Positions 1 through 64,000 of a stretch of 64,000 bases of DNA are shown here, piece by piece. Every line of letters starts with the position of its first letter. Position 1 is the stretch's first letter. The position numbers were made by a program, and so were the translations under genes. Source of the stretch: Psammoneis japonica. Its lineage: Eukaryota. The notes under the pieces are model-generated. The model ran no database searches. It saw only the letters and a program-made list of their open reading frames with translations, and had not been told where the DNA came from. Location of the stretch: the NCBI GenBank assembly GCA_008632985.1, contig QPGO01000158.1, forward strand, positions 62,001 to 126,000. The letters are read 5' to 3'.

Positions 1-308
1 TCATGAGCTGTTGCCACAGAATTCGCATGTGTTTATGGACTTCTGTTCCTTGCACAAGAATCCCTGTGGGATCAATCGGTCTTTTGCTGCCTCCCTCTGC
101 TTTTGGTACCATCATTTTTGTAGGATCTAAAATTTTCGTTGCCCAATCACAACGCGCTGTGATGAGCACCTGCCCTTCTGATCTTCGGATCATGATGATT
201 CTTCGAAAAGCGTTGAATGCTCTCCCGGTGCCGCTTTTCAAAAAGCTGAGAAAGATTACGGTTCTTACAATATTTTTTCCAGTGGTTTATTTCCACTTTC
301 AAGAAACA

Positions 309-3300
309 ATGTCCAGGTCGTTGCGGTGTGGCCAGGAAGCTCGCTGTGACCGAGAGTCATTGCTAGAGGCAGAAATGGCCAAGCGCGGTTTATGTGGATA
401 TCAATCTTTCCTGTATCGTAGCGAAGAGGCTTGCTGGGGCACGTACGAGGAGAACGAGGCTTTTGAAGACCTTGTGAGTGATTATATGTCGACGGGATAT
501 CCTAGTCTGAAAGAAGTATGCACGGCGTTGGCTCCGCATGTTCGAAAGATAATGCTCATAAAAGCAGATTGTTGGAACGAGGAGGACTCGCGGTGCTTTG
601 AGTTCGCAAGTGGTAAGAGCGACTCACCGACTCTTGATACTCTACGAGAGCTCATTGTGGCAGAAAGAGCTAGGAGGAAAGAGCAAGTGAATGCTTTGGT
701 TGAAGAGCGTGGAATCTCACCGGAGGCACGGGAAAAGTTGGTTCGTTTCACGTATGAGGTTCAGGCCCATGTCAATTCGTTTGTGCGCTACGGCGTTGGC
801 AAAGCAGATTGGCTTGCCAATGGCGTTGCTACTACTGCGCGTCATGTAGAGTTGATGTCATCTTTTAAACGATTCAACTTGAAGGAGCCGCTCATTGAGA
901 TTGGTTTGAACATTCTTTTGCAATGCAACGCAGATTGTTTTTCTGAAGCCTTCAAACGGTCGAATACCGACTGTGATGAAAGGATTGTGGACTACATGCT
1001 ACAGACTCCAACTTGCTCCGTCAGTGCCTGGGAGCTTTCTACTGTCTTCAAAACTGACTGCGTCTCTCGTCAGCAGGGTGTTGATACCATGGCAGCGGAC
1101 CTGTGTCTAGATCTTAATGCGCTTCGGTCAAAGCGTGAGTACTCACAGGAATGGCGAAGCCTCGATACTTATGTGGACAATAACACTGGCGAACCCGCAC
1201 TTATTCTTGCTCAGATTGCGCTGGACCAACGTATGCGGGAACATAAACACCCCCGTTTAAGAGATTTTCTTAAGAGGTTGCCTGCGATGGAAGAGCTCGT
1301 TAAAGAATTTGGACGCGGCGATTCCAGCTCCGTTGAGGACTTAATTCATCAGTTGGTCGTTGATCAGGCGACTCGTCGTAATGACCTTCACGCTGCAGCC
1401 GCATCCGTGCTCGAGACCCGAGATAGAAGGGGCTGCTCTCGCTGGCGCTCATGCGCTGAAAGTGTCCGACCTGGACAAATGCGACTACATTTTATTTGGA
1501 ACAGGAACGTTGGCAGCTGCTTTAGAAGCATTTCTTAGGTCTCTTAGAACCCTCGCACTACGGACCTCTTATTTTGAGGTGTCCTCTCCACGATCCACCT
1601 CATTTAAGTAACGAGAAGGAAACGACCCGCGCTTTAAGGAATTCACCTCGGGATTGAGCTCATATTCCAGTCCACGCGAGCTAGTTGCGTGTTGGCAAGA
1701 ACAAGAACGCCGTCGAACTGACGAGATCGCTGCGCTCACGAGCTTGCAAGCAATGGACGTTGAGGAGTAAGAAAGCGGTGGCTATCTTCCGCGAAGCTAT
1801 GAAGCGTACATTTCGGAAGGAGTTGGTACAGCTGAAGAAGTGGCGCTTGAATTGTCGAAGTGTAGCCGTGAGTGGCTTCTGCGAACCGAGCTTCGGAAAA
1901 CAGACCTAGGCTCTCGCCTTGCATACCGCTACACAGACGAACCGCGTTGCAAAAGCCTTCATTGACGGAGACAGCACGTGGCCTACTGTTGAAGCACTGG
2001 TCGCCGTTCTTGTACAGGATACGCATAATCGCCGTGAAGAATCCGTTCGAGTCTCCCAAGAGTTATCATCGGTACATTTCTCTGACAAGTTCGATTTGGT
2101 AAGAGCACTAGAGGACTATGTCGAGCTTGGCAATGGAAACTTGCCGTGGATATCGGGCGCTATTTCCCATTATGTCGCAAGGGAAGAGATTAAAACAGCC
2201 TTTGGTGAACTTTCTCAGTTGCTACCAAGCACTGATTATTGGAAACTGTTTCGAAATGATTTCGAACGGGGTTGTTCAAATCGCCAGCTCAACTGAGTGT
2301 GGGCAGGCCAGGTGCCTTCTGGTGGAGACTGCGAGGCACAGACAACCATGGTGGTTGTTCCAGACGACCATGATGGTGGTCAACATGAGCAATGGTCGTC
2401 GCTCGTCGCAGCAGCAGTAATTACACTGCAATGCCGGGCGGGGGGAACAAGTCTCTCGCCTTGCGTACCGTTACATTAATGAACCCCGTTGCAAAGCCTT
2501 CATTGATGGAGGCAGCACGTGGCCTACTGCTGAAGCGCTGGTCGCCGTTCTCACACAAGATATGGATATTCGCCGAGAAGAATCTGTTCGAGTCTCCCAA
2601 GAGTTATCATCGGTCCATTTCTCCGCCAAGTACGAGTTGGAACGGGCACTAGAGGACTACGTCGAACTTGGTTATGGAAGCTTGCCGTGGATATCGGGGC
2701 TATTTCCCATTATGTCGCAAGGGAAGATATTAAAACAGCCTTTGGTGGACTTTCTCAGCTGCTACCAAGGACTGATTATTGCATGGTTTGTGGGTGGCGG
2801 GAAGAATGGGCGCCGATGGAAGCTTCAATCTCAAATATTCTTGACGGCATGCTGCACCCTGTGGCTGCCGGTGTGCACAATGAAATCGAAGTAAGAACAG
2901 CGGGAAGGGCCGAGTGTGACTTGACAAAACTGATCCTCGCTGTTGCCGAACCCACGTTTAGCGAGCAAGTCTATGCTGGACTCGTCGCTCAAGGTTGTGA
3001 TAACAGGATTACTTGTCTTCTAGGAGCTCGAAAGGATTGCCCTTGGCAAAATGCTGAAGGAGCAGTAGCTGCGTTGCGCGAAGAACGCGAGGAGAGGATT
3101 CATCATATCGACGAGAAGTTCCCTGAAAATGTTAGCCACTCTGTGTGGCTGCGACCTGTTATTTTTGGAGAAACAGAACAAGATCGAGAGGACCAGATTC
3201 TGCATTCTTCTGGTCCCCGTGCTGATTACATCAATGTCGAGATTTCATTCGAGGAAGATGAAGAGACGCTAAAATCAAGATGGAACGCACAAAGGTGATG

Positions 3301-4042
3301 CGACAAGCTCTTACAGAAGCCGCGTTGCATTCAAAGCTCATGACGAACGACGCACGATGCAAAGATATCGTTGATGCATCTGGCCCAGTCGACCCTACCA
3401 AGCTGCCTTGTCTAATTCCGATTCTCCAGCGCGAGGCTCGAACGTTGTCTTGTCCTTGATAACACCTTTCGTTCCACCGGGGTAATTGACGTTGGCCTTG
3501 GAATTGTCTCGGGCGATGACGAATTGCTTGATGACGAATCGCTCGATGATGAATATTATGAGTACTGCAATGACTTGCGCTCCCTTGATGATCTTTCTTT
3601 GTTTGACGACGAGATCTTTCTTTCTCGTCGCGACGCTGCCATTCTTCGGTTTCCCTTTCTCGATCTCGGTAAAGGGACACCGGAAAATGTCATTCGCGCA
3701 ACTGTCTTGTTCCAGCGGGCTGAGATTCTCAAGAAAGCTCTTAGTCGCCGTTTCACGAAAATGGCGTGGTGATGATATTGAACGTTGGATGCGCGAAAAC
3801 GAGGAGTGCCGCACGTTTGTGTCTCATACCATACTGACTCGGGGCTGCCGTCGAACGAGGAGCTTGCGCACTTTCTTGTGAAGTTATTTGAGCTTCCTTC
3901 TTCAGAACTTGCAAGGGTTCCCAATTCCGATGACTATGATGATGAATTTGGTGGTAATGAATGGAAATATCACTTTTCAGGAGGAGACTACGGAAACGAC
4001 CCAGACACTGATGCGTTGTGGGATAGCTATTGGGACCGTTGA
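309..4042 (+). pseudogene. Frameshifted or fragmented gene for a helical repeat protein of unknown function
   Basis: Chain of same-strand ORFs (3-1538, 1919-2296, 2562/2687-3298, 3524-3772, 3785-4042) sharing a recurring (Y/F)(V/I)xxGxG-like motif (SFVRYGVG, DYILFGTG, DYVELGNG, DYVELGYG). Breaks may be real decay or assembly indels. Confidence 0.45.
1911..2781 (+). repeat. Internal direct duplication of about 330 bp (1911-2241 and 2453-2781)
   Basis: Both copies run from ctctcgccttgc to gctaccaag.actgattattg and encode RREESVRVSQELSSVHFS..LEDYVELG.G.LPWISG. Confidence 0.9.
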
Positions 4043-4697
4043 GGACCACACTGTTTGCAGTTTGCAGGTAGTGTAGAGTTTGATGTTTATAATGTGACCG
4101 TGTTGTAATCTATCTTCTTCACTGTCATAGGAACCATCTTATTGTAAAGCTTCTAAGTCACTTGCCGTCCGATAGCGTTGTTGAGTATAGCGTGTTTCAG
4201 TTGCTCGATCGTGCAATAGCTACTAGCTCTAGAGGCTCTGGTAGAGACGGTCGTTGGACCAACTTGTGCGTGACGACCTATGGTATGCACGAACGAGGGA
4301 GACGAGCGGGATAATGGCTCGGATCCGGAGACCAAAATGTCGATGGAGACAGAGTAACTTTGTGTAGAGAAAGGACTGATGCCTAACCTTGTCATTGTGC
4401 CATATCAAGTTTTCACTACTTCTACCTACTACTCTTCATGGAGGAAGGCCAAAGCCCGAGCTCACGCAAGAAGCAATATTCTCAAAAGTGAAGGCACTAT
4501 TTGAATAATTAAAAACTGTAGACTATCGCCTCTACTGTAGAAGCAACATCAACTGTGCTGCATATACAGAATGTAACCTTGCTTGCTCAAGTCTTGAAAG
4601 AAAAGATAAGAGCGGCAGAAGATATATGCAAAGCCAGTCGATGCGCCAATGAGCGTATCATGATAGAAGCAACGAGCATCTCCATAAGTGAAGCTTT

Positions 4698-5389
4698 TTA
4701 ATTGGATATTTCGATGGCTCGTGGCGCGTCACACGATATACTCTCCTTGCATTCCTCCTCATCTTCTTCTACTTTCTCAAACGACGCTGCCATTTTCAAT
4801 TCGGCTTGGAGTCGTTCTTGCAATTGTGCCGCATCCTGATTCATTTCCTCGCGTACATCTTCTTGTTCCAACCATGCCCACTTTTCCACACGAATCAACC
4901 ACGCCCTAAAGTCCGCCTTGAGTTCATCCGATATGGGAATGTGTTGTAAATTGACGGGAAATTCATAATTCATATCCACCAAATGCCACCAACCACACGC
5001 CTTGCCGTTCAGCGAACATTTTGTAAAACAGGTTGAAAGGCATTCACGACAATTTCCTGATTGTCACTCAGTTCCTTTTGTAATCGACGAGACAATTCGA
5101 CACCCCGAGCATTAAAGTCTTGTAGTTCTTGGAGGGACTCAAAATCAGCGTGGCCAATACCACCGAGTGTGTTCCAATCTCGATATTCGCGCACCCAATC
5201 GTCCGACGGAACAATTTCTTCGGCGAGGGGAGAATCGTCGTCATTGTCTTGCAGCACGACAATGTTGGGAGAAAAGCACTTGAGATCTTTGGAATAGGAT
5301 AAAATGTTGACAGTCTTCATGGTGATGATTTTGTACAATGCGATAACGGGATTGGTGTGTTTTTGTTGTGTGACTTGATCTTCTTCCAT
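4698..5389 (-). CDS. Hypothetical protein, apparent frameshift near 5010
   Basis: Protein-like ORF 5009-5665 (from MEEDQV) continues in another frame as ORF 4698-4982 (..VDMNYEFPVNL..). Confidence 0.5.
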
Positions 5390-5643
5390 GGTGATGGACG
5401 GAATCATCACGTCTCGCTCGCAAAAGGGTTCGGTTTTTGGCTTTTCGGCCAATAAGAAATTGAGTTCGTAAACCACGAACACCGTTAAAATTATAACCCG
5501 GAGATTGGAACCGATGCACGTCACGGACGGGTGACGACCGCCGGAAGCCGCTTTTACGTAGCTGTGGTACAAAATTGCCGTAGAAACGCATCCACCGACG
5601 ACAAAACGAACGACACTGCAAACATACCGTTTTGTGTGCAACC

Positions 5644-7584
5644 ATGGCGCTCCGTGTTGCTGCAAATCAGGTGAGACGAATCAAATGTGGGGTGGAGAGG
5701 AAGTGTATAATACTGAGTACAAGAGCTGTACCGAGATATGGATCAAACAAGGTCTTGCCAGCTGCATGGGAGTTGTTGATACAATCATCGTTTCATGCAG
5801 AGAACCGGCCCAGTACCCAATAATATCACTCGGCTTGTTGTTCTCGATGCTGCTGTTTTGCTTTCTCTTCGCATATGATTGATTGACTGTTTCTCACTCA
5901 CATCTCTGCAATCTCTCGTAAAAAACCCCAAAAATCGAACTATAGCTCGGTCGCAAGAGCGCCGGATTGTTGCTGACCCGCAGATCCTTTGCTTCGGCTG
6001 CGGCTGTCGAATCCTTTCCCGACTATGTCTTGCGTGCTCCCTCGACCGATGTGACAACCTTGGATTCGGGCTTGAGGGTGGCTTCGGAAACGGTTGTCGG
6101 AAGTGAAACGGCAACGGTGGGCGTGTGGATTGATGCCGGGTCGCGTTATGAAACCCAAGACAATAACGGTGCGGCACACTTTTTGGAACACATGGCTTTC
6201 AAGGGGACCTCCAAACGAACGCAACAACAACTCGAGGTGGAAATTGAAAACATGGGTGGGCATTTGTAAGTATGCTATGATTGTTGTTGTATGGTATGAT
6301 GGTTTGGAGTAGTAGTTGTTGTTGAATAGATGTGTTGATTAGGATGTTTGCTCACGTCAAAACTCCACATCCTCCAATCCCATTCAATCAGGAACGCTTA
6401 CACATCCCGCGAACAGACTGTGTACTTTGCCAAGGTATTCAAGAACGACGTGGGCCGGGCTGTTGAGATTTTGAGTGATATCCTACTCCACTCCAAGCTC
6501 GACGAGGCCGCGATTGAACGGGAACGGGACGTGATTTTGCGAGAAATGTCGGAAGTCAACAAGCAGCACGAAGAACTCGTGTTGGATCACTTGCATTCGA
6601 CCGCCTTTCAGGGAACCGGACTCGGAAGGACCATTCTCGGTCCACAAGAAAATATCCGATCTCTTCAAAAGTCGGATCTGGCCGAGTACATTTCCACTCA
6701 CTACACAGCGCCGCGAATGGTGATTGCCGGAGCGGGAGCGATCAATCATGATGAATTGTGCGGATTGGCTGGAAAGCATTTTGGAAGTCTGCCGACGGCG
6801 CCCAAGAATGGAGTCGAAGTGGCCATGGATCCAGCTGTCTTTACAGGAAGTGATATTCGGTGAGTACTTTTGATTTCGTTTGGTTGTTGTTGGTATTGAT
6901 TGATAACTTTGTGAGCGTGTATACTAACAACACATGCCACCGCTCTCCACCACACGACCACTCTTCAGCGTGAGGTTTGACTCGGAGGACGTGGCTCACA
7001 TTGCCTTTGCCTTTGAGGGTGCCTCGTGGACATCGGAATATGCCTTTCCTCTCATGCTGATGCAAACCATGTTGGGATCGTACGACCGCGCTGCCGGTTT
7101 TGGCAGGAATGTTGCCTCCCAAATGTGCCAATCGGTGGCACAGCACGAGTTGGCTCACTCCATCTCTACTTTCAACACGTGCTACAAGGACACGGGTCTG
7201 TTTGGCATTTATGCTGTTGCTCCCGACAACAAGCTGGACGATCTCATGTGGCACGTGATGAATTCTCTTGTCCGCCTCGTGCACAGCCCGTCGGATGAAG
7301 AAGTGGAACGCGCCAAGGTCAACCTCAAGGCTACCATGTTGATGGGATTGGATGGACATTCCAATGTCGCCGAAGACATTGGACGGCAATTGCTCACGTA
7401 TGGACGTCGCATGACTCCGGCCGAAATGTTTTCGCGTATTGATTCCATTTCGACGGCCGACATCAAGGCAACGGCTGCCAAATTCATCAATGATCAAGAC
7501 CATGCTCTTGCGGCTGTTGGTGGAATTCATGAACTTCCCGACTATAACTGGATCCGTCGCCATTCGTACTGGCTCCGTTATTAG
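5644..7584 (+). CDS. MPPB: Mitochondrial processing peptidase beta subunit (M16B), 4 exons: 5644-5670, 5946-6265, 6392-6859, 6969-7584
   Basis: Inverted zinc motif HFLEH in [27 protein letters not shown]-terminal [25 protein letters not shown] introns restore the frame. Confidence 0.95.
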
Positions 7585-8083
7585 AGTGGAAGTGACATGA
7601 TGTGAACGAGCGGTTTACTAGTATTGAGCATAATGATAGTAGTACAGCGATTTGTGCTTACTACGGTTTTGTTTGATTTGGTGTCGAGTGTGTTGAACTA
7701 GCAAGATAGGTAGCATGAGTTTGCATGTGTAGGATGAGACTGGTGTGTAACAAGATGAGTAGGTACACTACTTCACTAATGCCTAACCACCAGCAGAGAC
7801 GTACTTGGCTCGTGCCGGAGACTTCATCCAACTGCAACTGCTTCGTTCTATTATGGTCTTGCAAATGACGCGTGAGAAAGACAAGAGGTGATTGACTCCT
7901 CGAAATACCTTGCTTTGAACTACAGTACAGCACATAGTTGTTCAGCTTTTGGTCTTGAGTGCGTAATCAACTAGAGTAGTGGTTTTGTATTATTTATGTG
8001 TATGAGACTGCGGCAAAAGAGGAAATAAGGATGATAACCGCAGCAGAGATGAGCGTCAGCTGATGTTGTCGATTACTCTTTTT

Positions 8084-9046
8084 CTAACGATCACATGCGT
8101 AATCGAGCTGACTCAAAATAAGCGCGGAAATGAGTCCATACAGTCCCAGGTTTCCCGCAAAGACTTGAATCAGCACTGTACCAACAAAGAGCGCATCACC
8201 ACTAGAATTGACTTGTCCACCGGCATCGCCGGTAAATCCCATCTTTTTCCACGACGCCGCCATGGCCGATTGCGCTCCAACCGCCCTCGTGCCCGCGTCT
8301 GCCGATATTCCAATTGCCAGTCCCGATGCCAAACTGCACAGTCCGCAGCACAAACCGGCTGCCAAATGGGCAAATCCTGAAAATTGCGAGTACGTGGCGT
8401 ATCCCTCTTGAGTGGGATTGAGTACCTTTCCATTGAGAATGACTGCTACAATCAAACCGTAAATACCAAGCACACCCGCCATGACAACGGGAATAATGTT
8501 CTTCATCAGGAGTTCGGGAGCTCTAATTCCCATTGCTAGAATGCCTTGACCGGCTTTGGCGGTTCCATATGCTCCGCCAAGGTCTATGCATTGATAGTAG
8601 AGCGATATCATCGTAATTGAATACAAACGAGTCGACAAAGAGAGGAACAACGAGAATAAATAAGAATTAGCACGACCAAGTACGGCAAAGCCAATGATGC
8701 GGTATTTTTGCATGAAAAACGATTTTGAAAGACGCTGCTGCAACAACAATTGCACAAGTTGCATAAACATGACGACTGATGCATTGTATGGATGTTTTGT
8801 GGTGGCAATGACGATGCTTTTCAGCGGCTCGTTTGTCATGGCCTGCTTTCTCTCTTCAGCGTAGAACTTGTACTAGATTGTACGTGAGAATCACAAACGG
8901 CCATCATGCCGCCTAACGGTATTTTTGTGCTTGTTGCAAGACGACTACTTACTGGCCAAGGTTACCGCAAATGCACATCCCGCAAAACCAAGAAATGGTG
9001 CCCATGATGGACAAACATACGATACATTGCCATTGTCATCACCCAT
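8084..9046 (-). CDS. V-type H+-ATPase proteolipid subunit c, exons 9046-8953 and 8583-8084
   Basis: [70 protein letters not shown]. Confidence 0.92.
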
Positions 9047-9506
9047 TATGTAGACTTGTGTTTGTTGTTGCTTGTTGAATGATGACAATCACACAACCAA
9101 CGAGAGCGGGCGATGACGAGCGCGACACGAAAAACGTGTGAAATTGTGGGTGTTCGCCAACTTTTTTCAAAACGACAGATTATGCTCACTTTGGTGATAG
9201 TGACTTCTTGGAATCCAATGACGATTGAATTGTATACAGATTGGTAGTATTTATGATGAGGATGTATCGAAACGTTGATGTCACGCACGCGAAAAGTGCG
9301 CTTTGAACGTGAGGTCCGAGCTCCCAAAAAGCCAGTTGAAGTCTGACTCAAGCAGATGGAAGATTTTCCAAGATGCCGCCGACGAAGCGAGGAACGAGAA
9401 AAAGCAGCTGCGCTGCAACTTGTTTGCGTTGACAATGACGAGAAACGACATGTTAGCAACGACAGAGACCGTCGAAATGAATGGGAATCAACCATGTCGA
9501 ACTTCC

Positions 9507-12171
9507 ATGCAAAAAAGAGGATGGATCAGACCTGCTAATAGCAGGCTGGTCCTTGTGATTCTCGCAATGTGTTTGATCTCTCCAGCCTCATCTTTTGTAG
9601 TGCCACCAGCGCTGAAGCAATCGTGTTGTGCTCCACCCTGTACTGTATATATGAGCAGCACCATGGAACCCGAAACCAAAGTCAAAAAAGAACAATCGAC
9701 TTCTGCGCGTTTGACAAAAGCAAAACAATTGTTGCAAATCTTGACTGCAGATCCAGAAGACGAACTCGTGTTTCAAGCCAACAAACCGCCAACTTCTTCT
9801 TCTTCCAAGAACTCGAGCAGTATCGTTCCTGATTCTTATTGGTCCAATGGCCATTTACAAGAACAAGCCGGTAGTTATGTAACTCGTTGGGCACAAGGCG
9901 TCATGGTGGCGGAACCGCTGGTAAGGTATGATCCCGTCAAGGCGGAGAAACTCTTGTTTCGACAACCTACAAAGTGGTTGGTGCGCAATGGTACGTACTT
10001 GAAAAAGAGTCAATCACTGCTCCGCGGTGATGATGTATGCACCTGCAGTATGTATATGATAACACACACTCACCCTCACATATTTCTTTTTGTAGTGCAA
10101 ATCGCCTTTCCCTTTGGAACGTGGGCGTTTGGAGTGGTGACGGATTATTTAATGGGAAAATCCAAAGCCAATCGACGAAACCGTGCCAAACAACTCCTAA
10201 AAGCCGTGTCGGGATTGGGACCCGCAATCATCAAGGGAGGACAAGCACTCGCGTCTCGACCCGACTTGTTGCCGTCCGAGTATTTGGAAGAATTGCAAAA
10301 GTTGCAAGATGATGTGCCGCGTTTTTCAAATGATCTCGCATTTCAGACTGTCGAAAAGGAATTGGGACAAAAGTTTGACGATGTGTTTGAATTGGTCGAG
10401 ACGGAACCCATTGCGGCTGCCTCCATTGGACAAGTCTACAAGGCGCGGCTCATTTCCAATGGCGATACGGTCGCTCTCAAGATTCAAAGACCCAATTGTG
10501 AAGAAATCATTGCGCTAGACTTGTATGTGTTGCGGTGGTGGTCTGGAGTGTACAATCGAATCTTTCAATTGCTCAATCGAGACATTAACGTGCAATCCAT
10601 TATTGACGACTTTGGTGAACTCATTTACCGAGAGATTGACTACGTGGCGGAAGCTGCCAATGCTCAGCGGTTTTCCGAACTGTACGCGGGTATCACGGAT
10701 ATCTTTGTTCCAAAGATTTACTCCGATTTGACCACGTCCAAGGTTATTACCATGGAGTGGGTGGATGGCTTTCGATTGACAGATAGCGAGAGTCTTGAGC
10801 AATATGGACTAGACAGAAAGAAACTCGTTGACTCGTTGGTGCAATGTTCTCTTCGACAGATTCTCGAGAATGGTACCTTTCATGCAGATCCACACGCAGT
10901 TGAGTACATTATCATATTGTATGAGCGCCCTTTTTGATTCATCATTCTCACGTGATTTTAACTTTGTTGTAGGGGAACTTGTTGGCGTGTGAGGATGGAC
11001 GATTGTGTTATCTCGATTTTGGAATGATGAGCTACGCAAACGCGTCTCAGCGAAATGGATTCTTACTTGCTGTCGTTCACATTGTTAATCGCGACTGGAG
11101 TGAGCTGGTACGGTTGTATCAAAAACTTGGATTCATACCCGAGGGAACCGACCTACGTCCCATTGAGGTGGCGTTGGAAAAGGCATTGCCCGATGTCCTG
11201 AATGCGGAAATTTCGGAACTCAATTTCAAGAATGTTGTCAACAAACTCGGAGACATCATGTACACGTATCCCTTTTCCTTGCCACCGTTTTACATTGCCA
11301 TTATTCGGTGCTTGGGTGTGTTGGAGGGGCTAGCGATTCAAGTGGATCCTACATCCCGCATCATTAGCAAAGCTTATCCGTACGTGGCAAGTCGGGTGTT
11401 GACGGATTCTCAGAGTGAACTCAAAGAAGCCTTGCGACGATTGGCACTTACCAGTGATGGTCATGTACGATGGGAGCGTTTGGAGGGCCTTCTGGAAGAG
11501 GCGAAGGAGTCTCAAGGGTAAGCACATTTCGTCTTGGGTTCATCGAGTAGTTTATGTCTTGTTGGATCACCTCAGCATCTGTTCTTTCTGTCTGTAGGTA
11601 TGATGTCTCGGCAGCTTTGGATCAGTTGACAGACTATTTGATATCCGATGATGGAGAGCAGCTCTTATCAGATCTTTCAAAACAAATTGTAGAAGGAGCG
11701 GATAGCCTCGGATCTGAATCAGTGCAGTACTTGTTTGACGCCTCTCGAGCACTTGCCATCAATGACGAGGTTGCTGCCGTCCGAGCATTTCGGTCTCTTC
11801 AAAATCTCGTGGAACGTCAGACCAACGAGGGGATAGACGCTAGGGAACAAATCCGGGAGGGACTGCAAGAAGCATTGCCGCCCTTGACACCCTCCATGGA
11901 ACGCTTTTGGCGCATCATGACCCTGATTGGAGGTCAGCAACAATCGTCTGACGAAGGCGATAGGAAATCATCCACGGACCCTTCAAAGTTTGTTCCGATC
12001 CTTCGAAAGTTAGGGCAAGAGCCCCGTGTACAGCGAACGGCAAACGAGATTGTTGCACGAATTGGTGAGCGTGCCCTGGCACGAGGTTTGCGAGCGGCAT
12101 TTGGGTTGCCGCCTCCCGTGTTTGACGGCTCGATGGGTAGTGAATCGACAGTCACTGAGAGCTTTGAATAG
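9507..12171 (+). CDS. ABC1/UbiB-family atypical kinase, probably plastid-targeted. Introns at about 9990-10094, 10898-10971 and 11518-11597; start may be 9435.
   Basis: LGPAIIKGGQ, AAASIGQVY, VALKIQRP, FHADPH, YLDFGMM; signal peptide followed by ASSFVV. Confidence 0.92.
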
Positions 12172-12425
12172 AGCAGTTCTCGTATGCGCAACTTAACCAA
12201 ATTGGAGCATGCTTGATAAAACCACAACTTGTAGGAATTGATCAGATGCTTGAGGAAGGAGGAGATGCGGTATCAACAATATTCTGCCTGGGCAACTGTC
12301 GGATACGGGACGCAGGAGATAGCAAACACAAACGTAGTCAAGTTCCGCAGTTCTAGATGAAACTACCATAATCCGTCTTTCTAAATTGATACTATCTGTG
12401 GGATCAACTACGGGTAACTGTTCTC

Positions 12426-12775
12426 CTAAGAGACAGTCGCGGAAGTCTTCTGGCCATTGCTATCACCTATTTCCTTCCCTGAGGAGTCTTCAAGGTTGAC
12501 TCCCGACTGATCTTGCTCGATGTCGTACGGCACATTTTCGGTACTGTACACCGCTGTTGCGATGCGCCTCCGTTTCATCACAACCCAAGCACTGACAAAA
12601 ATCATGGCGCACAGCATCTGCACCATTAGGATCACAAGGATGGAAAATGTTTCAAATTGGTTTACACCACGAGCAACTGGAATTCCTACTCCTAGTGCCA
12701 AGGTTCCAAAACCAATGACGAGAGCAAGTAGAAATACACCAGGCCTCTTTTCCAGTCGATGAACCATCCTCCCAC
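12426..12775 (-). pseudogene. C-terminal membrane fragment of a phoD-like paralog
   Basis: LALVIGFGTLALGVGIPVARGVNQFETFSILVILMVQM closely matches the C-terminus of ORF 20219-22021. Confidence 0.85.
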
Positions 12776-12784
12776 ACCTTGGTA

Positions 12785-13760
12785 AAATTTACATCAAGTT
12801 TTGTTGTGAGAGGGCATCTGAGAATTTGATCATGGCCCTCCATGTGACATTGACAATGAGTGCAACAGCAACCAGGGCAGGTGGGATTGCAGCTGAGGAC
12901 TGTCTTGTTGGTGGGTGGCAAGTCCTCAACCAACTCACATGGACTTTGCTGTGCATGTTGTGAGACATCAAATTTTGTCACACCTGCCTGTCAATGGCTT
13001 TGAGTGCCCGATCTGACCACTTGTGCTTTTCCTGCACACTCTGTCAAAGAGGGGGTGGGGCAAACTCAAAGAGCTTCACACCGCAGGGCTGACTCACATT
13101 TTGAAGCAACCAACAACAATCCCTGGGCTTCCAAATTTGTAAAGCAGAGCGGCATGTGTGGCACCAGCAAGGTGTGAAAAGAGTTGCTGGGCAAACTGTT
13201 GCCCTGATGGCCCTTTGTTCAATGTTGTGCTGCAACTGAGATGCTGGGCATGCACTCAGTCAAAAAATCTCATGTCTGTTGGAGGGAGAAAAGCACTTGT
13301 TCATGTGGAAGAGCACCCAACTCCTCCAGGCAAAGCATGCAAGCAATGATGTGACATTAGAAGAAATCTGCTCCAGGATGCAGGAAGTCCTCCTTGTCAG
13401 TTGGCAGAGGAGAATGGTGCTGAGATTAGGAGGAGCTGTCACAATGCAGATCAACTCCAACCAAGAACACAAGCTGACAAAAATCCATCAGTCAGAAAAG
13501 ACAGCAAAAGGAAGAGAAAGGGGGGCACAGGCTTTTGTGCAGTGCAAAGACGGCTCTGAAACTCAAACACTGGACCAGTGCAATCTGCCAGTGGGGCACT
13601 GTCAACCAAGAGAGTCCATCCAAACATGTTGTTGAATTCCACAATGAAGCCATCACTGTCAACCACATTGCAGAAGAAAAGGTGCAAGCATTTGGCAATT
13701 TCAAACACTGAGACATGCAGTGCAGGATGATCAGACAGAGATGATTCCCACTTGGGCAAC
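12785..13760. repeat. About 970 bp dispersed repeat, copy 1 (direct repeat of 18100-19100), TpA/CpG-depleted
   Basis: Shared tracts such as gagagggcatctgagaatttgatcatggccctccatgtgacattgacaatgagtgcaacagcaacc and gcactcagtcaaaaaatctcatgtctgttggaggg. Confidence 0.9.
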
Positions 13761-13965
13761 AAGCCACTGCTGAAATTCGAAAGTTGAAGCATTTTCCCTC
13801 CAAACCTGGTGCAGAAAATGACCCACATCTCAGGGTAGAATTTCCATTTGAAAGTCCATGATGACACAAAGTTCCAGCTCTTAAACCAGTCGCATCCAGC
13901 GTTTGAACGAGTGAAGAAGCAGATGTGCCAGATGCTGTCTCTTGTCGACACGCCTGATTCAAAGG
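13745..13965 (-). pseudogene. Mutated N-terminal-domain fragment of the phoD-like paralog
   Basis: LVQTLDATGLRAGTLCHHGLSNGNST..GSFSAPGLEG vs intact LVQTLDATGLDAETMYYYGLSNGDST..GSFSTPGLEG. Confidence 0.85.
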
Positions 13966-16900
13966 AAGGAGGTCCTTCCTCCCACGTTCTTTTCTGCACC
14001 CTTTGTGCCACGAGCCTTTTGACACGATTGCTGTCTCACCTGGCTCCTGCTCTCCCTTCTTTCTTTGTTGTGCTTCCTTTTGCAACCCCTTCTGGTGTGC
14101 TCCCTGACGCAATTGCCCCTGTGAATGCAACAACCCCTGGCCACTCAAATGCCCCTCACCCTTCTTCGGCACTCCCTGTCAAGCTCTGCAGAGCCACCCC
14201 TTTGCACTCTTTTTCCATTGCGGCCACGCAGTTGCCATCTGTAATTGCAACGGTTGTTGCCTGTGTTGCTCTGCTGGATTGAAAGCCAGCAGCACTTCTC
14301 CAACACAGTCTCTGACCTCACACCTGCAAGCTCTCTTTGCTGGTTGCTTTTTTGCTGTGTGGGCAGCTTTCTCTTGACGACCCTGCCCGCTTTTTCTTCA
14401 TGATCCCGCCCGCTTTTTCTTGATGGTCATGCTGATGATGCCTCTGATGGCTCTTTTGTCATCTCTTCTCATTTGATCTGCCATGCTGCTGATGAACCTT
14501 TTTCCAACTCCCATTGTCTGCTGCCTCCTCCCAGTTTCTCTGCCACCCTGATGGCCCCCTCCATTTTGGCAGTCATGTTGACGCCCATTTCTGTTGCCCC
14601 TCATGCCCCTCACACTTCCAGTTGGGCTCTTGAAACCTTTGCTCAACTCAAATGATGCACATTCCTGCCCAAACCCATGCTCCCCATCTTGCCTGATCAC
14701 CTTGACCCCACCTCAAGTCCTTCTTGCAATGGCGCTGCCAACCCCTGCTGCAACCATGCATTTTACTGCTGATCCCTTGGACACAAAACCACCCTGTCCA
14801 ATGCATCCACAATGGCCTTTTTGCCCTGTTCCAAACACTGGCCCCACTCTTCAGCAGCTGCAATGACTCCTGCTCTGCAGCCCACCACAAACCCACCACA
14901 ACCTTGCCCCTCACTCACCCCTTTGAGCACCCCACCCACTGACACAGGCACCCAGCTCCACGCAGCCACCTCTGCTGCCTCCCCTTCAGGACATTGCTGC
15001 ATTGCCATCAACATCATCATCTCCAAACCTCCTCCACTTCCAGCCCCTGGCTTGCCTGCCTTCACTCTCAGCCCTGTTGCTGAGGCACACCATGTGAGCG
15101 CCAAGAGAAAATTCAATGGAGCGCATGAAACCCAACACAAAGCAACCCTCACATCTGCCCTGAATGATGCTGGCATCTGTCTTGTCCCTTTCACCATCAA
15201 CCCCCGTTGTTTTCCTTGCCATCTTCTTTTTAGAGTGGATCAAGACTGCCACACCCTCCCTGCTCCACACCCCCCTGCCTTGGACCAATGAATCCTCCTT
15301 GAAGCACCCAGCCACCCATGCCACATGCACCCACGCCCAACTGCCACCCTCCACCATCATCTCTGCTGCTGCTGCGACTTGGCAAAACACTTTGCACCTC
15401 ACCACTGCTCCGTTGCATTGGGGCCTCCAAAGCCTCAGCTTTGTGATTGCCAAGTCCCCAGCTGACCAACTTGCTCACCATTCCACCAAACTGCAGTCCC
15501 AGCTCACCAGTTTCTCCCCCAGACCCACCCCTCCCCCCACCAAAGAACAAGCAGACATTTCTTTTTGCTGCAGACTGCCACTGTGTTTTGGTCATGATCT
15601 TTTTTCTCTGCACTGATGTTTTGGCATTGTTTTTTTGTTTGTTTGAGATGAGCTGTTGATTGTGCAATCATGTTGTCCTGCATTTTGCCTGTTGCATTGG
15701 CTGGGGAAACTGCCCAGCACACATGCACAAAAAGTCCATGCATGTGCAACTTTGCCAAGTGGCACAAGGGGGGTGGCAAGGGTGGAACTGAGTTGTGTGG
15801 GCCATTTTTGCCTTTTTGGGCTGAATGTGCAATGGAAGGAGGAGGCTGCCAGAGGCTTGCATGTTGTCTGTTGTCATCCATCATGTGTGTCCTTGGGGTG
15901 AGATGCCAAAGGAATGTGGGAAGTTTGGCCATTGTGGTGTTGAGTGGCTGCTCATGGTGCATCTGCACAAATTGCAAATGGATCTTGAGAGGTCAGAAAC
16001 TTGCCATTTGGTGCTTCCAAAAACTCTGCAGAGGAGAAAGCTGCACAGCTGATTGCACACTGCAAAAACTGTTGGCTTTCCATGCACTTGTCATCAACTT
16101 TGTTGGCCCCAACTTTCAAGAAGAACTTGTGCAAACACTCTGAAAAATGCTGTGGTGAATGGCTCCTTCCAAGAGCCACAGTGCGCATGGGCAAAATTTT
16201 TGAAAAAGCAGCAGCAAAAGGCAACATGAGAAGTGGGAAGCAATCACATCATCTGCAGAAAACAATGTCTCAATGGGTTGCAAGCAAGGAGGATGGCTCC
16301 TTTGCTGGGCAATGGCAAGAGTGCATGAAATCACTTTGAAACAGACTCTGAAGATGGAAAAAGCAAAAGCAATTCTTGGCAAGACAGTGACTGACAAAAT
16401 GGAGTTGAAAAGCTTGGCACCATGACCCACTCAACAAACAGCTTGTCCCAGTGCATTCTCAAGCTACAAATGAGTCTTGAGGCCATGCCAGAAAAGAGGG
16501 CAGCACCCTGATGTCTCAAAATCTTTTTCTCTTTTGGCCCATGATTGCTGGCCATTGTCCATGGTTTCTTTGATGAAACAACAACAAAGAAGCTCAGTGA
16601 TGATGGCACATGTCATCCACATTGTCCAAAAAACATTTGTTGCAAATGTTGCATGTCACAAGCCATTGGTGCTTTCTTGGGGGGACACACAAGCAGGCGG
16701 GCATCAAAAGCTGTGGATGTTGCTCTGTGGAGGGACCAAAGGTGGTGGCAAAATGGGCTGACAAAAAAGAGGATGTTGGCAAAGGAGTTTAAACAAAAAC
16801 AATGCACAGCTCAATCTCACCTTGTGTTGCTGCTCATTGCCATGCATCGAGAAGCAAGAAATGGCCGCCCAAACCATGCAACAGCTCATCCACAAAAACA

Positions 16901-17044
16901 ATGGAGTGCCATGATGGGTGCTGACACATGACTGTGCACGTGCACAAAAGCTTGCTCTCTGCTTTAAACAGGACCCTTGACATTTCCTGCAATGGAAAAA
17001 GTGGCAAACAAAAGAGTCCTTGAGAGTGCTCTTTTGGTGTGTGG

Positions 17045-17460
17045 TTGTCCAAACCATCACATCATGGGCTGCACAAAGCAGAGAGCACAACCTCACAAAA
17101 CATGTGCACCATTTTGAGTCTCCCAAACAACAGATGAGCTGACAGACATTTCTTGTGGCATTGGCACAAGACATGTGCCAGACAATGGAGTCTGCAAGAG
17201 GTGCTTGTTGGATGTGCAGCTGTCCAAACCACAAACTGCACAAAGCAGAGAATTTGATTTCACAAGAAATGCGTGCCATTTTGAGTCTCCGAAACAATGG
17301 ATGCAACCAAATCAACACATGTGGGACAAACTGACAGGTGTCTCCTGTGGCATTGGCACAAGAAACAGACAATGGAGTCTGGCTGCAAGAGCATTGCTTT
17401 GACCAGGAGGTGTCCAAACCACAAACTGCAAAAAGTGGAAAATGCAACACAAAACATGCA
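17045..17460. repeat. Degenerate tandem repeat, period about 175-190 bp
   Basis: tgtccaaacca recurs near 17046, 17221 and 17411; ttttgagtctcc..aaacaa..gatg and tgtggcattggcacaaga each occur twice. Confidence 0.75.
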
Positions 17461-18099
17461 ACATTTTTTGTCGCCCAAAGAAGACATGCAACCAAGCCTG
17501 CTTGGGCTCAGTCAACTGACAGATGCATCACAAAGTGTGGGGCACCTTTGACCTTTTTTGACGTGTTGTCACTTGCCACATGTTTGATGCCGGGAGCCCA
17601 CAATTTTCAGGGAAAAGTCATCTCAAGAGAAGCCAACAATGACAAAACACCTGATGGCAAACACAAAGAAAAAAGACCAAGGCTGTGATTTTCACCTGCC
17701 ATCACAAACAAAGCAGATGTCACAGGTTGAGAAGGAAGGATAAAGCCAAGTTGTCACTGCTCTGAACAAAGGTGCCAGCCATGGTGCTCCCCAACCCAAG
17801 TGCCAAGTTTTGGAGTCTTGACTCTGGGAAGAAAATCTGTTGTCCAACAAATGAGAAAATTGAGTTTTGTTCCACACAGAGCAGAGAAACAGCCATTGAA
17901 AACATGTTGCCACCACACCAACTGTCTTGCCATCTTGCAAGGCCACAATGGCTTGCATGCTGCAATGCTGCATGCCTTGCCTGGGTGAAGACTCTCCTCA
18001 CAGAGCCAAGATTCAAGAGCAAGGCCAGACAGGAGAGCAAGTCATGCACGGGTGCAGATGCATGAGAGTGGCATCACATTTTTTGCTCAAGCCTTTGGA

Positions 18100-19100
18100 G
18101 AAATTTGCACCCCAAGTTTCATTGTGAGAGGGCATCTGAGAATTTGATCATGGCCCTCCATGTGACATTGACAATGAGTGCAACAGCAACCAGCACAGGT
18201 GGGGTTGCAGCAATGGACTGTCTTGTTGGTGGGTGGCAAGTCCTTGGTCAACTCCTTGTTGGTCAACTCACGCGGACTTTGCTGGGCATGCTGTGAGACA
18301 TCAAATTTGTCACACCTGCCAGTCAGTGGCTTTGAGTGCCCCATCTGACCACTTGTTCTTTTCCTGCACAGCCACACTGTCAAAGAGGGGGTGGGATGAA
18401 CTCACATTTTGAAGCAGCCAACAACAAACCCTGGACTTCCAAATTTGTGAAGCAAAGTGGCAGGATGTGTGGCACCAGCAAGGTGTGAAAAAGAGTCGCT
18501 GGGCAAGCTGTTGCTCTGGCAACCCTTTGCTCAATGTGCTGCAACTGAGATGTTGTGCATGCACTCAGTCAAAAAATCTCATGTCTGTTGGAGGGAGCAG
18601 AGCACTTGTTCATGTGGAAGAGCATCCCACTCCAGGCAAAGCATGCAAGCAATGATGTGACATTGGAAGAAATCTGCTCTCCAGGGTGCAGGAAGTCCTC
18701 CTTGTAATTTGGCAGAGGAGAGTGGTGCTGAGATTTGAAATCATCTCCCAACCAAAGAGGAGCTGTCTCACAATGCAGATCAACTCCAGCCAAGAACACA
18801 AGCTGACAAAAATCCATCAGTCAGAAAAGAATTCAGGGGGAATAGAAAGGGGGCCACAGGCTTTTGTGCAGTGCAAAGATGGGTCTGAAACTCAAATGCG
18901 GGGCCAGTGCAACATCTGCCAGTGGGGCACCATTGACCACAAGAGTCCATCCAAACATTGCATTGAATTGCGCAATGGAGCCATCACACTGTCAACAACC
19001 ACACTGCAGAAAAAGAAGTGCAAGCATTTGGCAATTTTAAACACTGAGACATGCAGCACAGGATGATCAAGCAAACAGAGACAGCCCCCACTTTGGCAAC
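18100..19100. repeat. About 970 bp dispersed repeat, copy 2
   Basis: Direct similarity to 12785-13760. Confidence 0.9.
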
Positions 19101-19364
19101 AACAGGAGCAACAGCGGTGGCAGCAGCAGCGGCAACAACAGCAACATTTCCTCAAAGTTGCTGGGGAATGGAAGAGTGGGGGTCAATGTTGCAGGAGATC
19201 CATGGAGCACAAAAGCCAAAGCAAAGAGGTTCAGGAGCTGTTTCTTGCTCCACCACTTTGTCCTTGGCCTTGATGTCATTGTGATGGGAAATGTGTTGAA
19301 GTCCAAGGGAGACCAGAAAAAATGTGGGTGCTCTTCTTCTGGCTCTTTTTTGGGTGCAATGTGA

Positions 19365-19500
19365 GGACAGCCACTGGAAAACCCAACTCTTTCTCCCTCC
19401 TGGTGTTGCAACTGCTGTTTCTTAAATTGACACATGGCAATTGCAGATGCAACAAGAAACACCACAAACACCATTGCCAAGGTCAACAAGCAAAAGTTGT
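19365..19500 (-). pseudogene. Degraded N-terminal membrane segment of the phoD-like paralog
   Basis: VFLVASAIA.. and DNA ggtgttgcaactgctgttt..attgac..tggcaattgcagatgcaac align with 21870-21980 (FFIASAIATSIFTNNNYNTREEKEW). Confidence 0.65.
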
Positions 19501-20218
19501 TGGAAATCCAAAAACAAAAATGCCCCCTTGTGAGCTGGCTGGTGGCAGTCCTCTGCTCCTTCTTTGCAAAAATGTTTTTGCGCAGCCCAGCATGGAACTT
19601 GAGCCAAAATGCAAATCTTGCTTGACACATGATTGTGAGGTGTCCATTGGAGATTTTGAAGTTGGGCAACACATTCATGCAGCAGCAGCACTTGCATGAA
19701 GTCAAGCCAAGTTGCTGTGGTTGTGGCGTTCTTGCCCGGGGTGCAAAAAGGTGGTGCCGAGATTTGTGATTTGACCCATGTGTGTGATCTCACACCATCA
19801 GTGGCTTTGATTAATTGGCCCACCAATGTGCTGATTGCAAGTGCCAGATCTGTGTGCCACCCCTGATTGCAGTGCAGCAAGTGTCCTGGCTGTGCTCCGC
19901 CCCAACCAACTGCCCACCACCCACCTCACCATCTTGCAACATCAAGGTGTTGAGAAACTGCAATGATGCTGCAGCTCACAATTGTGAACATGTGTTCACT
20001 TCATTTTGCAATGGCTGCTCCCAAAGCCACATCCTGAGAATCGGTCAGGTTGAGTCGTGCGGAAATGCAAAACACAACTGCTTGATTCTTCAAAAGGATG
20101 GTGTCGCCGTTTGACACGAAAGACACTTTCCACCTAATTGCCAGTACAGCACTTACGAAGGGGGGTTGGCAGCAAAAATTAAATTGAGTCACAGAAGTCT
20201 TCTTCTGATTGCTTCTAC

Positions 20219-22021
20219 CTAGTCGTTAGTCCCTGGTGAGTCTTCCGAGTTGACTTCAAACTGGTCCTCCGCAATTTCTTCTTGATCGCCTTCTCCTTCC
20301 GCTGTTTTGGAGCGTCTCCGCACCGTCACTACCCAAGCAACAACGAACGTCAGACCACAAATCATCTGCACCATAAGGATGACTAGAATCGAAAATGTTT
20401 CGAATTGATTAATATCACGAGCGATTGGAATTCCAACTCCTACCGCCAAGGTTCCGAAACCAATGACGAGGGCAAGTCCAAATATGCAGAGCCCCCTTTT
20501 CCAATCCAAGTACCAGCCTCCCACAATGGACATGATGGCCAGACACGCTGCAGAGATGCCCAAGAGAGCATAGGACCCAGAGGACATCGTAGTGGCAGAA
20601 CAAGTTCCGGTGCCGGCATTCTCAGTGGAAGAAAAAATCTTTCCACAGAGCTCCAGCGTCATAATCTCACTTCCAGATTCGTCGTAGGATACAATCTTCA
20701 TGCAAGACTCATCACCATCACTGGTGGCCATTTCAAAATCAATAATACTGTACTGATGATTCCTTTCCAATCTTGTCGTGTGGCAATGATGAGTAAACGG
20801 ACCTCCCTTGGCAGATCCGAGCCGGTCCAACGGACCTGTATGCAAAATAGGAAAGGACAACGTTGCATTTTCGTCTGGGCCATAGTATGTGTTGCTACCA
20901 TCATCAAAGCCAACCATGTGTGCATCCGCCGATATCATGATCAGATTCTGCGGGCCGTCCTGCCCACCAATGTTTGTGGTAATGAAATCGGACAACTCCG
21001 CCCTGTCGTTCCCGTATGCCTTCCATGAATCGTCTTCTCCGGCAGGTTCCTCTTCTCCAATCCAAGGCTTTGTAGACACGAGAATGACAAAATCATAAGA
21101 ATCAGCATCTGAAAGCTCCTCAAATAACCAGGTCCTTTGTTCATCGCTATAAATGCTGTTTAACGACGCTTCCGACCTCAGATCCATCACAATGAATCGC
21201 ACCGTGCCAATGGTGAATGCGTGATAAGGCGATGTATATTCTCCATTCTGCGAATTCTCAGCACTGGGAAGGGGAGAATAATAAGGAAAGCCAATTGCAT
21301 ATGTCTCCAAGGCAGACTGGCGACCCTCGCCTTGACCAGTACTGTCATTACCAAGCCAATCATGGTCATCCCACATGTAAACTAGGCCCGTACTAGAGAA
21401 GAGCGTTGCCTGATTCGAGCTCCCCAGAACCCTGTCAACAGCTTCAATTCTAATTTGAGTATTGTTTTCTGCAATATCTTCGTAATGAAAATCACCCAAG
21501 TGTATAAAGAAGAGAGGGTTCCGCTCAGCAATCTTGGAAAACACTTTGCTCTTGGATCCCGACCACGCGCAACCTGCGGCCGCAATTCGAAAATTGAAGC
21601 GTTCTCCTTCCAAACCTGGAGTTGAAAAGGAGCCCCGTCTTGTGGTAGAGTCGCCATTCGAGAGTCCATAATAATACATAGTCTCAGCATCCAAGCCAGT
21701 CGCATCCAATGTTTGTACGAGCGCGGCAGAGGATGAGGTACCTGACGATACCTCTTGTCGAAACACCGGATTCGACAAGTCCTCGTTTGTAGATACCAAC
21801 AGCACGTCGGTGCTAGGCGTCTCATGAGTGCGTATCCGAAAGGTGGCACTGGACGACGTAAGGCCACCTACAAGAATCCATTCCTTTTCTTCACGGGTGT
21901 TGTAGTTGTTGTTTGTAAAGATTGACGTGGCAATAGCGGAGGCAATGAAAAACGCCATGAGAATCGTTGTAAAGGTTAATAGGTTAAACCCAAACACCCT
22001 TTTGAGTCGTTCGCACGTCAT
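20219..22021 (-). CDS. PhoD-like metallophosphatase, membrane anchored
   Basis: HLGDFHYED, YMWDDHDW, FIVMDLRSE, ISADAHM; N-terminal TM and 3 C-terminal TM segments; intronless 600 aa. Confidence 0.88.
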   Translation of the reverse strand: MTCERLKRVFGFNLLTFTTILMAFFIASAIATSIFTNNNYNTREEKEWILVGGLTSSSATFRIRTHETPSTDVLLVSTNEDLSNPVFRQEVSSGTSSSAALVQTLDATGLDAETMYYYGLSNGDSTTRRGSFSTPGLEGERFNFRIAAAGCAWSGSKSKVFSKIAERNPLFFIHLGDFHYEDIAENNTQIRIEAVDRVLGSSNQATLFSSTGLVYMWDDHDWLGNDSTGQGEGRQSALETYAIGFPYYSPLPSAENSQNGEYTSPYHAFTIGTVRFIVMDLRSEASLNSIYSDEQRTWLFEELSDADSYDFVILVSTKPWIGEEEPAGEDDSWKAYGNDRAELSDFITTNIGGQDGPQNLIMISADAHMVGFDDGSNTYYGPDENATLSFPILHTGPLDRLGSAKGGPFTHHCHTTRLERNHQYSIIDFEMATSDGDESCMKIVSYDESGSEIMTLELCGKIFSSTENAGTGTCSATTMSSGSYALLGISAACLAIMSIVGGWYLDWKRGLCIFGLALVIGFGTLAVGVGIPIARDINQFETFSILVILMVQMICGLTFVVAWVVTVRRRSKTAEGEGDQEEIAEDQFEVNSEDSPGTND

Positions 22022-22330
22022 GGTCGCTTATCGAAAAGATGGAAGTCACCACACAGTGAGCCGTAACAAAGCAATCAAGCGAGCCATCATGGTGGATGAT
22101 GGCAAAATAAAAAAAAAAAACTGCCGTGTCAGTCAGTCCGCCCACCGTAATCGAATCACCCAACGCTCGCGCCGCAGCAACTAACACGACTCGACCTCGT
22201 GCTTCCACGTGTAGTCTCTAGGCCATAAAGTCTAAACCTTGGGACCGATACCCCCAGCATTGTTTCGCCAGCTGTTCGACCATGAGCTTAGGGCATAACA
22301 GCAGCCGTTCCCCGTTCACCATATCATGCT

Positions 22331-23434
22331 ATGAGCACTAAACTCGTAATGTCAAGTCCCAGACACTTCCCTAGGACACCAAAAGTACAAACAAGCGGCG
22401 TTCTTTCCGGCATGTTTGCTGTATGTGCGGTAGTCTCACTGTTTATGCTTCAGCTGGATGCGTTCGTAGTGGAGCCACCAGTTACAAGAGTAAGAGACAA
22501 GTATGTAACTCAGAGAGAGATCAGAGAGAATGGCAAGACAAGATATGTTGGTATTAAGAAGCGCTACGAGATAAATCACGCACTGCAAAGGCCTAAAGCC
22601 ATGCACATGTCGAGCGCAGAAAACGAGAATCACAATGTGTCGCTAAATAGCAACATTCCAACTCATGTGGCTTTTGTTTGCGACGGTAATTCGAGATGGG
22701 CCAAGCGTAACGGATTGCCCACCGCTCTAGGACACGCGGCGGGAGCAGATCGTCTCGTCAAGTTGCTTCAGAGCTTGCGAGACCAGGGTGTAGCGTATTG
22801 CACAATGTATGGCTTTTCCACAGAGAATTGGAAACGGACTATCAAAGAAGCGACTGAAATCTTCAACGCCATGGAACAGACAGCTCGCAAGATGCACGAC
22901 CAGGCCATTCGGGATGGCTTAGTTGTCAAAATATTGGGAGACTTACATGATGAAAGAATCCCGGTTTCCGTGCAAGAAACTCTTGACAAATTGCAGAAAG
23001 AAACAGCAGCTGCCGCTGAGAAGAACAACAACAAGGCACAGTTAACTATGTGCATAGCCATAAACTATGGCGGACGACAGGATATTATCAATGCCGCTGC
23101 AAAGCTTGTCAAACAATCAAAAGGCGTCGATGAATCTTTAACAATATCCGAAGACGAATTCTCCTCTTTGCTGTGTACAGACGGTGTTCCGGACCCCGAT
23201 TTGATTATACGAACCGGTGGAGAACGACGCTTATCCAACTTTTTGCTGTGGAATGCGGCTTATGCTGAAATATACTTCTCCGACGTCCTTTGGCCAGACT
23301 TTGATGACAAATGTTTGGATGAAGCCTTGACATGGTATGCACATCGAAATCGACGATTCGGTGGACGAAATACGGAGGAGAAATACAACGGCAAGAACGA
23401 GAATGACAAAGTAACTCCTTCGAATCATCCTTGA
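22331..23434 (+). CDS. cis-prenyltransferase (UPPS/DHDDS family), probably plastid-targeted
   Basis: HVAFVCDGNSRWA, GFSTENWKR, INYGGRQDI, DLIIRTGGERRLSNFLLW, RRFGG; hydrophobic leader with LDAFVV. Confidence 0.93.
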   Translation: MSTKLVMSSPRHFPRTPKVQTSGVLSGMFAVCAVVSLFMLQLDAFVVEPPVTRVRDKYVTQREIRENGKTRYVGIKKRYEINHALQRPKAMHMSSAENENHNVSLNSNIPTHVAFVCDGNSRWAKRNGLPTALGHAAGADRLVKLLQSLRDQGVAYCTMYGFSTENWKRTIKEATEIFNAMEQTARKMHDQAIRDGLVVKILGDLHDERIPVSVQETLDKLQKETAAAAEKNNNKAQLTMCIAINYGGRQDIINAAAKLVKQSKGVDESLTISEDEFSSLLCTDGVPDPDLIIRTGGERRLSNFLLWNAAYAEIYFSDVLWPDFDDKCLDEALTWYAHRNRRFGGRNTEEKYNGKNENDKVTPSNHP

Positions 23435-23828
23435 CGATCCCATAAACCGGCTGTGCGGTGGGAAAAGTATAGCTCCATGCAAGCCATATGTGCCAGAGTC
23501 GATGTTGGCTCTGTTCCTTTTTCACACCTACAGACGGATATATATCTACCAGCTGCCCTTGCGTCTCCAGTGGCTTCTCAAACTTTTCATATTATGCCGA
23601 TGGTGAATCGGCCAAGATTGATTATTGAGAATCCTGGTGCATTATTCAGGATACCAGATGCACTTCTACTCTCTAGAGAGTACCGGTAGATCCAAGATAT
23701 CTCAATCGCGCAATGCCTGGGTTGCAATCTCCACGACTCAGAGAGCGTTGAGATTTTAGTCGTGTTTCGCCGCCAACAAGGATCTAACAACTTGAAACTA
23801 ATGCTCACAACATACCGATAAGGTAAAA

Positions 23829-24311
23829 ATGCCTCTGCCCTCTATCTCAGATCAAACTATGGATAAGGCAGAGAAGATCAATTTCAGTTTCAACAAGTTC
23901 GTCCCAGAGTTGAGAGACTGTGACGAATGCTACAAGTATCCGATGGCCGAGAAGTTGTGGTGCAAGGAGACTCCGAAAACCAAAGGTCCCAACTCAGAGC
24001 CTTGCTTCATTCAAGGCTCTGATGTTGGGTTGAAGCATAATTACGTGTATGGGCCTGGATCTTGCGGGAAAGGCTACTACCTATTGCTGACGAGGAGTTC
24101 CTACAAGATCCTGTTCGCTCGTCTATCGAGTGAGGCGCCACCGGGGTGCGGGTGCACGAAGTCAGCCAGAAAAGAGCACTCTGATCACGACGAAGTCAGG
24201 CAAATTATGTTCAATCGAAGTATCGGTTCCAGACCAGATGATGCTCAATGTTGCGAAGATGCGATTGCCTGTGCCCGTGGAACTGCCATCTCGTACCACC
24301 TCTGTGACTAG
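23829..24311 (+). CDS. Hypothetical Cys-containing protein
   Basis: 160 aa ATG-initiated ORF with protein-like composition in an unmutated region. Confidence 0.55.
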   Translation: MPLPSISDQTMDKAEKINFSFNKFVPELRDCDECYKYPMAEKLWCKETPKTKGPNSEPCFIQGSDVGLKHNYVYGPGSCGKGYYLLLTRSSYKILFARLSSEAPPGCGCTKSARKEHSDHDEVRQIMFNRSIGSRPDDAQCCEDAIACARGTAISYHLCD

Positions 24312-24768
24312 AACTACCGCACCAACTCGCGGCGAATGATAAGCAACCACAATAGATTTTCTTTTTACGCTTTACCAATTGATGCGTATGGAAGAGTGGG
24401 AAACGCACCCTTTTAACGCAAATATTTAATCTGTAATATTTCATTGCACAACGAGAGTGACTACCTATCCTATATTCATTGTCCTGAACCAACCATCTTC
24501 AATCTCATAGGATCGACGATCCTCAAAACACTCGCGGGATTGTTCGTCATTCACGGAAACGATTTTCATGTTGCCATCGCGCCATTTAAAGTTCAAAAGA
24601 CACCCGAAGAAACTCAAAACAATAATGCTTTTGTTCATCAACACAAAACGATGCACTTAAACACATATATATTTGTAAGCACTCGCCGCGTCCACACCAA
24701 TCGCCAGTCATCGATAAGGCAAAGAACCTTGCTTTATGAATTCTAGTGTAGGCGCGAATAGTTTGAAA

Positions 24769-27020
24769 TTACTGGTTCACACAGTCGTCGTTATCATCAC
24801 AGCAAATCGTGCAGCAAGGGCAGACGACTTCGTCAATGCAGTCTGCCGAAAGAAAATTAAGCAAGGGAGGGATAATGCCACCCATGTCATCACAAAAGAA
24901 AGACATGTCTCCGGATAAGCGATTTAGACTCAAGCCAAGACTCTCTGCATCGATAAACCACGCCAAGGAAATAAAATGCGTAAGATTTGATAGTAATAGC
25001 ATAGGGAAATAACTCTTTGGCGTTTGTCCGGTGCTGAAACTTCGGTGGACTTACGAAGAAACGTGAAACGAGAAAGAAATTCTGGTATCGTTCCTGTCAA
25101 CTCATTTTCCAACAACAAAAGAATGGTAAGATTCTCCGAGAGATTTTGAAACTCCGCTGGAATAGGGCCACTGAAAGAGTTTGAGCTCAAGTCTGCCACC
25201 GTTAAGCTTGACATGTTGCCAATTGACGGCGGTAGAGTCCCATTCAATGTGTTGTTTTGAACTGAAAACAGCGTCACACTTGTCAAACGGCCAATGTCAC
25301 TTGGAAGGCTGCCTGTAAAGGCGTTGTCTGAGAAATCCAAGGATGTTGCTAAAGTCAAGTTCGATATAGTGCTGGGAATCGGACCAGTGAGGTGGTTGTC
25401 TTGCACATTCATTGCTTGTAGGAAGGGAAGAGAACCCAGGTCCGAAGGTAGCGTGCCCGTCAGGCGATTAAGACTTAGATTGAGAAGGATGAGCGCCAAC
25501 AATCTCGAAGGAAAGGACATGGGAAACGCTGTCAGATTATTTCCGGACAAAACGACACCGGTAAGTGAGGATAGCTGTAGGAAGCTCTCCGGAACTGACC
25601 CGCCAAGAGAAGGATTTCCCGAGATAACTACGGCCCGTAGACTTGTGGCTCTGCCGATCTCTGATGGAATACTCCCGGTGAGCGACGTCCCTTCAATCCA
25701 AAGCGCCCCGAGAAGAGAGAGGTTCCCAATCTCCGAAGGGATTGTCCCAGAAAAGTCATTTTCAGGCAGCCACAAGACCTGCAGAGTCGAAATGCCGAAT
25801 AGCGCCAGGGGCAACGGCCCGCTGATACTGTTTGAGTTCAACGAAAGGGACACCAGTTCCGACAATGCCCCAATCTCAGGGGGAAGACTTCCTGTCAAAT
25901 TGTTTTCCACTCTCAGATCATACCATGATCGAAAAAACGCGTGAGAATCGTTTTGCTACGGGTACCACAAAAGCAAAGTAATGGCATTTTGTCACTCACT
26001 GATTTCGATCGTCATCACCTCTAGTTGAGGTGTGCAGGATACAATGCCAATAGAACCGGAAATTGTGAAGGATCCAGCTGGAACAGCGTCTGACCATTCA
26101 CATTCATGCGTGTCTGGCGAAAGAAAGTTGGCTTGGTTTGTCCAACTCTCATCCCCACCAGTTGCAAAATAGAATACAACCAGGGCAAAGCGCTGCATGA
26201 AACGGTCGGAAGTAACGTCAGTCAAATCCAAATTAGTGTCCTCGTGAGCGATCCAGTCAGCCGCACGGTATTGGGGCGACGTCGTGTCATCAAGGGATAT
26301 GCCAAAGGTGGACTCCACCAGCGCCGCCACACCTGCAAATGCAAAACTCGTCGGTGCTTCACTTGGGGCCACTGAAGGAGACATGGACGGCGTAGTGCTT
26401 GGTGTTTGTGTACTTTCAGCGCTGCCGTCACCGCCACGACCAAGGACGATTCCTAGCGTCGCGCCTACAGCAGCCGTCACAAGGACCACAAGAACCACCA
26501 CCACCGTAATCCATCTCCTCCTGCGTCTGGATTCCTTGGGAACATCTGCTCTAACGTCCACGGCGACAACGGCATTTTCTAGGAATTCTCTCTGGCGTTG
26601 AAACTCTAAGTCTTCCGTCAACATGCCTTCTAGAACAGGCTCGTCGGGGCTTGCTTCCGGCGAAACGTTACTTGCCGGACTTTGTTCTTCCATGACGCTT
26701 TGCCTCATCTGCTGCAGTGGAGCCAAACCATCGTCCGGCTGCTGTCTTGATAGCATGGATCTTCTCGTGCGTTCTCGAGAATCCGTGCGAACGGCTGGTT
26801 GATCAATCGCTGCTTCGGGTAATCGAGCCCCCGATTGACTCCTCCCTTCGTACCTAGTGCTGTTAAACATTGTCAGCTCTAGACCACTCACTGGCTCAGC
26901 CTTAGCCGCTTTCTTAGATTTCCGGTGGCCTTCGCGATTTGAAGCTGGCTTCATACTTTTGCGATTGCTCTTCCGAGAGCCGGTTTTCTTGCTTTTGAGC
27001 TTTTCGTCACCCATTTTCAT
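24769..27020 (-). CDS. Membrane-anchored leucine-rich-repeat receptor-like protein (diatom type), 3 exons with introns near 25915-25999 and 24960-25053
   Basis: TM WITVVVVLVVLVTAAVGATLGIVLG; cap SPQYRAADWIA..QRFALVVFYFATGG..W..HECEW; plant-type LRRs LxxNxLtGxIPxxIG; terminal CPCCTICC. Confidence 0.9.
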
Positions 27021-27634
27021 GTTGTAGCTGTCGGCTTGCTCTTACGCTTTGTTACAATTGTATCTTCTTCGTCTTCGATGCCGTTCAACCCATCCGCCTT
27101 TGTGTCAATCATGCTCCTCTTTTCTCGTTTGAACTAGTCGTACACATTGTTGAAGTTGAGGGCGAGGCGTGTCAAGACAGGAGGCAACTCCTTGCTTCTT
27201 TCTCCTTGGTTTCTATCGCCCGTTGCGTGACGCACAAAACTTCAACTTGACATCATCTCATCGCGCGACGCAATGAGCTGCCAATCTTATTCCTGAATGT
27301 TTGCTGCAAACTCACTGCTTGACAACATTGGATGCGCCGCAGTTTCCACAGCTCTGCCACAACATGAGGTGATTTTAGCGCGTCGTCATCATGTCGGAAG
27401 CACTTTTGGAATTTTTCGGAACTTTGTTTGTTCGCAGTTTGCCGTTTGCCGTTTCGGACGGACGTTTCGGGTGTGTCCCGTCTGTCTGGTGGGGCGGATG
27501 GACGGGGCCACGCTCGCTTCATGCGCATGCGCGATTTCTTATTAGAAATTTCGGCACATGTCCGGTCACGTAGGTAGCTCCGAGTTTATGAAGAAAAAGA
27601 GGAGGAAAAGGAGGAGGGAGACGAGAGAGATTAA

Positions 27635-29575
27635 CGGGCGGGGACCCCCCCCGTAAGTCTGTACGTCCATCCGCTTGAGCAACTTTTTCGACTTGAACGC
27701 AACCACTCTCGTGTTGATCGCCGCGACAATTTCCACTTCAATCTGTTGTGTGCCAACCTTGTTGCAGCTGTTCTGCTGGCGATCCTTTTCAATGAATCGT
27801 TTGTTCTGCTCCTGTTGGGGATGTTTGGTGAAAAGGATCGCCGGCAGAAAGTGTTTTGCAACAACAACAATTGCACCTCAATGTCGCCGTTGCCAGTCAG
27901 CAGCGATGCCCCAAACGCCTCCAAGCCCACCCAAATGGAAGATGAAGCCAACCAAAAGAAGCATGCAATCCCGGTGGATGATGTGTGGTGCTGGCATGGT
28001 GGAAAACCAGGGTTTCAGTGCCGTGGGCAAGTCGCAAAATGTTGATGTTCTTTGTCGTGTTGCGCCAACGTCGCGCATCTCACGAACATTCGTTTGGTCG
28101 TTGCAACTGTCCTGCTGTCAACACTTTCCTGTAAATCAATTGTTCTGCTCCTGTTGGTGAGGTTTGATCAAAAGGATCGACAGCAGAAGGTGTTTCCATG
28201 ACAGCAATTGTTTGTCTCCATGTCGCCGTCGCCGACCCAGTGACACAACAAACGCCTCCACCAGCCCACATTCCACCCAAATGGAAGGTCAAGCCGATGG
28301 AAAGAAATGGAGGAAGAGGTGCAAGCGGGTGACATGGAGTGCCCTTGGCTGACCCTTTGTTGACAGAGAAGATTTGAATGTGAAAATAACCACAAACGGT
28401 GTCTTTTGTGTTTTGGCGGCATCAAACAAACATGCATTCAGTCGAGGTGCCGGAAACAAAAAAAGAATGCCAAACTGTCTCCTGTGGGATGTTCACAATG
28501 CCTGCCCATTGGTGAACAACAAGTGCAAGGGTTTGAAACATTGTCTGATCTGGGACAACTGCAACTGGATGCAACGCTGCTTGTCAGTGTGCACCGTGCA
28601 CTCACCGCAACTCTCGATTCTAGGTTTTGATTCTATGACTCTCGATTCTTGGTGCCTTCTGATGGGAACACTCAACAAAGCATTGCTTTGAAGTCTCAGG
28701 ATGGTGATTGCTGCTCGAGTGACTCCCACACAACGAAATGGGGCCACCCAACATGCCAGTCGCGTTGCGCATTTGCGGATTTCCCATTTCCGATCATGCT
28801 CTCTACAAACCATTAAATTGGTGTCTAAGAATCTTGCATCAACACCCATTGCTGCTAAAGAAACTCCCCCAAATGCCCAACATGATGGCCACATTGCGGT
28901 TGTGTTTTCAAGGATTGCCTGATTCTGACAGTTGCTGCTGGACTGCTGGAGCTCACATTTGCAAAATCATCCGACAGATCAATGTCGACCAATTTCTCAC
29001 CGGAGCCCATGGTTCTGCCATGATCACCAGTTGTAGATTCTGAATCACTGTGAGGCAATTCTTCTGAACTGCCAAAAGTGTCGGGAGCAGCGGCATCGTT
29101 TCTATCCTTGTAGCCAGCCGGCTTCAGACAGTGTCTGAATGGCTTCCACGACGGCTGTGTCTTCCTTTTCTTTCACTTTGCTTAGAACCCAATCATTGGA
29201 AGCAAACACCCTTTAGGCTTGCATGCTTCACAGCAGCTGTGCTGGAGGTCTTCACCCGGCCAAGTGACAGTGTAGTAGTGTAACCCTCGGCACAGTTGTC
29301 TGCGCGAAGTGCGACCGAATTTGAGGCGCCTCAGAAGGCAGACGAGATGTTGGACTTGACAACTCCCAGAAAGATGCCACGTTGCTGGGCCTTAAACACA
29401 AGGCCACTATCCATCCATACACATTGAAAGGTAGCCGGAAACGCGGTGATAAGAAGCCTTACGGCGTCAGCAATCTTCATGGTTGATTTGCTGTTTTTGT
29501 GACGGAAAAAATGTCGCGTGTCTATCGCGGAGCGGAATCGCTACGGGCAACGTACAGACTTGCGGGGGGTCCCCG
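27635..29575. mobile_element. About 1.94 kb non-autonomous TIR element flanked by TTAA on both sides
   Basis: Left ttaa|cgggcggggaccccccccgtaagtctgtacgt; right acgtacagacttgcggggggtccccg|ttaa (inverted). Confidence 0.85.
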
Positions 29576-30899
29576 TTAAGATGTCAAAGCGCACGCACGA
29601 CGCCCAGACGACTAACGTGTGGTCGAATGAATCGGTTCTCCTAGTCCATAATGATGATGTTATCCGACACAAAAAAAAACAACCATGGCGGCAGCAACAG
29701 CCGCTGCTCGATGTTGTTGCAAAACCTTTTCCCACAACAAATATGAATGCATAACATTCTCTATTTTTTTCTCATAAGTGTATCCACTAAAAGAGAGGTA
29801 AGAGAAAATCCAAAAATGGATAAAAACTCCCTTCTGTTGACATTGCTGCTTTTGATGATCCATCTCACAACTTGCGCGTTTCAATTTCTTTTTGTACTGG
29901 ACAGATTGACGAGCACCGAACCTCTTTCTTGGTAAAGAATAATGACTAAAACTCCTTCTGATGTTGCAAAAAAAAAAACTCGCGGGCGCCGTTGTTCCAC
30001 TTTGCCGCCGCTACAACACGCCACACTCCACACTCAGGCTTGTGAAACATTGCATTTTATGTTAAATGTGCAATTCTTTAGAACCATGCAATGCACACAA
30101 AAATGATCTTGTATAAGAAAAATAACTACAAACATTTTCATGGCAATAAAAATGCATGTAAAATGCAGTGCACAAATGTGCATTTCCCAAGTGTGTGTCC
30201 CGCGCTTTGCAATGAGCGGCGAAATGCCACGCACGAAAAGATCTTCTCTTCCACCTCTTCAATGTTCACCTTCATGGTTTGGGGGGTCGGGATCATCACT
30301 GAGTGGCTCACGACCAATGTTCTTCAAAGAATCATCATGCTTGCCGTTGCAATGCAACGATGAGTGAGCTCCGTTTGGATGGGTGGCTCCCCCAATCGCA
30401 TTTGCGGGGCTGGCAACTGCAGCCAAAAATTTTGTGTGGTGATGCATGACAAAGCTCATCTCGCGATCGCTCTTAAGTGCATTTATTGCACATCAACACA
30501 CGTGTTGTTGCCAACAGAAAATGACTGAAAACATTTTTTCAGGACTTAAAATGTGTGTCAAATGCTCACATTTACATTTGCCACGTTGACAAACACAATG
30601 TTTTGCAAGCCTGTCCATGCTGGCATCTGCAAGACCGGCATTGCTTGACGCAGTCGGCGTTTGAAGGCAGTGTGATGGTCAGCGTGGAAGTCTTTGGAGT
30701 GACCTTTCAAGGGTTGATGGTGTTGAGGAGCATGGTGGCGCCGCTGGCGCTGTTGATGCACGATTGGTGATCTGCAAGAGCAGGTGGCACTGTGGCAGCT
30801 GTGCAGTGTGGGAGTCGGCGGCGTTGGAGCAGTTGCTCGTGATTTGTTGCATTGCATTTGCACTTTTGTCCTAGAGAGCTCATCTCTGTGGCATTGTTT

Positions 30900-33800
30900 C
30901 TGACTTCAGTCATCAACAGCATGTTCTGCAGGGCACGCAAGTGCCGCTGCTGCTGCAACTGTTGCGACTGCTGGTGCAGGAATCGGCGGCCTTGGAGCAG
31001 CAAGTCGGCATGGTGGTGGGCGGCGTGGCAATGGCAGGCGGAGTGGCAGGCAGTGGTGTTGGAGTGCTGCCAGGCAGGTGGTGCAGGAGTCGGCGGCATT
31101 GCAACAGCTGGGCAGTGTGGGGGTTGGTTTGGCTGGAGCAGCTGGCTTGTGCAGGGAGTGGGTGGCATTGGAGCAGCTGTGCGGCATGGCAGTCGGCGGA
31201 GTTGGAGCAGCCAGGAGGTGCAGGAGTTGGCATGTGGGATGGTGCATTGCTGCATGGGAGTCAGCAGCATTGGAGCAGCTGGGTGCACTGGAGTGGGAAA
31301 CTGTGGGTTTATTTTGTTGTCGCCGACTTCAACCCATCATCACCAAGTTGGAAACTCAGGGTCGACACCGATGTTGTTCTTTGATCGGATCCTCTTCCAT
31401 TTTCGCTTTACAAAGTTGGATTCTACCGCTTTTAGATCATCTCCGATGTTGCACCCGCATGGCACCTCCCAGAAGGCCACCCGGTCCTCCGTTGGCACCG
31501 CACAGCATGCTGCTGTGTTGGCCGCCACCTTTCTGTCGTGTCTCGGACCTTTGCGATTCAAGCCGCAACGGAAACACCGCTGTGCTGTTCGACTGGGTGC
31601 CTTTCTTTTTCGATCATCTTGACTTGGTGGAGGCTCTGGCATTCAGATGTGTTGCCTGCTCTTTGCTGATTCCATCACAGCTGTGTTCCGGGCCGGTCTG
31701 CTGATCTGCGCTGGCGGCAAATTCACCAGTTGGCATTCTCCAGCTGCTCCAAATGGCTCGGATCTTTCAGGTGGGCTTGGAAGGGGTGGTCAAAAGGTTT
31801 GCAGTCGTGCGGTTGCGTGCATGTCTTTTCGTAGCCTGTTGGACTCACTGCTGACGACAACTGTTCTCTCTGCGCCAGAGTCGGTGCGCATCGTGCTCGT
31901 TTGACAAACAGTTTTCTCCCTGAGTTTCTGATGCTCGACCTTTTTGTGCCGGCAGTGGGCAGAAAGAATTGATGCTGTCTTCCTGAACATTTGGCGACGC
32001 TCACCAAGTGGTTTCTGCCATTTAGTGTCTACGAGATCGTCCCAACAACCGTTCATTCTGGCAAAATCGTACAACCCACGCTGATTTCGGTTGTTGCGGC
32101 TGTATTTTGCGAACAGTGGAAGCATTTCCTGAAACACTTCAGCTTTGTGTCCTGTGACTTGTGTCACAGGAATTCCATCCCGACCATCACGCTCGGCGAG
32201 GAACTCCATTGCGTCAGACATGGCGGTCTCCACTGCATTTGCCAGCGACTCAGCTGAATTCTTTGCACGCAGCAGTGCCATGCATCGATCCTCAATTGGA
32301 GTGCAAGTGCCTCCTCCGGCGAATCCAAAGTCATTTGGGTTTGCAAGATCCCCTTGGCACTGGTGCATTCCGTGCTCTTAGTTGGCAGTTTGCATGTTGT
32401 GGACAGTTTCGTGATTGTAGAACTTGTCGCACTCGGAAGAAGCAAGTCCCCTTTCTGTGGCCCGATCGTGGTTCCATCTGTGCACGAATGTCGCCAGAAG
32501 GCACACTGCCAGCAAGGGTGATGAATGACATGCAGCCAATGCTTCTTTAAGATGCTTGTGGAAACCCTCAAGTTGTGACGTCCCACGAACACAATGCAAA
32601 GTCGTCTTTCCACTCATCGGTTCGGTTCGGACGCAGTGGCAGTCGAAGCCGGGTTTGTCACTGACCCACCCTTTCTTTGTGTGTCTGACAAAGTTGAAGT
32701 GCACTTTCCAAGTTTCCTTTGAAAACAGGAGTTCACCTGATTTGGCACACTTGACATCAGCGATGAATCGAACGGCATTCTTCATGCGGGACAGAAGAGC
32801 ACTGGGCTCAGGTGTGATTCTCTCAATGTCTGCCAATGTCTTGGATGAAGGTCGACTCATCCTCCTTTTAGCCTCCTTTTTTGCTTCCTTGGGATTGTTG
32901 TGCCACCGACCATGCACACGGTTTGCCAGCTTTTCTGCCAGCTTCTCGATTTCAACGTCAAGCTTCTCTTGGTTGATCAATGGCATCAAGTCACAAAGCA
33001 GACCCGAACCTTCTTCGTAAAAGCCATGTTTCTTTTTCCAGGTTTTTTTAATGTCCTTCAGGAAATGAAAGGGATCACCTTTGACTCCGTTTCGTTTGTA
33101 GACCTCAGCTGCTGCTTCATCCCCAGTGAGCATCTCGATGTCGCCGTCCTCGCAATCATGTTGCAGCACTGCAAACTGAAGCTGATCGTCGTCATGGTCA
33201 TTTCGAATGCCATGCGATTCTGGGAACTCACTGAGACTGGCACCTCCTGGCAAATGCTCTCTTTCTTCTTCACTAAGATGGAGGCCTTCCAGTGAGTCTT
33301 CGTGCTGCTCATCACTGGGATTGATGTCTGCTCCAACGCTCACGCCTTGATCATTGTCTGTGCCATTGATTGTGACATTGTCCATGCCGTCTTCATCGTC
33401 AGTGCCGTCGATTGCGCTGCTGTAACCTGCGTGACAGCAGCCACCTTCATCTTGGTCGGCTGTTGCATCAGGACTGCTTCCGGCTTCGTCGAATGTGTCA
33501 TTGTCTGTGCCGTCTTCATCATCAGCGATGTCGATTGCATTGCTGTCACCGACGTGATCGCACGTGCCACCTTCATCTTGGTCGGCTGTTGCACCAGGAC
33601 CGCTTCCGGCTTCGTCGAATGTGTTGTTGTCTGTGCCGTCTTCATCGTCAGCGATGTCCATTGCGTTGCTGTCACTGACGCCATTGCATGCGCCACCTTC
33701 ATCTTGGTCAGCTGTTGCATTTGGACCGCTTCCATTTTTGTTGAATGTGTCATTGTCTGTGCCGTCGATTGCGTCGTCGTCTGCATCGTCTTCGGAAAAC

Positions 33801-36691
33801 TTGTGACGAGCTGCAGCACTCGTCACGTCTGCCTCGGTTGACAAAACCATTCGGGATTGCTTCCATGGTGCAATGCGATTGCCCCCGACCATGGAATCTC
33901 TGAGTGTTGCAAATGCCTTGTCTGCTTTGTTGTAGAAAGGATGGGGCACTTTCGCGCTCGGATTGACCACAGCCTTGACTGCGACCTTTGTGTCCTCGCA
34001 CGTTCTCAGCTTCCCATCAACAAGCTCCTCGGCTTTCATGTTTACATCTTGCATGTTTCCACATGCAACAATGGTGTTTGACGTGAGAGAAAAGAGACGA
34101 ACAGGAAGTCCAGGTTCCAAGTCGTCTTCACTCGGCTTTCGATGCATGGCTGCGAGCTTTTGCAACTCATGCCAAAGTGCCAGTGACAGCCAAGCATCCA
34201 GTGCGGCATAAATCACTGGCTCGAGACGCAATTGCTGGGTGCTCCATTTTGACCTGGCAAGGCTTTTGTCAACACGACATCCCAAGAATTTTTTGACCAT
34301 TGTTTCCATCTTTCTACGTTCTCCTTGCTGGAACAATCCGTGCCGGTCAGCGACGTCTCGGCAGTCAAAAGTCTTGATCAAGTCAATGCCAAACAGTTGT
34401 TCAGGACAATGACTTCACAGTCTTGTCACATCGCCTTTCACGTTCACGCCAACCAGGTGCACCTTGGAATGTGCAAGAAGTTGACGCAGAATCCCGTGTG
34501 TCTCACACCACCCACTGACGTTCGGAGCACCATGTCGGCCGTCGCTGTTTCTTGTCATGTTTGGAAATGCTGCCCACAATTTGATCACGCCAACTGACCG
34601 AGGGCACGGGTGGTCAGTTGCAATCTGCACCACAATGGGAACTTGGTTTTGCAAGTCATCATTTGTCAAGCTGTCCCACTCCACGTCGAAACCCACGCAC
34701 ACTTTGTCCTCAGCAACTTCGTCGACAGCGGTCAAGATTGGGAGGCAGAAGTCCTTCAGCTCCTTGCACATGTCCATCACCAGTGGATCAACCCCGTCGG
34801 GCAAGGAAGCCAAAGGAACTGTTGCGGCTTGATTTGCGTTGCTTTTGTCCAATCTGCCAAGGGGTGGCATTGCCCTGACAATCATTGGGCACTCATGGCA
34901 GCAATTGTCAGTGTAGAACAATTCAACTTCCTCGCAGGCGTGCACCTTGTGCCGATGTTGGACCACCTTCAAAATGTTTTCAACCTCTTCACAGTCTCCG
35001 CTCCGAACAAAGCGAATGTCCACCACCTGGTTGCATTCATTCATTGCAGTGTAGACAGAATCACATGCTCGCACGCTGCCGCCGGTGGCGCCAGTGACAA
35101 ATGCAAACTCAATGACCTTGCACGACTTGTCACCGAAAAGAACCTTTCCTGACACCATTTCAAGACATCTTTCAAAGTGTGGCAGCTTGGTGATGACACG
35201 ATTCACAAAGACACTTTGCAGATGCTGCCTCGACGGAGGACTGCGCACTCGCACCGTGTCGAATTTTGCAGTCATCGCATTTTCGAACTCGGGCTTCGGC
35301 ACGCTCTGAACAGTGCCTCGCAATTTTGGGTTAAAGTGCACAGCTTGAAACTGCTCCTTCAATTCAAAATGCTTGTTCTTTTGTTTTGCAGCAAGTTCAT
35401 TGTGAATTGCATTGAAGCTTCTTTTCGTCGAGACCGCCTCGACAATGTGGTTTGACAACTGCACTGTCACAGCCCCACGTTTCGTCATTGCTGCATTGAA
35501 AATGCCTCTCACGTTGGTTGTGAGATGAGCTAGCACCTCATCACAATGGCCAGCAAAATGGTGAGGATGGTTTTCAATGTCCCCACAATCTTCATCACCC
35601 ACTCGGAATTCGTCTGGAGCCGCATCTCGCAGTTTCCTAGGTGATTTAATGCTGCAACAGTGTTGACCCAAAAACATGCTTCCGACTGACCCATCTTCAT
35701 CAATGAATGTACGAACGAAGTTGTTGTAAAAAAGATCTCTGCAAGTGCAGGGTTGTTTGGTTTCCGTGTCGCATCGGAAGCCGTGCCATTTGCATGGCAT
35801 CTGACCAGTCGGCAGCAGGTGTGGGGCCGTTCTGTTGGGAGAAAAGAATGTCATTTGACAGAAGCACTTAACCAGCATGTCCACAAATGTTGGGGCTCTC
35901 TGAAGCTTAAAAGGTGCTGTCCATTCACATTCTTCAGATTTCCAAGGGAAATCCTTCGCCCCAGTTGAATGCCGAATGTGTTGATTTGATTGTTTGCATT
36001 TGTTTTTCATGTCCTTTCTCAGCTTGTGCATGACCTCTCCAACAATTTTCCAAAACATGCGTGGCACTTGCTCCATGTTGACACCCGGGAGGGGGTCTTC
36101 ATCAGTTGGCTCTTTTGCAGCCTGTTGCGGTGCGTCTGCAGGTGCATCTGCAGGGACGACCTCAGGGTTGTTGTCGTCACAGTCATTTTCTAGAGGAGCT
36201 CCAGCAGCAGCCCCTTGCACAACAACAGCTAAATTTCCATCGTCTGTCAATGCCTGACGCCTCCGTGGTAAAAAGAAATTTTGTGGGGCCCTTGCTTCCG
36301 CTCGGCTTGCTGCCAGCTGTCTGTTTTGCTTGAGTTCTGCAGCAAGTCGCCGGTCCCGATGCTGCCGCTCTTTTTCCTCTTTTTGCTTGTCCCTTTCAAT
36401 CTGTGCATTCGTCCTCCTGTTGTGTGTGCTTCCTCCAGCACGCCCCCGCCCCTTCTTCTTTTGCAGTTCCGACTCCCGTCTCACACGCGGATTTGCTGCG
36501 TACGGATTTGCCACCGGCGCGTGTTGCGATGCGGGTGCTTGTGTTGTTGTCAGCTGTTGCGCTTGATGCTGTTCTTCCTGACCTGCTCTTCCTTGCTGCT
36601 GCAACAAATCTGATGGCAATGCAGCTTGATCTGTGCCTTGCTGCGCCATTGGAGGCCGTGGCTCAGAAGGATCAGCTGCTTCTTCTGACAT
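30900..36691 (-). pseudogene. Degraded DDE-type transposase with an inserted DEDDy 3'-5' exonuclease domain
   Basis: Consecutive ORFs 34415-36697, 32378-34381, 31790-32368, 31340-31642. Transposase-like motifs LFGDKS, TAMNECNQV, FYTDNCC, GDPFH, RGTSQLEGFH. Exonuclease motifs GFDVEW, GVNVKGD, YAALDA. Confidence 0.75.
33350..33780 (-). repeat. 126-bp (42-aa) acidic coding tandem repeat, about 3.3 units
   Basis: ccaccttcatcttggtc at 33441, 33567 and 33693; unit DEDGTDNxTFDEAGSxPxATADQDEGG..SNAxDIAD. Confidence 0.92.
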
Positions 36692-37328
36692 CGTCAACGC
36701 TGCAAGTCAATGTTGACATTGTTTTTCCTCTCGTTTTGGCGTGTTGATTGAAGTGTGAATGAAACAAAGAGGATTCCCTCTTTCCTGTCGTCACACAATT
36801 TGCACCATGTTGGACCGTTCATTTCTGCTTGTCGTCACAGAAATGGAGTTGTGTCGTCACAGGATTCTGCACAAGTTCCAGTGCATTTCCCACACGATTT
36901 ATGAAGAGCTGCCTGCGCAGCTGGACGATTGCCGAAATTTCGCGCAAAACATGATGTCATGATTCACCCGCCCATGGTTCAGTCTGGACGGTTGAGCCAT
37001 TGACCCACGGCCGCGGCATCCCCAATCACCCACACACCATTTTGCATGATGTTCTCCCACCAGAATCTGCTAAGAAGACTGCTTGGGTGGATTGAGCATG
37101 CTTTGTCGGCCGCCCTTCTTTTGCTCTTCTCACTCTTCTCAATGGCTCAAATGAGAGACAAGGTGGTCAAGAGACACTCTCAAACAGAGTTGCTTTGGCA
37201 GCTTTCCATGCTGACAATCCAGCTGCTGAGCTGATTTGCTCTGAAAATCTGAGGCACTTTCTGAGCTGTGCAGTTGGTTCTTGCACGCTCTCCTCTCTGT
37301 GTGCATGATCCCAAAAAGTGCGCACACA

Positions 37329-37359
37329 AGAGAGAGAGAGAGAGAGAGAGAAGAGAGAG
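37329..37359. repeat. (GA)n microsatellite
   Basis: agagagagagagagagagagagaagagagag. Confidence 0.9.
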
Positions 37360-38572
37360 CTTTGCGAGAAAAGGAAGACAGGCAGGTCAAGCAGCTCATG
37401 CACCCGCAGATGTGAAGGCACTTTTTGAGCCATCCAACAAAAGTTTGTGAAGAAAGCTGGGTCAGACAAAAGGAAAGAAAGAGGGGGATCAACAGTGAGT
37501 GGCCGACATCAATGCAGCCAAGGCTCTGCGATTGAAAAGAAGAAAAGAGTCGTCGATTGACACAACGCTTCAAATGCATGAAGTCATTTGCATGCCCCAT
37601 GCATCTGTCAAAAGTGTGCAAAAAAGCTCAGTGAGAAAAGAAAGGAAAAAAAGTGGCCTTGGCATTTGCAGATGACAGGGCGCTTTTTTTGAGCACTCAA
37701 GCTGGTCTCACTCTCCACCATGCTGAGTGCGCATCTGTCACAAGTGTGTGAAGAAAGCTGGGTGAGCAACAGAAGAGGCAGATCAAGTGGTTTGTGCCAA
37801 GGTGGTTGGGGCTGCAATTGAAAAGAAAAAGAAAAAAAGAGAAAAATGTTGATTTGCTCAAACACGTCACACTCTGAATGCAAACAGTTTTGGTGAATGT
37901 TCTCCCAAGCAAGTGTTTCAAATTCAAGAAACATGGCTTTTCTGGTGATGGTGCTCTGATGTGTGAGGATTGCTGCAACAAAAATGACAGCCTTGAGTGA
38001 GCAGCTTGCCCCAAATGCTGTGCCTCCCTCTGTGAAAATGATTCTCACTGTGCAATCCCAGCCACATGCGCAAAGCCCATGTGAGGGATTCATTGGTCAT
38101 CTTCCTTGTGCCAAAAAAGACAATTGTGGTGGAGAGACATGGGGATGATCCAACTGTGGTGAAGATGATTTCATTGAAGAGCAATGCGCAGCAATTTCTA
38201 AGAATGTGAAGTTGAATGCCAACAGCCACTGTGCAATGAATGTGTCTGTTGTCTTTATCTTCTCCATCGTCTCTATTGCTGGCAACAATTTACGCATGTG
38301 TGGAGGCTGTTAACATGAATGCAAGGATTGGGACACGCATGCTGGCCACTGGTGATTCAGACATCAGTGGTGCGGTGGCTTGCCGTCAAAATGCTCGTGA
38401 TGAAGTTGTGTAATGTGTGTTAATGTATCTTTTTCTAATTTCGATCAACACTGTACTGTTTCACAATCTTCCTCGCACATCATTCCTTCCTTCGCAGGTC
38501 GAAAAACAACCACCGCGAGTAATATATTTATGATATATCGACTGCATTAAAGCATTTGGAGATTCCATACAT

Positions 38573-39842
38573 TTATAACTTGGAGAGAATATTCCCCAGA
38601 GAAGCATTCACAGCCTTCAATTCATCGAGAACTTCTGAATTGTCGTCGGTGCTACTGGGTGCTCCCTTTTCGTCCAACAATTCAATCACTTGCTTCATTT
38701 TCTTATCCGCAAGCTTCGCCTCAATTGCTAGGTTATCCTTTCGATCCTCCAACGGCTTTGACTGCCAAAACATGATGAGACTCCACAATGTGACAAAGAA
38801 ATGAGCCAGCCAAGCCCAGACACCGGTATTGGCAACAGGTATCTCCTCTGGTTCCCCTTCTACTTCTTCGGCGGTTGCACCGCAGGCAGCAATCGCTGTC
38901 TCTAACAAGTCAAGCTGTGATTTCGTGGTTTCAGTGGTCGTAGAAGAGCGAATCTTGCTTGATACGCTGCGGATTCACACGAGACACAACAAGGAGACAG
39001 ACAGTGTGAGTGTCACACAGGCAGCTCGAGAAACGAGCAAGGGTGCGTCGTACTTACATGCAGGATTTTATGAAATTGACGTAAAGGCCAATCTGCACCA
39101 CTACATCATTCTTTCCTAATGCCGTCACGACCCAACGAACCTCCACTTTGAAGCAGTTGGAGTATGGTATGCCCTCCATTTCAACCGTCATTTGCAGGAC
39201 GCACTTGTCTTGGGAGAGTCGACAGAGGTGGGTGTGCGTCACAGACGCCACTGTAGGGCCCGCAAAAGGAATATCCTTGTCAAAAACAAAGGTGATTTTC
39301 CTCTTTTGAGTGAAGTCTTCCACACTCCAGCTCGCCGCAAAGTCTCCCTGATACTCCCAGGCGCCGACTTTGACATCCTTCTTGCCGCATTTCTCCAGCC
39401 AAGGACCAAAAAGTGGCTCCTTGTCGGTCTCGTTTCCCTCCGAAAATACAGTGTCATAGAAATCCTTCACAGACACTCCCGTGACATGCTTGTTGGCAAA
39501 AACCTGCATCTGCTCAAGAACACTATCGAGCGGAACCGACTGGATCATGCTTTCATCTTCGCCAGCAGCTCTGGCCGCCTGTTCCGTTTTGTGGCCCCGA
39601 TCCTTTTTCCCAAACTCCTTACTCAAGTCTTCAAACGCCTTTTTGGCTCCCTTCAACCGGGAGCCCCTTTTCTTTTCACTGTTCGACTCTCGTTTCTTCG
39701 CAAAGAAGGCCTTGGTTTTGTCGGCCTGTTTTGTGAAAGCGTTGCGTATATTCTCCCCAACATCCTGTTTTTGAAGATTGGAACTGGAGGACTCTTCCTT
39801 CTTCTCCTCCTTTCCTTGTTCCTTTTGGGGGCTTTCGGCCAT
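38573..39842 (-). CDS. VASt (StART-like, LAM/GRAMD1-type) lipid-transfer domain protein, exons 39842-39058 and 38966-38573
   Basis: FYDTVFSE, GKKDVKVGAW, GPTVASVTH, MEGIPYSNCFKVEVRWVV, VNFIKSC|IVSSKIRSST; C-terminal hydrophobic segment. An upstream exon is possible. Confidence 0.85.
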
Positions 39843-40456
39843 TGTATCACAAGTACATGCAGTGATAAGCAGTGCCCGTCCAATGAAACAGAAGCTGCTA
39901 ACTATGAACTGTAACTTTGAGACCAACAAATAACAAGCATCTTCAATCGCGCTCTGGCGAATGGATTGTGGAACGTGGAACAATCCGGGTGACACAATCT
40001 CCAAATCTCAATACGCATACTCTCTACTCTAGCTAGAGGGCCTACCTTTGGTACCTACTGTAACTGGGTGGCGTTGCAAGTTGCAATTTGGTGGTACTAG
40101 TTGTATTACTCTGTTGTGTTGAGACTCTACAATGTCAATTCCTTGCAGCTCTGACAAGTGAGAGCCTATGCCGAGCAGTCCAAGACAAACTACTCTGCTA
40201 CAGCTGCTACTGTATTACCGTACAGTGCCGGAAGAATACTGCATCGAGAGAAATACCCGCATGAATCGGTGGAGGGTAGAGAGGCCGCTTGCATCAGGAC
40301 ACTTTGGTAGGTCAACCATTCGTCACTAGTACTGTTTCAAAGAACTAGGATAGTTGTAAACAAATCATCTATATTTAGTTTATCAGAAATGTAGCAAAAA
40401 TCATTTGTGCTCACGATTGCCTCGCCAGCCTTTGTACACACCGGTAGTCACCCTTG

Positions 40457-41218
40457 TTACACAGAGGAAAGACGAGTCTTTGAAGCTCTCTCAAAGCTAA
40501 AGGTGTGCCGCCTCTTACCATCATCATCTTCTTGTATTGTGGGAAGGCTCGTCTGCCGCGTGATGTTTGGAGTCGATTGCCACGCTCGTCTGTTCTTTCT
40601 TGTTGACAACTCGCTCTCTAAAAAGTCGTGCTCTTCTCGTGCGTGCGACAAAATGGAGTTGTCCTTGGGCAAGCCACATAACTCATAGACTTTGAGAGCC
40701 TTGCCCAATAGATTGCAAGCGGCCTCCTTATCTCCACACTTGTGATAGGAGATTCCCAGTCGGTGAAGTAGGAGACCAATCTCGACTCGGTCTCCTTCGT
40801 GAATCATGGAAGAGGTTTCAAGCCAAAGCGCCTTGAGAAAAGACGCCACAGCTGACTCGTATTTGCCACTGAGATTGTTAGCAACGCCAATGTAGCCGTG
40901 TACAGAAGCGACGTATTGTGGTGGTAAGTGAGGTGATTGGTCCAGTATTGCGGACAGAGTGCTAACCACGGCATCTAGTTCCTCTCGTGATAGTTCAGAG
41001 GCTTCTTTGTTGTTCGAAAGGCTTTCACATCGCCGTGTAAGGTCATGAAATTGATGTTGAGCTGACTTGCGAAGCCTCATGTCAAGGCAATAGGTGCCCA
41101 AAGTCTCGCTCAATAGCTTCGATAGCGAGTGGTATTGCAATCCAACGACCTCTATTGGTGCGTCCGGTCTTCGATGTGATGCGATAGCTGCAAAAGAGGA
41201 TCTACGTGGGTAAGTCAT
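40457..41218 (-). CDS. TPR-like helical repeat protein
   Basis: GYIGVANNLSGKYESAVASFLKAL and LHRLGISYHKCGDKEAACNLLGKAL are TPR-like. Confidence 0.7.
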   Translation of the reverse strand: MTYPRRSSFAAIASHRRPDAPIEVVGLQYHSLSKLLSETLGTYCLDMRLRKSAQHQFHDLTRRCESLSNNKEASELSREELDAVVSTLSAILDQSPHLPPQYVASVHGYIGVANNLSGKYESAVASFLKALWLETSSMIHEGDRVEIGLLLHRLGISYHKCGDKEAACNLLGKALKVYELCGLPKDNSILSHAREEHDFLESELSTRKNRRAWQSTPNITRQTSLPTIQEDDDGKRRHTFSFERASKTRLSSV

Positions 41219-42009
41219 CGTGTTGTTGTTTTATGGGAATATTTTTCAACGTCGTCAATGCGAATTAACGCTTCTCGCCAACACAGCATCGGATGATGTG
41301 TGCGAAAAAAAGCGCGAAAGGCTTTTCTTTCCTGCTCCTGGGTTGGAATGACGTGATCCTGTCTATGTGCGAATGTGTCTGATCTACCATTTCCTGGTAT
41401 TTTTCTACGTACAAAATCCTCAGTATTGATTTTCGTAGGAAAAAGCGACGAGAACTCCGATGTCTGTTCACATTTACGATATTAAAGAATAATACGACGA
41501 ACATCGTGGATAGGACAAACCAGATTCGAAGAAAGTTCTTCGATGATCAAAAATGAATTCGTTTTAGCTAGGTCACAACGATGCAAACATCGACGTCAAT
41601 ACTGCATGCACCGTATGTACACTGTCGTACGGTCAAAGCGTGAAGAAAATGTCCATTCGCCATCGGTCACACTTTTTCGATCGCGGATCGCGGTGAAATG
41701 CAGAGAAATAGAGTAGTTACTCTCGAGCAGACGCTGACAAAAAGGACGACGCTTCTGGTCTCACGGTAGCCCTAATAAGAAAGAGAGAGCAGGAAGCATT
41801 TCGATCAGGGTCCCGGTAGAAAAGAGGGCAGAAACAAGAAATGTATTTGGGCTTCTTTTTTTGCTGACGGAGCAGCAATGCAATCACGTGTCAAAGCAGT
41901 CTTCGAGATAAAACCGCAATCGTGCAACGACTGCAATAATGTCCTAATATGTCGACCATAGTGCCGGCAGATCGGCCTGCTCGGTAAGTTATAAATCAGT
42001 TGCATGAGC

Positions 42010-42216
42010 GAGATTCGTGGGGCAATCTGGTGTCTATGCATGAATTGTTGAGCTTTCCTGCATGTAATCTCTTGAACGCCTGTGAATTGTTGAGATTCGC
42101 ATAGCAATCTGGTGTCTGTGAGTTGTTGAGATTTCCTGCATGTCATCTCTTGAACGTCTGTGAATTGTTGAGATTCGCGTAGTAATCTGGTGTCTGTGAG
42201 TTGTTGAGATTTCCTG
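42010..42216. repeat. Minisatellite with a period of about 78 bp, built from about 39-bp subunits
   Basis: aatctggtgtct at 42024, 42106 and 42184; (c)tgtga(a/g)ttgttgagatt recurs about every 39 bp. Confidence 0.85.
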
Positions 42217-42767
42217 AATGCAATATGAAGAGACTGTCGGAAGCTTTGCTCGTGTGTCTAGGAAGCTAGAGTAGGAGCTAGAGCCAGACGCCGACTGCCG
42301 CACTGACAAGATGTGCGCCAAGAATTTGACTCTGATGTTTAGGAGAAAGACCAACCACCAAGATCTGCCGGTCTGACAAGTGCGAATGCTTTGAGAACAA
42401 CGTTCTCTTTACAACTATTCTTTTATTCTGAGCTAGCACTCGTCACTCTCCTCTAGCGAGTATTGAAAGGCTGACAACTAAATGCTGGAGTACCGCAGAT
42501 GGGGGCAGAAAACGGTGGGCAGTGAGACGGAGAACGCAACCACCATAAACCTGCTCTATAGTCGTAAAATTATAGACCTCTAGTCGTAAGATTGGTGAGT
42601 TTTGCGAGATTCTTGAAAAAGTATGGTTTGGTCTCTGATCTCTTTGCAAGCTCCAGAGTAGAATCCGGTTAGATTCTCGCCTCACACCAACAACGCAAAC
42701 ATCACATGTCTACGACTTTGCGTGAATGTACTAGGGCCCTAGTGGCTTCAGAGTAGCACGACATCCT

Positions 42768-43733
42768 TCAACCCTTGAGCCACGCCTTTCCTTTGGGCTT
42801 TGGAGGCGGACCCTGAAGAGATTTACCAGCATTCACCATGCACTCCGCCGCATAAGCCAATCTCTGACCTGATACCTCGGCATCTGGTGCACGGGGCGCC
42901 ATGGTTGTGACAACCTGTGACAAGGCTTCCAAACTTTCTCCACAAGTAACAAGATGAGCTCCAACGTCTGCCACTGCCTGCCGAGTCATGATTCCTGCCC
43001 CCGCGGATTCCAATTCATTGCTACATGTCGCCACGGGTTGCACCATTTGTTCTGGAAGAATGAGTCCGAGGTTCATAATGTTCATCAGCGAGCAGAGAGA
43101 GGGGAAATTGTGAGAAAGGTGCGCGCCGACGCAAAAACACAAGTGGCCACAGAAGCAGTGTCCAAAGATTACGTGCGCATCATAATATGTCGTTCAAACC
43201 AAGCGCATCGTCTGGCAAATAGAGTAGCCCATAGACGCAAAAGTTTGAAACATACCAATTTGTTCAGCCAGTTCGACATTCTTGTCGGCATTGGCTTCCT
43301 CGACTGCCAATTTCAGTTTCCCCGAGGCTTCCGAAAGGCACGTTGCACCCTCACGCAATTCATCGCATACCAGTTCGGCCGCGGTTTTAAAGCGACACGA
43401 TGCCGCGGCCTGAGCAACACAATCGCCAGCGTTTCGTATTTGTGCCCCGGCGGCCGACAATCCACCTCCGTAAATGTCCAACTGCGATGTAGCATCAATG
43501 ATCAATTCCCCACTCCTCGCCAATGCCTTTCCTGAGTCCATTAACGGAATAGCTGCGGGCTTTAATGACATGGACAAGGCAACATTGCCATGGTTGTGAT
43601 GGTGCACAAAGTGACGCGGAGTAAAAGTTCGTGTCGTTGTAACAAAGCTTCCGAGACTTGGTGGCATCAAAAGAGCTGCAACAATGAATGACACAAAAAT
43701 GAAAAGTTGCATTTCAGCCTTTGCTATCATCAT
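42768..43733 (-). CDS. Hypothetical, probably plastid-targeted helical protein, 2 exons (intron about 43091-43255)
   Basis: Signal peptide + SLGSFV; ORFs 43194-43733 and 42768-43142 join through a GT-AG intron. Confidence 0.75.
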
Positions 43734-44030
43734 GATCGCACTAGTCTATTCTAGAGACTTTCTGAAGCCATAAAATAAAGCGGTGTCGGATGATCGTCTC
43801 GTGCTTTTCGATTTGTTTAATAATTTTGTGAGGCGGAGAAAGCACGCAGATTTTGTACGGGTGTCCACGTAGACGAGCGGTCGAAGAACTGACCGCGCGT
43901 ACGTGGTAATTTCCGGGTTACCGCATTCTCCCTCCGACAGAAAAAAATGAGGAGCGACGATGATGAGATACAGTAGCGGTTGTAACCGTAACCAAAGCAA
44001 CCAAAGCAAACGATATCTTTTACTCCCAAG

Positions 44031-45130
44031 ATGAAGGTTGAACACAGAAAACTTGCTCTCGGATTCGTCGCAATGGCATTTGCCGTCGATGCCTTTGTCC
44101 CACATGCGGCGGTGGGAAAACGAGGCCATTCGATGAAGCTGTGGTCTTCCGCTGCTGCCCCTGCCTTGCCTGAAGGTCTATTTAAAACAGTTTCTAAAGA
44201 AGGAGATGGTCCACCAATGAGGCGTGGTGAAGTCGCTACTGTCAAGTACAGTTGTTATTTGCCGGGTGACACGTCAAAAATACCGTTTGCCAAATCGAGC
44301 AAGCAAAGAGTGGTACGAGAAAACAATTTTCGATTGTATCTGATTCGAATCTTTAAAAACGGGACCAAAATTTATCGCATCTTTTGCTCTTTTGATGTCT
44401 TTCTCTCTCTAGACTGTCGGTGACGGCGGAATGATTGAAGGATGGGAAATAGCCTTGGCCACCATGAAGGAGGGTGAACGAGCGGTTGTCAGAATTGAAG
44501 ACCCTGCCTTGGCGTATGGAAGTAAAGGGTTTCCACCAATTATCCCACCTAATGCAGCAGTAGAGGTAGATCTCGAAGTATTGGATGTATCGCCTCCCAT
44601 TAGTCCCATGGACTTTGATAACATGATTGTTGACAAATCCACGCCGGTGCGTTACTTACAAATGGATTTGCGAAATTGATTCGCGGTTTCACTGCTCACT
44701 TTCTTTCGTTTTTTGGTAACGGGACAAAATTCACATGATTATACTGTAGATGACTGCCGAGAGTATTCAAGCCGCCTACGAGGAACGCATGAGGAAAAAG
44801 GCATTGGAGGAACCACCAAAGGAAGGAATGGAGGCATGGATAGAAAAGGCCAAGAACTTTTACTTTTTTGGTTTCTTTGAGGGCGAAACAGGGCAAAAAG
44901 CACCTTGGTTTTTGCGTCCCAGCATTACATTCCCATTGGCATTTGTGGCTGTCGGTGCCTTGTTTTACATTACCTATTATTTTGGCGGAATCACCGAACG
45001 TGGTGCCCCATCCACGGACGAGTTGGATGAAATCATTGTATCGAGTACCAACCTTGTGCAACAACCTGCGACACTCTTGGCCACCACTCTATTGGCATCG
45101 GTTGGTGTGAATGAAATTTCTGCACTTTGA
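44031..45130 (+). CDS. FKBP-type peptidyl-prolyl isomerase with C-terminal TM, plastid-targeted; exons about 44031-44312, 44413-44646, 44750-45130
   Basis: AVDAFVP presequence; KEGDG, MIEGWEIALATMKEGERA, AYGSKGFPPIIPPNA. Confidence 0.9.
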
Positions 45131-45185
45131 AGAGGATTAAGATTTCAAACATTATTGTTCTACTACCCTTTTGGCTCTGCTTGAG

Positions 45186-46715
45186 TTATATGTCTTCTCC
45201 ATCGGCCGTCAAAAAGTGATTCTTCACATTGTTTCTCACTCGTCGCTTCTTTGTCATGTCAAGATCCGCCGCCTTGGCGGCCTCGCTCGTTTTGGATAGG
45301 ATCAATCGCTTCTCCAGCTGCGTCAGGGTCGTGTCTGTCCCGAGCAGCTGCCCGTCGGCACCAAAAATGGCTTGCAGCGTACTGTTGGTCATGAGCTGAA
45401 TCTGAAATCCACCCTGCAGGCAATGCCGGCAAAAGTTGAGTTGCACCACCTCCTTCCAGGAATTGAGCATGAGCGTTCCTCCACGAAACGTCACCACCTC
45501 TTCTGGAGGCTCGTCATCGACAATGGTGGCCATGAATTCCCTAAAGGTGGCACGTTGCTCCTTCTTTTTCTTTTTGCTCAAGTGGTGTCCAGACTCGACT
45601 GACAATTCGGCAACACGCTGTTTGACCTCATCCATGAGAACTTCCCATTCGGATCCATCCCACGAACCTAGAAATATAATAAATGACGGTGAGACAGACA
45701 AGGACACAAGTCACACACCTCCCGAGCACAACACCGCACGTACCTCGACGAAAGCGCCGTTCAGACGCGTTTTCACCTTCCTCTTCATCAATTCCGAGAT
45801 TCAATCTTGATTCGTGAATGAGCGCTACACACTCTCCGCTGCTGACCGTAGCTCGACACTTGTATGGTCCAGCATTGCTTCAACAGAGGCAAAATCAACA
45901 ACCCCCGTCCGGTTTGGAAATCATCATTTCCAGCAATATAGGCATCTAGCACTGTCGTACTCAGGAGCGCCCAACAATCCAAGGCTGTGGCACGCAGGGT
46001 AGGCGCTACAGGCTCTTCTCGAAATTCCGGAGCACAAATAGCTTCGCACAGGTTCAGCATTCCAACGTGGTGCTGGTATCCGAGGAGCAAATAAAGTTGG
46101 TCATGGCCAGAGCCCTCAAGGCCGCCCCCCGAACTGCAGTGGCACGAGTTGTTGTTTGTGTAACACGAACCAATCGTTCCTGAATAGCTTCATAATACTC
46201 ATCGTAATCACCACCCAACACAATGGCGGTGACTTCCAACACGCGACACGACGCGTACTGTTCTGCCGGAGACGCCACTCCACCACGCAATCCCGTTTGA
46301 CATGCGGCCGCCAAAATGTTGTTATGTTGGAAGCAACCGTCTCTTGCCCAATCGTGCCGGTTGCAAATTGGGAAATGGCTCGAAATGCTTTTTTCAAAAG
46401 TGATTCACGAGTCGCCGTTCGCTTTTCGGATGCTAATTCTTGAATAGCAACAAGCGCATCGACCAAGCGTGTTTGACGCGAGGCTGCCGCTGTTGCTGCT
46501 GCTGTGACACTGGTTCCTGCATCGTGGTGATCGTCTTGATAGACATCTTCGTCTCCACCAAAAAAATCATCGTCGTAGATCGAGGTTGCAACGCTGTCGG
46601 CCACCGTGTGATCTTCCGACAAGACGTCGACCGCATCGCCATTGTTGTCGTGCCCGAACGACTCTCCAAGCGATAAGCCCTTTTTTCGTCGTTGAGACCT
46701 TGGTTTCTTGGCCAT
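45186..46715 (-). CDS. IFRD (interferon-related developmental regulator) family protein, several apparent frameshifts
   Basis: MAKKPRSQRRKKG, SEKRTATRES, KKKKKEQRATFR, QLNFCRHCLQGGF..NSTLQAIFG, EKRL..KSEAAKA..MTKKR, spread over 4 ORFs. Confidence 0.75.
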
Positions 46716-47060
46716 AATGTCGATTGAAAACACAAACAAGGTCACAAAAGCTGTCACACAACAAACAACGAAAATGAGAAGGTTGCTGTTGTGTGCGGTG
46801 AGTGGTCGTGTGATGCTCGCAGAAAAAGCGCGCGAGATCGGGGTTCTCATTGAAGCTCATAAAGCACCCGGATGTGAGAATCTTTATCGAAAACAGGCGA
46901 TCTGGATCCCGAAGATTCGAAATCTTTTATCTTTTTTTGCGTTATTTGCGTATTGCATGCGGCAATGGCAGAAACGGAAAGCAACGTCGTGACGAGACAC
47001 CGATCCCTTCAATTTGACGGCAGGAATTGCGTTACCATTATCCATAGAGGGTTTCATAGT

Positions 47061-47486
47061 ATGGGAATTTGGATGGTGTTTATGACTATGCTGTTCACCA
47101 CGACAGACGCATTGTCGCCCACCACATTGCCACAAGCAGTTGTCAAGTCGCAATTGAACGCCTTGCACCTAAAGGACCTTTATGGAGTCTTTCAATTTGC
47201 ATCACCAGCCAACAAGAAAGTTACGGGTCCATGGCAGCATTTTGCACAAATTGTACAGTCCGAACCATATGCACCACTTGTGGGACACGAACGTGCTGAA
47301 ATCATAATGACGGTAGCCTCGTCTGCAGCTCCTGCTTGGAAGTGTTTGGTACGAATATGGCCTGATAAAGACAATGAAGAAACCATAGAGCAGACGTTTG
47401 ACTTCTGGTGGCATTTATCAAAATGCGGAGAAGAAGGACCATATCATGATTGTTGGATGGTCGATGGAGTGATGCCGGCCATTTAG
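47061..47486 (+). CDS. DUF4864-like protein with signal peptide
   Basis: PQAVVKSQLNAL..FQFASPANKKVTGPWQHFAQIV..YAPLVGH..WMVDGV. Confidence 0.7.
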   Translation: MGIWMVFMTMLFTTTDALSPTTLPQAVVKSQLNALHLKDLYGVFQFASPANKKVTGPWQHFAQIVQSEPYAPLVGHERAEIIMTVASSAAPAWKCLVRIWPDKDNEETIEQTFDFWWHLSKCGEEGPYHDCWMVDGVMPAI

Positions 47487-47924
47487 ACTTTAGACGAATC
47501 ACGTCAGGTAACGCAGGTTCAGGCCTACAGCATTTATGGAGTGTTGCGACGAATCCACTGGCCTTCTTGTCAGAAGCTCTCGCTCTACTCTCATGTAAGT
47601 AGATAGAATAGAAGTATAGTAGCGACGGTTCTCCATAGAGAAAGTGGACTGCGTGACATGCAATAACTTTCGCTTTCTCGGGTCATGTTTCAGGAAGCGA
47701 ATTATTGTTGGTGGAACGCTTTCTGTAAAGATACCAAATTGAAAACGCGATTGATGATGTTCAGGTGCACGGTGCAGAGAGCGGGCATAGTTATTTGAGA
47801 TCAGCAGAAAATTTGGTGCATACTCTCGGCGATATCATGTCCAGGAACGTGTGTGCCTTGTGGTAGGCCCCCGATGGCTGCACACACCGGGTGTCTTTCT
47901 TAATTCTGAGCATATCATGACCTG

Positions 47925-48855
47925 CAAGGAGGAGAAACTACATGGAGTCTTTCCAATAACTGTGACAATGAGGAGGTTCTTGCCGATGGACCTTACAACG
48001 AACTAAGCACCCCTCGTGTTGTCTCTGCTTGCCTTCCAGCAGACATGGAGCACACCTTCACCATTTCAGATACATGGGGTGATGGCATCCGTTGTGGATG
48101 CGGCCAGGGGTTATGCAGTGTAAGCGTTGAAGGCAGCGATATTTTCAGTGGCGGAGACTCCGGAGCTCAGGATGCCAATTCTTTCGGGACGTGTCAATCG
48201 TCAGCGACGCCTTCGCCGTCGAACGGCCCTCCATCACCGCCTACTTCGTCTCCCTCCCCGTCATCTGTGGGATGCAACTGTGCTTGACGTCGTGGTACAT
48301 GCGACTTTGTCAATTAACAAGACGTTGACAAATGGCATGGATTTTTGAGATTGCACAAACTCGCATCGTTCATGTGACGCTAGACTAGATGCATGCACCA
48401 AAGATGATCTAAGAATGCAAACCGAGCTTCTATTTATGCCCACACTAACTGAGCAGGCATCTCCACCCCCGGTGTTTGCTCCAGCGAGGATTGGTTGGGG
48501 TTTGGAGCAGCAAGGCGCGTATTAGGTGGTCCTGCCATCATCTTTGACGTGGCCAGATTCGTGTCCCAATGGCAAAGTGGACATTATCAAGCAAGGCGGT
48601 GAACACTGTCTCCCCAACGAGAGGCCAGACGTTGATATTGAGTTTGATATTGCTGTCCGACGTTTCGTTGATACCACTTCTTTGAAGCTGTGGTATGTCA
48701 CGAGCACTGATTCGATAAGCATTGGGACACACTCAGACAATGGCGCAGCTTTCAGTGATCCACCGTCCTTACCAGCATCGGGGTGGATCTGGTACGACAT
48801 GGTTACGACTGGGTCATACAATCGCGAAGGAACCATCAAACCCAAGGTACGATAA
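47925..48855 (+). pseudogene. Fragments of a secreted-protein gene (xTFTIxDxxGDGxC-type domain, P/S linker, downstream fragment)
   Basis: ETTWSL..HTFTISDTWGDGIRCGCGQG..SGGD, then PSPS linker and stops; no clear start. Confidence 0.5.
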
Positions 48856-50381
48856 TTTCTTTCTCGTCCTCTCCCAAATAAGTTACGGTCTCACCAGATA
48901 AATCACCTTTGTATTGACTGTCAGACTGATGGAGCATACCTGTATCCAAGCGAGAGCCACGAACATGAAGAACTCAACGATTTTGAGACTTTCCGAAACG
49001 CCGTGGAAAGCTCTGCATCTCTTGCCGAGGAAGTGGGAATTCTCACCTTTATTGGCATGCTGGGAGATAGATCTGAAGAATGCCAGACTTATCCTCTCAT
49101 AGTGTCTTCCTATCACAACACTTTTTTCCATGCCCGGCCTGTTCACGGCTTGCAACCCATCAGTTTACAATGATTCGAGATACTTTGTGAAAGTTCGGTT
49201 CGAGAATGGTTCCTCTGACGGGGAATAATTGCTGTACCGGATCTCTCCGGCTCGAATCAACTCCGGCATTTCAGTTCTACCATTACTGCATGAGCTTAAG
49301 GGTTGAACGTTGCCGATGATGTCGGGCAAACACAGACATCTGAGGGAAACTGCACGGGTCTTGTCATACTTTCAAATCGAGGGCTAAGCCAGCAATCTCA
49401 ATAAGTTTCTAGCACACTAATTTGGGAATAGCACATGTCAAATAATGCCTACAGTATGAGGTGAATACTCTTGTTCTGGTGTAATAAAGATCGCTACTAC
49501 CAATAGACGAGGTCAATCAATCTTCCTCGTCTGATGAGTCGTCGTCCGTCGAGTCATCCGCCTGGATCTCACTATACGAATGAGGCTTGGTCTTCGGCCC
49601 TGCTTGGCGCATGACAAAGTTCTTGCCAATACCTTGCAAATCTCCGTAGTAAGATTGGAATCGGGTCCTTCAACTTGTCACCTACAAACGGAACAGCGAG
49701 AACGACGTGCTTTTCTCTCTTCTCGCTCGGAAGATTAAAACGCATTCGAGTATGCCATCATACACTTTTTACTCCTTCCTTTGATGAACTAGTAGGTAAA
49801 GAAATGGCTTTTGAGACTGGTTGTACGTGGGTTGCCCCCCGTTGGCAGTTGTAAGGTACAACTCACTAAACACGAGATAATAACATGGACACCGTGTTGT
49901 CGATTTGATAGGTCGGGATGCCGGACTATATCGATATACTTTGCAACTTGCTTGGGTGAAGAATGCATCAATCCCATCGATTGTTTGTCCACTTGTTGAT
50001 TAACCGACTGTGCCTTGGCTCTGCTTTTGTGCTTGTTCTTTCGCGGCTCGACACCCACACCACTAACAAGCTCTCGTCGCTTTTCTCATTCTACAAACGC
50101 ACGAATCTCAAATTCAATGTACTTTTCCAAAGCGAGTCTTTTATCGCAGAGTTTATCTCCGAATTTAAAACTTTCTTCACATGTCAGGAAAGTTGTGTCG
50201 CACTGTGCATTCGTTCATCGAGATGTCTGGGAATTGGTACTTGAGAAGAACAACTTTCACGAATACAGAGTGCATCGATCCACAGACTTCTTTGTAGCAA
50301 ATGTCGTCATGAATTGCGAATAGTGCGCTACATCCGTCAACACCAGTCTCCGTCCTTCCATGAGCTCCTTACGCCAAATCA

Positions 50382-50936
50382 CTAGCTAGAGGAGTCCTCT
50401 TCGCCTTTCGAGAACAGCCCATAGAGAACGGAAACAGTGCATGCTGCAATTTCAGCTAGACGGCTCTGTTCATCCACTTGATTATCAAATGCCATCGAAT
50501 CTGCTACCGTTTCCACAAGAGGAAGCAAGACAAGGGTAAATGCAGCAACAATTCCAGGTACAGCGATTCGTTGTCGATTTGCTGGAATTGGAATGTCTTT
50601 TAATTTCCCCAGTCGTGTCCCTAACAGCGCCATGGATGACAACGTTAAAAATGTCCCCGAAAAAATTGGGTCTTTTGCGACGAGAACTCCTGTCAAAAAG
50701 ATGAGTCCAAAACAATCGTCAATGTACTGCGGCTGAATTGCCTCGTCGAGGGGGTCCTTCTTGGAAGCACTCGAAATGCGGCTTTTTTGTTTGTGCCGGA
50801 CGGAAAACGGTGCTACAAGAGGATGATGGTGCCTTGTCAAGAGTTTCTCGCTTCGAGAACATACAAAAGCACCAGTGAAAGTCAATCGCAGAACAAGTAT
50901 GATTGCAACAAAGGTGGGTCCTGCCGCGGCCCTCAT
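50382..50936 (-). CDS. Hypothetical membrane protein, probably plastid-targeted
   Basis: Signal peptide + TGAFVC, several hydrophobic helices, 184 aa. Confidence 0.7.
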   Translation of the reverse strand: MRAAAGPTFVAIILVLRLTFTGAFVCSRSEKLLTRHHHPLVAPFSVRHKQKSRISSASKKDPLDEAIQPQYIDDCFGLIFLTGVLVAKDPIFSGTFLTLSSMALLGTRLGKLKDIPIPANRQRIAVPGIVAAFTLVLLPLVETVADSMAFDNQVDEQSRLAEIAACTVSVLYGLFSKGEEDSSS

Positions 50937-51173
50937 GGCAAATTTTTAGTTTTTTTGTTCAACCTTCAGTAAACCTCCTCTAAAATCGAAGTGGAACGCA
51001 CAATCTTCTGTCGACAACAGCAAGTAGAGGAACGAGAACTTGCGGTTGTGAGCGAGCAGCAGTCTCGAAGTCAAGCGAAGAGGGGAAGCGCCGCCGAGTT
51101 GACCATGGCCGCTGGCTGCTGGCTGCTGGCCGCTGCTCTCACATGCGTGCGGCTGCGCAGCCGGCAGGACATG

Positions 51174-51958
51174 TGAAGAATTTACCATGTGATCTTATCG
51201 GAATTAGTGTTTAGAACTGTATATTTGGCGATTCGGAACGGGAAGACTCCATCCGAGATCTAGTCACAATCTTAGAAATAGTAGCACGATGTTACAACGA
51301 TTTTCTATAACTTTACTCTCTAGCAAGCGACTACAGGGTAATTTATTCACTTTATCAGAGCCATCGCCGTATGTAACGACAGTGGTAATGATTGCTACGC
51401 TTGCGAACGACTCGCAATACGACCATTCGTTCCAACTTGTCAGAGATGACATGAAAACATCGACGAACGTGAGACGACGTTCGTGCTTGACGAGTATGTA
51501 ACTCCCAGGGCTAGTTCGGCCGTAATACTTATGGATAACAAAAGTATCGACTGTCCTGATGTGTCTTATGAGCGTAAATACGCGGACACAGAGCGCAAAA
51601 TTGGATCTGGGACGCCATTTCCATACCGAAGTTATCTCGGAGGCAACCGCGTGGCGATTTGAAATCGCCGAGTGAGCATATATACATATCCAAGTTGAAT
51701 ATGTAGACGCGATATAATTAATAAATTATATATTTAACCTCACTAATTAATAAATTATATATTTAACCTCACTATTGGTCAATGTAAAACAGGGAGCGAG
51801 CACGTCGCCGATGATCGGCACATGCATTATTCGATCACGTAGATTGTAACAGTAGCCGTTATATCTGAATCTCGACACAGATATTAATCCACGTGGATTA
51901 AATATAAACCGCTATCTGTAGACACGTTGATCGTAGTTATAACGATTACTTTTATCCA
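51174..51958 (+). repeat. 5' LTR of the copia element (3' end approximate), TA-rich and unmutated
   Basis: Begins TGAAGAATTT; first 177 bp match 58400-58576; contains a 29-bp AT-rich tandem duplication at 51715-51772. Confidence 0.8.
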
Positions 51959-52063
51959 ACGGTGGAAAAGCGATACGAAGTTCGCGCACCTCACTCACTT
52001 TTCGTGCACAACCACACAAAAGTTTGCGAGACACGTAAAACTCACCGTTTGTAACCATCAACC

Positions 52064-55000
52064 ATGGCAGCAGTCGCAGCAGCGATGCGTGCTGCCTGCG
52101 CCCGACTGGGGTTTACCGCGCAGGCAGCCGCGGCTTTAACCGATGAGCAGGGAATCGACTCAGTCGATGAACTGCGTCATCTCGATGACCACGAGGTCGA
52201 GACCTCACGCAAGGTCATTCGTCGCCCAGGAGGGGCTGCGGCAGGAAATCCGCCGGCAGGTGGGAACGTCCAACCCAACCTGGGGACGTCAGTCCCATTG
52301 CGAGCCGAGACGAACCTCAAGCTCACCGCACACACGGCTCGTCACTGCGAGCGCATGTCGCGGACGTTGCGAGCTGTTGACATCAACCTTGCACGAGTGC
52401 GAGGCTGCCGCCACTTCCGCACTGTGGAGGAGACCTGCAAACCGCCCGAAACGCCACCAACGATCATCGAAAAGGACTGGCCGAAGACGATCGAGTCAAT
52501 TCAGGAGCATCTGCGGGCATGCCGAGGCGAAACGAAGATGCCGCTGTCGCACGTCATCCGTGAGAACCAGGAAGCAACCGCCGAGGCCGACGATCGGCCA
52601 CCAACTACAACGACCCGATCGAGGAGATGATCACGAGGGCTCCCCATCTCACTGCTGGGAACAACCCTCAACCCACCGAGACGTTCACGGCCGACAACAT
52701 CAAAGTGTGGGAGATTGTCGCCGGCATCACTCGGGAACATGCGAGTTGGGCTTATGTCAAGCCAGCCCAGAGGCGCCAGGATGGCAGGACGGCCCACCTG
52801 AACCTCTACAACCATTTCTTGGGCCCCAACAATGTAGACAACATGGCGAACGCTGCTGAAAAGAAGCTCGCCAGTCTGTCCTGCCATGGGGAAAAGCGCA
52901 ACTGGAATTTCGAGCGCTGCGTGCGTGTTCATGTCAAACAACACGCGATTCTGGACGGCTCAAACGAGTGTGGTTACGCCGGGATCGACGCACGATCCAA
53001 GGTCCGCCATCTCCTTGCAAGTGTCAAGGACTCGTCGCTTGACTCAGTCAAGATGCAAATTGTGTCTAGCGCAACGTTGCACAATGACTTTGATGCTTGT
53101 GTTGTCCTGTTCAAGGACTTTATCAAGCAGTCCAAGCCGGACAACGACCGAAACGTCTTCGTGTTGCGGCTCTCAAGGCTGGGAAGCGCAAACGAGAAAC
53201 CGTCATTCATGCCGATGACATGGAGGACAAGTGCCACCCTCCCAAGGAGCACAGCAAGCTTTCTCCTCAGGCCAGGAAGAAGCTCAAGTCGCTGCGCGAC
53301 ACACGTGGTGACACGAAGAGCGGCAAGGCCACGGCGGCCGGCAATGCCAAGCAGATCAGAGCTTTGACCAAGATGGTCGTGGCGATCTCAGCTCAGATGG
53401 ACAATTCATCCGATGAAGGCAGCAGCGAATCTGAGACTGAAGAGCCAATGAAGCCTCCGGCTGCCAAGCAGGAACGGAACCGAAACAACAAGGCGTTGAT
53501 TCGTGAGGCTGCTCGCAAGCATGTCCCCAAGGCTGGATGCTGCAGGAAGTGACAGCCAGTGGTGGCCGTCATGCGGCTCAGTCCGTTGCAGACCTCATGC
53601 CGACCCAGACGAAGGTTAAAGGACCGTCGCGAGAAGAGTCTCGCACGGACATTGACAGTCATGCAGACATGAGCGTGCCAGGCAAGCACGCTTTAATTTT
53701 ACTTGACCATGACAGGCCAGCAGACACAGAAGGGTGCGACCCGACTTTGGGTGCCAGCAAGCGCCTGCGTACAGTCAGTGGAGCTGTCACCTGTGCAGAT
53801 CCTCAGACGGGCCACCCACACGTCTTGGTTGTCCACCAAGCAGTCCACAAACCACACCTTGAGCACAACTTGCTGTGTCCAATGCAGTTGTGGCTGAATG
53901 ACGTGGAACTTTCATTAAAACCGAAGTTTCTGCTGACAAAGCCCAACGACAAGGAACATGCGATTGTCGCCAAGGATGCCACGGCACTTCATTGGCCATG
54001 CCTTTAGACCTGGAGGGAGTCTCGAGCTGCTTCCCCTCCAGTGTCCCGACCTCAGCTCAACATGAGGATGCGGCCCAAGATGGGAGCGTGCATGAACTCA
54101 CGCATGAGTCCCCGGAATGGGATCCCGCCTCCTCCAATTTCCACGCCAGGGAAGATGCCATGACCGATGCTCTTGGCAGAGTGCATGAGACCGGGGACGA
54201 CACGCGTCCTCACGCACACATCATGAGCACAAAGCTCTCACGCACTGCAGCTCAAGAGACCTCAGATGCCCTGGGGAATCAGCCGTTGCATGATGTTTCC
54301 GATGCATGCGATGATCATTTGCTGCTGGCATCCATGAAACTGTCTTCGCTCAAGACAACGAAGCGCGGCTTCAAGGTTGACGCTGAACGTTTGGCCGAGA
54401 ACTGGTCCGTCAGCCTCAAGGATGCTCAGAACACTCTCAAGGTTACGACACAGCGTGGAGCCAGGACAGTTCTGCATCCTGTGCCATCACGACGTTTCCG
54501 CGCCAATGACCGACAACTGCGACACAGGCGCATCTCAAAGGAGATGCACTCCGACACCTTGTTCTCCTCTGTCAAGTCTAGATGAGGGAATTTGTGCGCG
54601 CAAGTGTTCGCAATGTCCAATGGGTGGGCACGCGCTTGTGCAACACACAGCCACTGACAAGAGCCAATGTGTCACGGCGACGTGTTGCAGCCTTTAAATG
54701 TCACAAAGGGCATGACAAAATAACCTTTTGTCTGCATGCATGCTGCATTGTGAATTCACAGCGGAGTGGCACATCGCAACCATTGGGCAGGAGGCCAGGG
54801 GTTCGAAACCCTGAGTGGGAGTTGTCTGCAGCAACGTTGATCACTGTCGAACGCGCAAAACTCTGTGCAGTTCTGCACGTTCCTTCGCACGTACCCACAC
54901 TGTTCCGCCAAAACCGTGCAGTGTCAGTGCACGTTAGTAAAGAGCCGCATGGACGCGTGATGCATGGGGAGGAGTGCAACACACAGCTGCCAATGAGAGC

Positions 55001-58000
55001 CAATGTGTCACGGCGACGTGTTGCAGCCTTTAAATGTCACAAAGGGCGTGACAAAATAACCTTTTGTCTGCATGCATGCTGCACTTGTCCATTGAAGTCA
55101 AAACGTCTGGCGCACGAGGCGTTGTCGTTGCTCTTCACGCAAGAAGGCGTGCCCCATGCTGTGCTGGTAGACGGGGCGAGAGAAGAGACAATGGGGCAGT
55201 TTAGCAAGAAAGCCAGGGAGGCCGATTGCCACATTGGACAAACTGAGCCATGTGCCCCTTGGTCTGACACCGCAGAGGGCGCAATTCGTGAACTCAAAGC
55301 GAGGCGTTGGGCACAAGATGGTTAAGTCACAGGCCCCAAAATGCTTGTGGGATGATTGCCTGGAACTGGAAGGCCTTGTTGGGTCTAACACGCTCGAAGC
55401 ATCTGTGAGCTTGACGGTGAAGTCCTGGAAACTGCAGTGTCTGGTCAGACGGCTGACATCTCGCACATGTGTGAACTCGGCTGGTGCAACTGGATCATGT
55501 TTCGAGACACGGCAGTCTCATTTCCCGAGGACAAGGAAGTCCTGGGACGATGTCCAGGCCCGAGCAGGGATGCAGGCCCTGCTGTGACGGTCAAGACACT
55601 CAAGGAGAACGGACAGGTCGTCCATCGCTCATCTCATGGGGCACTGACGCCCGAGGAACAGGAGCACAAGACGCACCTTGCATTGCGTGAGAAGTTCGAC
55701 AGGTCAGTGGAGGTCAAGCCAGGCCCGGGTGTGACCGTCGGGGACTTTGATGACCCTGACGCAATTGCTCCCACCTTCGAACCGTGCGAGGATGACGAGG
55801 AACAGGATGTTCCGGCCAGTGCCTCCGATGAGGATGACACCCCAGACGAAGCCTACGATCAACATGTCAACGCAGAAGCACTGCCACCTCACGGGGACAT
55901 GGAGCAGACTGGGACAGTGAAGCGACGCAAGCTCAATCCGGACGGCACACCTGCCGGACGGGCTGGCCCAAACCCGACACTTGACACTCGTGTGCATGAG
56001 GTCGAGTTTCCTGATGGATAGGAAGCGGAATTCGCGGCGAATGTCATCGCTGAGAATGTGTTCGCACAGTGCGACAATGAAGGCAACCAGCACTTGTTGC
56101 CAGATGCAATCATTGATCACAAGACTGACGGGCATGCAGTCAAGAAGGAGGATGCCTTCATCCAAGACAGTGGAGGACGTCGATCCATGCGCAAGACTGC
56201 CAAAGGCTGGCATCTTTGTGTGCAATGGAAAGACGGATCCACATCTTGGGAACGACCATCCGACTTGAAGGAATCCAACCCAGCAGAGACAGCAGAGCAT
56301 GCTGGGGCTAGATCCACAGAGGACGAACCAGCCTTTGCCTGGTGGGCCCCCTTTACCTTCAAGAAACATCAGCAGATTATGGCCGCTGTGAACAAGCAAC
56401 ATCACAAGTGCACTCACAAGTGCGGGGTGCGCATTCCCAAGACCCATGAAGAGGCAGTCGAGATCGACAAGGCTGACGGCAACCGCTTGTGGCAGGACGC
56501 CACAGACAAGGAGATCGATGTCGTTTCGAAGGCCTTTGAGATTATCGACGACGACGAGGAACTCGTGGGTTGCCAGCATGTTCGCTGCCACTTGGTCTTC
56601 GATGTCAAACTACAAGACTTCAAGCGGAAGGCTCGTTGTGTTGCAGGGGGGCATGCCACTGAACCTCCAGCGACTCTGACGTGTGCAAGCATCATCTCCC
56701 ATGAAAGTGCAAGGATTGCCTTCGCTCTAGCGGCTCTAAATGACTCAGAGGTTAAGGCTGCGGACATTGAGAATGCCTGCATCACCGCACCTGACAGCGA
56801 GAAGATCACTGCAACTCCAGGACCTGAGTTTGGACCCAATGCTGGGAAGCGTGCCACAGTTGAGCGTGCATTGCATGGATTGAAGAGTGCAGGTGCATCC
56901 TTCAGGAACCACTTGGCATCTTGCATGCGCCATCTTGGATGGGAACCATGCCTGGCTGATCCGGATGTGTGTGTGAAGGCACAGGTCCGACCGGATGATG
57001 GGTTCCGTCACTGTGCCCATGCACTGTTGCATGTAGACGACGTGCTTGTGGCACACCACGACGCTACGTTGGCACTCAAGGAATTGGACCGGCACTTCAA
57101 GATGAAACCCGGATCCATCGGTGACCCTGAGATGCGCCTCGGGGCGAAAATCCGTGAAGTGCAAATGCCGAATGGTGTCTGCGCATGGAGCATGAGCTCT
57201 AGCAAGTGCATCCAACAGGCCATTGAGAATGTTGAGGGGCATCTAGATGAGACTGCTCCCGGATGGATGTTGCCACGCAAGGCAACTTCTCCGTTTCTGT
57301 GCAACTGTCGACCGGAACTCGACATCACGCCAAAGCTTGATGCAGAGTGGGCCCGATTTACCAGTTGCAGGTGGGATCCTGCGCTGGATGGTGGAACTCG
57401 GACGAGTCGACCTCACAGTGGAGGTGTCCGAGCTCGCCTCATTCCTCGCCATGCCTGGAGAAGGTCATCTCGACGCAGTCCTGCATGTGTGTGGACACCT
57501 CAAGAATGGACATGATGCCACGCCAGCGTTTGATCCGACGTGCCCGGATGTTGACATGTCTGACTTTAAGGAATGTGATTGGCAGGCATTTACAGGGACA
57601 TTGAGGAGGCAATTCCGCCAAATGCACCAGAAGCTCTGGGCAAGGACATTGATCTACACCCATTTGTGGAATCAGATCATGCGAATGACAAAGTGACGAG
57701 ACGCTCTCGCACTGGTTGTTTTGTCCATTGAATGTGGCACCAGTCACCTGGTTCTCCAAGCGCCAGAGTGCCATCGAGACTTCAGTCTTTGGTGCTGAGT
57801 TTGTGGCTGTGAAGCAGGGCATGGAAGCTTTGCGAGGCCTGAGGTGTAAACTCAGGATGATGGGAGTCCCGCTCAGCGGACCATCACACATTTGTGGGGA
57901 CAACATGTCAGTTGTCCACAACACCCAAAGCCCAGAGTCGACTTTGAAGAAGAAGTCTAACTCTGTGTGCCACCATGCCGTGGGGAGTCGGTGGCTGTGG

Positions 58001-58135
58001 GTGAGTCCCTTGCAGGACACATTAGATCGGAATGCAATCCGGCTGATCTTGCAACCAAGATCATGCACGGTGGTGTCAAACAAGATGGCCTCGTTGGCAT
58101 GATGCTACACGACACATTTGATGACAAAGGATGAA
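52064..58135 (+). pseudogene. copia gag-pol pseudogene
   Basis: ORFs 52064-52630, 52627-53367, 53537-54007, 53992-54585, 55437-56021, 56058-57515, 57716-58102; frameshifts and systematic Tyr->Cys/His. Confidence 0.93.
54639..55083 (+). mobile_element. TRIM (445 bp) nested in the copia integrase
   Basis: 109-bp TG..CA LTRs at 54639-54747 and 54975-55083, PPT ggggaggag, 4-bp TSD CTTG; removing it restores GWARACPLKSK. Confidence 0.92.
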
Positions 58136-58399
58136 AGAAGAATGAACAGTCGCTTCTTCGACTGTTTCTTTTTCTGTTTCTCCTTGCATCTGCGAGCATG
58201 GGAGCTCACACCAGCGGGCATGTTGGCTCGCATTCCTTCCATGCGCCTCTTGGAAGGGCACAGTTGGACCGGCACCCTTTCCCAATTCGGGTTTCAGCAG
58301 GTTGCTGGGGTTTCCTTGTCACTTGGTTGTGGCTAAATGCTGTCGGAGTGTAAATTGGATCAATCCGATTCAGTGTCTGCTTCAACGACTTGAGGGGAC

Positions 58400-58576
58400 T
58401 GAAGAATTTGCCATGTGATCTTATCAGAATTAGTGTTTGGAACTGCACATTTGGCGATTCGGAACGGGAAGACTCCATCCGAGATCTAGTCACAATCTTA
58501 GAAATGGCAGCACGATGTTGCAACGATTTTCTGTGACTTTGCTCTCTGGCAAGCGACTGCAGGGTAATTTGTTCAC
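58400..58576 (+). repeat. Truncated, hypermutated 3' LTR
   Basis: Ungapped 177-bp match to 51174-51350 with 14 substitutions. Confidence 0.95.
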
Positions 58577-59714
58577 ATGCCGGTAGGGCAACATGTCAGC
58601 AGCGCAGAGTGAGCTCACAAGAACATGGCTGTGATGCCTCACTGACAAACCAAGAAGGTTGCTTTGGAGGGAACATGTTGCTCAAAATGGAAATCTGACC
58701 AACCGTGATTTGGTCTCACAACAAAATGTGGCAGTCTTCTCAAACTCCAAAAGCCCGGCTGTGCAGGGACTCTTGTGTTCTTCCTCCTCCTTCAGCTCCC
58801 AGAGAACGAGCCCCTTCTCTCAAGTGTGTGCAACTGGGACCAGCTTGTCAGCCACACCAGTGGTGGCAGGTTTGACAAGCTTCTTGGTGGCCAAGCTTTG
58901 CTGTCATCTAACAGAAATTTCCTCCTCTTTCCTTTGCTCTCTGGTGGCAACGGACACAGCCCACTGGCCGCTTGAGGCACACAATTTGCAAATGTGGAAA
59001 GAATCTGCCTCAATGAGGGAACAGGCATTTTTGCACCAGTCACAGCTGGTGCTTCTATTTCCTTGATTTCTGTGGCTGGGGGGGGATGACCCCTGCATGG
59101 CTGCAGGTGAGCCTGTCCCAACAATGCCTTTGTCCCAACAAAGCCTGGGCATCTGCAAGAAGACTGGAGTGTGATGACAATGATGACAGTGGCTGTCCTT
59201 GCTGCCCTTTTTAGGACAAGAAAGAGGAGCACTGCCACCAAGTGCAACAACATGAGGACTTTGGTTGTCTGACCACTTGTGGCTGCAGCAGAGTTTTGTC
59301 CTTGCATCCATGGCAAGAGCCAACAGCGCCTTTTCAGATCCTCAGCTGATGGGACACCCAGCAGGACAAATTTTAGAAAATGGCAGCAGCTTCAACACCA
59401 CAGCCAGCAATGATGGTGCATCAAGGTTCCTGTGTGTGTGATTTGAGCACATTTTTCTTTTCAAAACACAGGCTTGTCTCAAGATGGAAAAATTGAGCTG
59501 CCCCAGCACCAACAAAACAAAAAGGTGTTTTTTCTGGGACACGTGTGAAGCTCAGATGTGCAAAGAGAGTCCTTTGTCAAGCTGGACAGGACTCAAAACA
59601 AAAAAATCTCATTTTGTTTGATTTGAACATTTGGAAAAGTTTGGCAGAAATTTGAACTTGAGCAAACAAAGCTGAGATGTTTTGCACAGTGTTGACACAC
59701 TGTGACGTGCTGCT

Positions 59715-60360
59715 TGGGATGTGAAGTGCATGTTCAAAAGCTGAAGCTGCAAACCATTTTGCAAAAGAGACTTTTCTGTTGGCTCACACTTTGCCACCAG
59801 GTCTCTCTGTTGGCTGCCCTGACTTTGCTTGCCATCACAAGAGCTGCAGCCAAACAAACCACACAAACTGTGCTCCACCCTTTGAGACTGTTCCTTGGGA
59901 CATGGAAAGTGAGCTCAGAAGCTGAGAGTGCAAACACTTTGGCAGAAGTGACTTTTTCTGCTGGCTCACACTTTGCCACCAGGTTTCTCTGTTGGCTGCC
60001 CTGATTTTGCTCTCCTGCCACAACTGCAGTCAAACAAACCACCCAAACTGTGCTCAACCTTTTGGGGCTGTTTTCTAAGACATGGACAGTGAGCTCAGAA
60101 GCTGAGAGTGCAAACACTTTGGCAGAAGTGACTTTTTCTGCTGGCTCACGCTTTGCTGCCACCAGGTTTCTGTGCACACCCAGAGGCTGCTCTGCTGCCA
60201 AAACTGCAGCCAAGAAACACACCCAAACTGCAATCAAGCCTTTGAGGCTGCTCCTTGGGATGTGAAGTGTGTGCTCAGAAGCTGAAGCTGCAAGCCATTT
60301 TGCAGAAGAGACTTTTTCTGTTGGCTCACACTTTGCCACCAGGTCTCTCTGTTGGCTGCT
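59715..60360. repeat. 180-bp tandem repeat, about 3.5 units
   Basis: gctga(ag/ga).tgcaa at 59740, 59921, 60101 and 60281. Confidence 0.9.
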
Positions 60361-61699
60361 GCCGCTTCATGGGCAAGTCCCAGAAAATTGGTCATTGACA
60401 CAATGCAGCTCTTTTGTCCATCACCCTTTGTGCCAAGTGGAAGCACACCCGGTGCAGAAAGCTGGAGCTGATGCACTCAAATGACAAATGCAAAAGCATG
60501 AAACAAAAAGAGTGCCAACACACCACAGGGAAGTTTTGGTGCTTGCTGACAAACAAGGGCAAAAGGCAAAACACAAAACTGGCTGTCATGGAGGTCCTGC
60601 CATTGTTGTCAGCATGAGTGCAGCACCACTTTACATGCACAAGATGGTTTGCGGACACAGACATGTACAATCTGTGGCAGATTGTGCACTGCCATGCCAC
60701 ATCACATTTTTCTTGATGCAACAGTTCAGATGAGCTCTGCCGCTGGTTGATGCACTGGAATGGCCCAATTTGCTTGAACTGCAAAAGTCATTGGCTGCCC
60801 CAAAATTTGCATGAGAGGCCAATGGACAAACACAATGATGTTGTTGTGGCAGCGGCATTGTCAGCACTTTTCCACTGCCATGCAACAGCACAATGTTGTT
60901 TTTGATGGAACAACACAGATGAGCACCAATGGCTGGTGCATCAGAATGGCCCATTTTGCTCAAACTGCAGGAGCTTGCTGTTTTGTTCAAACTTGTGTGA
61001 GACCAATGCACCATCACAAGCACTTTGCTGCAGCCTTGTTGCAGTGTGCTTTTCTTTACAACACAGATGAGTGCCAGTGGCTGGCACAAGAGAGCAACCA
61101 AATTTGTTCAAACCAGGAGTCACCAGCTTGTCCAAATTTGAAGGAGAGGCCAGTGGTGCCAACACAATGACAACATGGTGGTGGCATGTCAGCACTTTCC
61201 TGCAGCTGCACAACAGCATGTCTTTCATGATGTGTCAAGAGGGCAGACAAGCATTGATGGCTGATGTGAAGGAACAGTCTGTTTTGCTCAAACTGCAGGA
61301 GTTCATCACATTCTTGTTCAAGCTTGCATGAGGCAGCCATCAGCATGTTTTTATGATGATGTGGCTGAGTTGTCAGCACTTTCTTGCAGCCTTGCAAAAG
61401 TGTGTTTTGACAGCATAAATGAGTGCAGGTGAATCTGTCATGTTCTGGCACAAACAGAAATTTGGGGATGCACTGGGCATGACAATGTTGCTGTCATTGG
61501 CAGACTGCCAAGGTGCACTTGAAATGTTGGTTGGTGAGCGCGAGTTTGGCTGTTGCACCACCCCCACATGAGTGCTTCAGAACTGCCATGAGTTGATCTT
61601 CAGATGGTCCTGATGCATGATTTGGTCATTTTGGAAGACTGGTGGAGACTGTGCTTTGAATCCATGGGGCACCCTGCCTGGACAACAAGCAACTTCCAT

Positions 61700-62735
61700 G
61701 TTGGCAATTTTTGCTTTTTAAGTTGCCACAAAAGAAGTCTCAGCATGCAGCCCAAACACTCTGATGGCACATGCACACTTGTGGGACATTGTCACTTGCA
61801 GAGACAATGCTGCAGTGATCATGAAATGGCGGGAACTTCAAATGAAGGCCTCTGCTGTTGTGCCACAGTGGAGTGCAGCATCTTCACTCCTTGTGTCTCT
61901 TTGTGATGTCTGCGTGGTGCCACACAGAATTGTGCATGGTGCATGCATGCATGGAGCCCCTCACATTGGGTTGCACTTGCACACCAAAAATGAGCTCTCC
62001 AAGCTGTCCATGGCTGTGACATTGTTTCCTGGAAAAGGTCAGGTGAGTCATTGTTGCATGAGTCCATTGGCAGGACCAACATCTTGCATGTTCCTCATGG
62101 GCAGACAAGCATGCACAGCGTTTGGCTGCTGCTGTCTGCAAGTCAAATGTGGCAGCACCCTCTGGCATTGAGGAGATCTGATGATGACACCCACCACACA
62201 AAGCTTTCAAGCTCATGCAGCATGTCTGGACATGAGGAATTGGGTGGGGCAATCTTTTGTCCCCATTGTTGAGCTCACGGAAATTGCCAACAAACCATGC
62301 CACAAAATCTTGCTTTGGCAAGGAAAATGATGGAGCTGCGCACTGCAGACACAGTTGGTTGTGTGCTCAGCAATGCCAACTTCATGAATGTGCTCCACTT
62401 TCTTTCTCAGCATTGCTTCACATCCCCTTGGGGCTTTGCAAAGATGTCTGCAACATGGCACAGCATGATCCTCTTTGAGCTTGGTGTGCTGACAGGAACC
62501 CCCTTTCCACTCGCCTGACATGCCATCAAGCAAGGACTCACACTTGCTCAACAAACTGAGCAGCTTCATGTTCTGGTCACTGCCAAGACCTGTTGCTCCC
62601 TGCATTGTGTCCTCAAGGCATGCTGGCACATGCTCAGCATCTGAGATCTTCACAATTCTCAGTTCTGTTGCTTTCTGAAAACAGTGCCTCTGGATCTTGA
62701 AAACAAATGAAGGTTTCTGCAGTGGCTTCTGCACA
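61700..62735 (-). pseudogene. Ty3/gypsy reverse transcriptase remnant
   Basis: LLSKCESLLDGMSGEWKG, KLKEDHAVPC, PKQD..FVGNFRELN..KRLPHPIP, LPMDSCNNDSPDLFQE resemble gypsy LLxKYxxLFDGTLG, DFRELN, PYPIP, LPMG..SPDxFQ. Confidence 0.75.
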
Positions 62736-64000
62736 CTTCAATGGCATCTTGTCATTGACCTTTGGCCACTCCAGCATGTCTCATCCAACAACCATGTGTC
62801 AGGTTTGCATGATGATCAACTGTGTGTGTGGTTGACTTTGCGCACAAGCTCTGCTGTTGCAGACAACTCTGGCAACTGAAATTGGTGATGCAAGCACTGT
62901 GTGCCATCTTGAAGCTGCCTGCCAATGTGGTTTTGGCTGTTGTGTGGCTCAAAAGCCATTTGCTTGCAGCACTTGGCATCTGGCAGCACATGCTCCTGAT
63001 GCTGCCATCTGGCACTGCTTCAATCATTTCAGGCTTGCCTTCACCATGCTTGGCATCCATGGCTGCAAACAACATTGCTGCCAGTCAAATGTCTGTGCTT
63101 GACATGTGTGCAGGGTTGGCCTGTGCAACATGAGTGTGATGGCACAACAAGTGATGCACTGAACCTGTCTGACTTGCACTGGCCTGCTTGTTCTCAGGTG
63201 CTGTTGTCCTCCAAATCCTTGTTGGAGTCACCCAGGGAGAGGGCACAAAAGTAATTTGGCTCCTCTTTGCAAGCCTTGCACACCACCCTGCAGTTCTCAA
63301 GCACATCTTCAACTCTTGCCTTGGCAGGAGCTTTGTCAAGCTCCTCATGAGTGGTGTGCAGTTTCTGTGTGGCTGGTTTCTGATTGCTGTTCATGTGGGA
63401 CATCTTGAGACATTCCACCCCATGCCTCAAAATGAGATGTTCTTCCACATTGTGCACCTGGCACTGTCACCACCATGCAACACTCAGCATTTGATGCCTT
63501 TCTCTCCTGACTGGCGACCCCAGCACTTTTGAGGAATGTCCATTCTTCCATGGCCCTGGTGCTTCATGGGGACATTGTGGCACGACCTTCCTGCTTGCCT
63601 TTGGCAGAAACAAATTTTGCAATGGCATGAGTCCACGGGTCAAAATCCTGTGAGATTGTCTGCCTTTGCCATGTGTTTGGAGCGCTTCATTCAAATGAGT
63701 CAACCAACTCATCTTCTGGCAATGATGCAGGTGCAAAACCATTTTCAATCACAGACAGAAACAGCAAGATGTGGCCATTCAGCTCACTGACCTTTGTGGC
63801 ACAGAGTCACCTGTCTTCACACCATTTGGCTTGAGTGCAAAACATCACAGAGACAACATGCTTTTGCAGCAGCACTGCCTTGTGCAGGAAGATGCTTTCA
63901 GTCACCTTTGAGATGCACACCTTGAACAAAACCACATTGGCCCCCCCCTGATGCCCCTTTGACACACCATCATCAAATGCAGCAAAGACACTGCCTTGTT

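Follow-up and report, generated by a model that had tools for sequence, protein, structure and literature searches.

A probable footprint of region-confined TpA-to-TpG/CpA conversion in a copia retrotransposon and other blocks of a diatom genome

To our knowledge, the hypermutation recognized until 2026 as a eukaryotic genome defense was of the C-to-T kind (RIP, APOBEC, and 5-methylcytosine decay). A process that converts A:T to G:C at TpA has one earlier report, from the chlorarachniophyte Bigelowiella natans, in which integrated giant-virus and virophage DNA undergoes TpA-specific hypermutation (Mettrop et al., April 2026, bioRxiv 10.64898/2026.01.13.699255). According to the preprint, new mutations were observed in real time at ~1000-fold above background, and its discussion states the 5′ U preference of ADAR-type enzymes (bioRxiv 10.64898/2026.01.13.699255). 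Preferences for neighboring bases, the edges of tracts, and CpG are not discussed in its main text. The original prediction for the locus described here, which was made from sequence, held that no such process had been described; given the same signature in the preprint, that claim falls. The locus is instead the second occurrence, and a far more advanced one. It counts as a new occurrence because its host genes are diatom-like and B. natans is an unrelated alga.

The window, by which we mean the whole 64,000-nucleotide stretch analyzed (Psammoneis japonica, contig QPGO01000158.1), holds the following features, with coordinates counted from its first base.

12779..20000, unstranded: TpA/CpG-poor block, 17 TA and 54 CG in 7200 bp
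27800..38200, unstranded: TA-purged block with CpG largely kept, including an island of normal composition at ~28.8–30.2 kb
51170..51173, unstranded: left target-site duplication CATG, identical to 58576–58579
51174..51349, forward strand: 5′ LTR, TG...CA, in the unmutated state, 18 TpA in the 177-bp alignment
51350..52063, forward strand: spared untranslated leader, 3–18 TA per 100 bp, CpG observed/expected (o/e) ~1.5–1.75
52000..52063, unstranded: sharp left border of the tract, with TA falling from 9–18 to 0–2 per 100 bp
52064..52630, forward strand: first ORF, putative Gag, TA-purged, going on in other frames towards ~53500
53600..58128, forward strand: Ty1/copia polyprotein region, TA-purged, colinear with polyproteins of ~1350 aa
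54635..55083, unstranded: 449-bp insertion that other copies lack, with 110-nt terminal direct repeats
56595..57152, forward strand: reverse transcriptase domain RVT_2 (E 2.1e-10, P0001 residues 192–377)
58392..58398, forward strand: polypurine-tract-like purine run adjoining the 3′ LTR start (sequence reading)
58400..58575, forward strand: 3′ LTR in the mutated state, 13/18 TpA converted (10 to TG, 3 to CA) and 1 CpG to CpA
58576..58579, unstranded: right target-site duplication CATG (read from the letters)
58577..64000, unstranded: flanking block almost without TpA and CpG, 13 TA and 29 CG in 5424 bp

When 51174–51350 is aligned with 58400–58576, the two LTRs match over 177 bp without a gap and differ at 14 sites, a recount identical to the original prediction. 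At 10 of these the 5′ copy has A and the 3′ copy G, with T directly upstream (TA/TG), at three the 5′ copy has T and the 3′ copy C, with A directly downstream (TA/CA), and at one the 5′ copy has G and the 3′ copy A, with C directly upstream (CG/CA); no difference lies outside TA or CG. Within the alignment, TpA occurs 18 times in the 5′ LTR and five times in the 3′ LTR, and 13 of the 18 are changed. For random differences, the probability that 13 or more of 14 land on the 36 bases within TpA is 1.2e-8, and conversion of 13/18 TpA vs. none of ~125 other bases bounds the rate excess at ~50-fold or more. Although the alignment holds, the LTR proper is 176 bp rather than the 177 bp first claimed, as indicated both by the CATG target-site duplication and by a contig of another copy, which departs from the LTR exactly after 51349; the 177th base common to both LTRs is a coincidence. 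Because the 4-bp target-site duplications match, the element represents a single insertion event.

The substrate is a Ty1/copia LTR retrotransposon, with TG...CA LTRs, a target-site duplication, and a colinear polyprotein that includes RVT_2. The leader begins with a stretch (51351–51362) that we take to be PBS-like and contains a duplicated AT-rich 30-mer near 51716–51775; its summed depth of 537–990 in contigs of a public run marks it as part of a multi-copy family. In composition, the first 0.9 kb of the element stands apart from the rest of the window, with the highest TpA o/e (1.05–1.2), the highest CpG o/e (1.5–1.75), and the lowest GC (41%, vs. 54%–60% in the converted part). TA density falls near 52,000, just upstream of the first-ORF ATG at 52064, and beyond this edge the mutated element has 7–11 TA per kb throughout, with no gradient. 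No Pfam family was found in the first ORF (52064..52630), and RVT_2 is the sole Pfam domain of the polyprotein, as it also is in intact homologs (E ~1e-17). The polyprotein runs through reading frames 2/1/3/2/1, with shifts near 53983, 54636–55089, 57728, and 57985, and most stops within the converted part are TGA. The 449-bp insertion is a member of a highly abundant family (depth reaching 86,000 vs. 62 in the flanks), and two contigs of other copies carry the empty joint 54634>55084.

Mapping of TpA by windows, which the original prediction had suggested, reveals within the 64 kb a sharp-edged mosaic of which the LTR pair accounts for only a small fraction. Purged blocks at 12.8–20, 27.8–38.2, and 52.0–64 kb have 0–17 TA per kb (TpA o/e 0.00–0.28), whereas normal blocks have 22–59; CA/TG o/e is 1.5–2.1 in the former vs. 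1.0–1.35 in the latter, and block edges span no more than 200 bp. By the cluster criterion of the B. natans preprint, as given there, 23 of the 64 one-kb windows fall in clusters, at 13001–20000 (7), 30001–38000 (8), and 56001–64000 (8). The left edge of the block at 12779..20000 is also the edge of a repeat copy. On its minus strand, the block at 27800..38200 carries a gene that spans no fewer than 1441 codons and encodes a WRN-type 3′–5′ exonuclease domain (homology 31343–36448); the gene has lost Tyr to Cys/His and has one long relative in the database. The block that flanks the element (58577..64000) has a CA/TG o/e of 1.5–2.1 and 180-bp tandem repeats at 59.7–60.4 kb, and no recognizable protein domains were found in it or in the block at 12.8–20 kb. 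The host genes (ABC1 kinase, ATP-synt_C, and M16 peptidase) all lie within normal blocks. The LTRs very probably differ because a tract edge (~52,000) falls inside the element, not because of LTR sequence. An edge in that place means, in turn, that the target is probably set by position (a chromatin or transcription domain) and not by homology alone.

The direction of change was read from 564 columns in which 80% or more of at least 60 homologous polyproteins agree. In the 24 conserved Tyr columns the window copy has one Tyr, 11 Cys, 10 His, one Arg, and one Thr, whereas other conserved residues are largely retained (G 50/52, D 40/43, A 42/43, F 15/17, W 15/18, and C 7/7). The least retained (M 6/12, V 18/30, I 9/14, and R 31/48) show changes mostly of the TA or CG class. 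The 108 changed conserved columns comprise 46 single TA>TG/CA changes, 18 CG>TG/CA changes, seven other transitions (four towards GC and three towards AT), 24 transversions, and 13 columns that need at least two changes. From family consensus to window copy, the reverse transcriptase motifs go from LLYVDD to LLHVDD, ALYGLK to ALHGLK, TLTYAS to TLTCAS, and ENAYLT to ENACIT. In contigs of the public run, an independent copy of the LTR, flanked by DNA of its own, carries TA, not TG/CA, at no fewer than seven of eight informative sites. At 42 positions where its relative (P0242) has Tyr, the second purged gene, which is unrelated to the element, retains Tyr at five and has Cys at 12 and His at 10, whereas it retains W at 15/19. 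The conserved Tyr columns, the independent LTR copy, and the second gene all agree with the earlier claim that TA is ancestral. None of 80 related metagenome elements is comparably TA-poor (TpA o/e at least 0.38, median 0.67), in a control that is biased against hypermutated copies since one of the two fetch patterns contains Tyr; in 120 homologous proteins the Tyr content has a median of 3.85% and a minimum of 2.27%. At one Tyr codon (57135–57137) all nine contigs of other copies have His, so some conversions may be inherited between copies.

Both strands are hit equally (26 TA>TG vs. 20 TA>CA; 11 Tyr to Cys vs. 10 Tyr to His), as expected because the TA target is palindromic, and the TG/CA counts of four purged blocks are 795/826, 1079/935, 580/621, and 675/630. 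Sequence does not tell A from T as the attacked base. The ratio of TAY to TAR among surviving sites is 124:246 in purged and 855:705 in normal DNA (P = 1.4e-13), with the same direction in all four blocks, and conversion efficiency by the 3′ neighbor of TA follows T > C > G > A. At Tyr codons, a strict T-A-Y rule is a weak trend (five Cys and three His after a pyrimidine, six Cys and seven His after a purine). When purged repeat copies are compared, TG vs. CA is the most frequent double difference at adjacent bases (11, vs. one for the mirrored control GT/AC), and two tandem arrays give 5 vs. 0 and 3 vs. 0 for the same pair and control. Since copies of one repeat were thus converted independently after duplication, conversion took place in situ. 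Stop codons cannot arise by this process; therefore, dead genes stay open and lose Tyr.

A second, slower, and separate process in the purged blocks is decay of CpG to TpG/CpA. CpG-type changes are found at 11 of 48 conserved Arg codons, vs. 21–23 of 24 Tyr codons converted. CpG is mostly kept in two TA-purged blocks, and the CpG-free state occurs at 12.8–20 and 58.6–64 kb. This decay probably reflects 5-methylcytosine on diatom transposons; such transposons are reported to carry DNA methylation, and diatoms to have DNMT4 relatives of RID (PMC9998398). The spectrum first proposed is accordingly TpA-specific at 13 of the 14 LTR sites, but the lone CG/CA site is ordinary CpG decay.

Contigs of the public run span the junction between the 5′ flank and the LTR, and a 1,191-nt contig of single-copy depth reproduces the purged flank 58605–58900 with no differences. 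Overall, the run contains 48% of the 31-mers sampled from the stretch, and because the flank makes up only ~11% of the stretch, these must include many exact words from inside the converted element. The run may be the assembly's own sample, so this read support is not fully independent. Summed depth is 500–1000 for the element family vs. 62 in the flanks, and 2,454 pieces resemble the element at 80% or above. At the best-supported 40 of 804 variant places, which are a biased sample, other copies keep TA/CG where the window has TG/CA at 22, and the reverse is found at five.

We conclude that a region-confined process acting at the DNA level very probably converts TpA to TpG/CpA in this genome, an A:T to G:C change. 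The process would have swept the copia element from ~52,000 through the 3′ LTR into the flank and, elsewhere in the window, further blocks whose DNA is mobile or of unknown nature. The Tyr columns, the LTR copy, and the metagenome elements support the original idea of a targeted TpA mutator acting on both strands of transposon DNA. By analogy, this is the same kind of process as that seen in the mutation-accumulation lines of B. natans.

The most durable alternative, although an unlikely one, accepts the hypermutation but attributes the edge near 52,000 to gene conversion that overwrote one end of the element, either with the first ~890 bp from an unmutated donor or with the remainder from a mutated donor, so that no edge formed in place. 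A multi-copy family (depth 500–1000 vs. 62) provides donors, the edge is very sharp, and the converted Tyr codon at 57136 is common to nine of nine other contigs. However, the matching 4-bp duplications point to a single insertion and exclude recombination between elements, the other purged blocks all have equally sharp edges with no donor required, and the purged 3′ flank shows that the tract extends past the element.

It is very unlikely that the bases are truly TA and CG and that modified bases in silenced blocks were miscalled as TG/CA by a modification-sensitive platform. Such miscalling would account for TA and CG both reading as TG/CA and for sharp-edged blocks, and protein-based polarity does not distinguish it from true mutation. 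Against it stand the 31-mer matches beyond the flank (48% vs. ~11%), the exact single-copy-depth contig across 58605–58900, and even-depth contigs of up to 315 kb, which are unlike noisy long reads (the platform being our reading of the contigs). In addition, the set of converted sites varies between copies, and copies differ by TG-vs.-CA pairs.

Even less credible is editing before integration, by an ADAR-like enzyme on RNA or by a deaminase on single-stranded cDNA. Editing of replication intermediates is the best-known source of hypermutated retroelements (as with APOBEC3 on retroviruses), and ADAR-type enzymes prefer a 5′ U. The element nevertheless lacks strand bias (26 vs. 20; Cys 11 vs. 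His 10) and any gradient (7–11 TA per kb throughout), the LTRs of one insertion differ, and both the non-retroelement flank and tandem repeats were converted, the latter in place.

The weakest reading, that ordinary RIP-like CpA-to-TpA change hit the 5′ LTR and leader and left a TA-poor ancestral remainder, draws on the exact RIP dinucleotide pair (TG/CA vs. TA) and on the outlying first 0.9 kb (top TpA o/e, top CpG o/e, and lowest GC), but it is hardly tenable, since a working polymerase needs Tyr and 23 of 24 conserved Tyr are replaced (21 by Cys/His, including the YVDD box), related elements are not TA-poor, the independent LTR copy also has the TA state, and a process that creates TA cannot yield blocks with 0–5 TA per kb. 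Ordinary RIP read backwards is excluded by the Tyr columns, the reverse transcriptase motifs, and the second purged gene.

As for the chemistry of TpA conversion, a plausible candidate with somewhat less than an even chance is an enzyme of the ADAT2/TadA type that is recruited to silenced foreign DNA and deaminates adenine at T-A to hypoxanthine; a modified thymine that miscodes as C is more doubtful. We can also suggest, tentatively, an old enzyme-driven genome defense common to diatoms and chlorarachniophytes and based on a DNA adenine deaminase or on an enzyme that modifies thymine to a miscoding base. Directed to domains of silenced chromatin, the enzyme would rewrite T-A(-Y) as T-G or C-A on both strands, and transposons and integrated viruses would be killed via missense only, stops never being made. 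The edge inside the element would then be a domain border, for example, between an active promoter/leader and a silenced body. If such a shared defense is real, it would be a second, chemically distinct counterpart of RIP, widespread in SAR and open to diatom genetics.

The diatom footprint implies that the process is not peculiar to one species, that retrotransposons are hit as well as integrated viruses, and that a substantial part of a genome can be shaped by it (23/64 windows here). It also defines a recognizable class of open but dead, Tyr-less genes, which gene predictors will call proteins. Any mechanism must accommodate equal strands, a 3′ pyrimidine preference, edges sharper than 200 bp, and different treatment of identical sequences 7 kb apart. 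Because diatoms include transformable model species, the enzyme question is testable.

Among known systems, the closest is that of B. natans as described in the preprint, where changes are likewise near-exclusively A>G and T>C, occur at TpA only to give TpG or CpA by strand, and are limited to certain stretches of foreign DNA. B. natans is a chlorarachniophyte (rhizarian), whereas the host here is a diatom (stramenopile), and the target is an integrated virus or virophage there but an LTR retrotransposon and other blocks here. Mutations were directly observed in B. natans; here, the record is historical. Depletion is deeper in the diatom (TpA o/e 0.00–0.28) than in the preprint's virus region (Rho 0.45) or its virophage region, which is still undepleted.

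Fungal RIP, which depends on an enzyme of the RID/DNMT4 type, is likewise a context-specific hypermutation by transitions; it disables mobile DNA within the genome, in tracts and on both strands, and involves TA, TG, and CA. It is opposite in direction, making TA and lowering GC, whereas the process here destroys TA and raises GC; RIP creates stop codons, which this process cannot. RIP is also triggered by duplication and affects both copies, whereas here the LTRs carry 0 vs. 14 derived changes, and a flank of single-copy depth (58605–58900) is purged. The term "reverse RIP" of repeats, under which the locus was first described, thus fits in direction but not in repeat dependence.

Decay of CpG, probably through 5-methylcytosine, accounts for the lone CG>CA site of the LTR pair, for 18 of the 108 changed conserved codons (e.g., Arg to Gln, His, Trp, or stop), and for the CpG-free blocks at 12.8–20 and 58.6–64 kb, but it cannot affect TpA and is slower here than TpA conversion. 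With APOBEC3, ADAR, and AID the locus shares deaminase-type, context-specific clusters of transitions aimed at particular sequences; the base change differs, being A:T>G:C at TpA on DNA and not C>U. Editing of the APOBEC3/ADAR type leaves strand bias, a gradient, and LTRs that are alike, none of which is seen here, where conversion followed integration. Somatic hypermutation by AID resembles the locus in its regional targeting, with a sharp 5′ edge downstream of a promoter.

The element at 51174-58575 (forward strand) is a Ty1/copia LTR retrotransposon, and its two LTRs carry a record of the process that the original prediction proposed, a mutation of A:T to G:C aimed at TpA in repeats. An ungapped alignment of 51174-51350 with 58400-58576 shows 14 differences in 177 positions, and every count given in the original prediction proved right. 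Ten differences, all after T, are A in the 5′ copy facing G in the 3′ copy; three, all before A, are T in the 5′ copy facing C in the 3′ copy; and one, after C, is G in the 5′ copy facing A in the 3′ copy. Across the 177 positions, no difference lies outside TA or CG. The 5′ copy contains 18 TpA and the 3′ copy five, and were 14 differences scattered at random, 13 or more would land on the 36 bases within TpA with a probability of 1.2e-8.

Features of the element, and of a second locus discussed below (window coordinates)
51174-51349, forward: 5′ LTR proper, 176 bp, with TG...CA ends
Between the 5′ LTR and the first ORF, forward: leader of the element, 714 bp
52064, forward: ATG of the first ORF of the element, upstream of the polyprotein region
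54635-55083: insertion of 449 bp inside the polyprotein region
58400-58575, forward: 3′ LTR proper, 176 bp, with TG...CA ends
31343-36706, reverse: frame spanning no fewer than 1,441 codons and interrupted by a single stop

The TG...CA ends, a perfect 4-bp target-site duplication (CATG) bordering both LTRs and a purine run directly 5′ of the 3′ LTR indicate that both LTRs belong to one insertion. A contig of another copy of the element diverges from the LTR exactly after 51349. The longest open frame matches homologous polyproteins of ~1350 aa (51%-60% identity, RVT_2 in all), which are colinear with 53600-58128 in five frame segments; those with names are from Fragilaria crotonensis, a diatom, and a marine transcriptome. 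The first ORF had no match in the family search, tblastn with six of the 120 homologues as queries found no further copia fragments in the window outside 51000-58700, and neither the element nor the 449-bp insertion gave a tRNA (ARAGORN) or Rfam hit. We considered the weak Pfam score of the reverse transcriptase (RT) as a sign of decay and rejected it, because intact homologues also reach only E ~1e-17. Direct repeats of 110 nt, 94% alike, form the ends of the insertion, and a GGTTCGAAACC box lies within it. The insertion is absent from contigs of other element copies, which skip across it. Its summed depth reaches ~86,000, compared with 62 in the single-copy flanks, and it therefore belongs to a very abundant small element.

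Polarity is decisive here because TG or CA facing TA is also the signature of fungal RIP in reverse. We defined 564 conserved codon columns in the element (at least 80% agreement among at least 60 homologues). At the 24 columns where the family has Tyr, the element reads one Tyr, 11 Cys (TGY), 10 His (CAY), one Arg and one Thr. Other residues are mostly kept: Gly at 50/52 columns, Asp 40/43, Ala 42/43, Pro 39/41, Lys 33/35, Phe 15/17, Trp 15/18, His 12/13 and Cys 7/7. The RT frame, 497 residues long, has no Tyr at all, and the family consensus motifs LLYVDD, ALYGLK, TLTYAS and ENAYLT appear as LLHVDD, ALHGLK, TLTCAS and ENACIT. A single TA>TG/CA step suffices for 46 of the 108 changed columns and a single CG>TG/CA step for 18; the remainder comprise seven other transitions, 24 transversions and 13 columns needing at least two steps.

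Three further comparisons bear on polarity. An independent LTR copy with its own downstream flank is unlike the 5′ LTR at one of 49 aligned bases, over a stretch that spans six informative sites; its overhang adds TA at two more, so that TA is the state at no fewer than seven of eight. When the gene at 31343-36448 (reverse strand) is compared with its protein database homologue P0242, the 42 Tyr positions of the latter correspond to five Tyr, 12 Cys and 10 His in the window, and Trp is kept at 15 of 19. Finally, TpA observed/expected (o/e) is 0.38-0.90 (median 0.67) in 80 related metagenome elements, a control biased against converted copies in that one of the two search patterns contained Tyr, compared with 0.05-0.28 in the element interior. 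Taken together, the loss of conserved Tyr, the independent LTR copy, the second purged block and the metagenome relatives establish TA as ancestral and TG/CA as derived, the direction that had been predicted. Read in this direction, the 3′ LTR holds all 14 derived changes and the 5′ LTR none.

No clearly hypermutated relative occurs among the 120 homologues listed. The lowest Tyr content (2.27%) is that of P0071, a database homologue in which His (4.33%) and Cys (2.27%) are raised, and which is perhaps a relative from another sample that has undergone partial conversion. Two of the related metagenome loci, L015 and L002, show CpG o/e of 0.01-0.02 and TpA o/e of 0.38-0.47.

Mapping TpA in 1-kb windows, as the original prediction had proposed, revealed a mosaic of which the LTR pair is only a small part. 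Gene-bearing blocks at 1-12.8, 20-27.8 and 38.2-51 kb contain 22-59 TA per window, and the blocks at 12.8-20, 27.8-38.2, 52.0-58.6 and 58.6-64 kb contain 0-17 and have CA/TG at 1.5-2.1 times expectation. All block edges are sharper than 200 bp, and the one at 12.8 kb coincides with the end of a repeat copy. CpG is nearly gone from two purged blocks (54 CG in 7.2 kb and 29 in 5.4 kb) and mostly retained in the other two. A further edge, at ~52,000-52,060 and immediately 5′ of the first ATG, takes TA per 100 bp from 9-18 down to 0-2; the two LTRs are unlike because this tract edge falls within the element. About 300 bp upstream of the edge, the spared leader contains two direct copies of a very AT-rich 30-mer (51716-51775; 26% GC per 100 bp), which might act as a promoter or terminator and bear on where the tract begins.

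The host genes in the window are an ABC1 kinase, a V-type ATPase c subunit and an M16 peptidase. The named relatives of the kinase are all diatoms (Seminavis, Mayamaea, Bacillariaceae, Cylindrotheca, Pseudo-nitzschia and Stephanopyxis; top identity 74%), which marks the window as diatom DNA. Some local details of the mosaic deserve mention. The purged block at 27.8-38.2 kb encloses an island of normal TA content (~28800-30200, 4-11 TA per 200 bp) with two sharp edges. Purged tandem arrays lie at 59708-60360 (four units of 180 bp) and, in the acidic region of the exonuclease gene, at 33368-33817 (three units of 126 bp), and the 500 bp from 59501 to 60000 contain no TA. Exon-like pieces at 12551-12776 and 13774-13960, paralogous to the 602-codon gene at 20219-22027 (matching 20299-21773 at 73%-77% identity), bracket a 1-kb purged repeat copy (12779-13762) whose sister copy lies at 18095-19102, an arrangement suggestive of a gene fragment or paralogue that the repeat has split. 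The paralogous segments at 12.5-13.9, 18.1-19.1 and 20.3-21.7 kb were tried as a test of polarity and gave none: their exon-like flanks belong to normal DNA, and the repeat between them is purged in both copies. They did serve for the comparison of TG/CA pairs described below.

The frame at 31343-36706 (reverse strand) is purged of TA with CpG mostly retained, and encodes a WRN-type 3′-5′ exonuclease domain that spans the single stop. Among 5.8 billion clustered proteins its sole long relative is P0242 (1,531 aa). A motif in the C-terminal part of the frame may be reminiscent of DDE transposases.

Several properties of the process can be read from these data. In the LTR pair, 13 of 18 TpA were converted and none of ~125 other bases changed, which by simple arithmetic is a rate excess of at least ~50-fold. 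The predicted action on both strands is borne out by the near equality of TA>TG (26) and TA>CA (20) at conserved codons and of TG and CA in all four purged blocks. There is no gradient along the element, with 7-11 TA per kb over the full converted length. A general AT>GC bias such as biased gene conversion was rejected, as non-TpA transitions at conserved codons number four to GC and three to AT.

The base 3′ of the A in surviving TpA, counted on both strands, also matters: TAY:TAR is 124:246 in purged and 855:705 in normal DNA (P = 1.4e-13, same direction in all four blocks), and survival ratios are 0.09 before T, 0.20 before C, 0.28 before G and 0.42 before A. A strict version of the T-A-Y rule is seen only as a weak trend. 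The near-total loss of Tyr codons (21-23 of 24), compared with 13 of 18 TpA in the LTR, fits this preference because Tyr codons are T-A-Y by definition. New stop codons cannot arise because only TAA>TGA gives a stop, and TAA already is one; stops within the converted interior are mostly TGA, and long open frames are plentiful on both strands, including the 1,441-codon frame with its one stop. When two purged copies of one repeat are compared, adjacent double differences most often pair TG with CA (11, compared with one for the mirrored control GT/AC), and in two tandem arrays the same comparison gives 5 vs. 0 and 3 vs. 0. Such pairs imply that a single TA or CG present before duplication later took different forms in the two copies, i.e., was converted in place. 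CpG-type changes affect 11 of 48 Arg codons at conserved columns, and CpG decay is a separate process, slower than TpA conversion.

Could the TG and CA calls in purged DNA be base-calling artefacts? The read data, three coded runs of one public sample that contains the locus, may come from the assembly's own sample, and the platform is not on record. Even so, the evidence argues against an artefact. A contig matches the purged 3′ flank with no differences at single-copy depth, and another bridges the 5′ flank into the LTR. The run contains 48% of the sampled 31-mers of the stretch, of which flank is only ~11%, so exact words of the converted interior exist in the reads. Copies also differ in converted sites: among the best 40 of 804 variant places, the others keep TA (8) or CG (14) where the window copy has TG/CA, with the reverse sense at three (TA) and two (CG) and other kinds at 13.

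Depth is ~62 in the flanks; over the element it adds up to 500-1000, contributed by 2,454 contig pieces with a likeness of at least 80%. Places differing from the window copy are mostly transitions and number 166 for A>G, 178 for C>T, 151 for G>A and 161 for T>C, and 15-25 for each transversion. At one converted Tyr codon His is common to all nine other contigs, so some conversions may be shared between copies. Part of the element has no long contig among those listed, a gap that proves nothing. In the unique 5′ flank, the window and the run contig differ only at 50898 (window TA, contig CA) and 51125 (window TG, contig TA), which may be allelic variation by the same process just outside the element.

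We consider it very probable that genuine TpA>TpG/CpA hypermutation shaped this locus. The observations demonstrate a regionally confined process that acts on integrated DNA and converts A:T to G:C specifically at TpA, symmetrically on the two strands and preferentially before a 3′ pyrimidine. Its target is set by position and not by sequence homology alone, because of two identical LTRs only 7 kb apart one was spared and the other converted. The spared part, comprising the promoter-bearing LTR and leader, adjoins a gene block and has the highest CpG o/e in the window; the converted part continues into an older purged block. The simplest reading would be a silenced chromatin domain or transcription unit bordered at 52.0 kb. 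Because the target is palindromic, the attacked base may be A or T. ADAT2/TadA-type enzymes naturally act on adenine that follows U in the anticodon loop of tRNA, and adenine deamination by such an enzyme is the chemistry we tentatively favour. An ADAT2 homologue is named as a candidate in a preprint on Bigelowiella natans (bioRxiv 10.64898/2026.01.13.699255). The main alternative, a modified thymine that pairs with G, seems to us less likely.

The original prediction that no such process had been described was overtaken by some months by that preprint, the only relevant report found; within the openly accessible literature, our search found nothing on such a TpA process in diatoms. According to the preprint (bioRxiv 10.64898/2026.01.13.699255), 230 of 231 new mutations in two integrated viral regions of B. 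natans mutation-accumulation lines were A>G or T>C, all of them on TpA, at ~6e-7 per site per generation, and the genome holds 124 TpA-depleted clusters enriched in RT and DDE domains. Its numerical cluster criterion, applied to our window, yields three clusters of 7-8 windows each. Fungal RIP is the functional analogue, from which the process in P. japonica differs in direction, stop-codon creation and duplication dependence. The B. natans process, described in 2026 from direct observation, leaves the same TpA>TpG/CpA signature, and that in P. japonica is of the same kind, here in a second, distant host lineage, with an LTR retrotransposon as substrate and much deeper depletion. New in P. japonica are the sharp tract edges, the differing fates of the LTRs, the 3′-pyrimidine preference, the open frames devoid of Tyr, the TG/CA pairs that prove conversion in place and the coexistence with CpG decay.

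Follow-up and report, generated by a model that had tools for sequence, protein, structure and literature searches.

Reciprocal CA/TG doublets between the sister LTRs of a nested TRIM element, probably the remains of TpA-specific hypermutation in a diatom-related genome

The question raised by this locus is how the sister long terminal repeats (LTRs) of one TRIM came to carry CA and TG in reciprocal order at three neighbouring sites. TRIMs, or terminal-repeat retrotransposons in miniature, are non-autonomous LTR retrotransposons. The element was found in a 64-kb stretch of DNA, hereafter the window, and all features are given on the plus strand unless otherwise stated. Its 5′ LTR (LTR1, 54639..54747, 109 bp, with TG...CA termini) and 3′ LTR (LTR2, 54975..55083, 109 bp), paired at 94% by the repeat search, are identical at 102 of 109 positions, and the seven positions that differ are all transitions. 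At LTR positions 14/15, 17/18 and 20/21, LTR1 reads CA, TG and CA whereas LTR2 reads TG, CA and TG. In the LTR alignment these doublets form the clusters CA-c-TG-a-CA at 54652..54659 and TG-c-CA-a-TG at 54988..54995, the latter being also the majority state among the contigs aligned there. The last difference lies at LTR position 74, where LTR1 has A (ggCAtg, 54712) and LTR2 has G (ggCGtg), that is, a CpG-to-CpA change in LTR1. The first-pass annotation had described the doublets and this single CG/CA difference exactly.

The element is a genuine, very high-copy TRIM insertion, nested in the integrase gene of a Ty1/copia element. It measures 445 bp, its LTRs run from TGCAAC to GCTGCA, and its internal region (54748..54974, 227 bp) is non-coding. 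No ORF was found in the TRIM, and neither a tRNA (ARAGORN) nor an Rfam family in its internal region. The target-site duplication CTTG (4 bp) is present on the left (54635..54638, seen in the sequence and in the empty-site joints) and on the right (55084..55087, seen in the sequence and in X1 contigs), and has the same length as that of the host copia. Empty sites were recovered in four X1 contigs, derived from other copies of the host element, which join 54630-54636 to 55080-55089 and skip 449-452 bp; the joints 54634 to 55084 and 54630 to 55080 skip 449 bp (445 + 4) in three X1 contigs. The summed contig depth of the TRIM family reaches 36,000-222,000, against 450-1,230 on the copia flanks, and loose contig ends with differing flanks at 54638 and 55087 represent dispersed TRIM copies, one copy being present in the window. 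The purine tract GGGGAGGAG (54966-54974) abuts LTR2. The internal region also contains a stretch resembling a tRNA 3′ end (about 54767-54781) and a T-arm-like motif, GGGGTTCGAAACCC. Positions 54770/1 are TT in about 97% of the family depth, giving a TGG-start complement of a ...CCA end about 20 nt past LTR1, in the majority reading of the family only and not in this copy. The short direct LTRs, TG..CA ends, target duplication, purine tract, absence of ORF and high copy number are thus those of a TRIM, whereas the putative primer-binding site does not adjoin the LTR and, in this copy, is mutated.

The host element (51174..58575) was recognized as a Ty1/copia-type LTR retrotransposon from its LTRs, target duplication and RVT_2 domain. 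Its 176-bp LTRs lie at 51174-51349 and 58400-58575, and the target duplication CATG at 51170-51173 and 58576-58579. The nearest relatives of its reverse transcriptase (RT) are diatom copia RTs, with identities of at most 57%, and the nearest relatives of the window proteins are likewise found in diatoms.

The three reciprocal doublets of the TRIM are packed into 8 bp. Such clustering is not attributable to chance, since at least six of the seven differences would fall within 8 bp with P = 8.5e-6 under uniform placement on 109 bp, and a random choice of three among the LTR's 28 CA/TG sites would do so with P = 0.006. A single templated event, in which a local template switch overwrote 8 bp at once, would explain the clustering, and LTR2 TGCCAATG does resemble AGCCAATG, located 10 bp downstream, in 7 of 8 letters. 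However, the six changes are all transitions at YR steps with two letters left unchanged (chance of about (1/3)^6, calculated by hand), doublets of the same type occur one by one across the family and the window, and intermediate haplotypes exist, such as TG-CA-CA in X2 record 12, from a third copy. We consider this explanation extremely improbable. CA/TG pairs rather point to a self-complementary YR ancestor. The first-pass annotation had favoured TA over CG on the grounds that neighbouring CpGs survive, and the three CpGs concerned (cacggcgacgtg) are indeed intact in both LTRs.

The LTR pair of the host copia gives the polarity of the change. Of its 14 differences in 177 aligned bp, 13 pair TA in the 5′ LTR with TG (10) or CA (3) in the 3′ LTR; the remaining one pairs CG with CA, and none of the 14 shows the reverse polarity. 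Conversion has affected 13 of 18 TA sites and one of 8 CG sites. The CpG-to-CpA change at 54712 of the TRIM parallels this sole CG-to-CA change. Coding sequence was also compared, using 25 copia RT homologues in which 15 columns are at least 70% tyrosine. The RT of the window keeps tyrosine in none of the 15 columns, which have become His (CAY) in seven cases, Cys (TGY) in five, and Arg, Phe and Thr in one each. It reads LLHVDD where homologues have LLYVDD. Among the other conserved columns 211 of 264 are kept, and 5 of the 17 conserved Arg columns have changed to His, Gln or Cys.

The same bias extends across the window. In 24 of the 64 1-kb bins, the observed/expected ratio of TA is 0.00-0.23 and those of TG and CA are 1.4-2.2; the genic bins have TA ratios of 0.4-0.8 and 2-3% Tyr. 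The TA-depleted runs lie at 13-20 kb, 30-38 kb and 59-64 kb. Based on TA positions, 200-bp counts and 1-kb observed/expected ratios, a TpA-depleted domain (52140..64000, no strand assigned) begins inside the copia about 790 bp past its 5′ LTR and extends to the last position of the window, taking in the TRIM, the 3′ LTR of the copia and the repeats downstream of it. From about 58.7 kb onwards CpG is depleted in this domain too, and CG ratios of 0.05-0.2 are found in some regions of the window. The depleted units are the copia, the TRIM and a candidate DUF6729/3′-5′-exonuclease-like gene pair. Survival of TA depends on context, being best in TTAA (0.49), 0.14 in ATAA and worst in ATAT. Adjacent double transitions between paralogues of the window are CA/TG in 38 of 69 cases, with six other classes seen 4-7 times each. 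In each of the repeat families of the window, CA/TG is the double difference seen most often; the doublets are therefore not peculiar to the TRIM LTRs, as had been supposed.

A region-wide process turns TpA into TpG or CpA in this DNA; its existence, its polarity and its action on integrated DNA and on both strands are demonstrated. For the copia, action after integration and on both strands is directly visible, because the 5′ LTR was spared and the 3′ LTR converted. Taken together, the change of TA to TG or CA in the copia LTRs, the loss of Tyr from the RT, the depletion of TA and the excess of CA/TG favour a TA over a CG ancestor, and we conclude that TA is far more likely as the ancestor of the CA/TG pairs. 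This preference of the first-pass annotation was therefore borne out.

The competing origin by CpG decay assumes an ancestor agcCGcCGaCGagag, whose methylated CpGs were deaminated to TG or CA separately in each LTR. Identical products are expected from CG, one CG/CA difference occurs in each of the two LTR pairs, and both the strong CpG depletion of some window regions and the altered Arg columns of the RT are in its favour. But it requires the loss of six out of six CpGs, although both LTRs have kept three CpGs at a distance of 13-22 bp and the TRIM as a whole still contains 23. By hand arithmetic, the copia conversion rates favour TA about 4e4-fold for six out of six, and still about 200-fold when the CG rate is raised to 5/17. 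Also, the net extra state of the family at the three sites is TA rather than CG, with 14 vs 11, 31 vs 21 and 34 vs 32 contigs beside those carrying CA and TG, contrary to the CG consensus named in advance as evidence against a TA ancestor. We hold CpG decay to be highly improbable here.

The TRIM would then sit in a chromosomal domain subject to TpA-specific hypermutation of inserted or repeated DNA. In the proposed mechanism, the A of TpA would be changed to G on either strand, TG resulting from a hit on the top strand and CA from a hit on the bottom strand. Each sister LTR would have resolved the three close TpAs (agcTAcTAaTAagag) on its own, the opposite outcomes being due to chance, and the seventh difference would be an ordinary CpG-to-CpA change. 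We infer that an ADAT/TadA-like enzyme may deaminate adenine in the DNA, a chemistry that has been proposed for Bigelowiella natans. Overall, the TRIM doublets are probably the remains of TpA hypermutation in this chromosomal domain. That the three sites were TA when the TRIM integrated, and that all six hits took place in this copy, appears on balance the likelier history.

With TA as the ancestor, conversion would have affected 6 of 10 TA instances and one of 8 CG instances across both TRIM LTRs; these rates agree with those of the copia 3′ LTR. Neither copy has converted the two TpAs of the LTR found in TTTAAA and AATAAC, and single TA/TG or TA/CA differences are absent. Under one common rate (d = 0.76), the split into three doublets, no singles and two kept sites has a chance of about 0.004 by hand calculation, so that differences in rate between sites are needed. 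TTAA, the context of the first kept site, is the one in which TA survives best; ATAA, that of the second, is not. Over the whole TRIM, 7 TA (observed/expected 0.28) and 23 CG (0.76) are left.

The contigs from other copies bear on whether the doublets arose in this copy. The first-pass annotation had predicted a family consensus with TA at the three sites. This expectation did not hold literally: by depth sums of short contigs placeable on either LTR, which give rough frequencies, the contigs aligned to LTR2 are mostly TG-CA-TG. TA makes up about 1-4% of depth, and the letters that depart from the majority account for 2-5%, 14-18% and 30-32% at the three sites. A TA-TA-TA source copy would have to have been rare, or to have since been converted. 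Among the X1 contigs, transitions account for 82 of the 88 variable places. Another copy, X3 record 18, carries the exact haplotype of LTR1, CA-TG-CA, in its 3′ LTR; it differs from the present copy by 22 letters, 16 of which belong to 8 CA/TG doublets.

These data raise the alternative that CA-TG-CA and TG-CA-TG are family haplotypes which arose long ago in progenitors, through TpA hypermutation or another process, each LTR having received one of them, either by intermolecular plus-strand transfer between co-packaged TRIM cDNAs or by short ectopic gene conversion after integration. Both haplotypes do occur elsewhere, donors would be plentiful in so abundant a family, and the three sites show the family majority state throughout in LTR2 and the minority state throughout in LTR1, as would suit subfamily states. 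In the same direction, the doublets at sites 1 and 3 end in A rather than G in the 5′ LTR of the X5 copy, from another sample, given that no A>G is found among its 11 changed places. Against this, LTR1 and LTR2 share minority alleles at position 26 (C, where T makes up 68% of depth), at 32/33 (TG) and at 83 (T). Such sharing identifies them as true sisters, and with position 26 only 5 bp away it would confine any transferred tract to less than about 25 bp. The CA-TG-CA haplotype of X3 record 18 stands on a different background, with T at position 26, as expected for recurrent origin, and the intact target duplication excludes recombination between two elements. In standard reverse transcription, moreover, both U3 copies come from one template. 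We therefore consider inheritance of the haplotypes unlikely. An origin of the LTRs from two subfamilies, which had been foreseen as an objection, gains from the two haplotypes found in X3 record 18 and X2 record 12 and loses by the shared minority alleles.

An assembly or polishing chimera, in which reads from other copies wrote a foreign haplotype into one LTR, was also considered. The copy number is very high, both haplotypes are present in the same sample, and none of the listed contigs covers the whole stretch. Yet minority alleles lying 5-11 bp from the cluster are retained in both LTRs, although polishing driven by the majority would overwrite them, 313 of the 1,295 aligned X1 contigs match the stretch at 99% or better, and the evidence from the host copia is independent of the TRIM locus. 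An artefact of this kind is very improbable.

Retroelement RNA and cDNA are classical deaminase substrates, and a change before integration, by ADAR-type A-to-I editing of TRIM RNA or by cDNA deamination during reverse transcription, would be another conceivable source, the more so as a 5′ U is favoured by ADARs (Mettrop et al., bioRxiv 10.64898/2026.01.13.699255). RNA editing, however, gives A-to-G on the sense strand only and the same result in both LTRs, while here TG and CA both arise and the LTRs differ. Likewise, the whole copia 5′ LTR was spared and the 3′ LTR converted, mostly to TG, and the depleted domain passes the end of the copia into flanking DNA, which fits a chromosomal, regional process. 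Editing before integration is thus scarcely credible, and its dismissal in the first-pass annotation holds. The accompanying claim, that the hits fell on both strands of chromosomal DNA after integration, is upheld for the process by the copia LTR pair; its extension to all six hits in this TRIM copy is weakened by the occurrence of the same states elsewhere.

In the literature searched, only one report of TpA-specific hypermutation was found, a 2026 preprint on a chlorarachniophyte. It describes TpA-targeted hypermutation of integrated viral DNA in B. natans: in mutation-accumulation lines, two integrated viral regions had 231 mutations, of which 230 were A-to-G or T-to-C, all of these being stated to fall on TpA, at a rate elevated about 1000-fold and de novo in living lines (Mettrop et al., bioRxiv 10.64898/2026.01.13.699255). 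The same text reports an over-representation of reverse-transcriptase and DDE domains among TpA-poor genes, and presents an ADAT2/TadA-like DNA adenine deaminase as the agent by way of hypothesis only (10.64898/2026.01.13.699255). The signature of the window matches the one given there. In both cases TpA changes only to TpG or CpA according to strand (here in 13 of 14 copia LTR differences and 12 of 15 Tyr codons), and integrated foreign or selfish DNA is targeted while ordinary genes are spared. Also, 24 of 64 bins pass the thresholds given in that text, our bin score being the mean of the TG and CA ratios, which may differ from its formula. The two cases nevertheless differ in several respects. 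The B. natans data are de novo mutations in a member of Rhizaria and concern integrated viral DNA, whereas ours are footprints in a diatom-related genome and concern a copia, a TRIM and unannotated repeats. Depletion is far deeper here, with TA ratios down to 0.00 against 0.45 in the B. natans viral region, and 24 of 64 bins in one window compare with 124 clusters in that whole genome. The oldest-looking regions of the window are CpG-depleted too, and no occurrence of "CpG" was counted in the preprint.

Like fungal RIP, the process is a regional, dinucleotide-specific transition hypermutation of both strands of repeated or foreign DNA, which destroys coding capacity. RIP, however, turns CpA into TpA and enriches TA, whereas TA is removed here. 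Fungal-type RIP is contradicted by the loss of Tyr codons, TA ratios down to 0.00 and the copia LTR pair, in which TA of the 5′ LTR faces TG or CA of the 3′ LTR alongside a CG-to-CA change. Methyl-CpG deamination likewise starts from a self-complementary YR dinucleotide, ends in the same pair of products and leaves CA/TG differences between copies, but the substrate here is TA; as a class it was rejected, with CpGs kept beside the cluster and across the TRIM and TA as the residual state. With ADAR and APOBEC editing, the process shares deamination directed against selfish elements, and for ADARs the U before the edited A. Those enzymes act on RNA or cDNA, before integration and on one strand, in contrast to the action seen here on both strands of integrated DNA and past element borders.

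If TpA hypermutation does operate in diatom-like LTR retrotransposons, it would not be peculiar to one species or to viral inserts. High-rate conversion of TA to TG or CA would distort the dating of LTR divergence, subfamily consensus sequences and CpG-based inference of methylation, and would present ORF finders with long open frames in dead repeats, because no TAA or TAG stops remain. A natural activity that edits adenine in DNA within a defined context is also indicated. More broadly, and with a confidence somewhat short of even, we suggest that diatoms, or this diatom-like lineage, may defend their genomes by a RIP-like system whose chemistry is the opposite, namely a domain-wide deamination of TpA adenines in double-stranded DNA that spreads past element borders and is ancient and SAR-wide. 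If so, every tyrosine codon, TATA box and TAA or TAG stop would be erased from inserted elements, CpG loss would join in with time until old repeats end without TA and without CG, and the CA/TG doublets of sister LTRs would be a built-in clock of hypermutation. Its occurrence in both Rhizaria and stramenopiles would make the system an ancient one, common to SAR.

The two LTRs of the TRIM, a 445-bp non-autonomous LTR retrotransposon at 54639-55083, are each 109 bp long (LTR1, 54639-54747; LTR2, 54975-55083) and differ at 7 positions, all of them transitions. Six of these differences form three adjacent doublets: LTR1 has CA and LTR2 TG at LTR positions 14/15 and 20/21, and the reverse, TG against CA, at 17/18. 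The seventh, at position 74, is A in LTR1 and G in LTR2 (CA versus CG). This comparison reproduced exactly what the first-pass annotation had described, including the survival of neighbouring CpGs, as the three CpGs of cacggcgacgtg are unchanged in both LTRs. The clustering is not due to chance: 6 of the 7 differences fall inside 8 bp (P = 8.5e-6 under uniform placement), and three doublets fall inside 8 bp with P = 0.006 when doublets are allowed at any of the 28 CA/TG sites of the LTR. That LTR1 and LTR2 are true sisters follows from the minority alleles they have in common, at position 26, at 32/33 and at 83.

The direction of change could be read from the host element. The TRIM lies within the integrase region of its host, a Ty1/copia element (51174-58575; 176-bp LTRs, CATG target duplication, RVT_2 domain). 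Aligned over 177 positions, the two LTRs of this host show 14 differences. Thirteen of these are TA in the 5' LTR and TG (10) or CA (3) in the 3' LTR; the last is CG versus CA, and no case of reverse polarity was found. The reverse transcriptase (RT) was aligned with 25 homologues (47-55% identity; those named are diatoms). Tyrosine is kept at none of the 15 conserved-Tyr columns, which now hold seven His (CAY), five Cys (TGY), one Arg, one Phe and one Thr; 211 of the 264 other conserved columns are kept. Tyr is absent from all 485 residues of the copia ORF, and the RT reads LLHVDD at the homologue consensus LLYVDD. Thus, the polarity of the LTR pair and the loss of Tyr columns identify TA as ancestral and TG/CA as derived. 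The change hit both strands and took place in the integrated copia copy. A sense-strand bias is not supported: TG:CA is 10:3 in the 3' LTR, but 5:7 at the Tyr codons and 554:592 in the copia interior. The copia LTR pair and the Tyr codons therefore give good support to the earlier proposal of a DNA-level process acting on both strands. Editing of RNA, which that proposal had excluded, or of cDNA before integration is extremely improbable, as hits on both strands, in situ, are unlike it.

If the three doublet sites were once TA, the two TRIM LTRs pooled have converted 6 of 10 TA and 1 of 8 CG instances, close to the rates in the host copia 3' LTR (13/18 TA and 1/8 CG). By hand arithmetic with the copia LTR rates, six-of-six conversions favour TA over CG as the ancestor by a factor of about 4e4; when the CG rate is instead set to 5/17, from the Arg codons, the factor is still about 200. 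Decay of methylated CpGs, which would derive the doublets from CG, is very improbable given these ratios, and CpGs survive in the TRIM. The TA ancestor is well supported by the copia LTR polarity, the Tyr loss, these conversion-rate ratios and the family data below. An inversion of 2 bp, CA being the reverse complement of TG, was rejected: the doublet flanks are generally non-palindromic, and TA/CA and TA/TG singles exist.

The TRIM has TG..CA termini, CTTG flanking both ends, GGGGAGGAG adjoining LTR2, and a 227-bp core with no ORF. It is present once in the 64-kb window. For a family survey, contigs from three runs of one sample and from one sediment metagenome were aligned to the TRIM stretch. 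Summed contig depth was 36,000-222,000 on the TRIM against 450-1,230 on the flanks, contigs showed loose ends with different flanks at both borders, and four contigs joined 54630-54636 to 55080-55089, skipping 449-452 bp. These four are empty sites from other copies of the host element. The depth excess, loose ends and empty sites establish that the TRIM is real and very abundant. A metagenome run from another sample (X5) contained a single, diverged copy. Scanning metagenomes for a degenerate LTR pattern gave 3 loci, all chance matches that added no TRIM copies; BLAST of the TRIM against them found just 23-31 bp matches, in L001.

Within the core, 54767-54781 as read in most of the family (TT at 54770/1) complements a tRNA-like 3' end closing in CCA, and this segment is altered in the window copy; 54800-54815 is T-arm-like (GGGGTTCGAAACCC). 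ARAGORN and Rfam gave no match on this tRNA-like core. Target duplications are 4 bp for both the copia (CATG, 51170-51173 / 58576-58579) and the TRIM (CTTG, 54635-54638 / 55084-55087). The usual Ty1/copia duplication is 5 bp, and the 4-bp length in both elements is consistent with a TRIM mobilised by this copia lineage.

Doublets recur across the family. Transitions account for 82 of the 88 variable places of the stretch in the contigs of one run (X1), many as adjacent CA/TG pairs. A 277-nt contig of another run (X3 record 18) differs from the window TRIM by 22 letters, and a further contig (X2 record 12) by 15. Each includes one CA-to-TT; the remaining differences are 8 CA/TG doublets and 4 single transitions in X3 record 18, and 5 doublets and 3 singles in X2 record 12. 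Doublets thus exceed singles between copies, and transit through CpG or TA by ordinary transitions alone was rejected. At the three sites, changes at either letter of the doublet were counted as G>A in 14 contigs versus T>C in 11 (14/15), C>T in 31 versus A>G in 21 (17/18) and G>A in 34 versus T>C in 32 (20/21), numbers that convey rough size only because short intra-LTR contigs align to the best-fitting LTR. The net extra state of the family at these sites is TA. Nevertheless, the TA consensus that the first-pass annotation had expected was not found: TG-CA-TG is the reading of most contigs on LTR2, and TA is rare.

This majority agrees with another explanation, in which the two haplotypes were inherited and brought together as a chimeric LTR pair. 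The full LTR1 haplotype also recurs in X3 record 18, although with T instead of C at position 26. Moreover, the two other TpAs of the LTR are unconverted in LTR1 and LTR2, and no site pairs TA in one LTR with TG or CA in the other, which argues against a purely in-situ origin and calls for unequal rates between sites. Inherited haplotypes are nonetheless unlikely. A polishing chimera is a far more distant prospect, and one templated event more distant still. We consider the doublets to be, very probably, footprints of TpA conversion. Of the proposal of independent hits after integration, one part holds, as the process acts on integrated DNA in the copia; that all six hits occurred in this TRIM copy after integration is only somewhat favoured, given the recurrence of the LTR1 haplotype.

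Observed/expected dinucleotide values in 1-kb bins gave three classes. Genic bins have CG near 1 and TA of 0.4-0.8; at 28-37 kb and at 52-58 kb, the latter being the copia with its TRIM, TA is 0.07-0.23 and CG 0.6-0.9; bins at 13-20, 37-38 and 59-64 kb have TA of 0.00-0.08 and CG of 0.05-0.31, with TG and CA near 2. At 62001-63000 there are 5 CG and no TA. The joint loss of CpG and TpA could come from age together with methylation, or from a deaminase also acting on C. Among paralogous stretches within the window, CA/TG accounts for 38 of 69 adjacent double transitions, against 4-7 for each other class and 0 for CG/TA; the doublets are not peculiar to the TRIM LTRs. Survival of TpA relative to genic DNA is highest in TTAA (0.49) and lowest in ATAT (0.01), and the ten NTAN classes fit, by hand, an additive per-strand model. 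A 3'-neighbour rule for the strand hit was not decisive, TAC>TAG>TAA>TAT fitting 9 and T>C>G>A, the order read from context survival, fitting 8 of 11 informative copia-LTR events.

The copia 5' LTR and about 790 bp of leader have normal or high TA (1.05 in the 1-kb bin), and the remainder is depleted. TA density falls at about 52140 and stays low from there, across the 3' end of the copia, to the right edge of the window. The process is therefore regional rather than element-bounded, and a border of the hypermutated domain lies inside the copia: either the domain advanced from the 3' side, or an unmutated copy supplied a new 5' end.

On the minus strand of 30707-38093 we detected two long ORFs (760 and 667 aa) with 0.5-0.9% Tyr and raised His and Cys. 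A 3'-5' exonuclease domain is found in the 667-aa ORF (Pfam E = 2.4e-8), and the 760-aa ORF resembles DUF6729/exonuclease proteins in the Atlas, a lead only (score 0.92). The pair probably represents another selfish element, hypermutated at TpA and not at CpG. Pfam and NCBIfam scans of depleted-region ORFs gave almost no matches. Depleted regions also hold tandem arrays at 59708-60359 and 33368-33817 (periods 180 and 126 bp), whose copies differ mostly by transitions, CA/TG doublets included. In a TA-poor bin, a direct repeat (27761-27960 / 28100-28306; 73-80% identity) has 339-bp spacing, compared with 336 in the TRIM. It shows no similarity to the TRIM at 54639-55083 and might be an old member of a different TRIM family.

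A full-text literature search for TpA-specific hypermutation returned one matching description (bioRxiv 10.64898/2026.01.13.699255); looking further for it in diatoms or other organisms gave nothing relevant, and a 2009 diatom retrotransposon paper had no match in a term search. According to the accessible text of the preprint, the mutation-accumulation lines of Bigelowiella natans had 302 nuclear mutations, of which 231 lay in two integrated viral regions; 230 of these 231 were A-to-G or T-to-C, and the GC-biased changes are all stated to be on TpA. It also reports 124 TpA-depleted, CpA+TpG-enriched clusters, finds RT and DDE domains enriched among TpA-poor genes, and proposes an ADAT2-like deaminase as agent (bioRxiv 10.64898/2026.01.13.699255). 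The signature is the same as in the window. The organism is different: both for an ABC1 kinase and for the copia RT, the nearest named relatives are diatoms, at up to 74% identity overall and up to 57%, respectively. Compared with the same text, the window shows far deeper TpA depletion, it is LTR retrotransposons and a TRIM that are targeted, one domain border falls within an element, and the most depleted regions have lost most of their CpG as well; the word "CpG" is absent from that text, which thus does not describe a dual loss (10.64898/2026.01.13.699255). The process is not fungal RIP, which has the opposite polarity.

The signature is best filed under this very recently described kind of hypermutation, here in a second, distant lineage. 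In or beside a TA/CG-free region, 12435-13960 and 18095-19102 match 20187-21773 as decayed paralogous fragments of a PhoD-like phosphatase gene (20219-22021). The gene and a decayed paralogue show TA-to-TG/CA at 7 of 11 sites and 1 reverse, a weak signal from 497 aligned bp mostly outside depleted bins. The location of these fragments suggests that the process may have reached a duplicated host gene too; this would point to repeats, rather than foreign DNA, as the target.

Follow-up and report, generated by a model that had tools for sequence, protein, structure and literature searches.

A dead Ty1/copia-type retrotransposon in a diatom, probably hypermutated at TA dinucleotides after its integration

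In a 64,000-nucleotide stretch of the Psammoneis japonica genome (hereafter the window; contig QPGO01000158.1 of assembly GCA_008632985.1, positions 62,001 to 126,000), positions 51174-58576 very probably hold a single complete but dead Ty1/copia-type LTR retrotransposon of a pennate-type diatom, in which gag-pol and the 3′ LTR were hypermutated at TA after integration by a process that acts on whole regions. TA has been lost and TG and CA gained, as a sequence-only reading of the reverse transcriptase region had proposed, and four independent comparisons—with homologues, with another copy of the family, between the two LTRs and with a host gene copy—agree on this direction. The element comprises the following features, numbered from the first letter of the window:

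51174-51350, + strand: 5′ LTR of 177 nt with TG...CA ends, a direct repeat of 58400-58576 at 92% identity
51351-52064, + strand: leader from the LTR to the start of gag, 714 nt, with 63 TA, TA O/E 1.06 and CG O/E 1.77; not hypermutated
52065-58135, + strand: broken gag-pol reading frame, TA O/E 0.17, CG O/E 0.80, 56% GC, 50 TA remaining
54635-55088, unstranded: insert of ~450 bp splitting pol, a very high-copy small repeat with direct repeats of ~115 nt at its ends
56019-56021, + strand: in-frame TAG stop, from reading-frame analysis
56058-58102, + strand: reverse transcriptase (RT) and RNase H part with the Tyr to His/Cys footprint, from homologue alignment; the stretch singled out in the sequence-only reading
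56595-57152, + strand: RT core, Pfam RVT_2, E 2.1e-10, residues 192-377 of the frame 56022-57515
57360-57984, + strand: C-terminal part of RT and RNase H with four frameshifts (~57360-57372, ~57591, 57727/8 and 57983/4), from tblastn frame changes
58400-58576, + strand: 3′ LTR, hypermutated, with 13 of 18 TA changed to TG (10) or CA (3), plus one CG>CA

The end of the 5′ LTR is marked by a contig from sequencing run X2 that departs from the window sequence just after 51349, and CATG stands at both flanks of the element, a target-site duplication that is weak at 4 nt. When the LTR alignment was extended past 177 nt under a transition-tolerant score, nothing further was found (39.5, against 38 for shuffles); the LTRs are simply short. 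From its resemblance to known motifs, we take TATCAGAGC at 51354-51362 to be a putative copia-type primer binding site, and the purine-rich GAGGGGAC lies directly before the 3′ LTR. Polyproteins of the relatives L056, L069 and L079, which are 1416-1504 aa long in those relatives, align in order to 53564-54633 and 55089-58125; their alignment is interrupted at 54633/55089 by the insert, which reaches a read depth of 30,000-80,000, and two contigs join 54634 to 55084.

The RVT_2 match passes the curated Pfam cut-off and contains an active-site box that reads HVDD (His codon CAT at 57030) and a second motif, ALYGLK, that reads ALHGLK (56874). Pfam searches of the window's frames gave no match to a gag, protease or integrase family, not even with the threshold relaxed to E ≤ 5, and two intact relatives gave none either. 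The reading frame is broken in six places, and other copies in run X1 carry one additional letter at the frameshift sites (57376, 57590, 57727 and 57980). This DNA run contains 0.47 of the window's words (two further runs came from the same sample, and no RNA run with these words is among those listed), but may itself derive from the window's source sample, and hence does not confirm the letters independently. The RT part has 816 homologues at E ≤ 0.001, the best of them at 57% identity, and its best named relatives come from the diatom Fragilaria crotonensis. By its RVT_2-type RT, the shortness of its LTRs, its host and its F. crotonensis relatives, the element can be likened to the CoDi Ty1/copia elements of diatoms; in the searchable text of the CoDi paper, dinucleotides, hypermutation and deamination go unmentioned (Maumus et al., 2009; PMC2806351).

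Every conserved tyrosine of the RT and RNase H part has been replaced. Alignment with 60 homologues gives 27 conserved Tyr columns, none of which still has Tyr in the window (13 have become His, 10 Cys, two Phe, one Trp and one Arg), and the result holds at each conservation threshold (27/27 at ≥60%, 20/20 at ≥80%, 15/15 at ≥90%); as a control, 88 of 1,148 Tyr cells are changed among the 60 homologues themselves, 49 of them to Phe. A single Tyr remains in 806 codons (0.12%); 70 related intact frames average 3.8% and never fall below 2.3%. His rises to 4.96% (relatives at most 3.9%) and Cys to 3.23% (relatives at most 2.49%). This pattern is far beyond chance.

The individual motifs, for which the sequence-only reading had proposed ancestral residues, can be judged against alignments. 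ALLHVDD, RALHGLK, DIENACITAP, TCASII, SKCIQQA, HKCGVRIP, WERPSDLKES and ALNDSEV all lie in the stop-to-stop frame 56022-57515(+), and GLRCKLRMMG, SHICGDN and NSVCHHAV in frame 57689-58102(+). Homologues have Tyr at the altered positions of HVDD (57/59), ALHGLK (59/60), NAC (49/60), TCAS (58/60), SKC (56/58) and LRCKL (48/50), and at the His and Cys columns of SHIC (33/49 and 40/49); Leu is likewise ancestral at WERP and NDSEV (59/60 each). One assignment needs correcting: the Cys of HKCGVRIP corresponds to Phe in 52 of 60 homologues and to Tyr in only seven. In CHHAV the first His replaces a Tyr (47/51), and the preceding Cys is one that homologues share (44/49).

Among 117 differing conserved columns, examined at the codon level, 45-47 are single changes at TA (23 TA>CA, 22 TA>TG, two ambiguous), against only five A>G or T>C changes outside TA. 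A further 15 are CpG decay (CG>CA/TG), and 45 are transversions (24) or multi-letter changes (21), which represent ordinary divergence that the TA process does not explain. The replacements include those that had been predicted (Y>H 13, Y>C 10, L>P 3, L>S 1, V>A 3, I>T 4, I>M 1), together with I>V, M>V, T>A and N>D from first-position A>G after the T of a previous codon. Across 56058-58102, TA O/E is 0.18; 80 related metagenome loci range from 0.47 to 0.92 (median 0.69), and gene-bearing parts of the window lie at ~0.5-0.7. TA is reduced in all three codon phases (2.5, 8.7 and 13.6 per 1,000 codons, against means of 38, 41 and 55 in 70 relatives), which points to a process at the level of DNA, not of codons.

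The contrast with RIP drawn from the sequence alone was correct, in that a change from TA to TG or CA cannot create TAA or TAG. Missense changes may have killed the element, as that reading had it, but the copy also carries four one-letter frameshifts, the in-frame TAG and the ~450-bp insert, and the loss of Tyr cannot be ordered in time relative to these.

Hypermutation is strand-symmetric: 24 events fall on the top strand and 23 on the bottom strand in the coding part, and 34:26 when the LTR is included (p 0.37). Among 37 non-Tyr events, a pyrimidine lies directly 3′ of the edited A 25 times, compared with 14 times on the partner strand (p 0.019), and a pyrimidine follows 33 of 114 surviving TA, against 620 of 1,116 in normal DNA (p 8e-8), an effect that is modest and partly produced by Tyr codons by construction. 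This preference offers a weak hint of a TadA/ADAT2-derived enzyme.

The element is not alone in its loss of TA. A 500-nt profile places ~27 kb of the 64-kb window in four TA-poor blocks, including:

12780-20200, unstranded: block A, TA O/E 0-0.09, CG O/E 0-0.35, with a 1-kb direct repeat pair and a PhoD-like gene fragment
28000-38200, unstranded: block B, TA O/E mostly 0.04-0.2, CG O/E 0.5-1.08, with a frame of ~1440 aa that has a 3′-5′ exonuclease domain
58577-64000, unstranded: block D, adjoining the element, TA O/E 0-0.10, CG O/E 0-0.14, with a 180-bp tandem array

Edges are sharp: at ~52,040-52,110, TA per 100 nt drops from ~10 to 0-2. Besides the copia element and the exonuclease-domain frame, the blocks contain satellites, a fragment captured from a host gene and further DNA of mobile appearance; neighbouring genes are spared. 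The same footprint appears in sequences unrelated to copia. The block B frame has His or Cys at 14 of the 21 Tyr positions in P0241, the one homologue it has, with no instance of the reverse, and where the intact neighbouring PhoD-like host gene reads MYYYGLSNGD, the partial copy in block A reads LCHHGLSNGN (YYY>CHH). TA loss is thus not copia-specific. The 1-kb repeat of block A (12779-13762 and 18095-19102) was considered as the absent middle of the PhoD-like copy and rejected, as it shows no similarity (scores of 39 and 29, where the nulls gave 37 and 32.5).

Block B has lost nearly all its TA (0.04-0.2) at a CG O/E still as high as 0.5-1.08, so TA loss runs ahead of CpG loss; block D is older DNA, free of both TA and CpG. 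Stops in block D, counted on both strands, comprise 17 TAA or TAG and 267 TGA. Frames of at least 100 aa number 3.3-3.8 per kb in TA-poor blocks against 2.0-2.8, an excess that is only slight because TGA is enriched.

The LTR pair dates the change in the element. Of the 14 differences between the two copies, 177 nt each, 13 set TA in the 5′ LTR against TG or CA in the 3′ LTR, and the last is CG>CA, so that no letter outside a TA or CG step differs. The 5′ LTR is unmutated and retains all 18 TA (TA O/E 1.04, CG O/E 1.31). Since the LTRs differ at 13 TA places, the change came after integration. A third LTR copy at another locus matches the 5′ LTR at the two TA places that it covers. Other copies of the family differ from the window copy mostly by transitions (489 of 567 differences), and among the 40 places listed, 28 are TA or CG in those copies and TG or CA in the window; one such copy, from the same organism, carries T at 56874, in the Tyr codon of ALYGLK, against C in the window.

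Editing before integration, whether by an ADAR-like enzyme on the element's RNA or by a deaminase on single-stranded cDNA, is already contradicted by these observations and seems very improbable. ADARs are animal enzymes. In its favour are animal precedents, in which retroelement RNA is hyperedited from A to G and cDNA is edited by APOBEC, and the preference of ADAR for U before the edited A, as stated in one preprint (10.64898/2026.01.13.699255). Reverse transcription, however, copies both LTRs from one template, which leaves no room for 13 TA differences between them; editing of one strand would yield only Tyr>Cys or only Tyr>His, yet ten of the former and 13 of the latter occur; and DNA in the window that belongs to no retroelement shows the same TA loss.

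Two further readings are scarcely credible: that the letters reflect errors of sequencing or base calling where bases are modified, or that the lineage is functional and has His and Cys as its native residues. Some platforms do make systematic base-calling errors at methylated motifs. An artefact would not, though, leave 5 of 18 TA in one LTR and 18 of 18 in the other, nor would it bring frameshifts, an insert and CpG decay, and X1 contigs show one other letter against 58605-59000 in block D and one in the left flank (X1 being perhaps the source sample). Native His or Cys in active relatives is what the sequence-only reading had said would count against it; the 60 homologues, all from other organisms, keep Tyr, the copy from the same organism has T at 56874, and the window's frame is broken.

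That the 5′ LTR and leader are spared within an otherwise hypermutated element is not what one would expect from a simple domain model; it could reflect a rule based on homology, or recombination of this element with a younger copy. Such a rule, under which repeats are recognised by their homology in the manner of fungal RIP, flanks are mutated to some extent by leakage, and no chromatin domain is involved, strikes us as quite unlikely overall. It fits a multi-copy family (depth ~600, against ~62 for the flanks), a mutated part that begins where the long coding homology starts, blocks that contain repeats, and a lone 177-nt LTR that may be too short for recognition and so was spared. The leader, however, has escaped although it is repeated too (depth 600-900), the intact PhoD-like gene shows no such changes and its partial copy shows them only inside block A, and the edges of block A do not match those of the PhoD-like duplication.

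We favour adenine deamination in silenced domains as the chemistry, an inference from this pattern. The same outcome could be reached by another route, which we regard as unlikely: oxidation of the T of TpA by a TET/JBP-type dioxygenase, or error-prone repair of the polymerase-eta kind. Dioxygenases of that type yield 5-hydroxymethyl- or 5-formyluracil, which would mispair with G, and polymerase eta, whose hotspot is WA, would write A>G at TA through repeated repair synthesis in often-repaired methylated DNA. Both would be strand-symmetric on duplex DNA, matching the observed balance, and regional if linked to chromatin, matching the blocks; CpG decay in the blocks would mark methylated DNA with frequent T:G repair. 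A WA hotspot should also produce AA>AG, however, and only two such changes stand against 22-24 TA>TG, while block B lost TA and kept most of its CpG, so TA loss needs no heavy CpG deamination.

Whatever the chemistry, the course of events is as follows. After integration, gag-pol and the 3′ LTR underwent dinucleotide-specific hypermutation, the A of 5′-TA-3′ becoming G on either strand and TA thereby TG or CA. About four fifths of all TA were removed in this way together with every conserved Tyr codon (TAY>CAY giving His, TAY>TGY giving Cys), the Tyr of the YVDD catalytic box among them, and ordinary CpG>TpG/CpA decay proceeds alongside at a slower pace. The process is regional, filling the four sharply bounded blocks. 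The comparisons above show its direction, its TA context, its symmetry between strands, its timing after integration, the block structure and the lead of TA loss over CpG loss. Its chemistry would be enzymatic deamination of adenine to hypoxanthine in the DNA of silenced chromatin, possibly by an enzyme of TadA/ADAT2 origin. It may be the process that Bigelowiella natans displays as ongoing TpA hypermutation, and may act as a genome defence.

A TA>TG/CA hypermutation of this kind has been described once already, in B. natans. Mutation-accumulation lines of that alga acquire de novo TpA>TpG/CpA changes at a rate orders of magnitude over background, active only in some lines; RT and DDE domains are enriched among its TpA-poor genes, and a hypermutated virus insert is single copy (Mettrop et al., 2026; 10.64898/2026.01.13.699255). 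In the diatom, an indirect sign of such a rate is that 13 of 18 TA have changed in the 3′ LTR although the LTRs agree at every letter outside TA and CG steps. The two cases share a restriction to TpA, an outcome of TpG or CpA according to strand, sharply delimited regions, raised GC and foreign or mobile DNA as the target. They differ in host (a stramenopile diatom here, a rhizarian chlorarachniophyte there) and in evidence, which consists of fixed differences here and of mutations caught in culture lines there. Erasure has also gone further in the diatom, at a TA O/E of 0.00-0.2 against the 0.45 given for the B. natans virus region. Other differences are that each letter of an LTR retrotransposon can be followed in the diatom window, where one LTR serves as internal control for the other, that CpG decay accompanies the process in older blocks, and that TA before a pyrimidine is weakly preferred.

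RIP in Neurospora and other fungi resembles the present case in its blocks of transitions at one dinucleotide, its ruined transposons and its spared nearby genes. Its direction is the opposite: RIP changes C to T at CpA, making TpA, AT-rich DNA and new stops, whereas here the DNA is GC-richer and TAA and TAG are destroyed. RIP also mutates both duplicate copies; here the 3′ LTR is hit and the 5′ LTR is not, and the PhoD-like gene is unmutated, so the window element, with TA O/E at 0.17 and CA/TG at 1.4-1.6, has neither the excess of TpA and stops nor the mutation of both copies by which RIP is recognised. ADAR hyperediting and APOBEC3 editing of cDNA similarly accumulate deaminase-type transitions in retroelements, but do so ahead of integration, in RNA or single-stranded cDNA, and mark one strand, in contrast to the two-stranded, post-integration changes found here, which extend to other DNA. 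Decay of methylated CpG through 5-methylcytosine deamination is also at work in the window (CG O/E down to 0-0.14 in block D and 0-0.35 in block A), but cannot yield TA>TG/CA; TA loss is the faster, and block B and the copia element keep most of their CpG.

Among the 80 related metagenome loci, none is TA-poor (minimum TA O/E 0.47), and one combines that value with a CG O/E of 0.01; among 120 homologous proteins, only P0025 gives a hint of the footprint (6 of 19 Tyr to His/Cys). Both sets consist of best matches, and one search pattern required Tyr or Phe, so that intact copies are favoured. In the present lineage the process may have died out. In the literature searched, including word searches of PMC2806351 and of 10.1101/2025.10.24.684338, we found no report of TpA loss in diatoms.

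Tentatively, and with rather less than even confidence, we propose that diatoms have or had a defence that edits adenine in DNA and is directed by chromatin domains (a ‘reverse RIP’), in which TpA in silenced mobile DNA is erased at a faster rate than methylated CpG and proteins are killed through Tyr>His/Cys without stops; such a defence would be shared with Bigelowiella across SAR, would possibly be ancient and would use a TadA/ADAT2-derived enzyme. TA-poor blocks are GC-enriched, contain few TAA or TAG stops and encode proteins lacking Tyr, so similarity searches and repeat annotation can overlook them and gene callers may read through them.

The sole description of TpA-directed hypermutation that we found in the literature searched is one 2026 preprint on one chlorarachniophyte (10.64898/2026.01.13.699255). 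The signature in a diatom means that the process is no peculiarity of one alga. It reaches transposons besides integrated viruses, has come near completion in a diatom retrotransposon and can be placed in time by means of the LTRs of that element and of CpG decay. Since diatoms dominate ecologically and several of them lend themselves to genetics, the enzyme that would change A to G at TpA in DNA, and the way in which it is targeted, become more testable.

The stretch at 56058-58102, where a sequence-only reading had claimed that conserved tyrosines became histidine or cysteine through TA>TG/CA changes, covers the reverse transcriptase and RNase H portion of an inactivated copia element with the following features (X1 and X2 are sequencing runs whose assembled contigs were compared with the window, X1 possibly being its source sample):

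51174-58576, plus strand: whole LTR retrotransposon, an LTR pair with internal gag-pol
At its two ends: LTRs of 177 nt each, with TG...CA ends and 92% identity between copies
Between 5′ LTR and gag-pol: leader of 714 nt
52065-58135, plus strand: gag-pol frame
54635-55088: insert of ~450 bp with ~115-nt direct repeats at both ends, splitting the pol frame
56019, plus strand: in-frame TAG stop
56058-58102, plus strand: reverse transcriptase and RNase H part
Between 57360 and 57984, plus strand: four frameshifts

CATG is present at either flank of the element, and an X2 contig diverges from the window directly after 51349, marking the end of the LTR. The leader contains TATCAGAGC, a putative primer-binding site resembling that of copia elements. 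Frame 56022-57515 matches Pfam RVT_2 (E 2.1e-10, residues 192-377) and has 816 protein matches at E ≤ 0.001, with a top identity of 57%, the named ones belonging to the diatom Fragilaria crotonensis; the polyproteins of three intact relatives align collinearly to 53564-54633 and 55089-58125. Depth in X1 is ~600 for the copia family versus ~62 in the single-copy flanks, i.e. there are many copies, while the insert reaches 30,000-80,000, which marks it as a small repeat of very high abundance. Insert, TAG and four frameshifts have inactivated the element several times over; X1 copies of the family carry one additional letter at each of the four frameshift places.

To quantify the protein footprint, the five frame pieces of 55686-58122 were joined, with X at every break, and aligned with 60 homologues (proteins of at least 640 aa among 120 listed of the matches to frame 56022-57515). 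The window differs at 117 of the 502 columns conserved at ≥60%, and all 27 conserved tyrosines are altered (to His 13, Cys 10, Phe 2, Trp 1, Arg 1), as are 20/20 at ≥80% and 15/15 at ≥90% conservation. When each of the 60 homologues was scored alike, 88 of 1148 conserved-tyrosine cells were altered (Phe 49, His 14, Cys 6). The motifs quoted in the sequence-only reading were all located, in frames 56022-57515 and 57689-58102, and the ancestral residues it had assigned held for all except the Cys of HKCGVRIP (Phe in 52 of the 60 relatives, Tyr in seven); its observation is confirmed and its interpretation, that TA is being lost, supported. Among the 120 listed homologues, a single metagenome protein, P0025, shows Tyr>His/Cys in excess (6/19 conserved columns); a related element of another organism may be undergoing the same kind of mutation.

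The copia family is not TA-poor by nature, since 80 related metagenome loci, biased to intact copies because they were best matches and one search pattern demanded Tyr or Phe, have observed/expected (O/E) TA ratios of 0.47-0.92. The window pieces hold a single Tyr in their 806 codons, versus 3.8% (minimum 2.3%) in the 70 of these loci with an open frame of at least 700 aa, and their His and Cys contents exceed the maximum among the 70.

At the DNA level, single-letter changes were read, with context, from the consensus-residue codon to the window codon at each of the 117 differing columns, using relatives only ~50-57% identical to the window. TA>CA accounted for 23 and TA>TG for 22, plus two ambiguous, alongside CG>CA (14), CG>TG (1), A>G or T>C outside TA (5) and other transitions or ambiguous changes (8). 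Transversions (24) and columns requiring more than one change (21) make up 45 of the 117; these are ordinary divergence, unexplained by the TA process. At the first codon position, A>G changes (Ile>Val, Met>Val, Thr>Ala, Asn>Asp) in many cases come directly after a T that closes the codon before. Occurrences of TA per 1000 codons were 2.5, 8.7 and 13.6 by phase, versus means of 38, 41 and 55 (minimum 23, 16 and 24) in the 70 relatives; because TA is depleted in all three phases, the rule acts on dinucleotides rather than codons. Coding-part events were symmetrical between strands (24 top, 23 bottom). Separately, amino-acid-changing CpG decay in 55686-58122 is lopsided, with six to seven Arg CGN codons turned to His/Gln versus one to Cys; the imbalance of CG>CA and CG>TG may reflect strand bias or a codon-structure effect.

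Four sequence comparisons (homologues, X1 copies, the LTR pair and a PhoD-like gene copy) back the polarity TA>TG/CA. Homologues from other organisms keep Tyr at columns altered in the window. Between the X1 contigs and the window, 567 differences were counted by kind, 489 of them transitions; among 40 listed places, window TG/CA stood against CG elsewhere at 15, window CA/TG against TA at seven (including 56874, the Tyr codon of ALYGLK), window CG against TG/CA at four and window TA against TG at two, with 12 others. The LTRs of a retrotransposon are identical at insertion. Here, the pair differs at 14 places, 5′ TA facing 3′ TG at ten and 3′ CA at three, with one CG>CA and none outside TA or CG steps; a third copy of the LTR, lying at another locus, matches the 5′ LTR at both TA places covered. 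The mutation process therefore came later than integration, and this timing together with strand symmetry excludes editing of RNA or single-stranded cDNA. One LTR has 13 of 18 TA changed and neither is changed outside TA/CG, from which we roughly infer a TA rate on the order of a hundred-fold that of other sites.

Loss of TA is regional and extends beyond the copia element. The window's DNA is eukaryotic, its genes being long and almost without introns, and a 500-nt profile shows four TA-poor blocks; the features concerned are:

12.78-20.2 kb, block A: TA O/E 0-0.09, CG O/E 0-0.35
28-38.2 kb, block B: TA O/E mostly 0.04-0.2, CG O/E 0.5-1.08
52,065 to 58.58 kb, block C (copia element): TA O/E 0.05-0.25, CG O/E 0.54-1.17
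58.58-64 kb, block D: TA O/E 0-0.10, CG O/E 0-0.14
20222-22027, minus strand: PhoD-like gene, 602 aa (named relatives Amphora, Seminavis, Cylindrotheca and other pennate diatoms; top identity 53%)
12477-12775 and 13744-13959, minus strand: second, incomplete copy of that neighbouring gene
32378-36706, minus strand: ~1440-aa frame with a 3′-5′ exonuclease domain (PF01612) and one stop at 34412-34414, in block B
33440-33817: tandem array of 126-bp units within that frame
59708-60366: tandem array of 180-bp units, in block D

Gene-bearing DNA between blocks has TA O/E ~0.4-0.8 and CG ~1. The partial PhoD-like copy reads LCHHGLSNGN versus MYYYGLSNGD in the intact gene: inside block A, YYY has become CHH, while the piece outside retains its Tyr. 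The exonuclease-domain frame, which may be an undescribed mobile element, has a single homologue cluster (P0241, 47% identity) in a set of 5.8 billion proteins; of 21 aligned P0241 tyrosines, seven are His, seven Cys and two kept in the window, with no reverse case. TA is depleted in block B and in the copia element with most CpG kept; its loss is therefore the faster process, not a by-product of complete CpG decay. A related metagenome copia element, L072, has CG O/E 0.01 and TA 0.47; CpG decay without TA loss makes the two processes separable.

The 5′ LTR and leader (51174-52064) are untouched (TA O/E 1.04 and 1.06, CG 1.3 and 1.8), and TA loss begins at ~52,040-52,110 without gradient. This edge would fit a domain that spread from block D, which is old, and halted there, a homology-length rule like that of repeat-induced point mutation (RIP) of fungi, or a recombination event that exchanged the 5′ end for that of a younger copy. 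The leader lies within the repeated family (X1 depth 600-900) and is presumably transcribed, yet is spared, so neither a simple transcription-coupled model nor one based on repeats alone fits well.

At sites edited on one strand, the edited A had a 3′ pyrimidine in 45/60 cases versus 32/60 on the partner strand (p 0.02), and in 25/37 versus 14/37 (p 0.019) once Tyr codons, where a pyrimidine after TA is obligatory, were dropped. Among 114 strand readings of TA surviving in the element, 33 have a 3′ pyrimidine, versus 620 of 1116 in the window's normal DNA (chi-square p 8e-8). Together these counts suggest that TA-pyrimidine is preferred; the effect is modest.

The process is A:T>G:C mutation at TpA, on both strands, post-integration, in blocks and ahead of CpG decay. 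We infer that an enzyme deaminates adenine in silenced chromatin, where the DNA is duplex or briefly opened, and that the resulting hypoxanthine then pairs with C. In the natural substrates of tRNA adenosine deaminases, a U lies 5′ of the target adenosine, and TadA of bacteria recognises UAC; such a context would fit TA with a pyrimidine preference. Two other chemistries compete with deamination, namely oxidised thymine at TpA and error-prone synthesis with a WA hotspot; the latter predicts AA>AG, which is scarce here (two versus 22-24 TA>TG). On similar grounds, an ADAT2 homologue was proposed for Bigelowiella (Mettrop et al., bioRxiv 10.64898/2026.01.13.699255).

That report was the single direct match in a full-text literature search, which, with a word search within diatom transposon papers, found no report of TpA hypermutation in diatoms. 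It followed mutation-accumulation lines of a chlorarachniophyte, Bigelowiella natans, in which two integrated viral regions mutate ~1000 times faster than the rest, nearly all mutations there being A>G and T>C, all at TpA; reverse-transcriptase and DDE domains are overrepresented among TpA-poor genes (10.64898/2026.01.13.699255). The signature is the same as in the window. New here are the lineage of the host, how far the erasure has gone, an LTR retrotransposon followed letter by letter for which its own LTR serves as control, the order of TA loss and CpG decay, and the protein footprint. Fungal RIP is the mirror image, creating TA, stops and AT-rich DNA and mutating both duplicate copies; two of its defining features were looked for in the window and neither was found. 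The element is a further case of the kind first described this year in B. natans, and TpA hypermutation is now seen also in a diatom host, on an LTR retrotransposon.

Follow-up and report, generated by a model that had tools for sequence, protein, structure and literature searches.

Five TpA-depleted domains, two of them also depleted of CpG, in a 64-kb stretch of diatom DNA

Features and composition of the window

The stretch of Psammoneis japonica DNA analysed here (64,000 nucleotides of contig QPGO01000158.1; hereafter the window) carries a copia LTR retrotransposon, an exonuclease-bearing element, an intact PhoD-like phosphatase gene with two fragments of a related pseudogene, and blocks of diverged repeats (Table 1). 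The best hits of a housekeeping gene are to diatoms, with identities no higher than 61%.

Table 1. Features of the window (window positions; E-values from the searches named)
Feature	Position	Strand	Description
PhoD-like pseudogene, C-terminal fragment	12477..12775	-	aa 500-597; tblastn E=4e-29
D1	12791..20134	.	old composite block without TpA and CpG
PhoD-like pseudogene, fragment inside D1	13744..13959	-	aa 84-156; tblastn E=1e-21
Intact PhoD-like phosphatase gene	20219..22021	-	reference paralog; 600-aa ORF, PF09423 E=6e-13
D2	27663..28620	.	TpA-free, CpG-retaining; direct repeat at 339-bp spacing
D3	30160..38198	-	TpA-depleted, CpG-retaining element; 1442-aa ORF
D3 ORF, 1442 aa	32381-36706	-	one in-frame stop; 3'-5' exonuclease domain, PF01612
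Copia 5' LTR	51174..51350	+	unmutated; 18 TA and 8 CG present; 92% identity to 58400-58576
Copia leader	51351..52063	+	TA- and CG-rich; touched by neither process
Copia gag-pol interior	52064..58399	+	RVT_2 E=2e-10; TpA-depleted, CpG mostly retained
452-bp insertion within copia	54637..55088	+	very high-copy 336-bp repeat, ~1.3 units
Copia 3' LTR	58400..58576	+	hypermutated; 13/18 TA and 1/8 CG converted relative to 5' LTR
D5	58577..64000	.	old block without TpA and CpG; continues past window end
180-bp tandem array within D5	59734..60359	.	3.5 units; TRF score 735, 80% matches

Five unrelated stretches (D1-D5, with D4 at 52064-58576 comprising the copia interior plus 3' LTR) are depleted of TpA to observed/expected (o/e) ratios of 0.03-0.18. 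TA alone is lost from three of them, namely the additional small domain D2 (2 TA, o/e 0.03; 43 CG, 0.73), D3 (43 TA, 0.09; 349 CG, 0.68) and D4 (57 TA, 0.18; 393 CG, 0.79), while both dinucleotides are lost from D1 (17 TA, 0.04; 60 CG, 0.14; TG 1.97, CA 1.65) and D5 (13 TA, 0.04; 29 CG, 0.09; 675 TG, 1.96; 630 CA, 1.89), which brings TG/CA o/e to 1.65-1.97 in these two. The strata are thus nested, no domain having lost CG only, in a sample of just five domains that follows from the scope of a single 64-kb window. Three genic control stretches (32.6 kb) show TA o/e of 0.55-0.58 and CG o/e of 0.95-1.04, and all 45 TA-free runs of at least 200 bp in the window fall inside D1-D5. With dinucleotides strand-symmetrised, only TA and CG are down and only CA/TG are up in the depleted domains, apart from minor shifts in AT (o/e 0.96 to 0.79) and GC (1.05 to 1.30) that are expected from the preference for ATA/TAT and GTA/TAC (see below).

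These counts bear out the initial annotation, which had described the copia interior and the 31-37 kb region as poor in TA but not in CG, and the blocks at 12.8-20.1 and 58.6-64 kb as lacking both. Its naming of 31-37 kb as a transposase is upheld only for composition: TA-poor and CG-retaining this region is, but the domain found in it is a 3'-5' exonuclease and a transposase identity is unsupported. The D3 ORF has one homolog, P0242 (47% identity); separately, an atlas lead points to proteins that combine DUF6729 with an exonuclease.

Mutual similarity among the five domains was not found, nor did a transition-tolerant comparison of D5 with D1-D4 reveal any. No Pfam match was obtained with the 25 ORFs of D1, and none of 18 ORFs of at least 100 aa wholly inside D5 reaches the Pfam cut-off (one gives a sub-threshold DUF6273 match); tblastn of the copia polyprotein and of P0242 found no match in D5 either. 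Repeats occur in D2 (27761-27960 and 28100-28306, 73% identity), in D1 (about 1 kb, 12779-13762 and 18095-19102, 12.5% divergence outside YR sites) and in D5, where units of the 180-bp array diverge by 25% outside YR sites. That five mutually dissimilar stretches share one signature argues for a host-level process.

Direction, context and timing of the changes

TA and CG are lost by transitions converging on TG/CA, as had been proposed and as can be polarised here by the copia LTR pair and by outgroup proteins. The LTRs differ at 14 of 177 columns; all 14 differences are transitions and all lie in the 3' LTR, where TA reads TG at 10 sites and CA at 3 and a single CG reads CA, exactly the 13 of 18 TA and 1 of 8 CG previously counted, with 0/93 columns changed outside shared YR dinucleotides (YR vs non-YR p=2e-11). 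TA is hit more often than CG (Fisher p=0.009), which for this copia copy supports the earlier claim that TpA conversion is faster than CpG decay. As LTRs are identical at integration, the confinement of all 14 changes to one of them indicates in-place action at the DNA level, after insertion and copy by copy.

A second comparison within the element is offered by its insertion, which lies outside the polyprotein alignments and is skipped by two contigs (54634-55084). The inserted 336-bp repeat has a summed word depth of 82,429 vs 62 for unique DNA. Its two arms in the window are 7 transitions apart (CA/TG doubles at three places, CA/CG at one), and 0/44 other columns changed. Other genomic copies (Logan contigs) differ from the one in the window mainly by transitions (351 places vs 77 transversions); among the 40 differences listed, 12 form six adjacent CA<>TG doubles, one of which (54928/9) is present in roughly half the depth of a very high-copy repeat.

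Tyr codons tell the same direction. The copia RT ORF contains no Tyr in 497 aa, although Tyr makes up 4.4% on average in 50 homologs (P ~2e-10), and 13 columns that are Tyr in at least 80% of these homologs read His (6), Cys (5), Arg (1) or Thr (1), with CAY or TGY codons at all 11 His/Cys replacements and HVDD in place of the catalytic YVDD. Arg is replaced by His (3), Gln (2) and Cys (1), a pattern that marks CpG decay. In tblastn, full-length homologs cover 53600-58128; the coding capacity of gag-pol is ruined through missense changes. In D3, 21 Tyr of P0242 align with Cys (8), His (7), Tyr (2), Phe (2), Thr (1) and Val (1), so that 15/21 have become Cys or His.

Related copia loci from metagenomes keep their TA (80 loci, o/e 0.38-0.90, median 0.67, no 1-kb window below 0.25), and the low TA of the window copia is therefore derived rather than a property of the family. 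The TpA-loss signature is absent from all 80 loci, which belong to other organisms and come from search patterns and a ranking that favour intact copies; GC of the window copia is 55% vs 38-55% among them. An intrinsic cause, be it selection (UpA avoidance in transcripts) or descent from TA-poor donor DNA, could draw on the already TA-poor coding DNA of this genome (see controls above). Set against the replacement of catalytic and conserved Tyr, the higher TA of relatives, the difference between LTRs of one element and a state common to five unrelated sequences, non-coding ones included, such a cause is extremely improbable.

The changes depend on flanking bases. Relative to controls, TA survival in D3/D4 is 0.02-0.06 for ATA, 0.12-0.18 for GTA, 0.17-0.33 for CTA and 0.21-0.43 for TTA, and the resulting conversion preference (ATA>GTA>CTA>TTA) recurs in the same order in D1/D5. 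ATAT is absent among 132 surviving TA (111/1323 in control regions) and TTAA is 3.9-fold enriched among them. Both products are about equally frequent (TG/CA 807/841 in D1, 675/630 in D5, 577/611 in D4) and their labels are unclustered (lag-1 concordance 0.48-0.52, z -1.7 to +0.6), which, together with sharp domain edges, fits a domain-limited process at the DNA level. The action is strand-symmetric.

Domain edges are sharp and do not coincide with element ends. Within copia, the 5' LTR and leader (890 bp) hold 81 TA (o/e 1.06) and 64 CG (o/e 1.69) as against a TA o/e of 0.18 in the remainder, and close to the ATG at 52064, around 52000-52140, TA per 100 bp falls from 9-18 to 0-2. At D1, the intact PhoD-like gene, 85 bp beyond the right edge, is normal in its numbers of TA and CG, and the pseudogene has one fragment on either side of the left edge. 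Its fragment inside D1 reads TG 4, CA 1, TA 1 and AA 2 at 8 TA of the intact paralog, and TG 4, CA 3, CG 4 and other 5 at 16 CG; the fragment just beyond D1 is undepleted (9 TA in 12501-12750) and reads TA 3, CA 2, AA 3 and TT 2 at 10 reference TA. This inside-outside contrast in TA conversion (5/8 vs 2/10) is small, and its Fisher estimate is not significant.

The D1 repeat pair shows TG/TG at 89 sites, CA/CA at 102 and CA/TG at 10, and since the copies agree on the choice at 191 sites and disagree at only 10, most conversion must be older than the duplication, which copied already-mutated sequence. This might be taken to favour editing before integration, with retroelement RNA (ADAR-like) or cDNA deaminated during retrotransposition and copies arriving mutated, and ADAR-type enzymes do favour a 5' U (Mettrop et al., bioRxiv 10.64898/2026.01.13.699255). 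However, LTRs share a template and should carry the same edits, the leader belongs to the RNA and is yet untouched, editing of one strand predicts TG only or CA only rather than equal and interspersed products, and the signature extends to a host pseudogene fragment and to D3, which lacks an RT. Hence, we consider pre-integration editing very unlikely.

A proposed in-place mechanism

In our opinion, the data probably reflect two context-specific mutational processes that act in place on sharply bounded, silenced and transposon-filled domains of diatom nuclear DNA. The fast one would convert TpA to TpG or CpA: the A of 5'-TA, on whichever strand, would undergo an A:T>G:C transition, with the outcome chosen independently per site and an efficiency falling from ATA/TAT over GTA/TAC and CTA/TAG to TTA/TAA. 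It would strip 80-95% of TA ahead of change at other sites and, in doing so, rewrite all Tyr codons as His or Cys, so that an element may be killed without new stop codons. The slow one would be the usual decay of methylated CG (CpG>TpG/CpA) and would complete the loss in old blocks; these would look TG/CA-saturated because both processes end at TG/CA. As for chemistry, the most likely candidate, by analogy to Bigelowiella natans, for which it has been proposed (10.64898/2026.01.13.699255), is an enzyme that deaminates adenine in DNA to hypoxanthine and itself requires a 5' T. Targeting may operate through chromatin state and CpG loss may be caused by 5mC; CG methylation of diatom transposons, invoked in the initial annotation, is indeed published and attributed to DNMT5 (PMC9998398).

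Some observations sit less easily with this in-place scheme. Recombination between a mutated and an unmutated copy could have produced the copia whose LTRs disagree, and against a single insertion it may also be held that its left flank is normal DNA and its right flank an old block; CATG precedes the 5' LTR at 51170-51173 and recurs at 58576-58579, but this 4-bp match is weak support for a single event. Moreover, the TA-loss edge near 52064, at the ORF start, is not predicted by a pure chromatin-spreading model.

Sharp edges would also suit a modification domain, and it may be envisaged that a modified base at TpA/CpG in heterochromatin is misread while true TA and CG are intact. Misreads at palindromic sites should give TG/CA mixtures, split k-mer contigs and halved depth. 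Instead, a 1191-bp Logan contig from a public DNA run reproduces 58605-59793 in the depleted block with 6 differing letters, a depth of 61.5 (62.3 in the unique flank 50001-51234) and one fixed outcome per site, although this check is a single run of unrecorded library type, perhaps made from the very sample behind the assembly. A sequencing or assembly artefact is thus highly improbable.

The initial annotation had seen in the two ratios a relative clock of transposon age; as a model, this has all transposon copies losing TpA (fast) and CpG (slowly) continuously since insertion. Such decay agrees with the nested strata, with the unequal TA and CG changes of the LTR pair, and with doubly depleted blocks being without recognisable coding capacity and the most diverged outside YR sites (12.5-25% vs 0/137 columns in copia). 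It does not agree with LTRs of the same age that have 0/18 and 13/18 TA converted (p=7e-6), nor with the intact 890 bp at the 5' end of copia; TA loss accordingly depends on position in a bounded domain and not on age alone. Among the related loci, 5/80 have lost CpG (CG o/e <0.4, two at 0.01-0.02) but kept TpA (TA o/e 0.38-0.87), and none of the 80 shows the reverse, TA o/e being at least 0.38 throughout; across organisms, this is the outcome that the initial annotation had named as counting against its clock. CG and TA o/e of these loci show no correlation (rho -0.01). The Bigelowiella process was switched on in only 11/15 lines (10.64898/2026.01.13.699255). We therefore regard dating by these ratios as unlikely to hold.

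Because TA is palindromic, A>G and T>C are indistinguishable by sequence alone, and a domain-limited in-place process could also start from thymine, with a TET/JBP-type 5-hydroxymethyluracil-like mark on the T of TpA whose mispairing or faulty repair yields T>C. A precedent from dinoflagellates, likewise members of SAR, is 5hmU, which is made by TET/JBP homologs, is enriched on transposons, silences them and replaces T mainly in TA and TC; there it is an epigenetic mark with no reported footprint of mutation (PMC11572971). In our domains TpC is unaffected (GA/TC o/e 1.14, 1.09, 0.89), CC/GG do not rise and non-YR LTR columns are unchanged (see above). Additionally, 5hmU:A pairs are only weakly mutagenic, and 5hmU is not known from diatoms. 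We regard a thymine origin as improbable.

Relation to known hypermutation systems

The footprint of a targeted TpA-mutating process has so far been described just once, for an unrelated alga in a 2026 preprint (10.64898/2026.01.13.699255). In mutation-accumulation lines of Bigelowiella natans, two integrated viral regions had gathered 231 mutations, 230 of them A>G or T>C and all at TpA, at about 1000x the background rate, and the long-term footprint consists of 1-kb TpA-depleted, CpA+TpG-enriched clusters in which RT and DDE domains are enriched (10.64898/2026.01.13.699255). Both systems convert almost exclusively TpA to TpG/CpA, are limited to foreign DNA and are not uniformly active. They differ in host (a stramenopile here, a rhizarian chlorarachniophyte there), in targets (an LTR retrotransposon, an exonuclease-bearing element, a high-copy repeat and old blocks vs giant-virus and virophage insertions) and in extent, depletion being near saturation here (o/e 0.04-0.18) vs 0.45 in the Bigelowiella NCLDV region described. 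While a de novo rate was measured there, our evidence is a sequence footprint; it adds the flanking-base hierarchy, unclustered strand symmetry, an edge within an element and a CpG stratum on top, and none of the words trinucleotide, CpG, diatom or stramenopile appears in that preprint text. Our literature search found no report of a TpA hypermutation signature in diatoms.

RIP of ascomycete fungi likewise inactivates transposons by context-specific in-place transitions and leaves a dinucleotide signature. RIP, however, turns CpA into TpA, creating TpA and lowering GC, and is homology-based so that both repeat copies are hit, whereas here TpA is destroyed, GC is up (55% in copia), one of two identical LTRs was converted and the other spared, and saturation extends to a diverged single-copy block. 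ADAR (A-to-I, RNA) and APOBEC (C-to-U, ssDNA) in animals resemble the present case as deaminase-type hypermutation of mobile elements with nearest-neighbour preference; yet they act on RNA or pre-integration cDNA and on one strand, giving identical LTRs, unlike the changes here, which hit both strands, differ between LTRs and affect non-retroelement DNA.

Deamination of 5-methylcytosine underlies CpG decay in methylated transposons of vertebrates and plants. The second, slower stratum is like it in CG>TG/CA changes, low CpG with TG/CA excess and Arg replacement by His, Gln or Cys, but such decay explains the CpG half only. Mammalian CpG o/e is roughly 0.2, and D1 and D5 lie lower (0.09-0.14).

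TpA-depleted domains and the direction of change

From 1-kb windows and a per-domain dinucleotide table we defined five TpA-depleted domains (D1-D5) of 1-8 kb each, which hold all 45 TA-free runs of at least 200 bp; in genic control DNA (three pieces, 32.6 kb) the observed/expected ratios (o/e) are 0.55-0.58 for TA and 0.95-1.04 for CG. The initial annotation had described the copia interior and the region at 31-37 kb as lacking TA while keeping CG, and the blocks at 12.8-20.1 kb and 58.6-64 kb as lacking both, and the ratios in the table bear this out.

Features of the window, with counts of TA and CG and their observed/expected ratios (o/e)
Feature	Coordinates (strand)	TA (o/e)	CG (o/e)	Remark
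Genic tandem duplication	1908-2241 / 2450-2781			88% identity
Broken PhoD-like paralog	12477-13959			outside piece 12477-12775, inside piece 13744-13959
D1	12791-20134	17 (0.04)	60 (0.14)
1-kb repeat, second copy	18095-19102			in D1
PhoD-like gene	20219-22021			intact
Prenyltransferase gene	22331-23434
D2	27663-28620	2 (0.03)	(0.73)
D3	30160-38198	43 (0.09)	(0.68)
D3 ORF	32381-36706 (-)			1442 aa
126-bp tandem repeats	33368-33817			in D3 ORF
copia element	51174-58576 (+)			177-bp LTRs
5' LTR and leader	51174-52063	(1.06)	(1.69)	890 bp; leader from 51351
AT-rich 32-mer	51715-51778			tandem repeat, approximate position
D4	52064-58576	57 (0.18)	(0.79)	copia interior and 3' LTR
Insertion in copia	54637-55088			452 bp
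RT ORF	56022-57512			497 aa
3' LTR	58400-58576
D5	58577-64000	13 (0.04)	29 (0.09)
Single-copy block	58605-59793			in D5

TA and CG are the sole members of the ten strand-symmetrised dinucleotides to decrease, and CA/TG is the sole one to increase (TG and CA o/e reach 1.65-1.97 in D1 and D5), with a slight fall of AT and a slight rise of GC that we ascribe to a target preference for ATA/TAT and GTA/TAC. Since D1-D5 show no similarity to each other beyond shuffled controls, even with transition-forgiving scoring, their common composition is imposed by the host rather than inherited from one family. The domains carry 111 ORFs of at least 100 aa in the 31.5 kb scanned. A change of TA to TG or CA makes no new in-frame stop (TAA can only become TGA or CAA) and so leaves long spurious ORFs in all frames, which gene finders are expected to overcall.

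That the TA-poor state is derived follows from comparison with homologs. The RT ORF of the copia element has no Tyr at all, the average over 50 homologs being 4.4%, and at the 13 columns that are Tyr in 80% or more of these homologs the window has His (6), Cys (5), Arg (1) or Thr (1); 11 of the 13 codons now read CAT, CAC, TGT or TGC, one transition away from TAY, and the catalytic YVDD has become HVDD. Similarly, at the 21 aligned Tyr residues of P0242, a protein homolog of the D3 ORF, the window has Cys at eight, His at seven, Tyr and Phe at two each, and Thr and Val at one each. In copia relatives drawn from metagenomes, TA o/e is 0.38-0.90 (median 0.67) and not one 1-kb stretch lies below 0.25, as judged from the best 80 of 318 matches, a sample biased to intact copies, with Tyr in one search pattern and the top-ranking matches retained. 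Replacement of Tyr, together with the higher TA ratios of the relatives, shows a derived and damaging state rather than a family trait or an adaptation. The mutational reading of the domains is supported, and we regard the finding as real and striking. In addition, six conserved Arg columns of the RT now hold His (3), Gln (2) or Cys (1), the mark of CpG decay.

The TA sites that survive in the five domains (n=132) are not a random sample. Counted on both strands, the preceding base is A in 7% (controls 29%) and T in 43% (controls 22%; p=3e-19), ATAT is absent among survivors as opposed to 111/1323 in controls, and the survivor shares of ATAC and TTAA are 0.05x and 3.9x those of the controls. 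In D3 and D4 survival rises from ATA (0.02-0.06) over GTA (0.12-0.18) and CTA (0.17-0.33) to TTA (0.21-0.43), an order that is repeated in D1 and D5 with host or family as control. As TA is palindromic, a purine preference at -2 is inseparable from a pyrimidine preference at +1, and product trinucleotides, the 13 polarised LTR hits and Tyr codons, all small in number, do not separate them.

LTR pair, genomic copies, domain edges and old blocks

With 177-bp direct LTRs of 92% identity and an RVT_2 domain, the element is a Ty1/copia retrotransposon; homologs (E=3e-176; alignment over 53600-58128) are RVT_2 polyproteins of 1300-1400 aa, some named from Fragilaria. Of the 177 columns of its LTR pair 14 differ; every difference is a transition, and 13 are A:T>G:C. 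A recount confirmed the previously noted change of 13/18 TA and 1/8 CG. The 13 TA of the 5' LTR have become TG (10) or CA (3) in the 3' LTR and the one CG has become CA, whereas none of the 93 columns outside shared pyrimidine-purine (YR) dinucleotides differs (YR vs non-YR, p=2e-11). Changed TA sites thus number 0/18 in the 5' LTR and 13/18 in the 3' LTR (p=7e-6). This shows that about 70% of TA had been converted before any ordinary substitution, a bound on the rate being given by these 13/18 against 0/93. TG and CA products are about equally frequent (807/841 in D1, 675/630 in D5, 577/611 in D4), and strand-coordinated clusters as expected from processivity are absent from the domains (lag-1 concordance 0.48-0.52, z -1.7 to +0.6). 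Editing of RNA or cDNA before integration would have left edits common to both LTRs, an edited leader and one dominant strand, none of which fits; with all LTR differences confined to one LTR and TG and CA interspersed at similar numbers, we exclude it. The mutational process is rapid and acts in situ at the DNA level. The element could still have arisen by recombination between a mutated copy and an unmutated one: the sole target-site match is a 4-bp CATG at both of its ends, there is no 5-bp duplication, and its two flanks are in different states.

Genomic copies were followed in contigs from one public DNA run, the sole DNA run found to contain the stretch and possibly the assembly's own source, so that agreement with it is not independent replication; sampled words of the window are next to absent from runs X2 and X3, and no RNA run is listed. 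The copia family is multi-copy (summed depth 400-870 vs a unique-DNA depth of 62). Between the window copy and the others there are 351 transition and 77 transversion places, and 12 of 40 listed differences form six adjacent CA<>TG doubles, as expected if an ancestral TA (or CG) was resolved independently in each copy. The insertion in the element comprises about 1.3 units of a 336-bp repeat and is skipped by two contigs; its arms differ at seven sites, all transitions. At a summed word depth of about 82,000 vs 62 (>1000x), the 336-bp repeat must count among the very abundant elements of this genome, of satellite-like or miniature type. The CA<>TG double at 54928/9 takes up about half of its depth, and TG and CA occur at the same site in roughly equal shares among its copies. 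The depleted single-copy block in D5 is reproduced by the run with 6 other letters in 1191, at a depth of 61.5 compared to 62.3 in the unique flank. A modified base misread at palindromic sites on both strands might imitate TpA loss, but it predicts a mixture of TG and CA at halved depth, and the full depth of the depleted block argues against such an artefact.

Loss of TA does not stop at element ends. The copia 5' LTR and leader have the highest TA and CG ratios in the window and look like an unmethylated promoter island spared by both processes; an AT-rich 32-mer is tandemly repeated within this stretch. The drop of TA to 0-2 per 100 bp comes at about 52064-52140, next to the first ATG of the long ORF, and TA stays low through the 3' LTR into D5, with no gradient of survivors along D4. 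CpG loss begins exactly at the end of the element (58576/7), which fits a younger copia beside an older block. Since two identical LTRs fared so differently, and saturation extends to a single-copy block that has diverged, we infer targeting by position rather than homology, probably through chromatin state; a TA-loss edge at the start of the copia ORF is not what pure chromatin spreading predicts.

A broken PhoD-like paralog, 7.7 kb away from the intact gene, straddles the left edge of D1. Its outside piece has normal TA, while at the eight TA of the intact paralog the inside piece has TG (4), CA (1), TA (1) and AA (2), and at the 16 CG it has TG (4), CA (3), CG (4) or other dinucleotides (5). 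The contrast in TA conversion (5/8 inside vs 2/10 outside) is suggestive only, the numbers being too small to carry weight. The middle of the broken paralog (aa 157-499) is replaced by a copy of a 1-kb repeat. We tried this centre as hypermutated PhoD and treat it as non-homologous (12790-13750 vs 20530-21560 scores 85, shuffles up to 72, the reverse complement 52). The right edge of D1 and the stop codon of the intact gene are 85 bp apart.

D1 and D5, with 12.5-25% divergence outside YR sites in their internal repeats, are older blocks, in agreement with the order of events in the initial annotation (TpA loss first, CpG loss later). None of their 43 ORFs of at least 100 aa reaches the Pfam cut-off, and tblastn against three copia polyproteins and P0242 gave no match. 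Copies of the D1 1-kb repeat agree in the choice of TG or CA at 191 sites and differ at 10, so most conversion in D1 came earlier than the duplication.

While the mutational reading of the initial annotation thus stood, its proposal to use the two ratios as a relative clock for TE age did not, because LTRs of the same age score 0/18 and 13/18; moreover, the process is spatially bounded and, in Bigelowiella natans, was active in only part of the lines (see below). By its own standard the proposal fails if copies with CpG loss and intact TpA are as common as the reverse, and across organisms this is so: CG o/e <0.4 with TA of 0.38-0.87 occurs in 5 of the best 80 of 318 related copia loci and the reverse in none, TA and CG o/e being uncorrelated in this sample biased to intact copies. 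Two of the five, the metagenome loci L002 and L015, have CpG o/e of 0.01 and 0.02, TG+CA o/e of 1.5-1.6 and TA o/e of 0.47 and 0.38, which is near-total CpG erasure without TpA erasure and beyond usual methylation decay.

Known mutational systems and a proposed mechanism

The closest precedent is TpA hypermutation of integrated viral DNA in Bigelowiella natans (10.64898/2026.01.13.699255). According to the accessible part of this preprint, two integrated viral regions gathered 231 mutations, of which 230 were A>G or T>C changes, all falling on TpA. The rate in mutation-accumulation lines was ~6e-7 per site per generation (~1000-fold over background), and the process was active in 11 of the 15 lines; as its cause the preprint proposes, but does not demonstrate, a DNA adenine deaminase of ADAT2-like type. 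Judged by sequence, the diatom case shares all three features of the phenomenon: near-exclusive A>G/T>C transitions, their location at TpA with TpG or CpA as product, and TpA-poor domains, here with RVT_2 and a multi-copy family. The 64-kb window contains no candidate deaminase gene. Full-text literature searches turned up no description of TpA hypermutation for any diatom or other stramenopile, and the words diatom, stramenopile, CpG and trinucleotide are absent from the accessible preprint text. Ours is therefore the first diatom case we could find, and it adds the context order, strand symmetry, an edge within an element and CpG loss as a second layer.

Other known systems fit less well. 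Fungal RIP changes C to T at CpA, gains TpA and lowers GC, whereas here TpA o/e is 0.04-0.18 and GC rises to 55% in copia; RIP also hits both members of a repeat by homology, unlike the one-sided LTR pair, and we reject it on both the opposite direction and the single affected member. ADAR or APOBEC editing leaves edits on one strand and common to both LTRs; here TG and CA products are balanced and intermixed, and the changes are confined to one LTR. A thymine modification (5hmU-type) as the chemistry remains a rival, given that 5hmU on dinoflagellate TEs is described in PMC11572971 as preferring TA and TC, but TpC is untouched in the domains of the window. As for the CpG stratum, CG>TG/CA with matching TG/CA excess in D1 and D5 has the sequence signature of, and matches, ordinary methylated-CG decay driven by 5mC, and in diatoms CG methylation falls mainly on TEs (PMC9998398).

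To our minds it is a tentative proposition, with a chance somewhat short of even, that diatoms, and by the Bigelowiella precedent perhaps SAR at large, have a counterpart of RIP that is directed at adenine. On this view a natural activity would deaminate the A of 5'-TA in double-stranded chromosomal DNA, acting on either strand, prefer R-T-A / T-A-Y and be restricted to silenced domains with base-pair-sharp edges. A new transposon would be inactivated by erasure of its Tyr codons ahead of any ordinary mutation, and CpG methylation decay would form a separate, slower layer.

If real, this would be a second, phylogenetically distant genome defence that mutates adenines instead of cytosines, and what is so far a preprint observation in a single species would become a candidate for a mechanism widespread among marine algae. 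Beyond the first report it offers several handles: a flanking-base preference that any candidate enzyme must match, strand symmetry without processivity, a sharp edge inside a single element for comparison with chromatin maps, and Tyr-free, His/Cys-rich ORFs as a protein-level marker screenable in any genome. In practice, TA-depleted blocks defeat homology-based TE annotation, as with the ORFs of D1 and D5, and bias GC and dinucleotide statistics, and dating by LTR divergence is wrong if TA and CG sites are left unmasked. Base-editing research would also take an interest in a natural DNA adenine deaminase.

Gene content of the window

The region at 31-37 kb had been labelled a transposase, a label we dropped since a 3'-5' exonuclease domain (PF01612), split across the one in-frame stop of the D3 ORF, is its sole domain and convincing terminal inverted repeats are lacking. 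The one homolog found among 5.8 billion proteins is P0242 (47% identity), an atlas lead is to eukaryotic proteins of 1300-1700 aa that combine DUF6729 with an exonuclease, and no relatives turned up in viral contigs; the product may be an undescribed mobile-element protein. The 126-bp tandem repeats encode an acidic repeat.

Closest database matches of the prenyltransferase gene are diatom (Asterionellopsis, Epithemia, Amphora and unnamed marine sequences) at up to 61% identity. The window also carries ordinary eukaryotic genes (ABC1 kinase, V-ATPase c subunit, PhoD-like phosphatase, LRR, TPR and VASt proteins), and we read it as nuclear DNA from a diatom without a close sequenced relative in the protein collection. 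It has no tRNA genes. In the genic tandem duplication 14 sites are TA in both copies and one is changed, and 8 of 23 CG differ, which shows ordinary CpG hypermutability outside the TA-depleted domains too.
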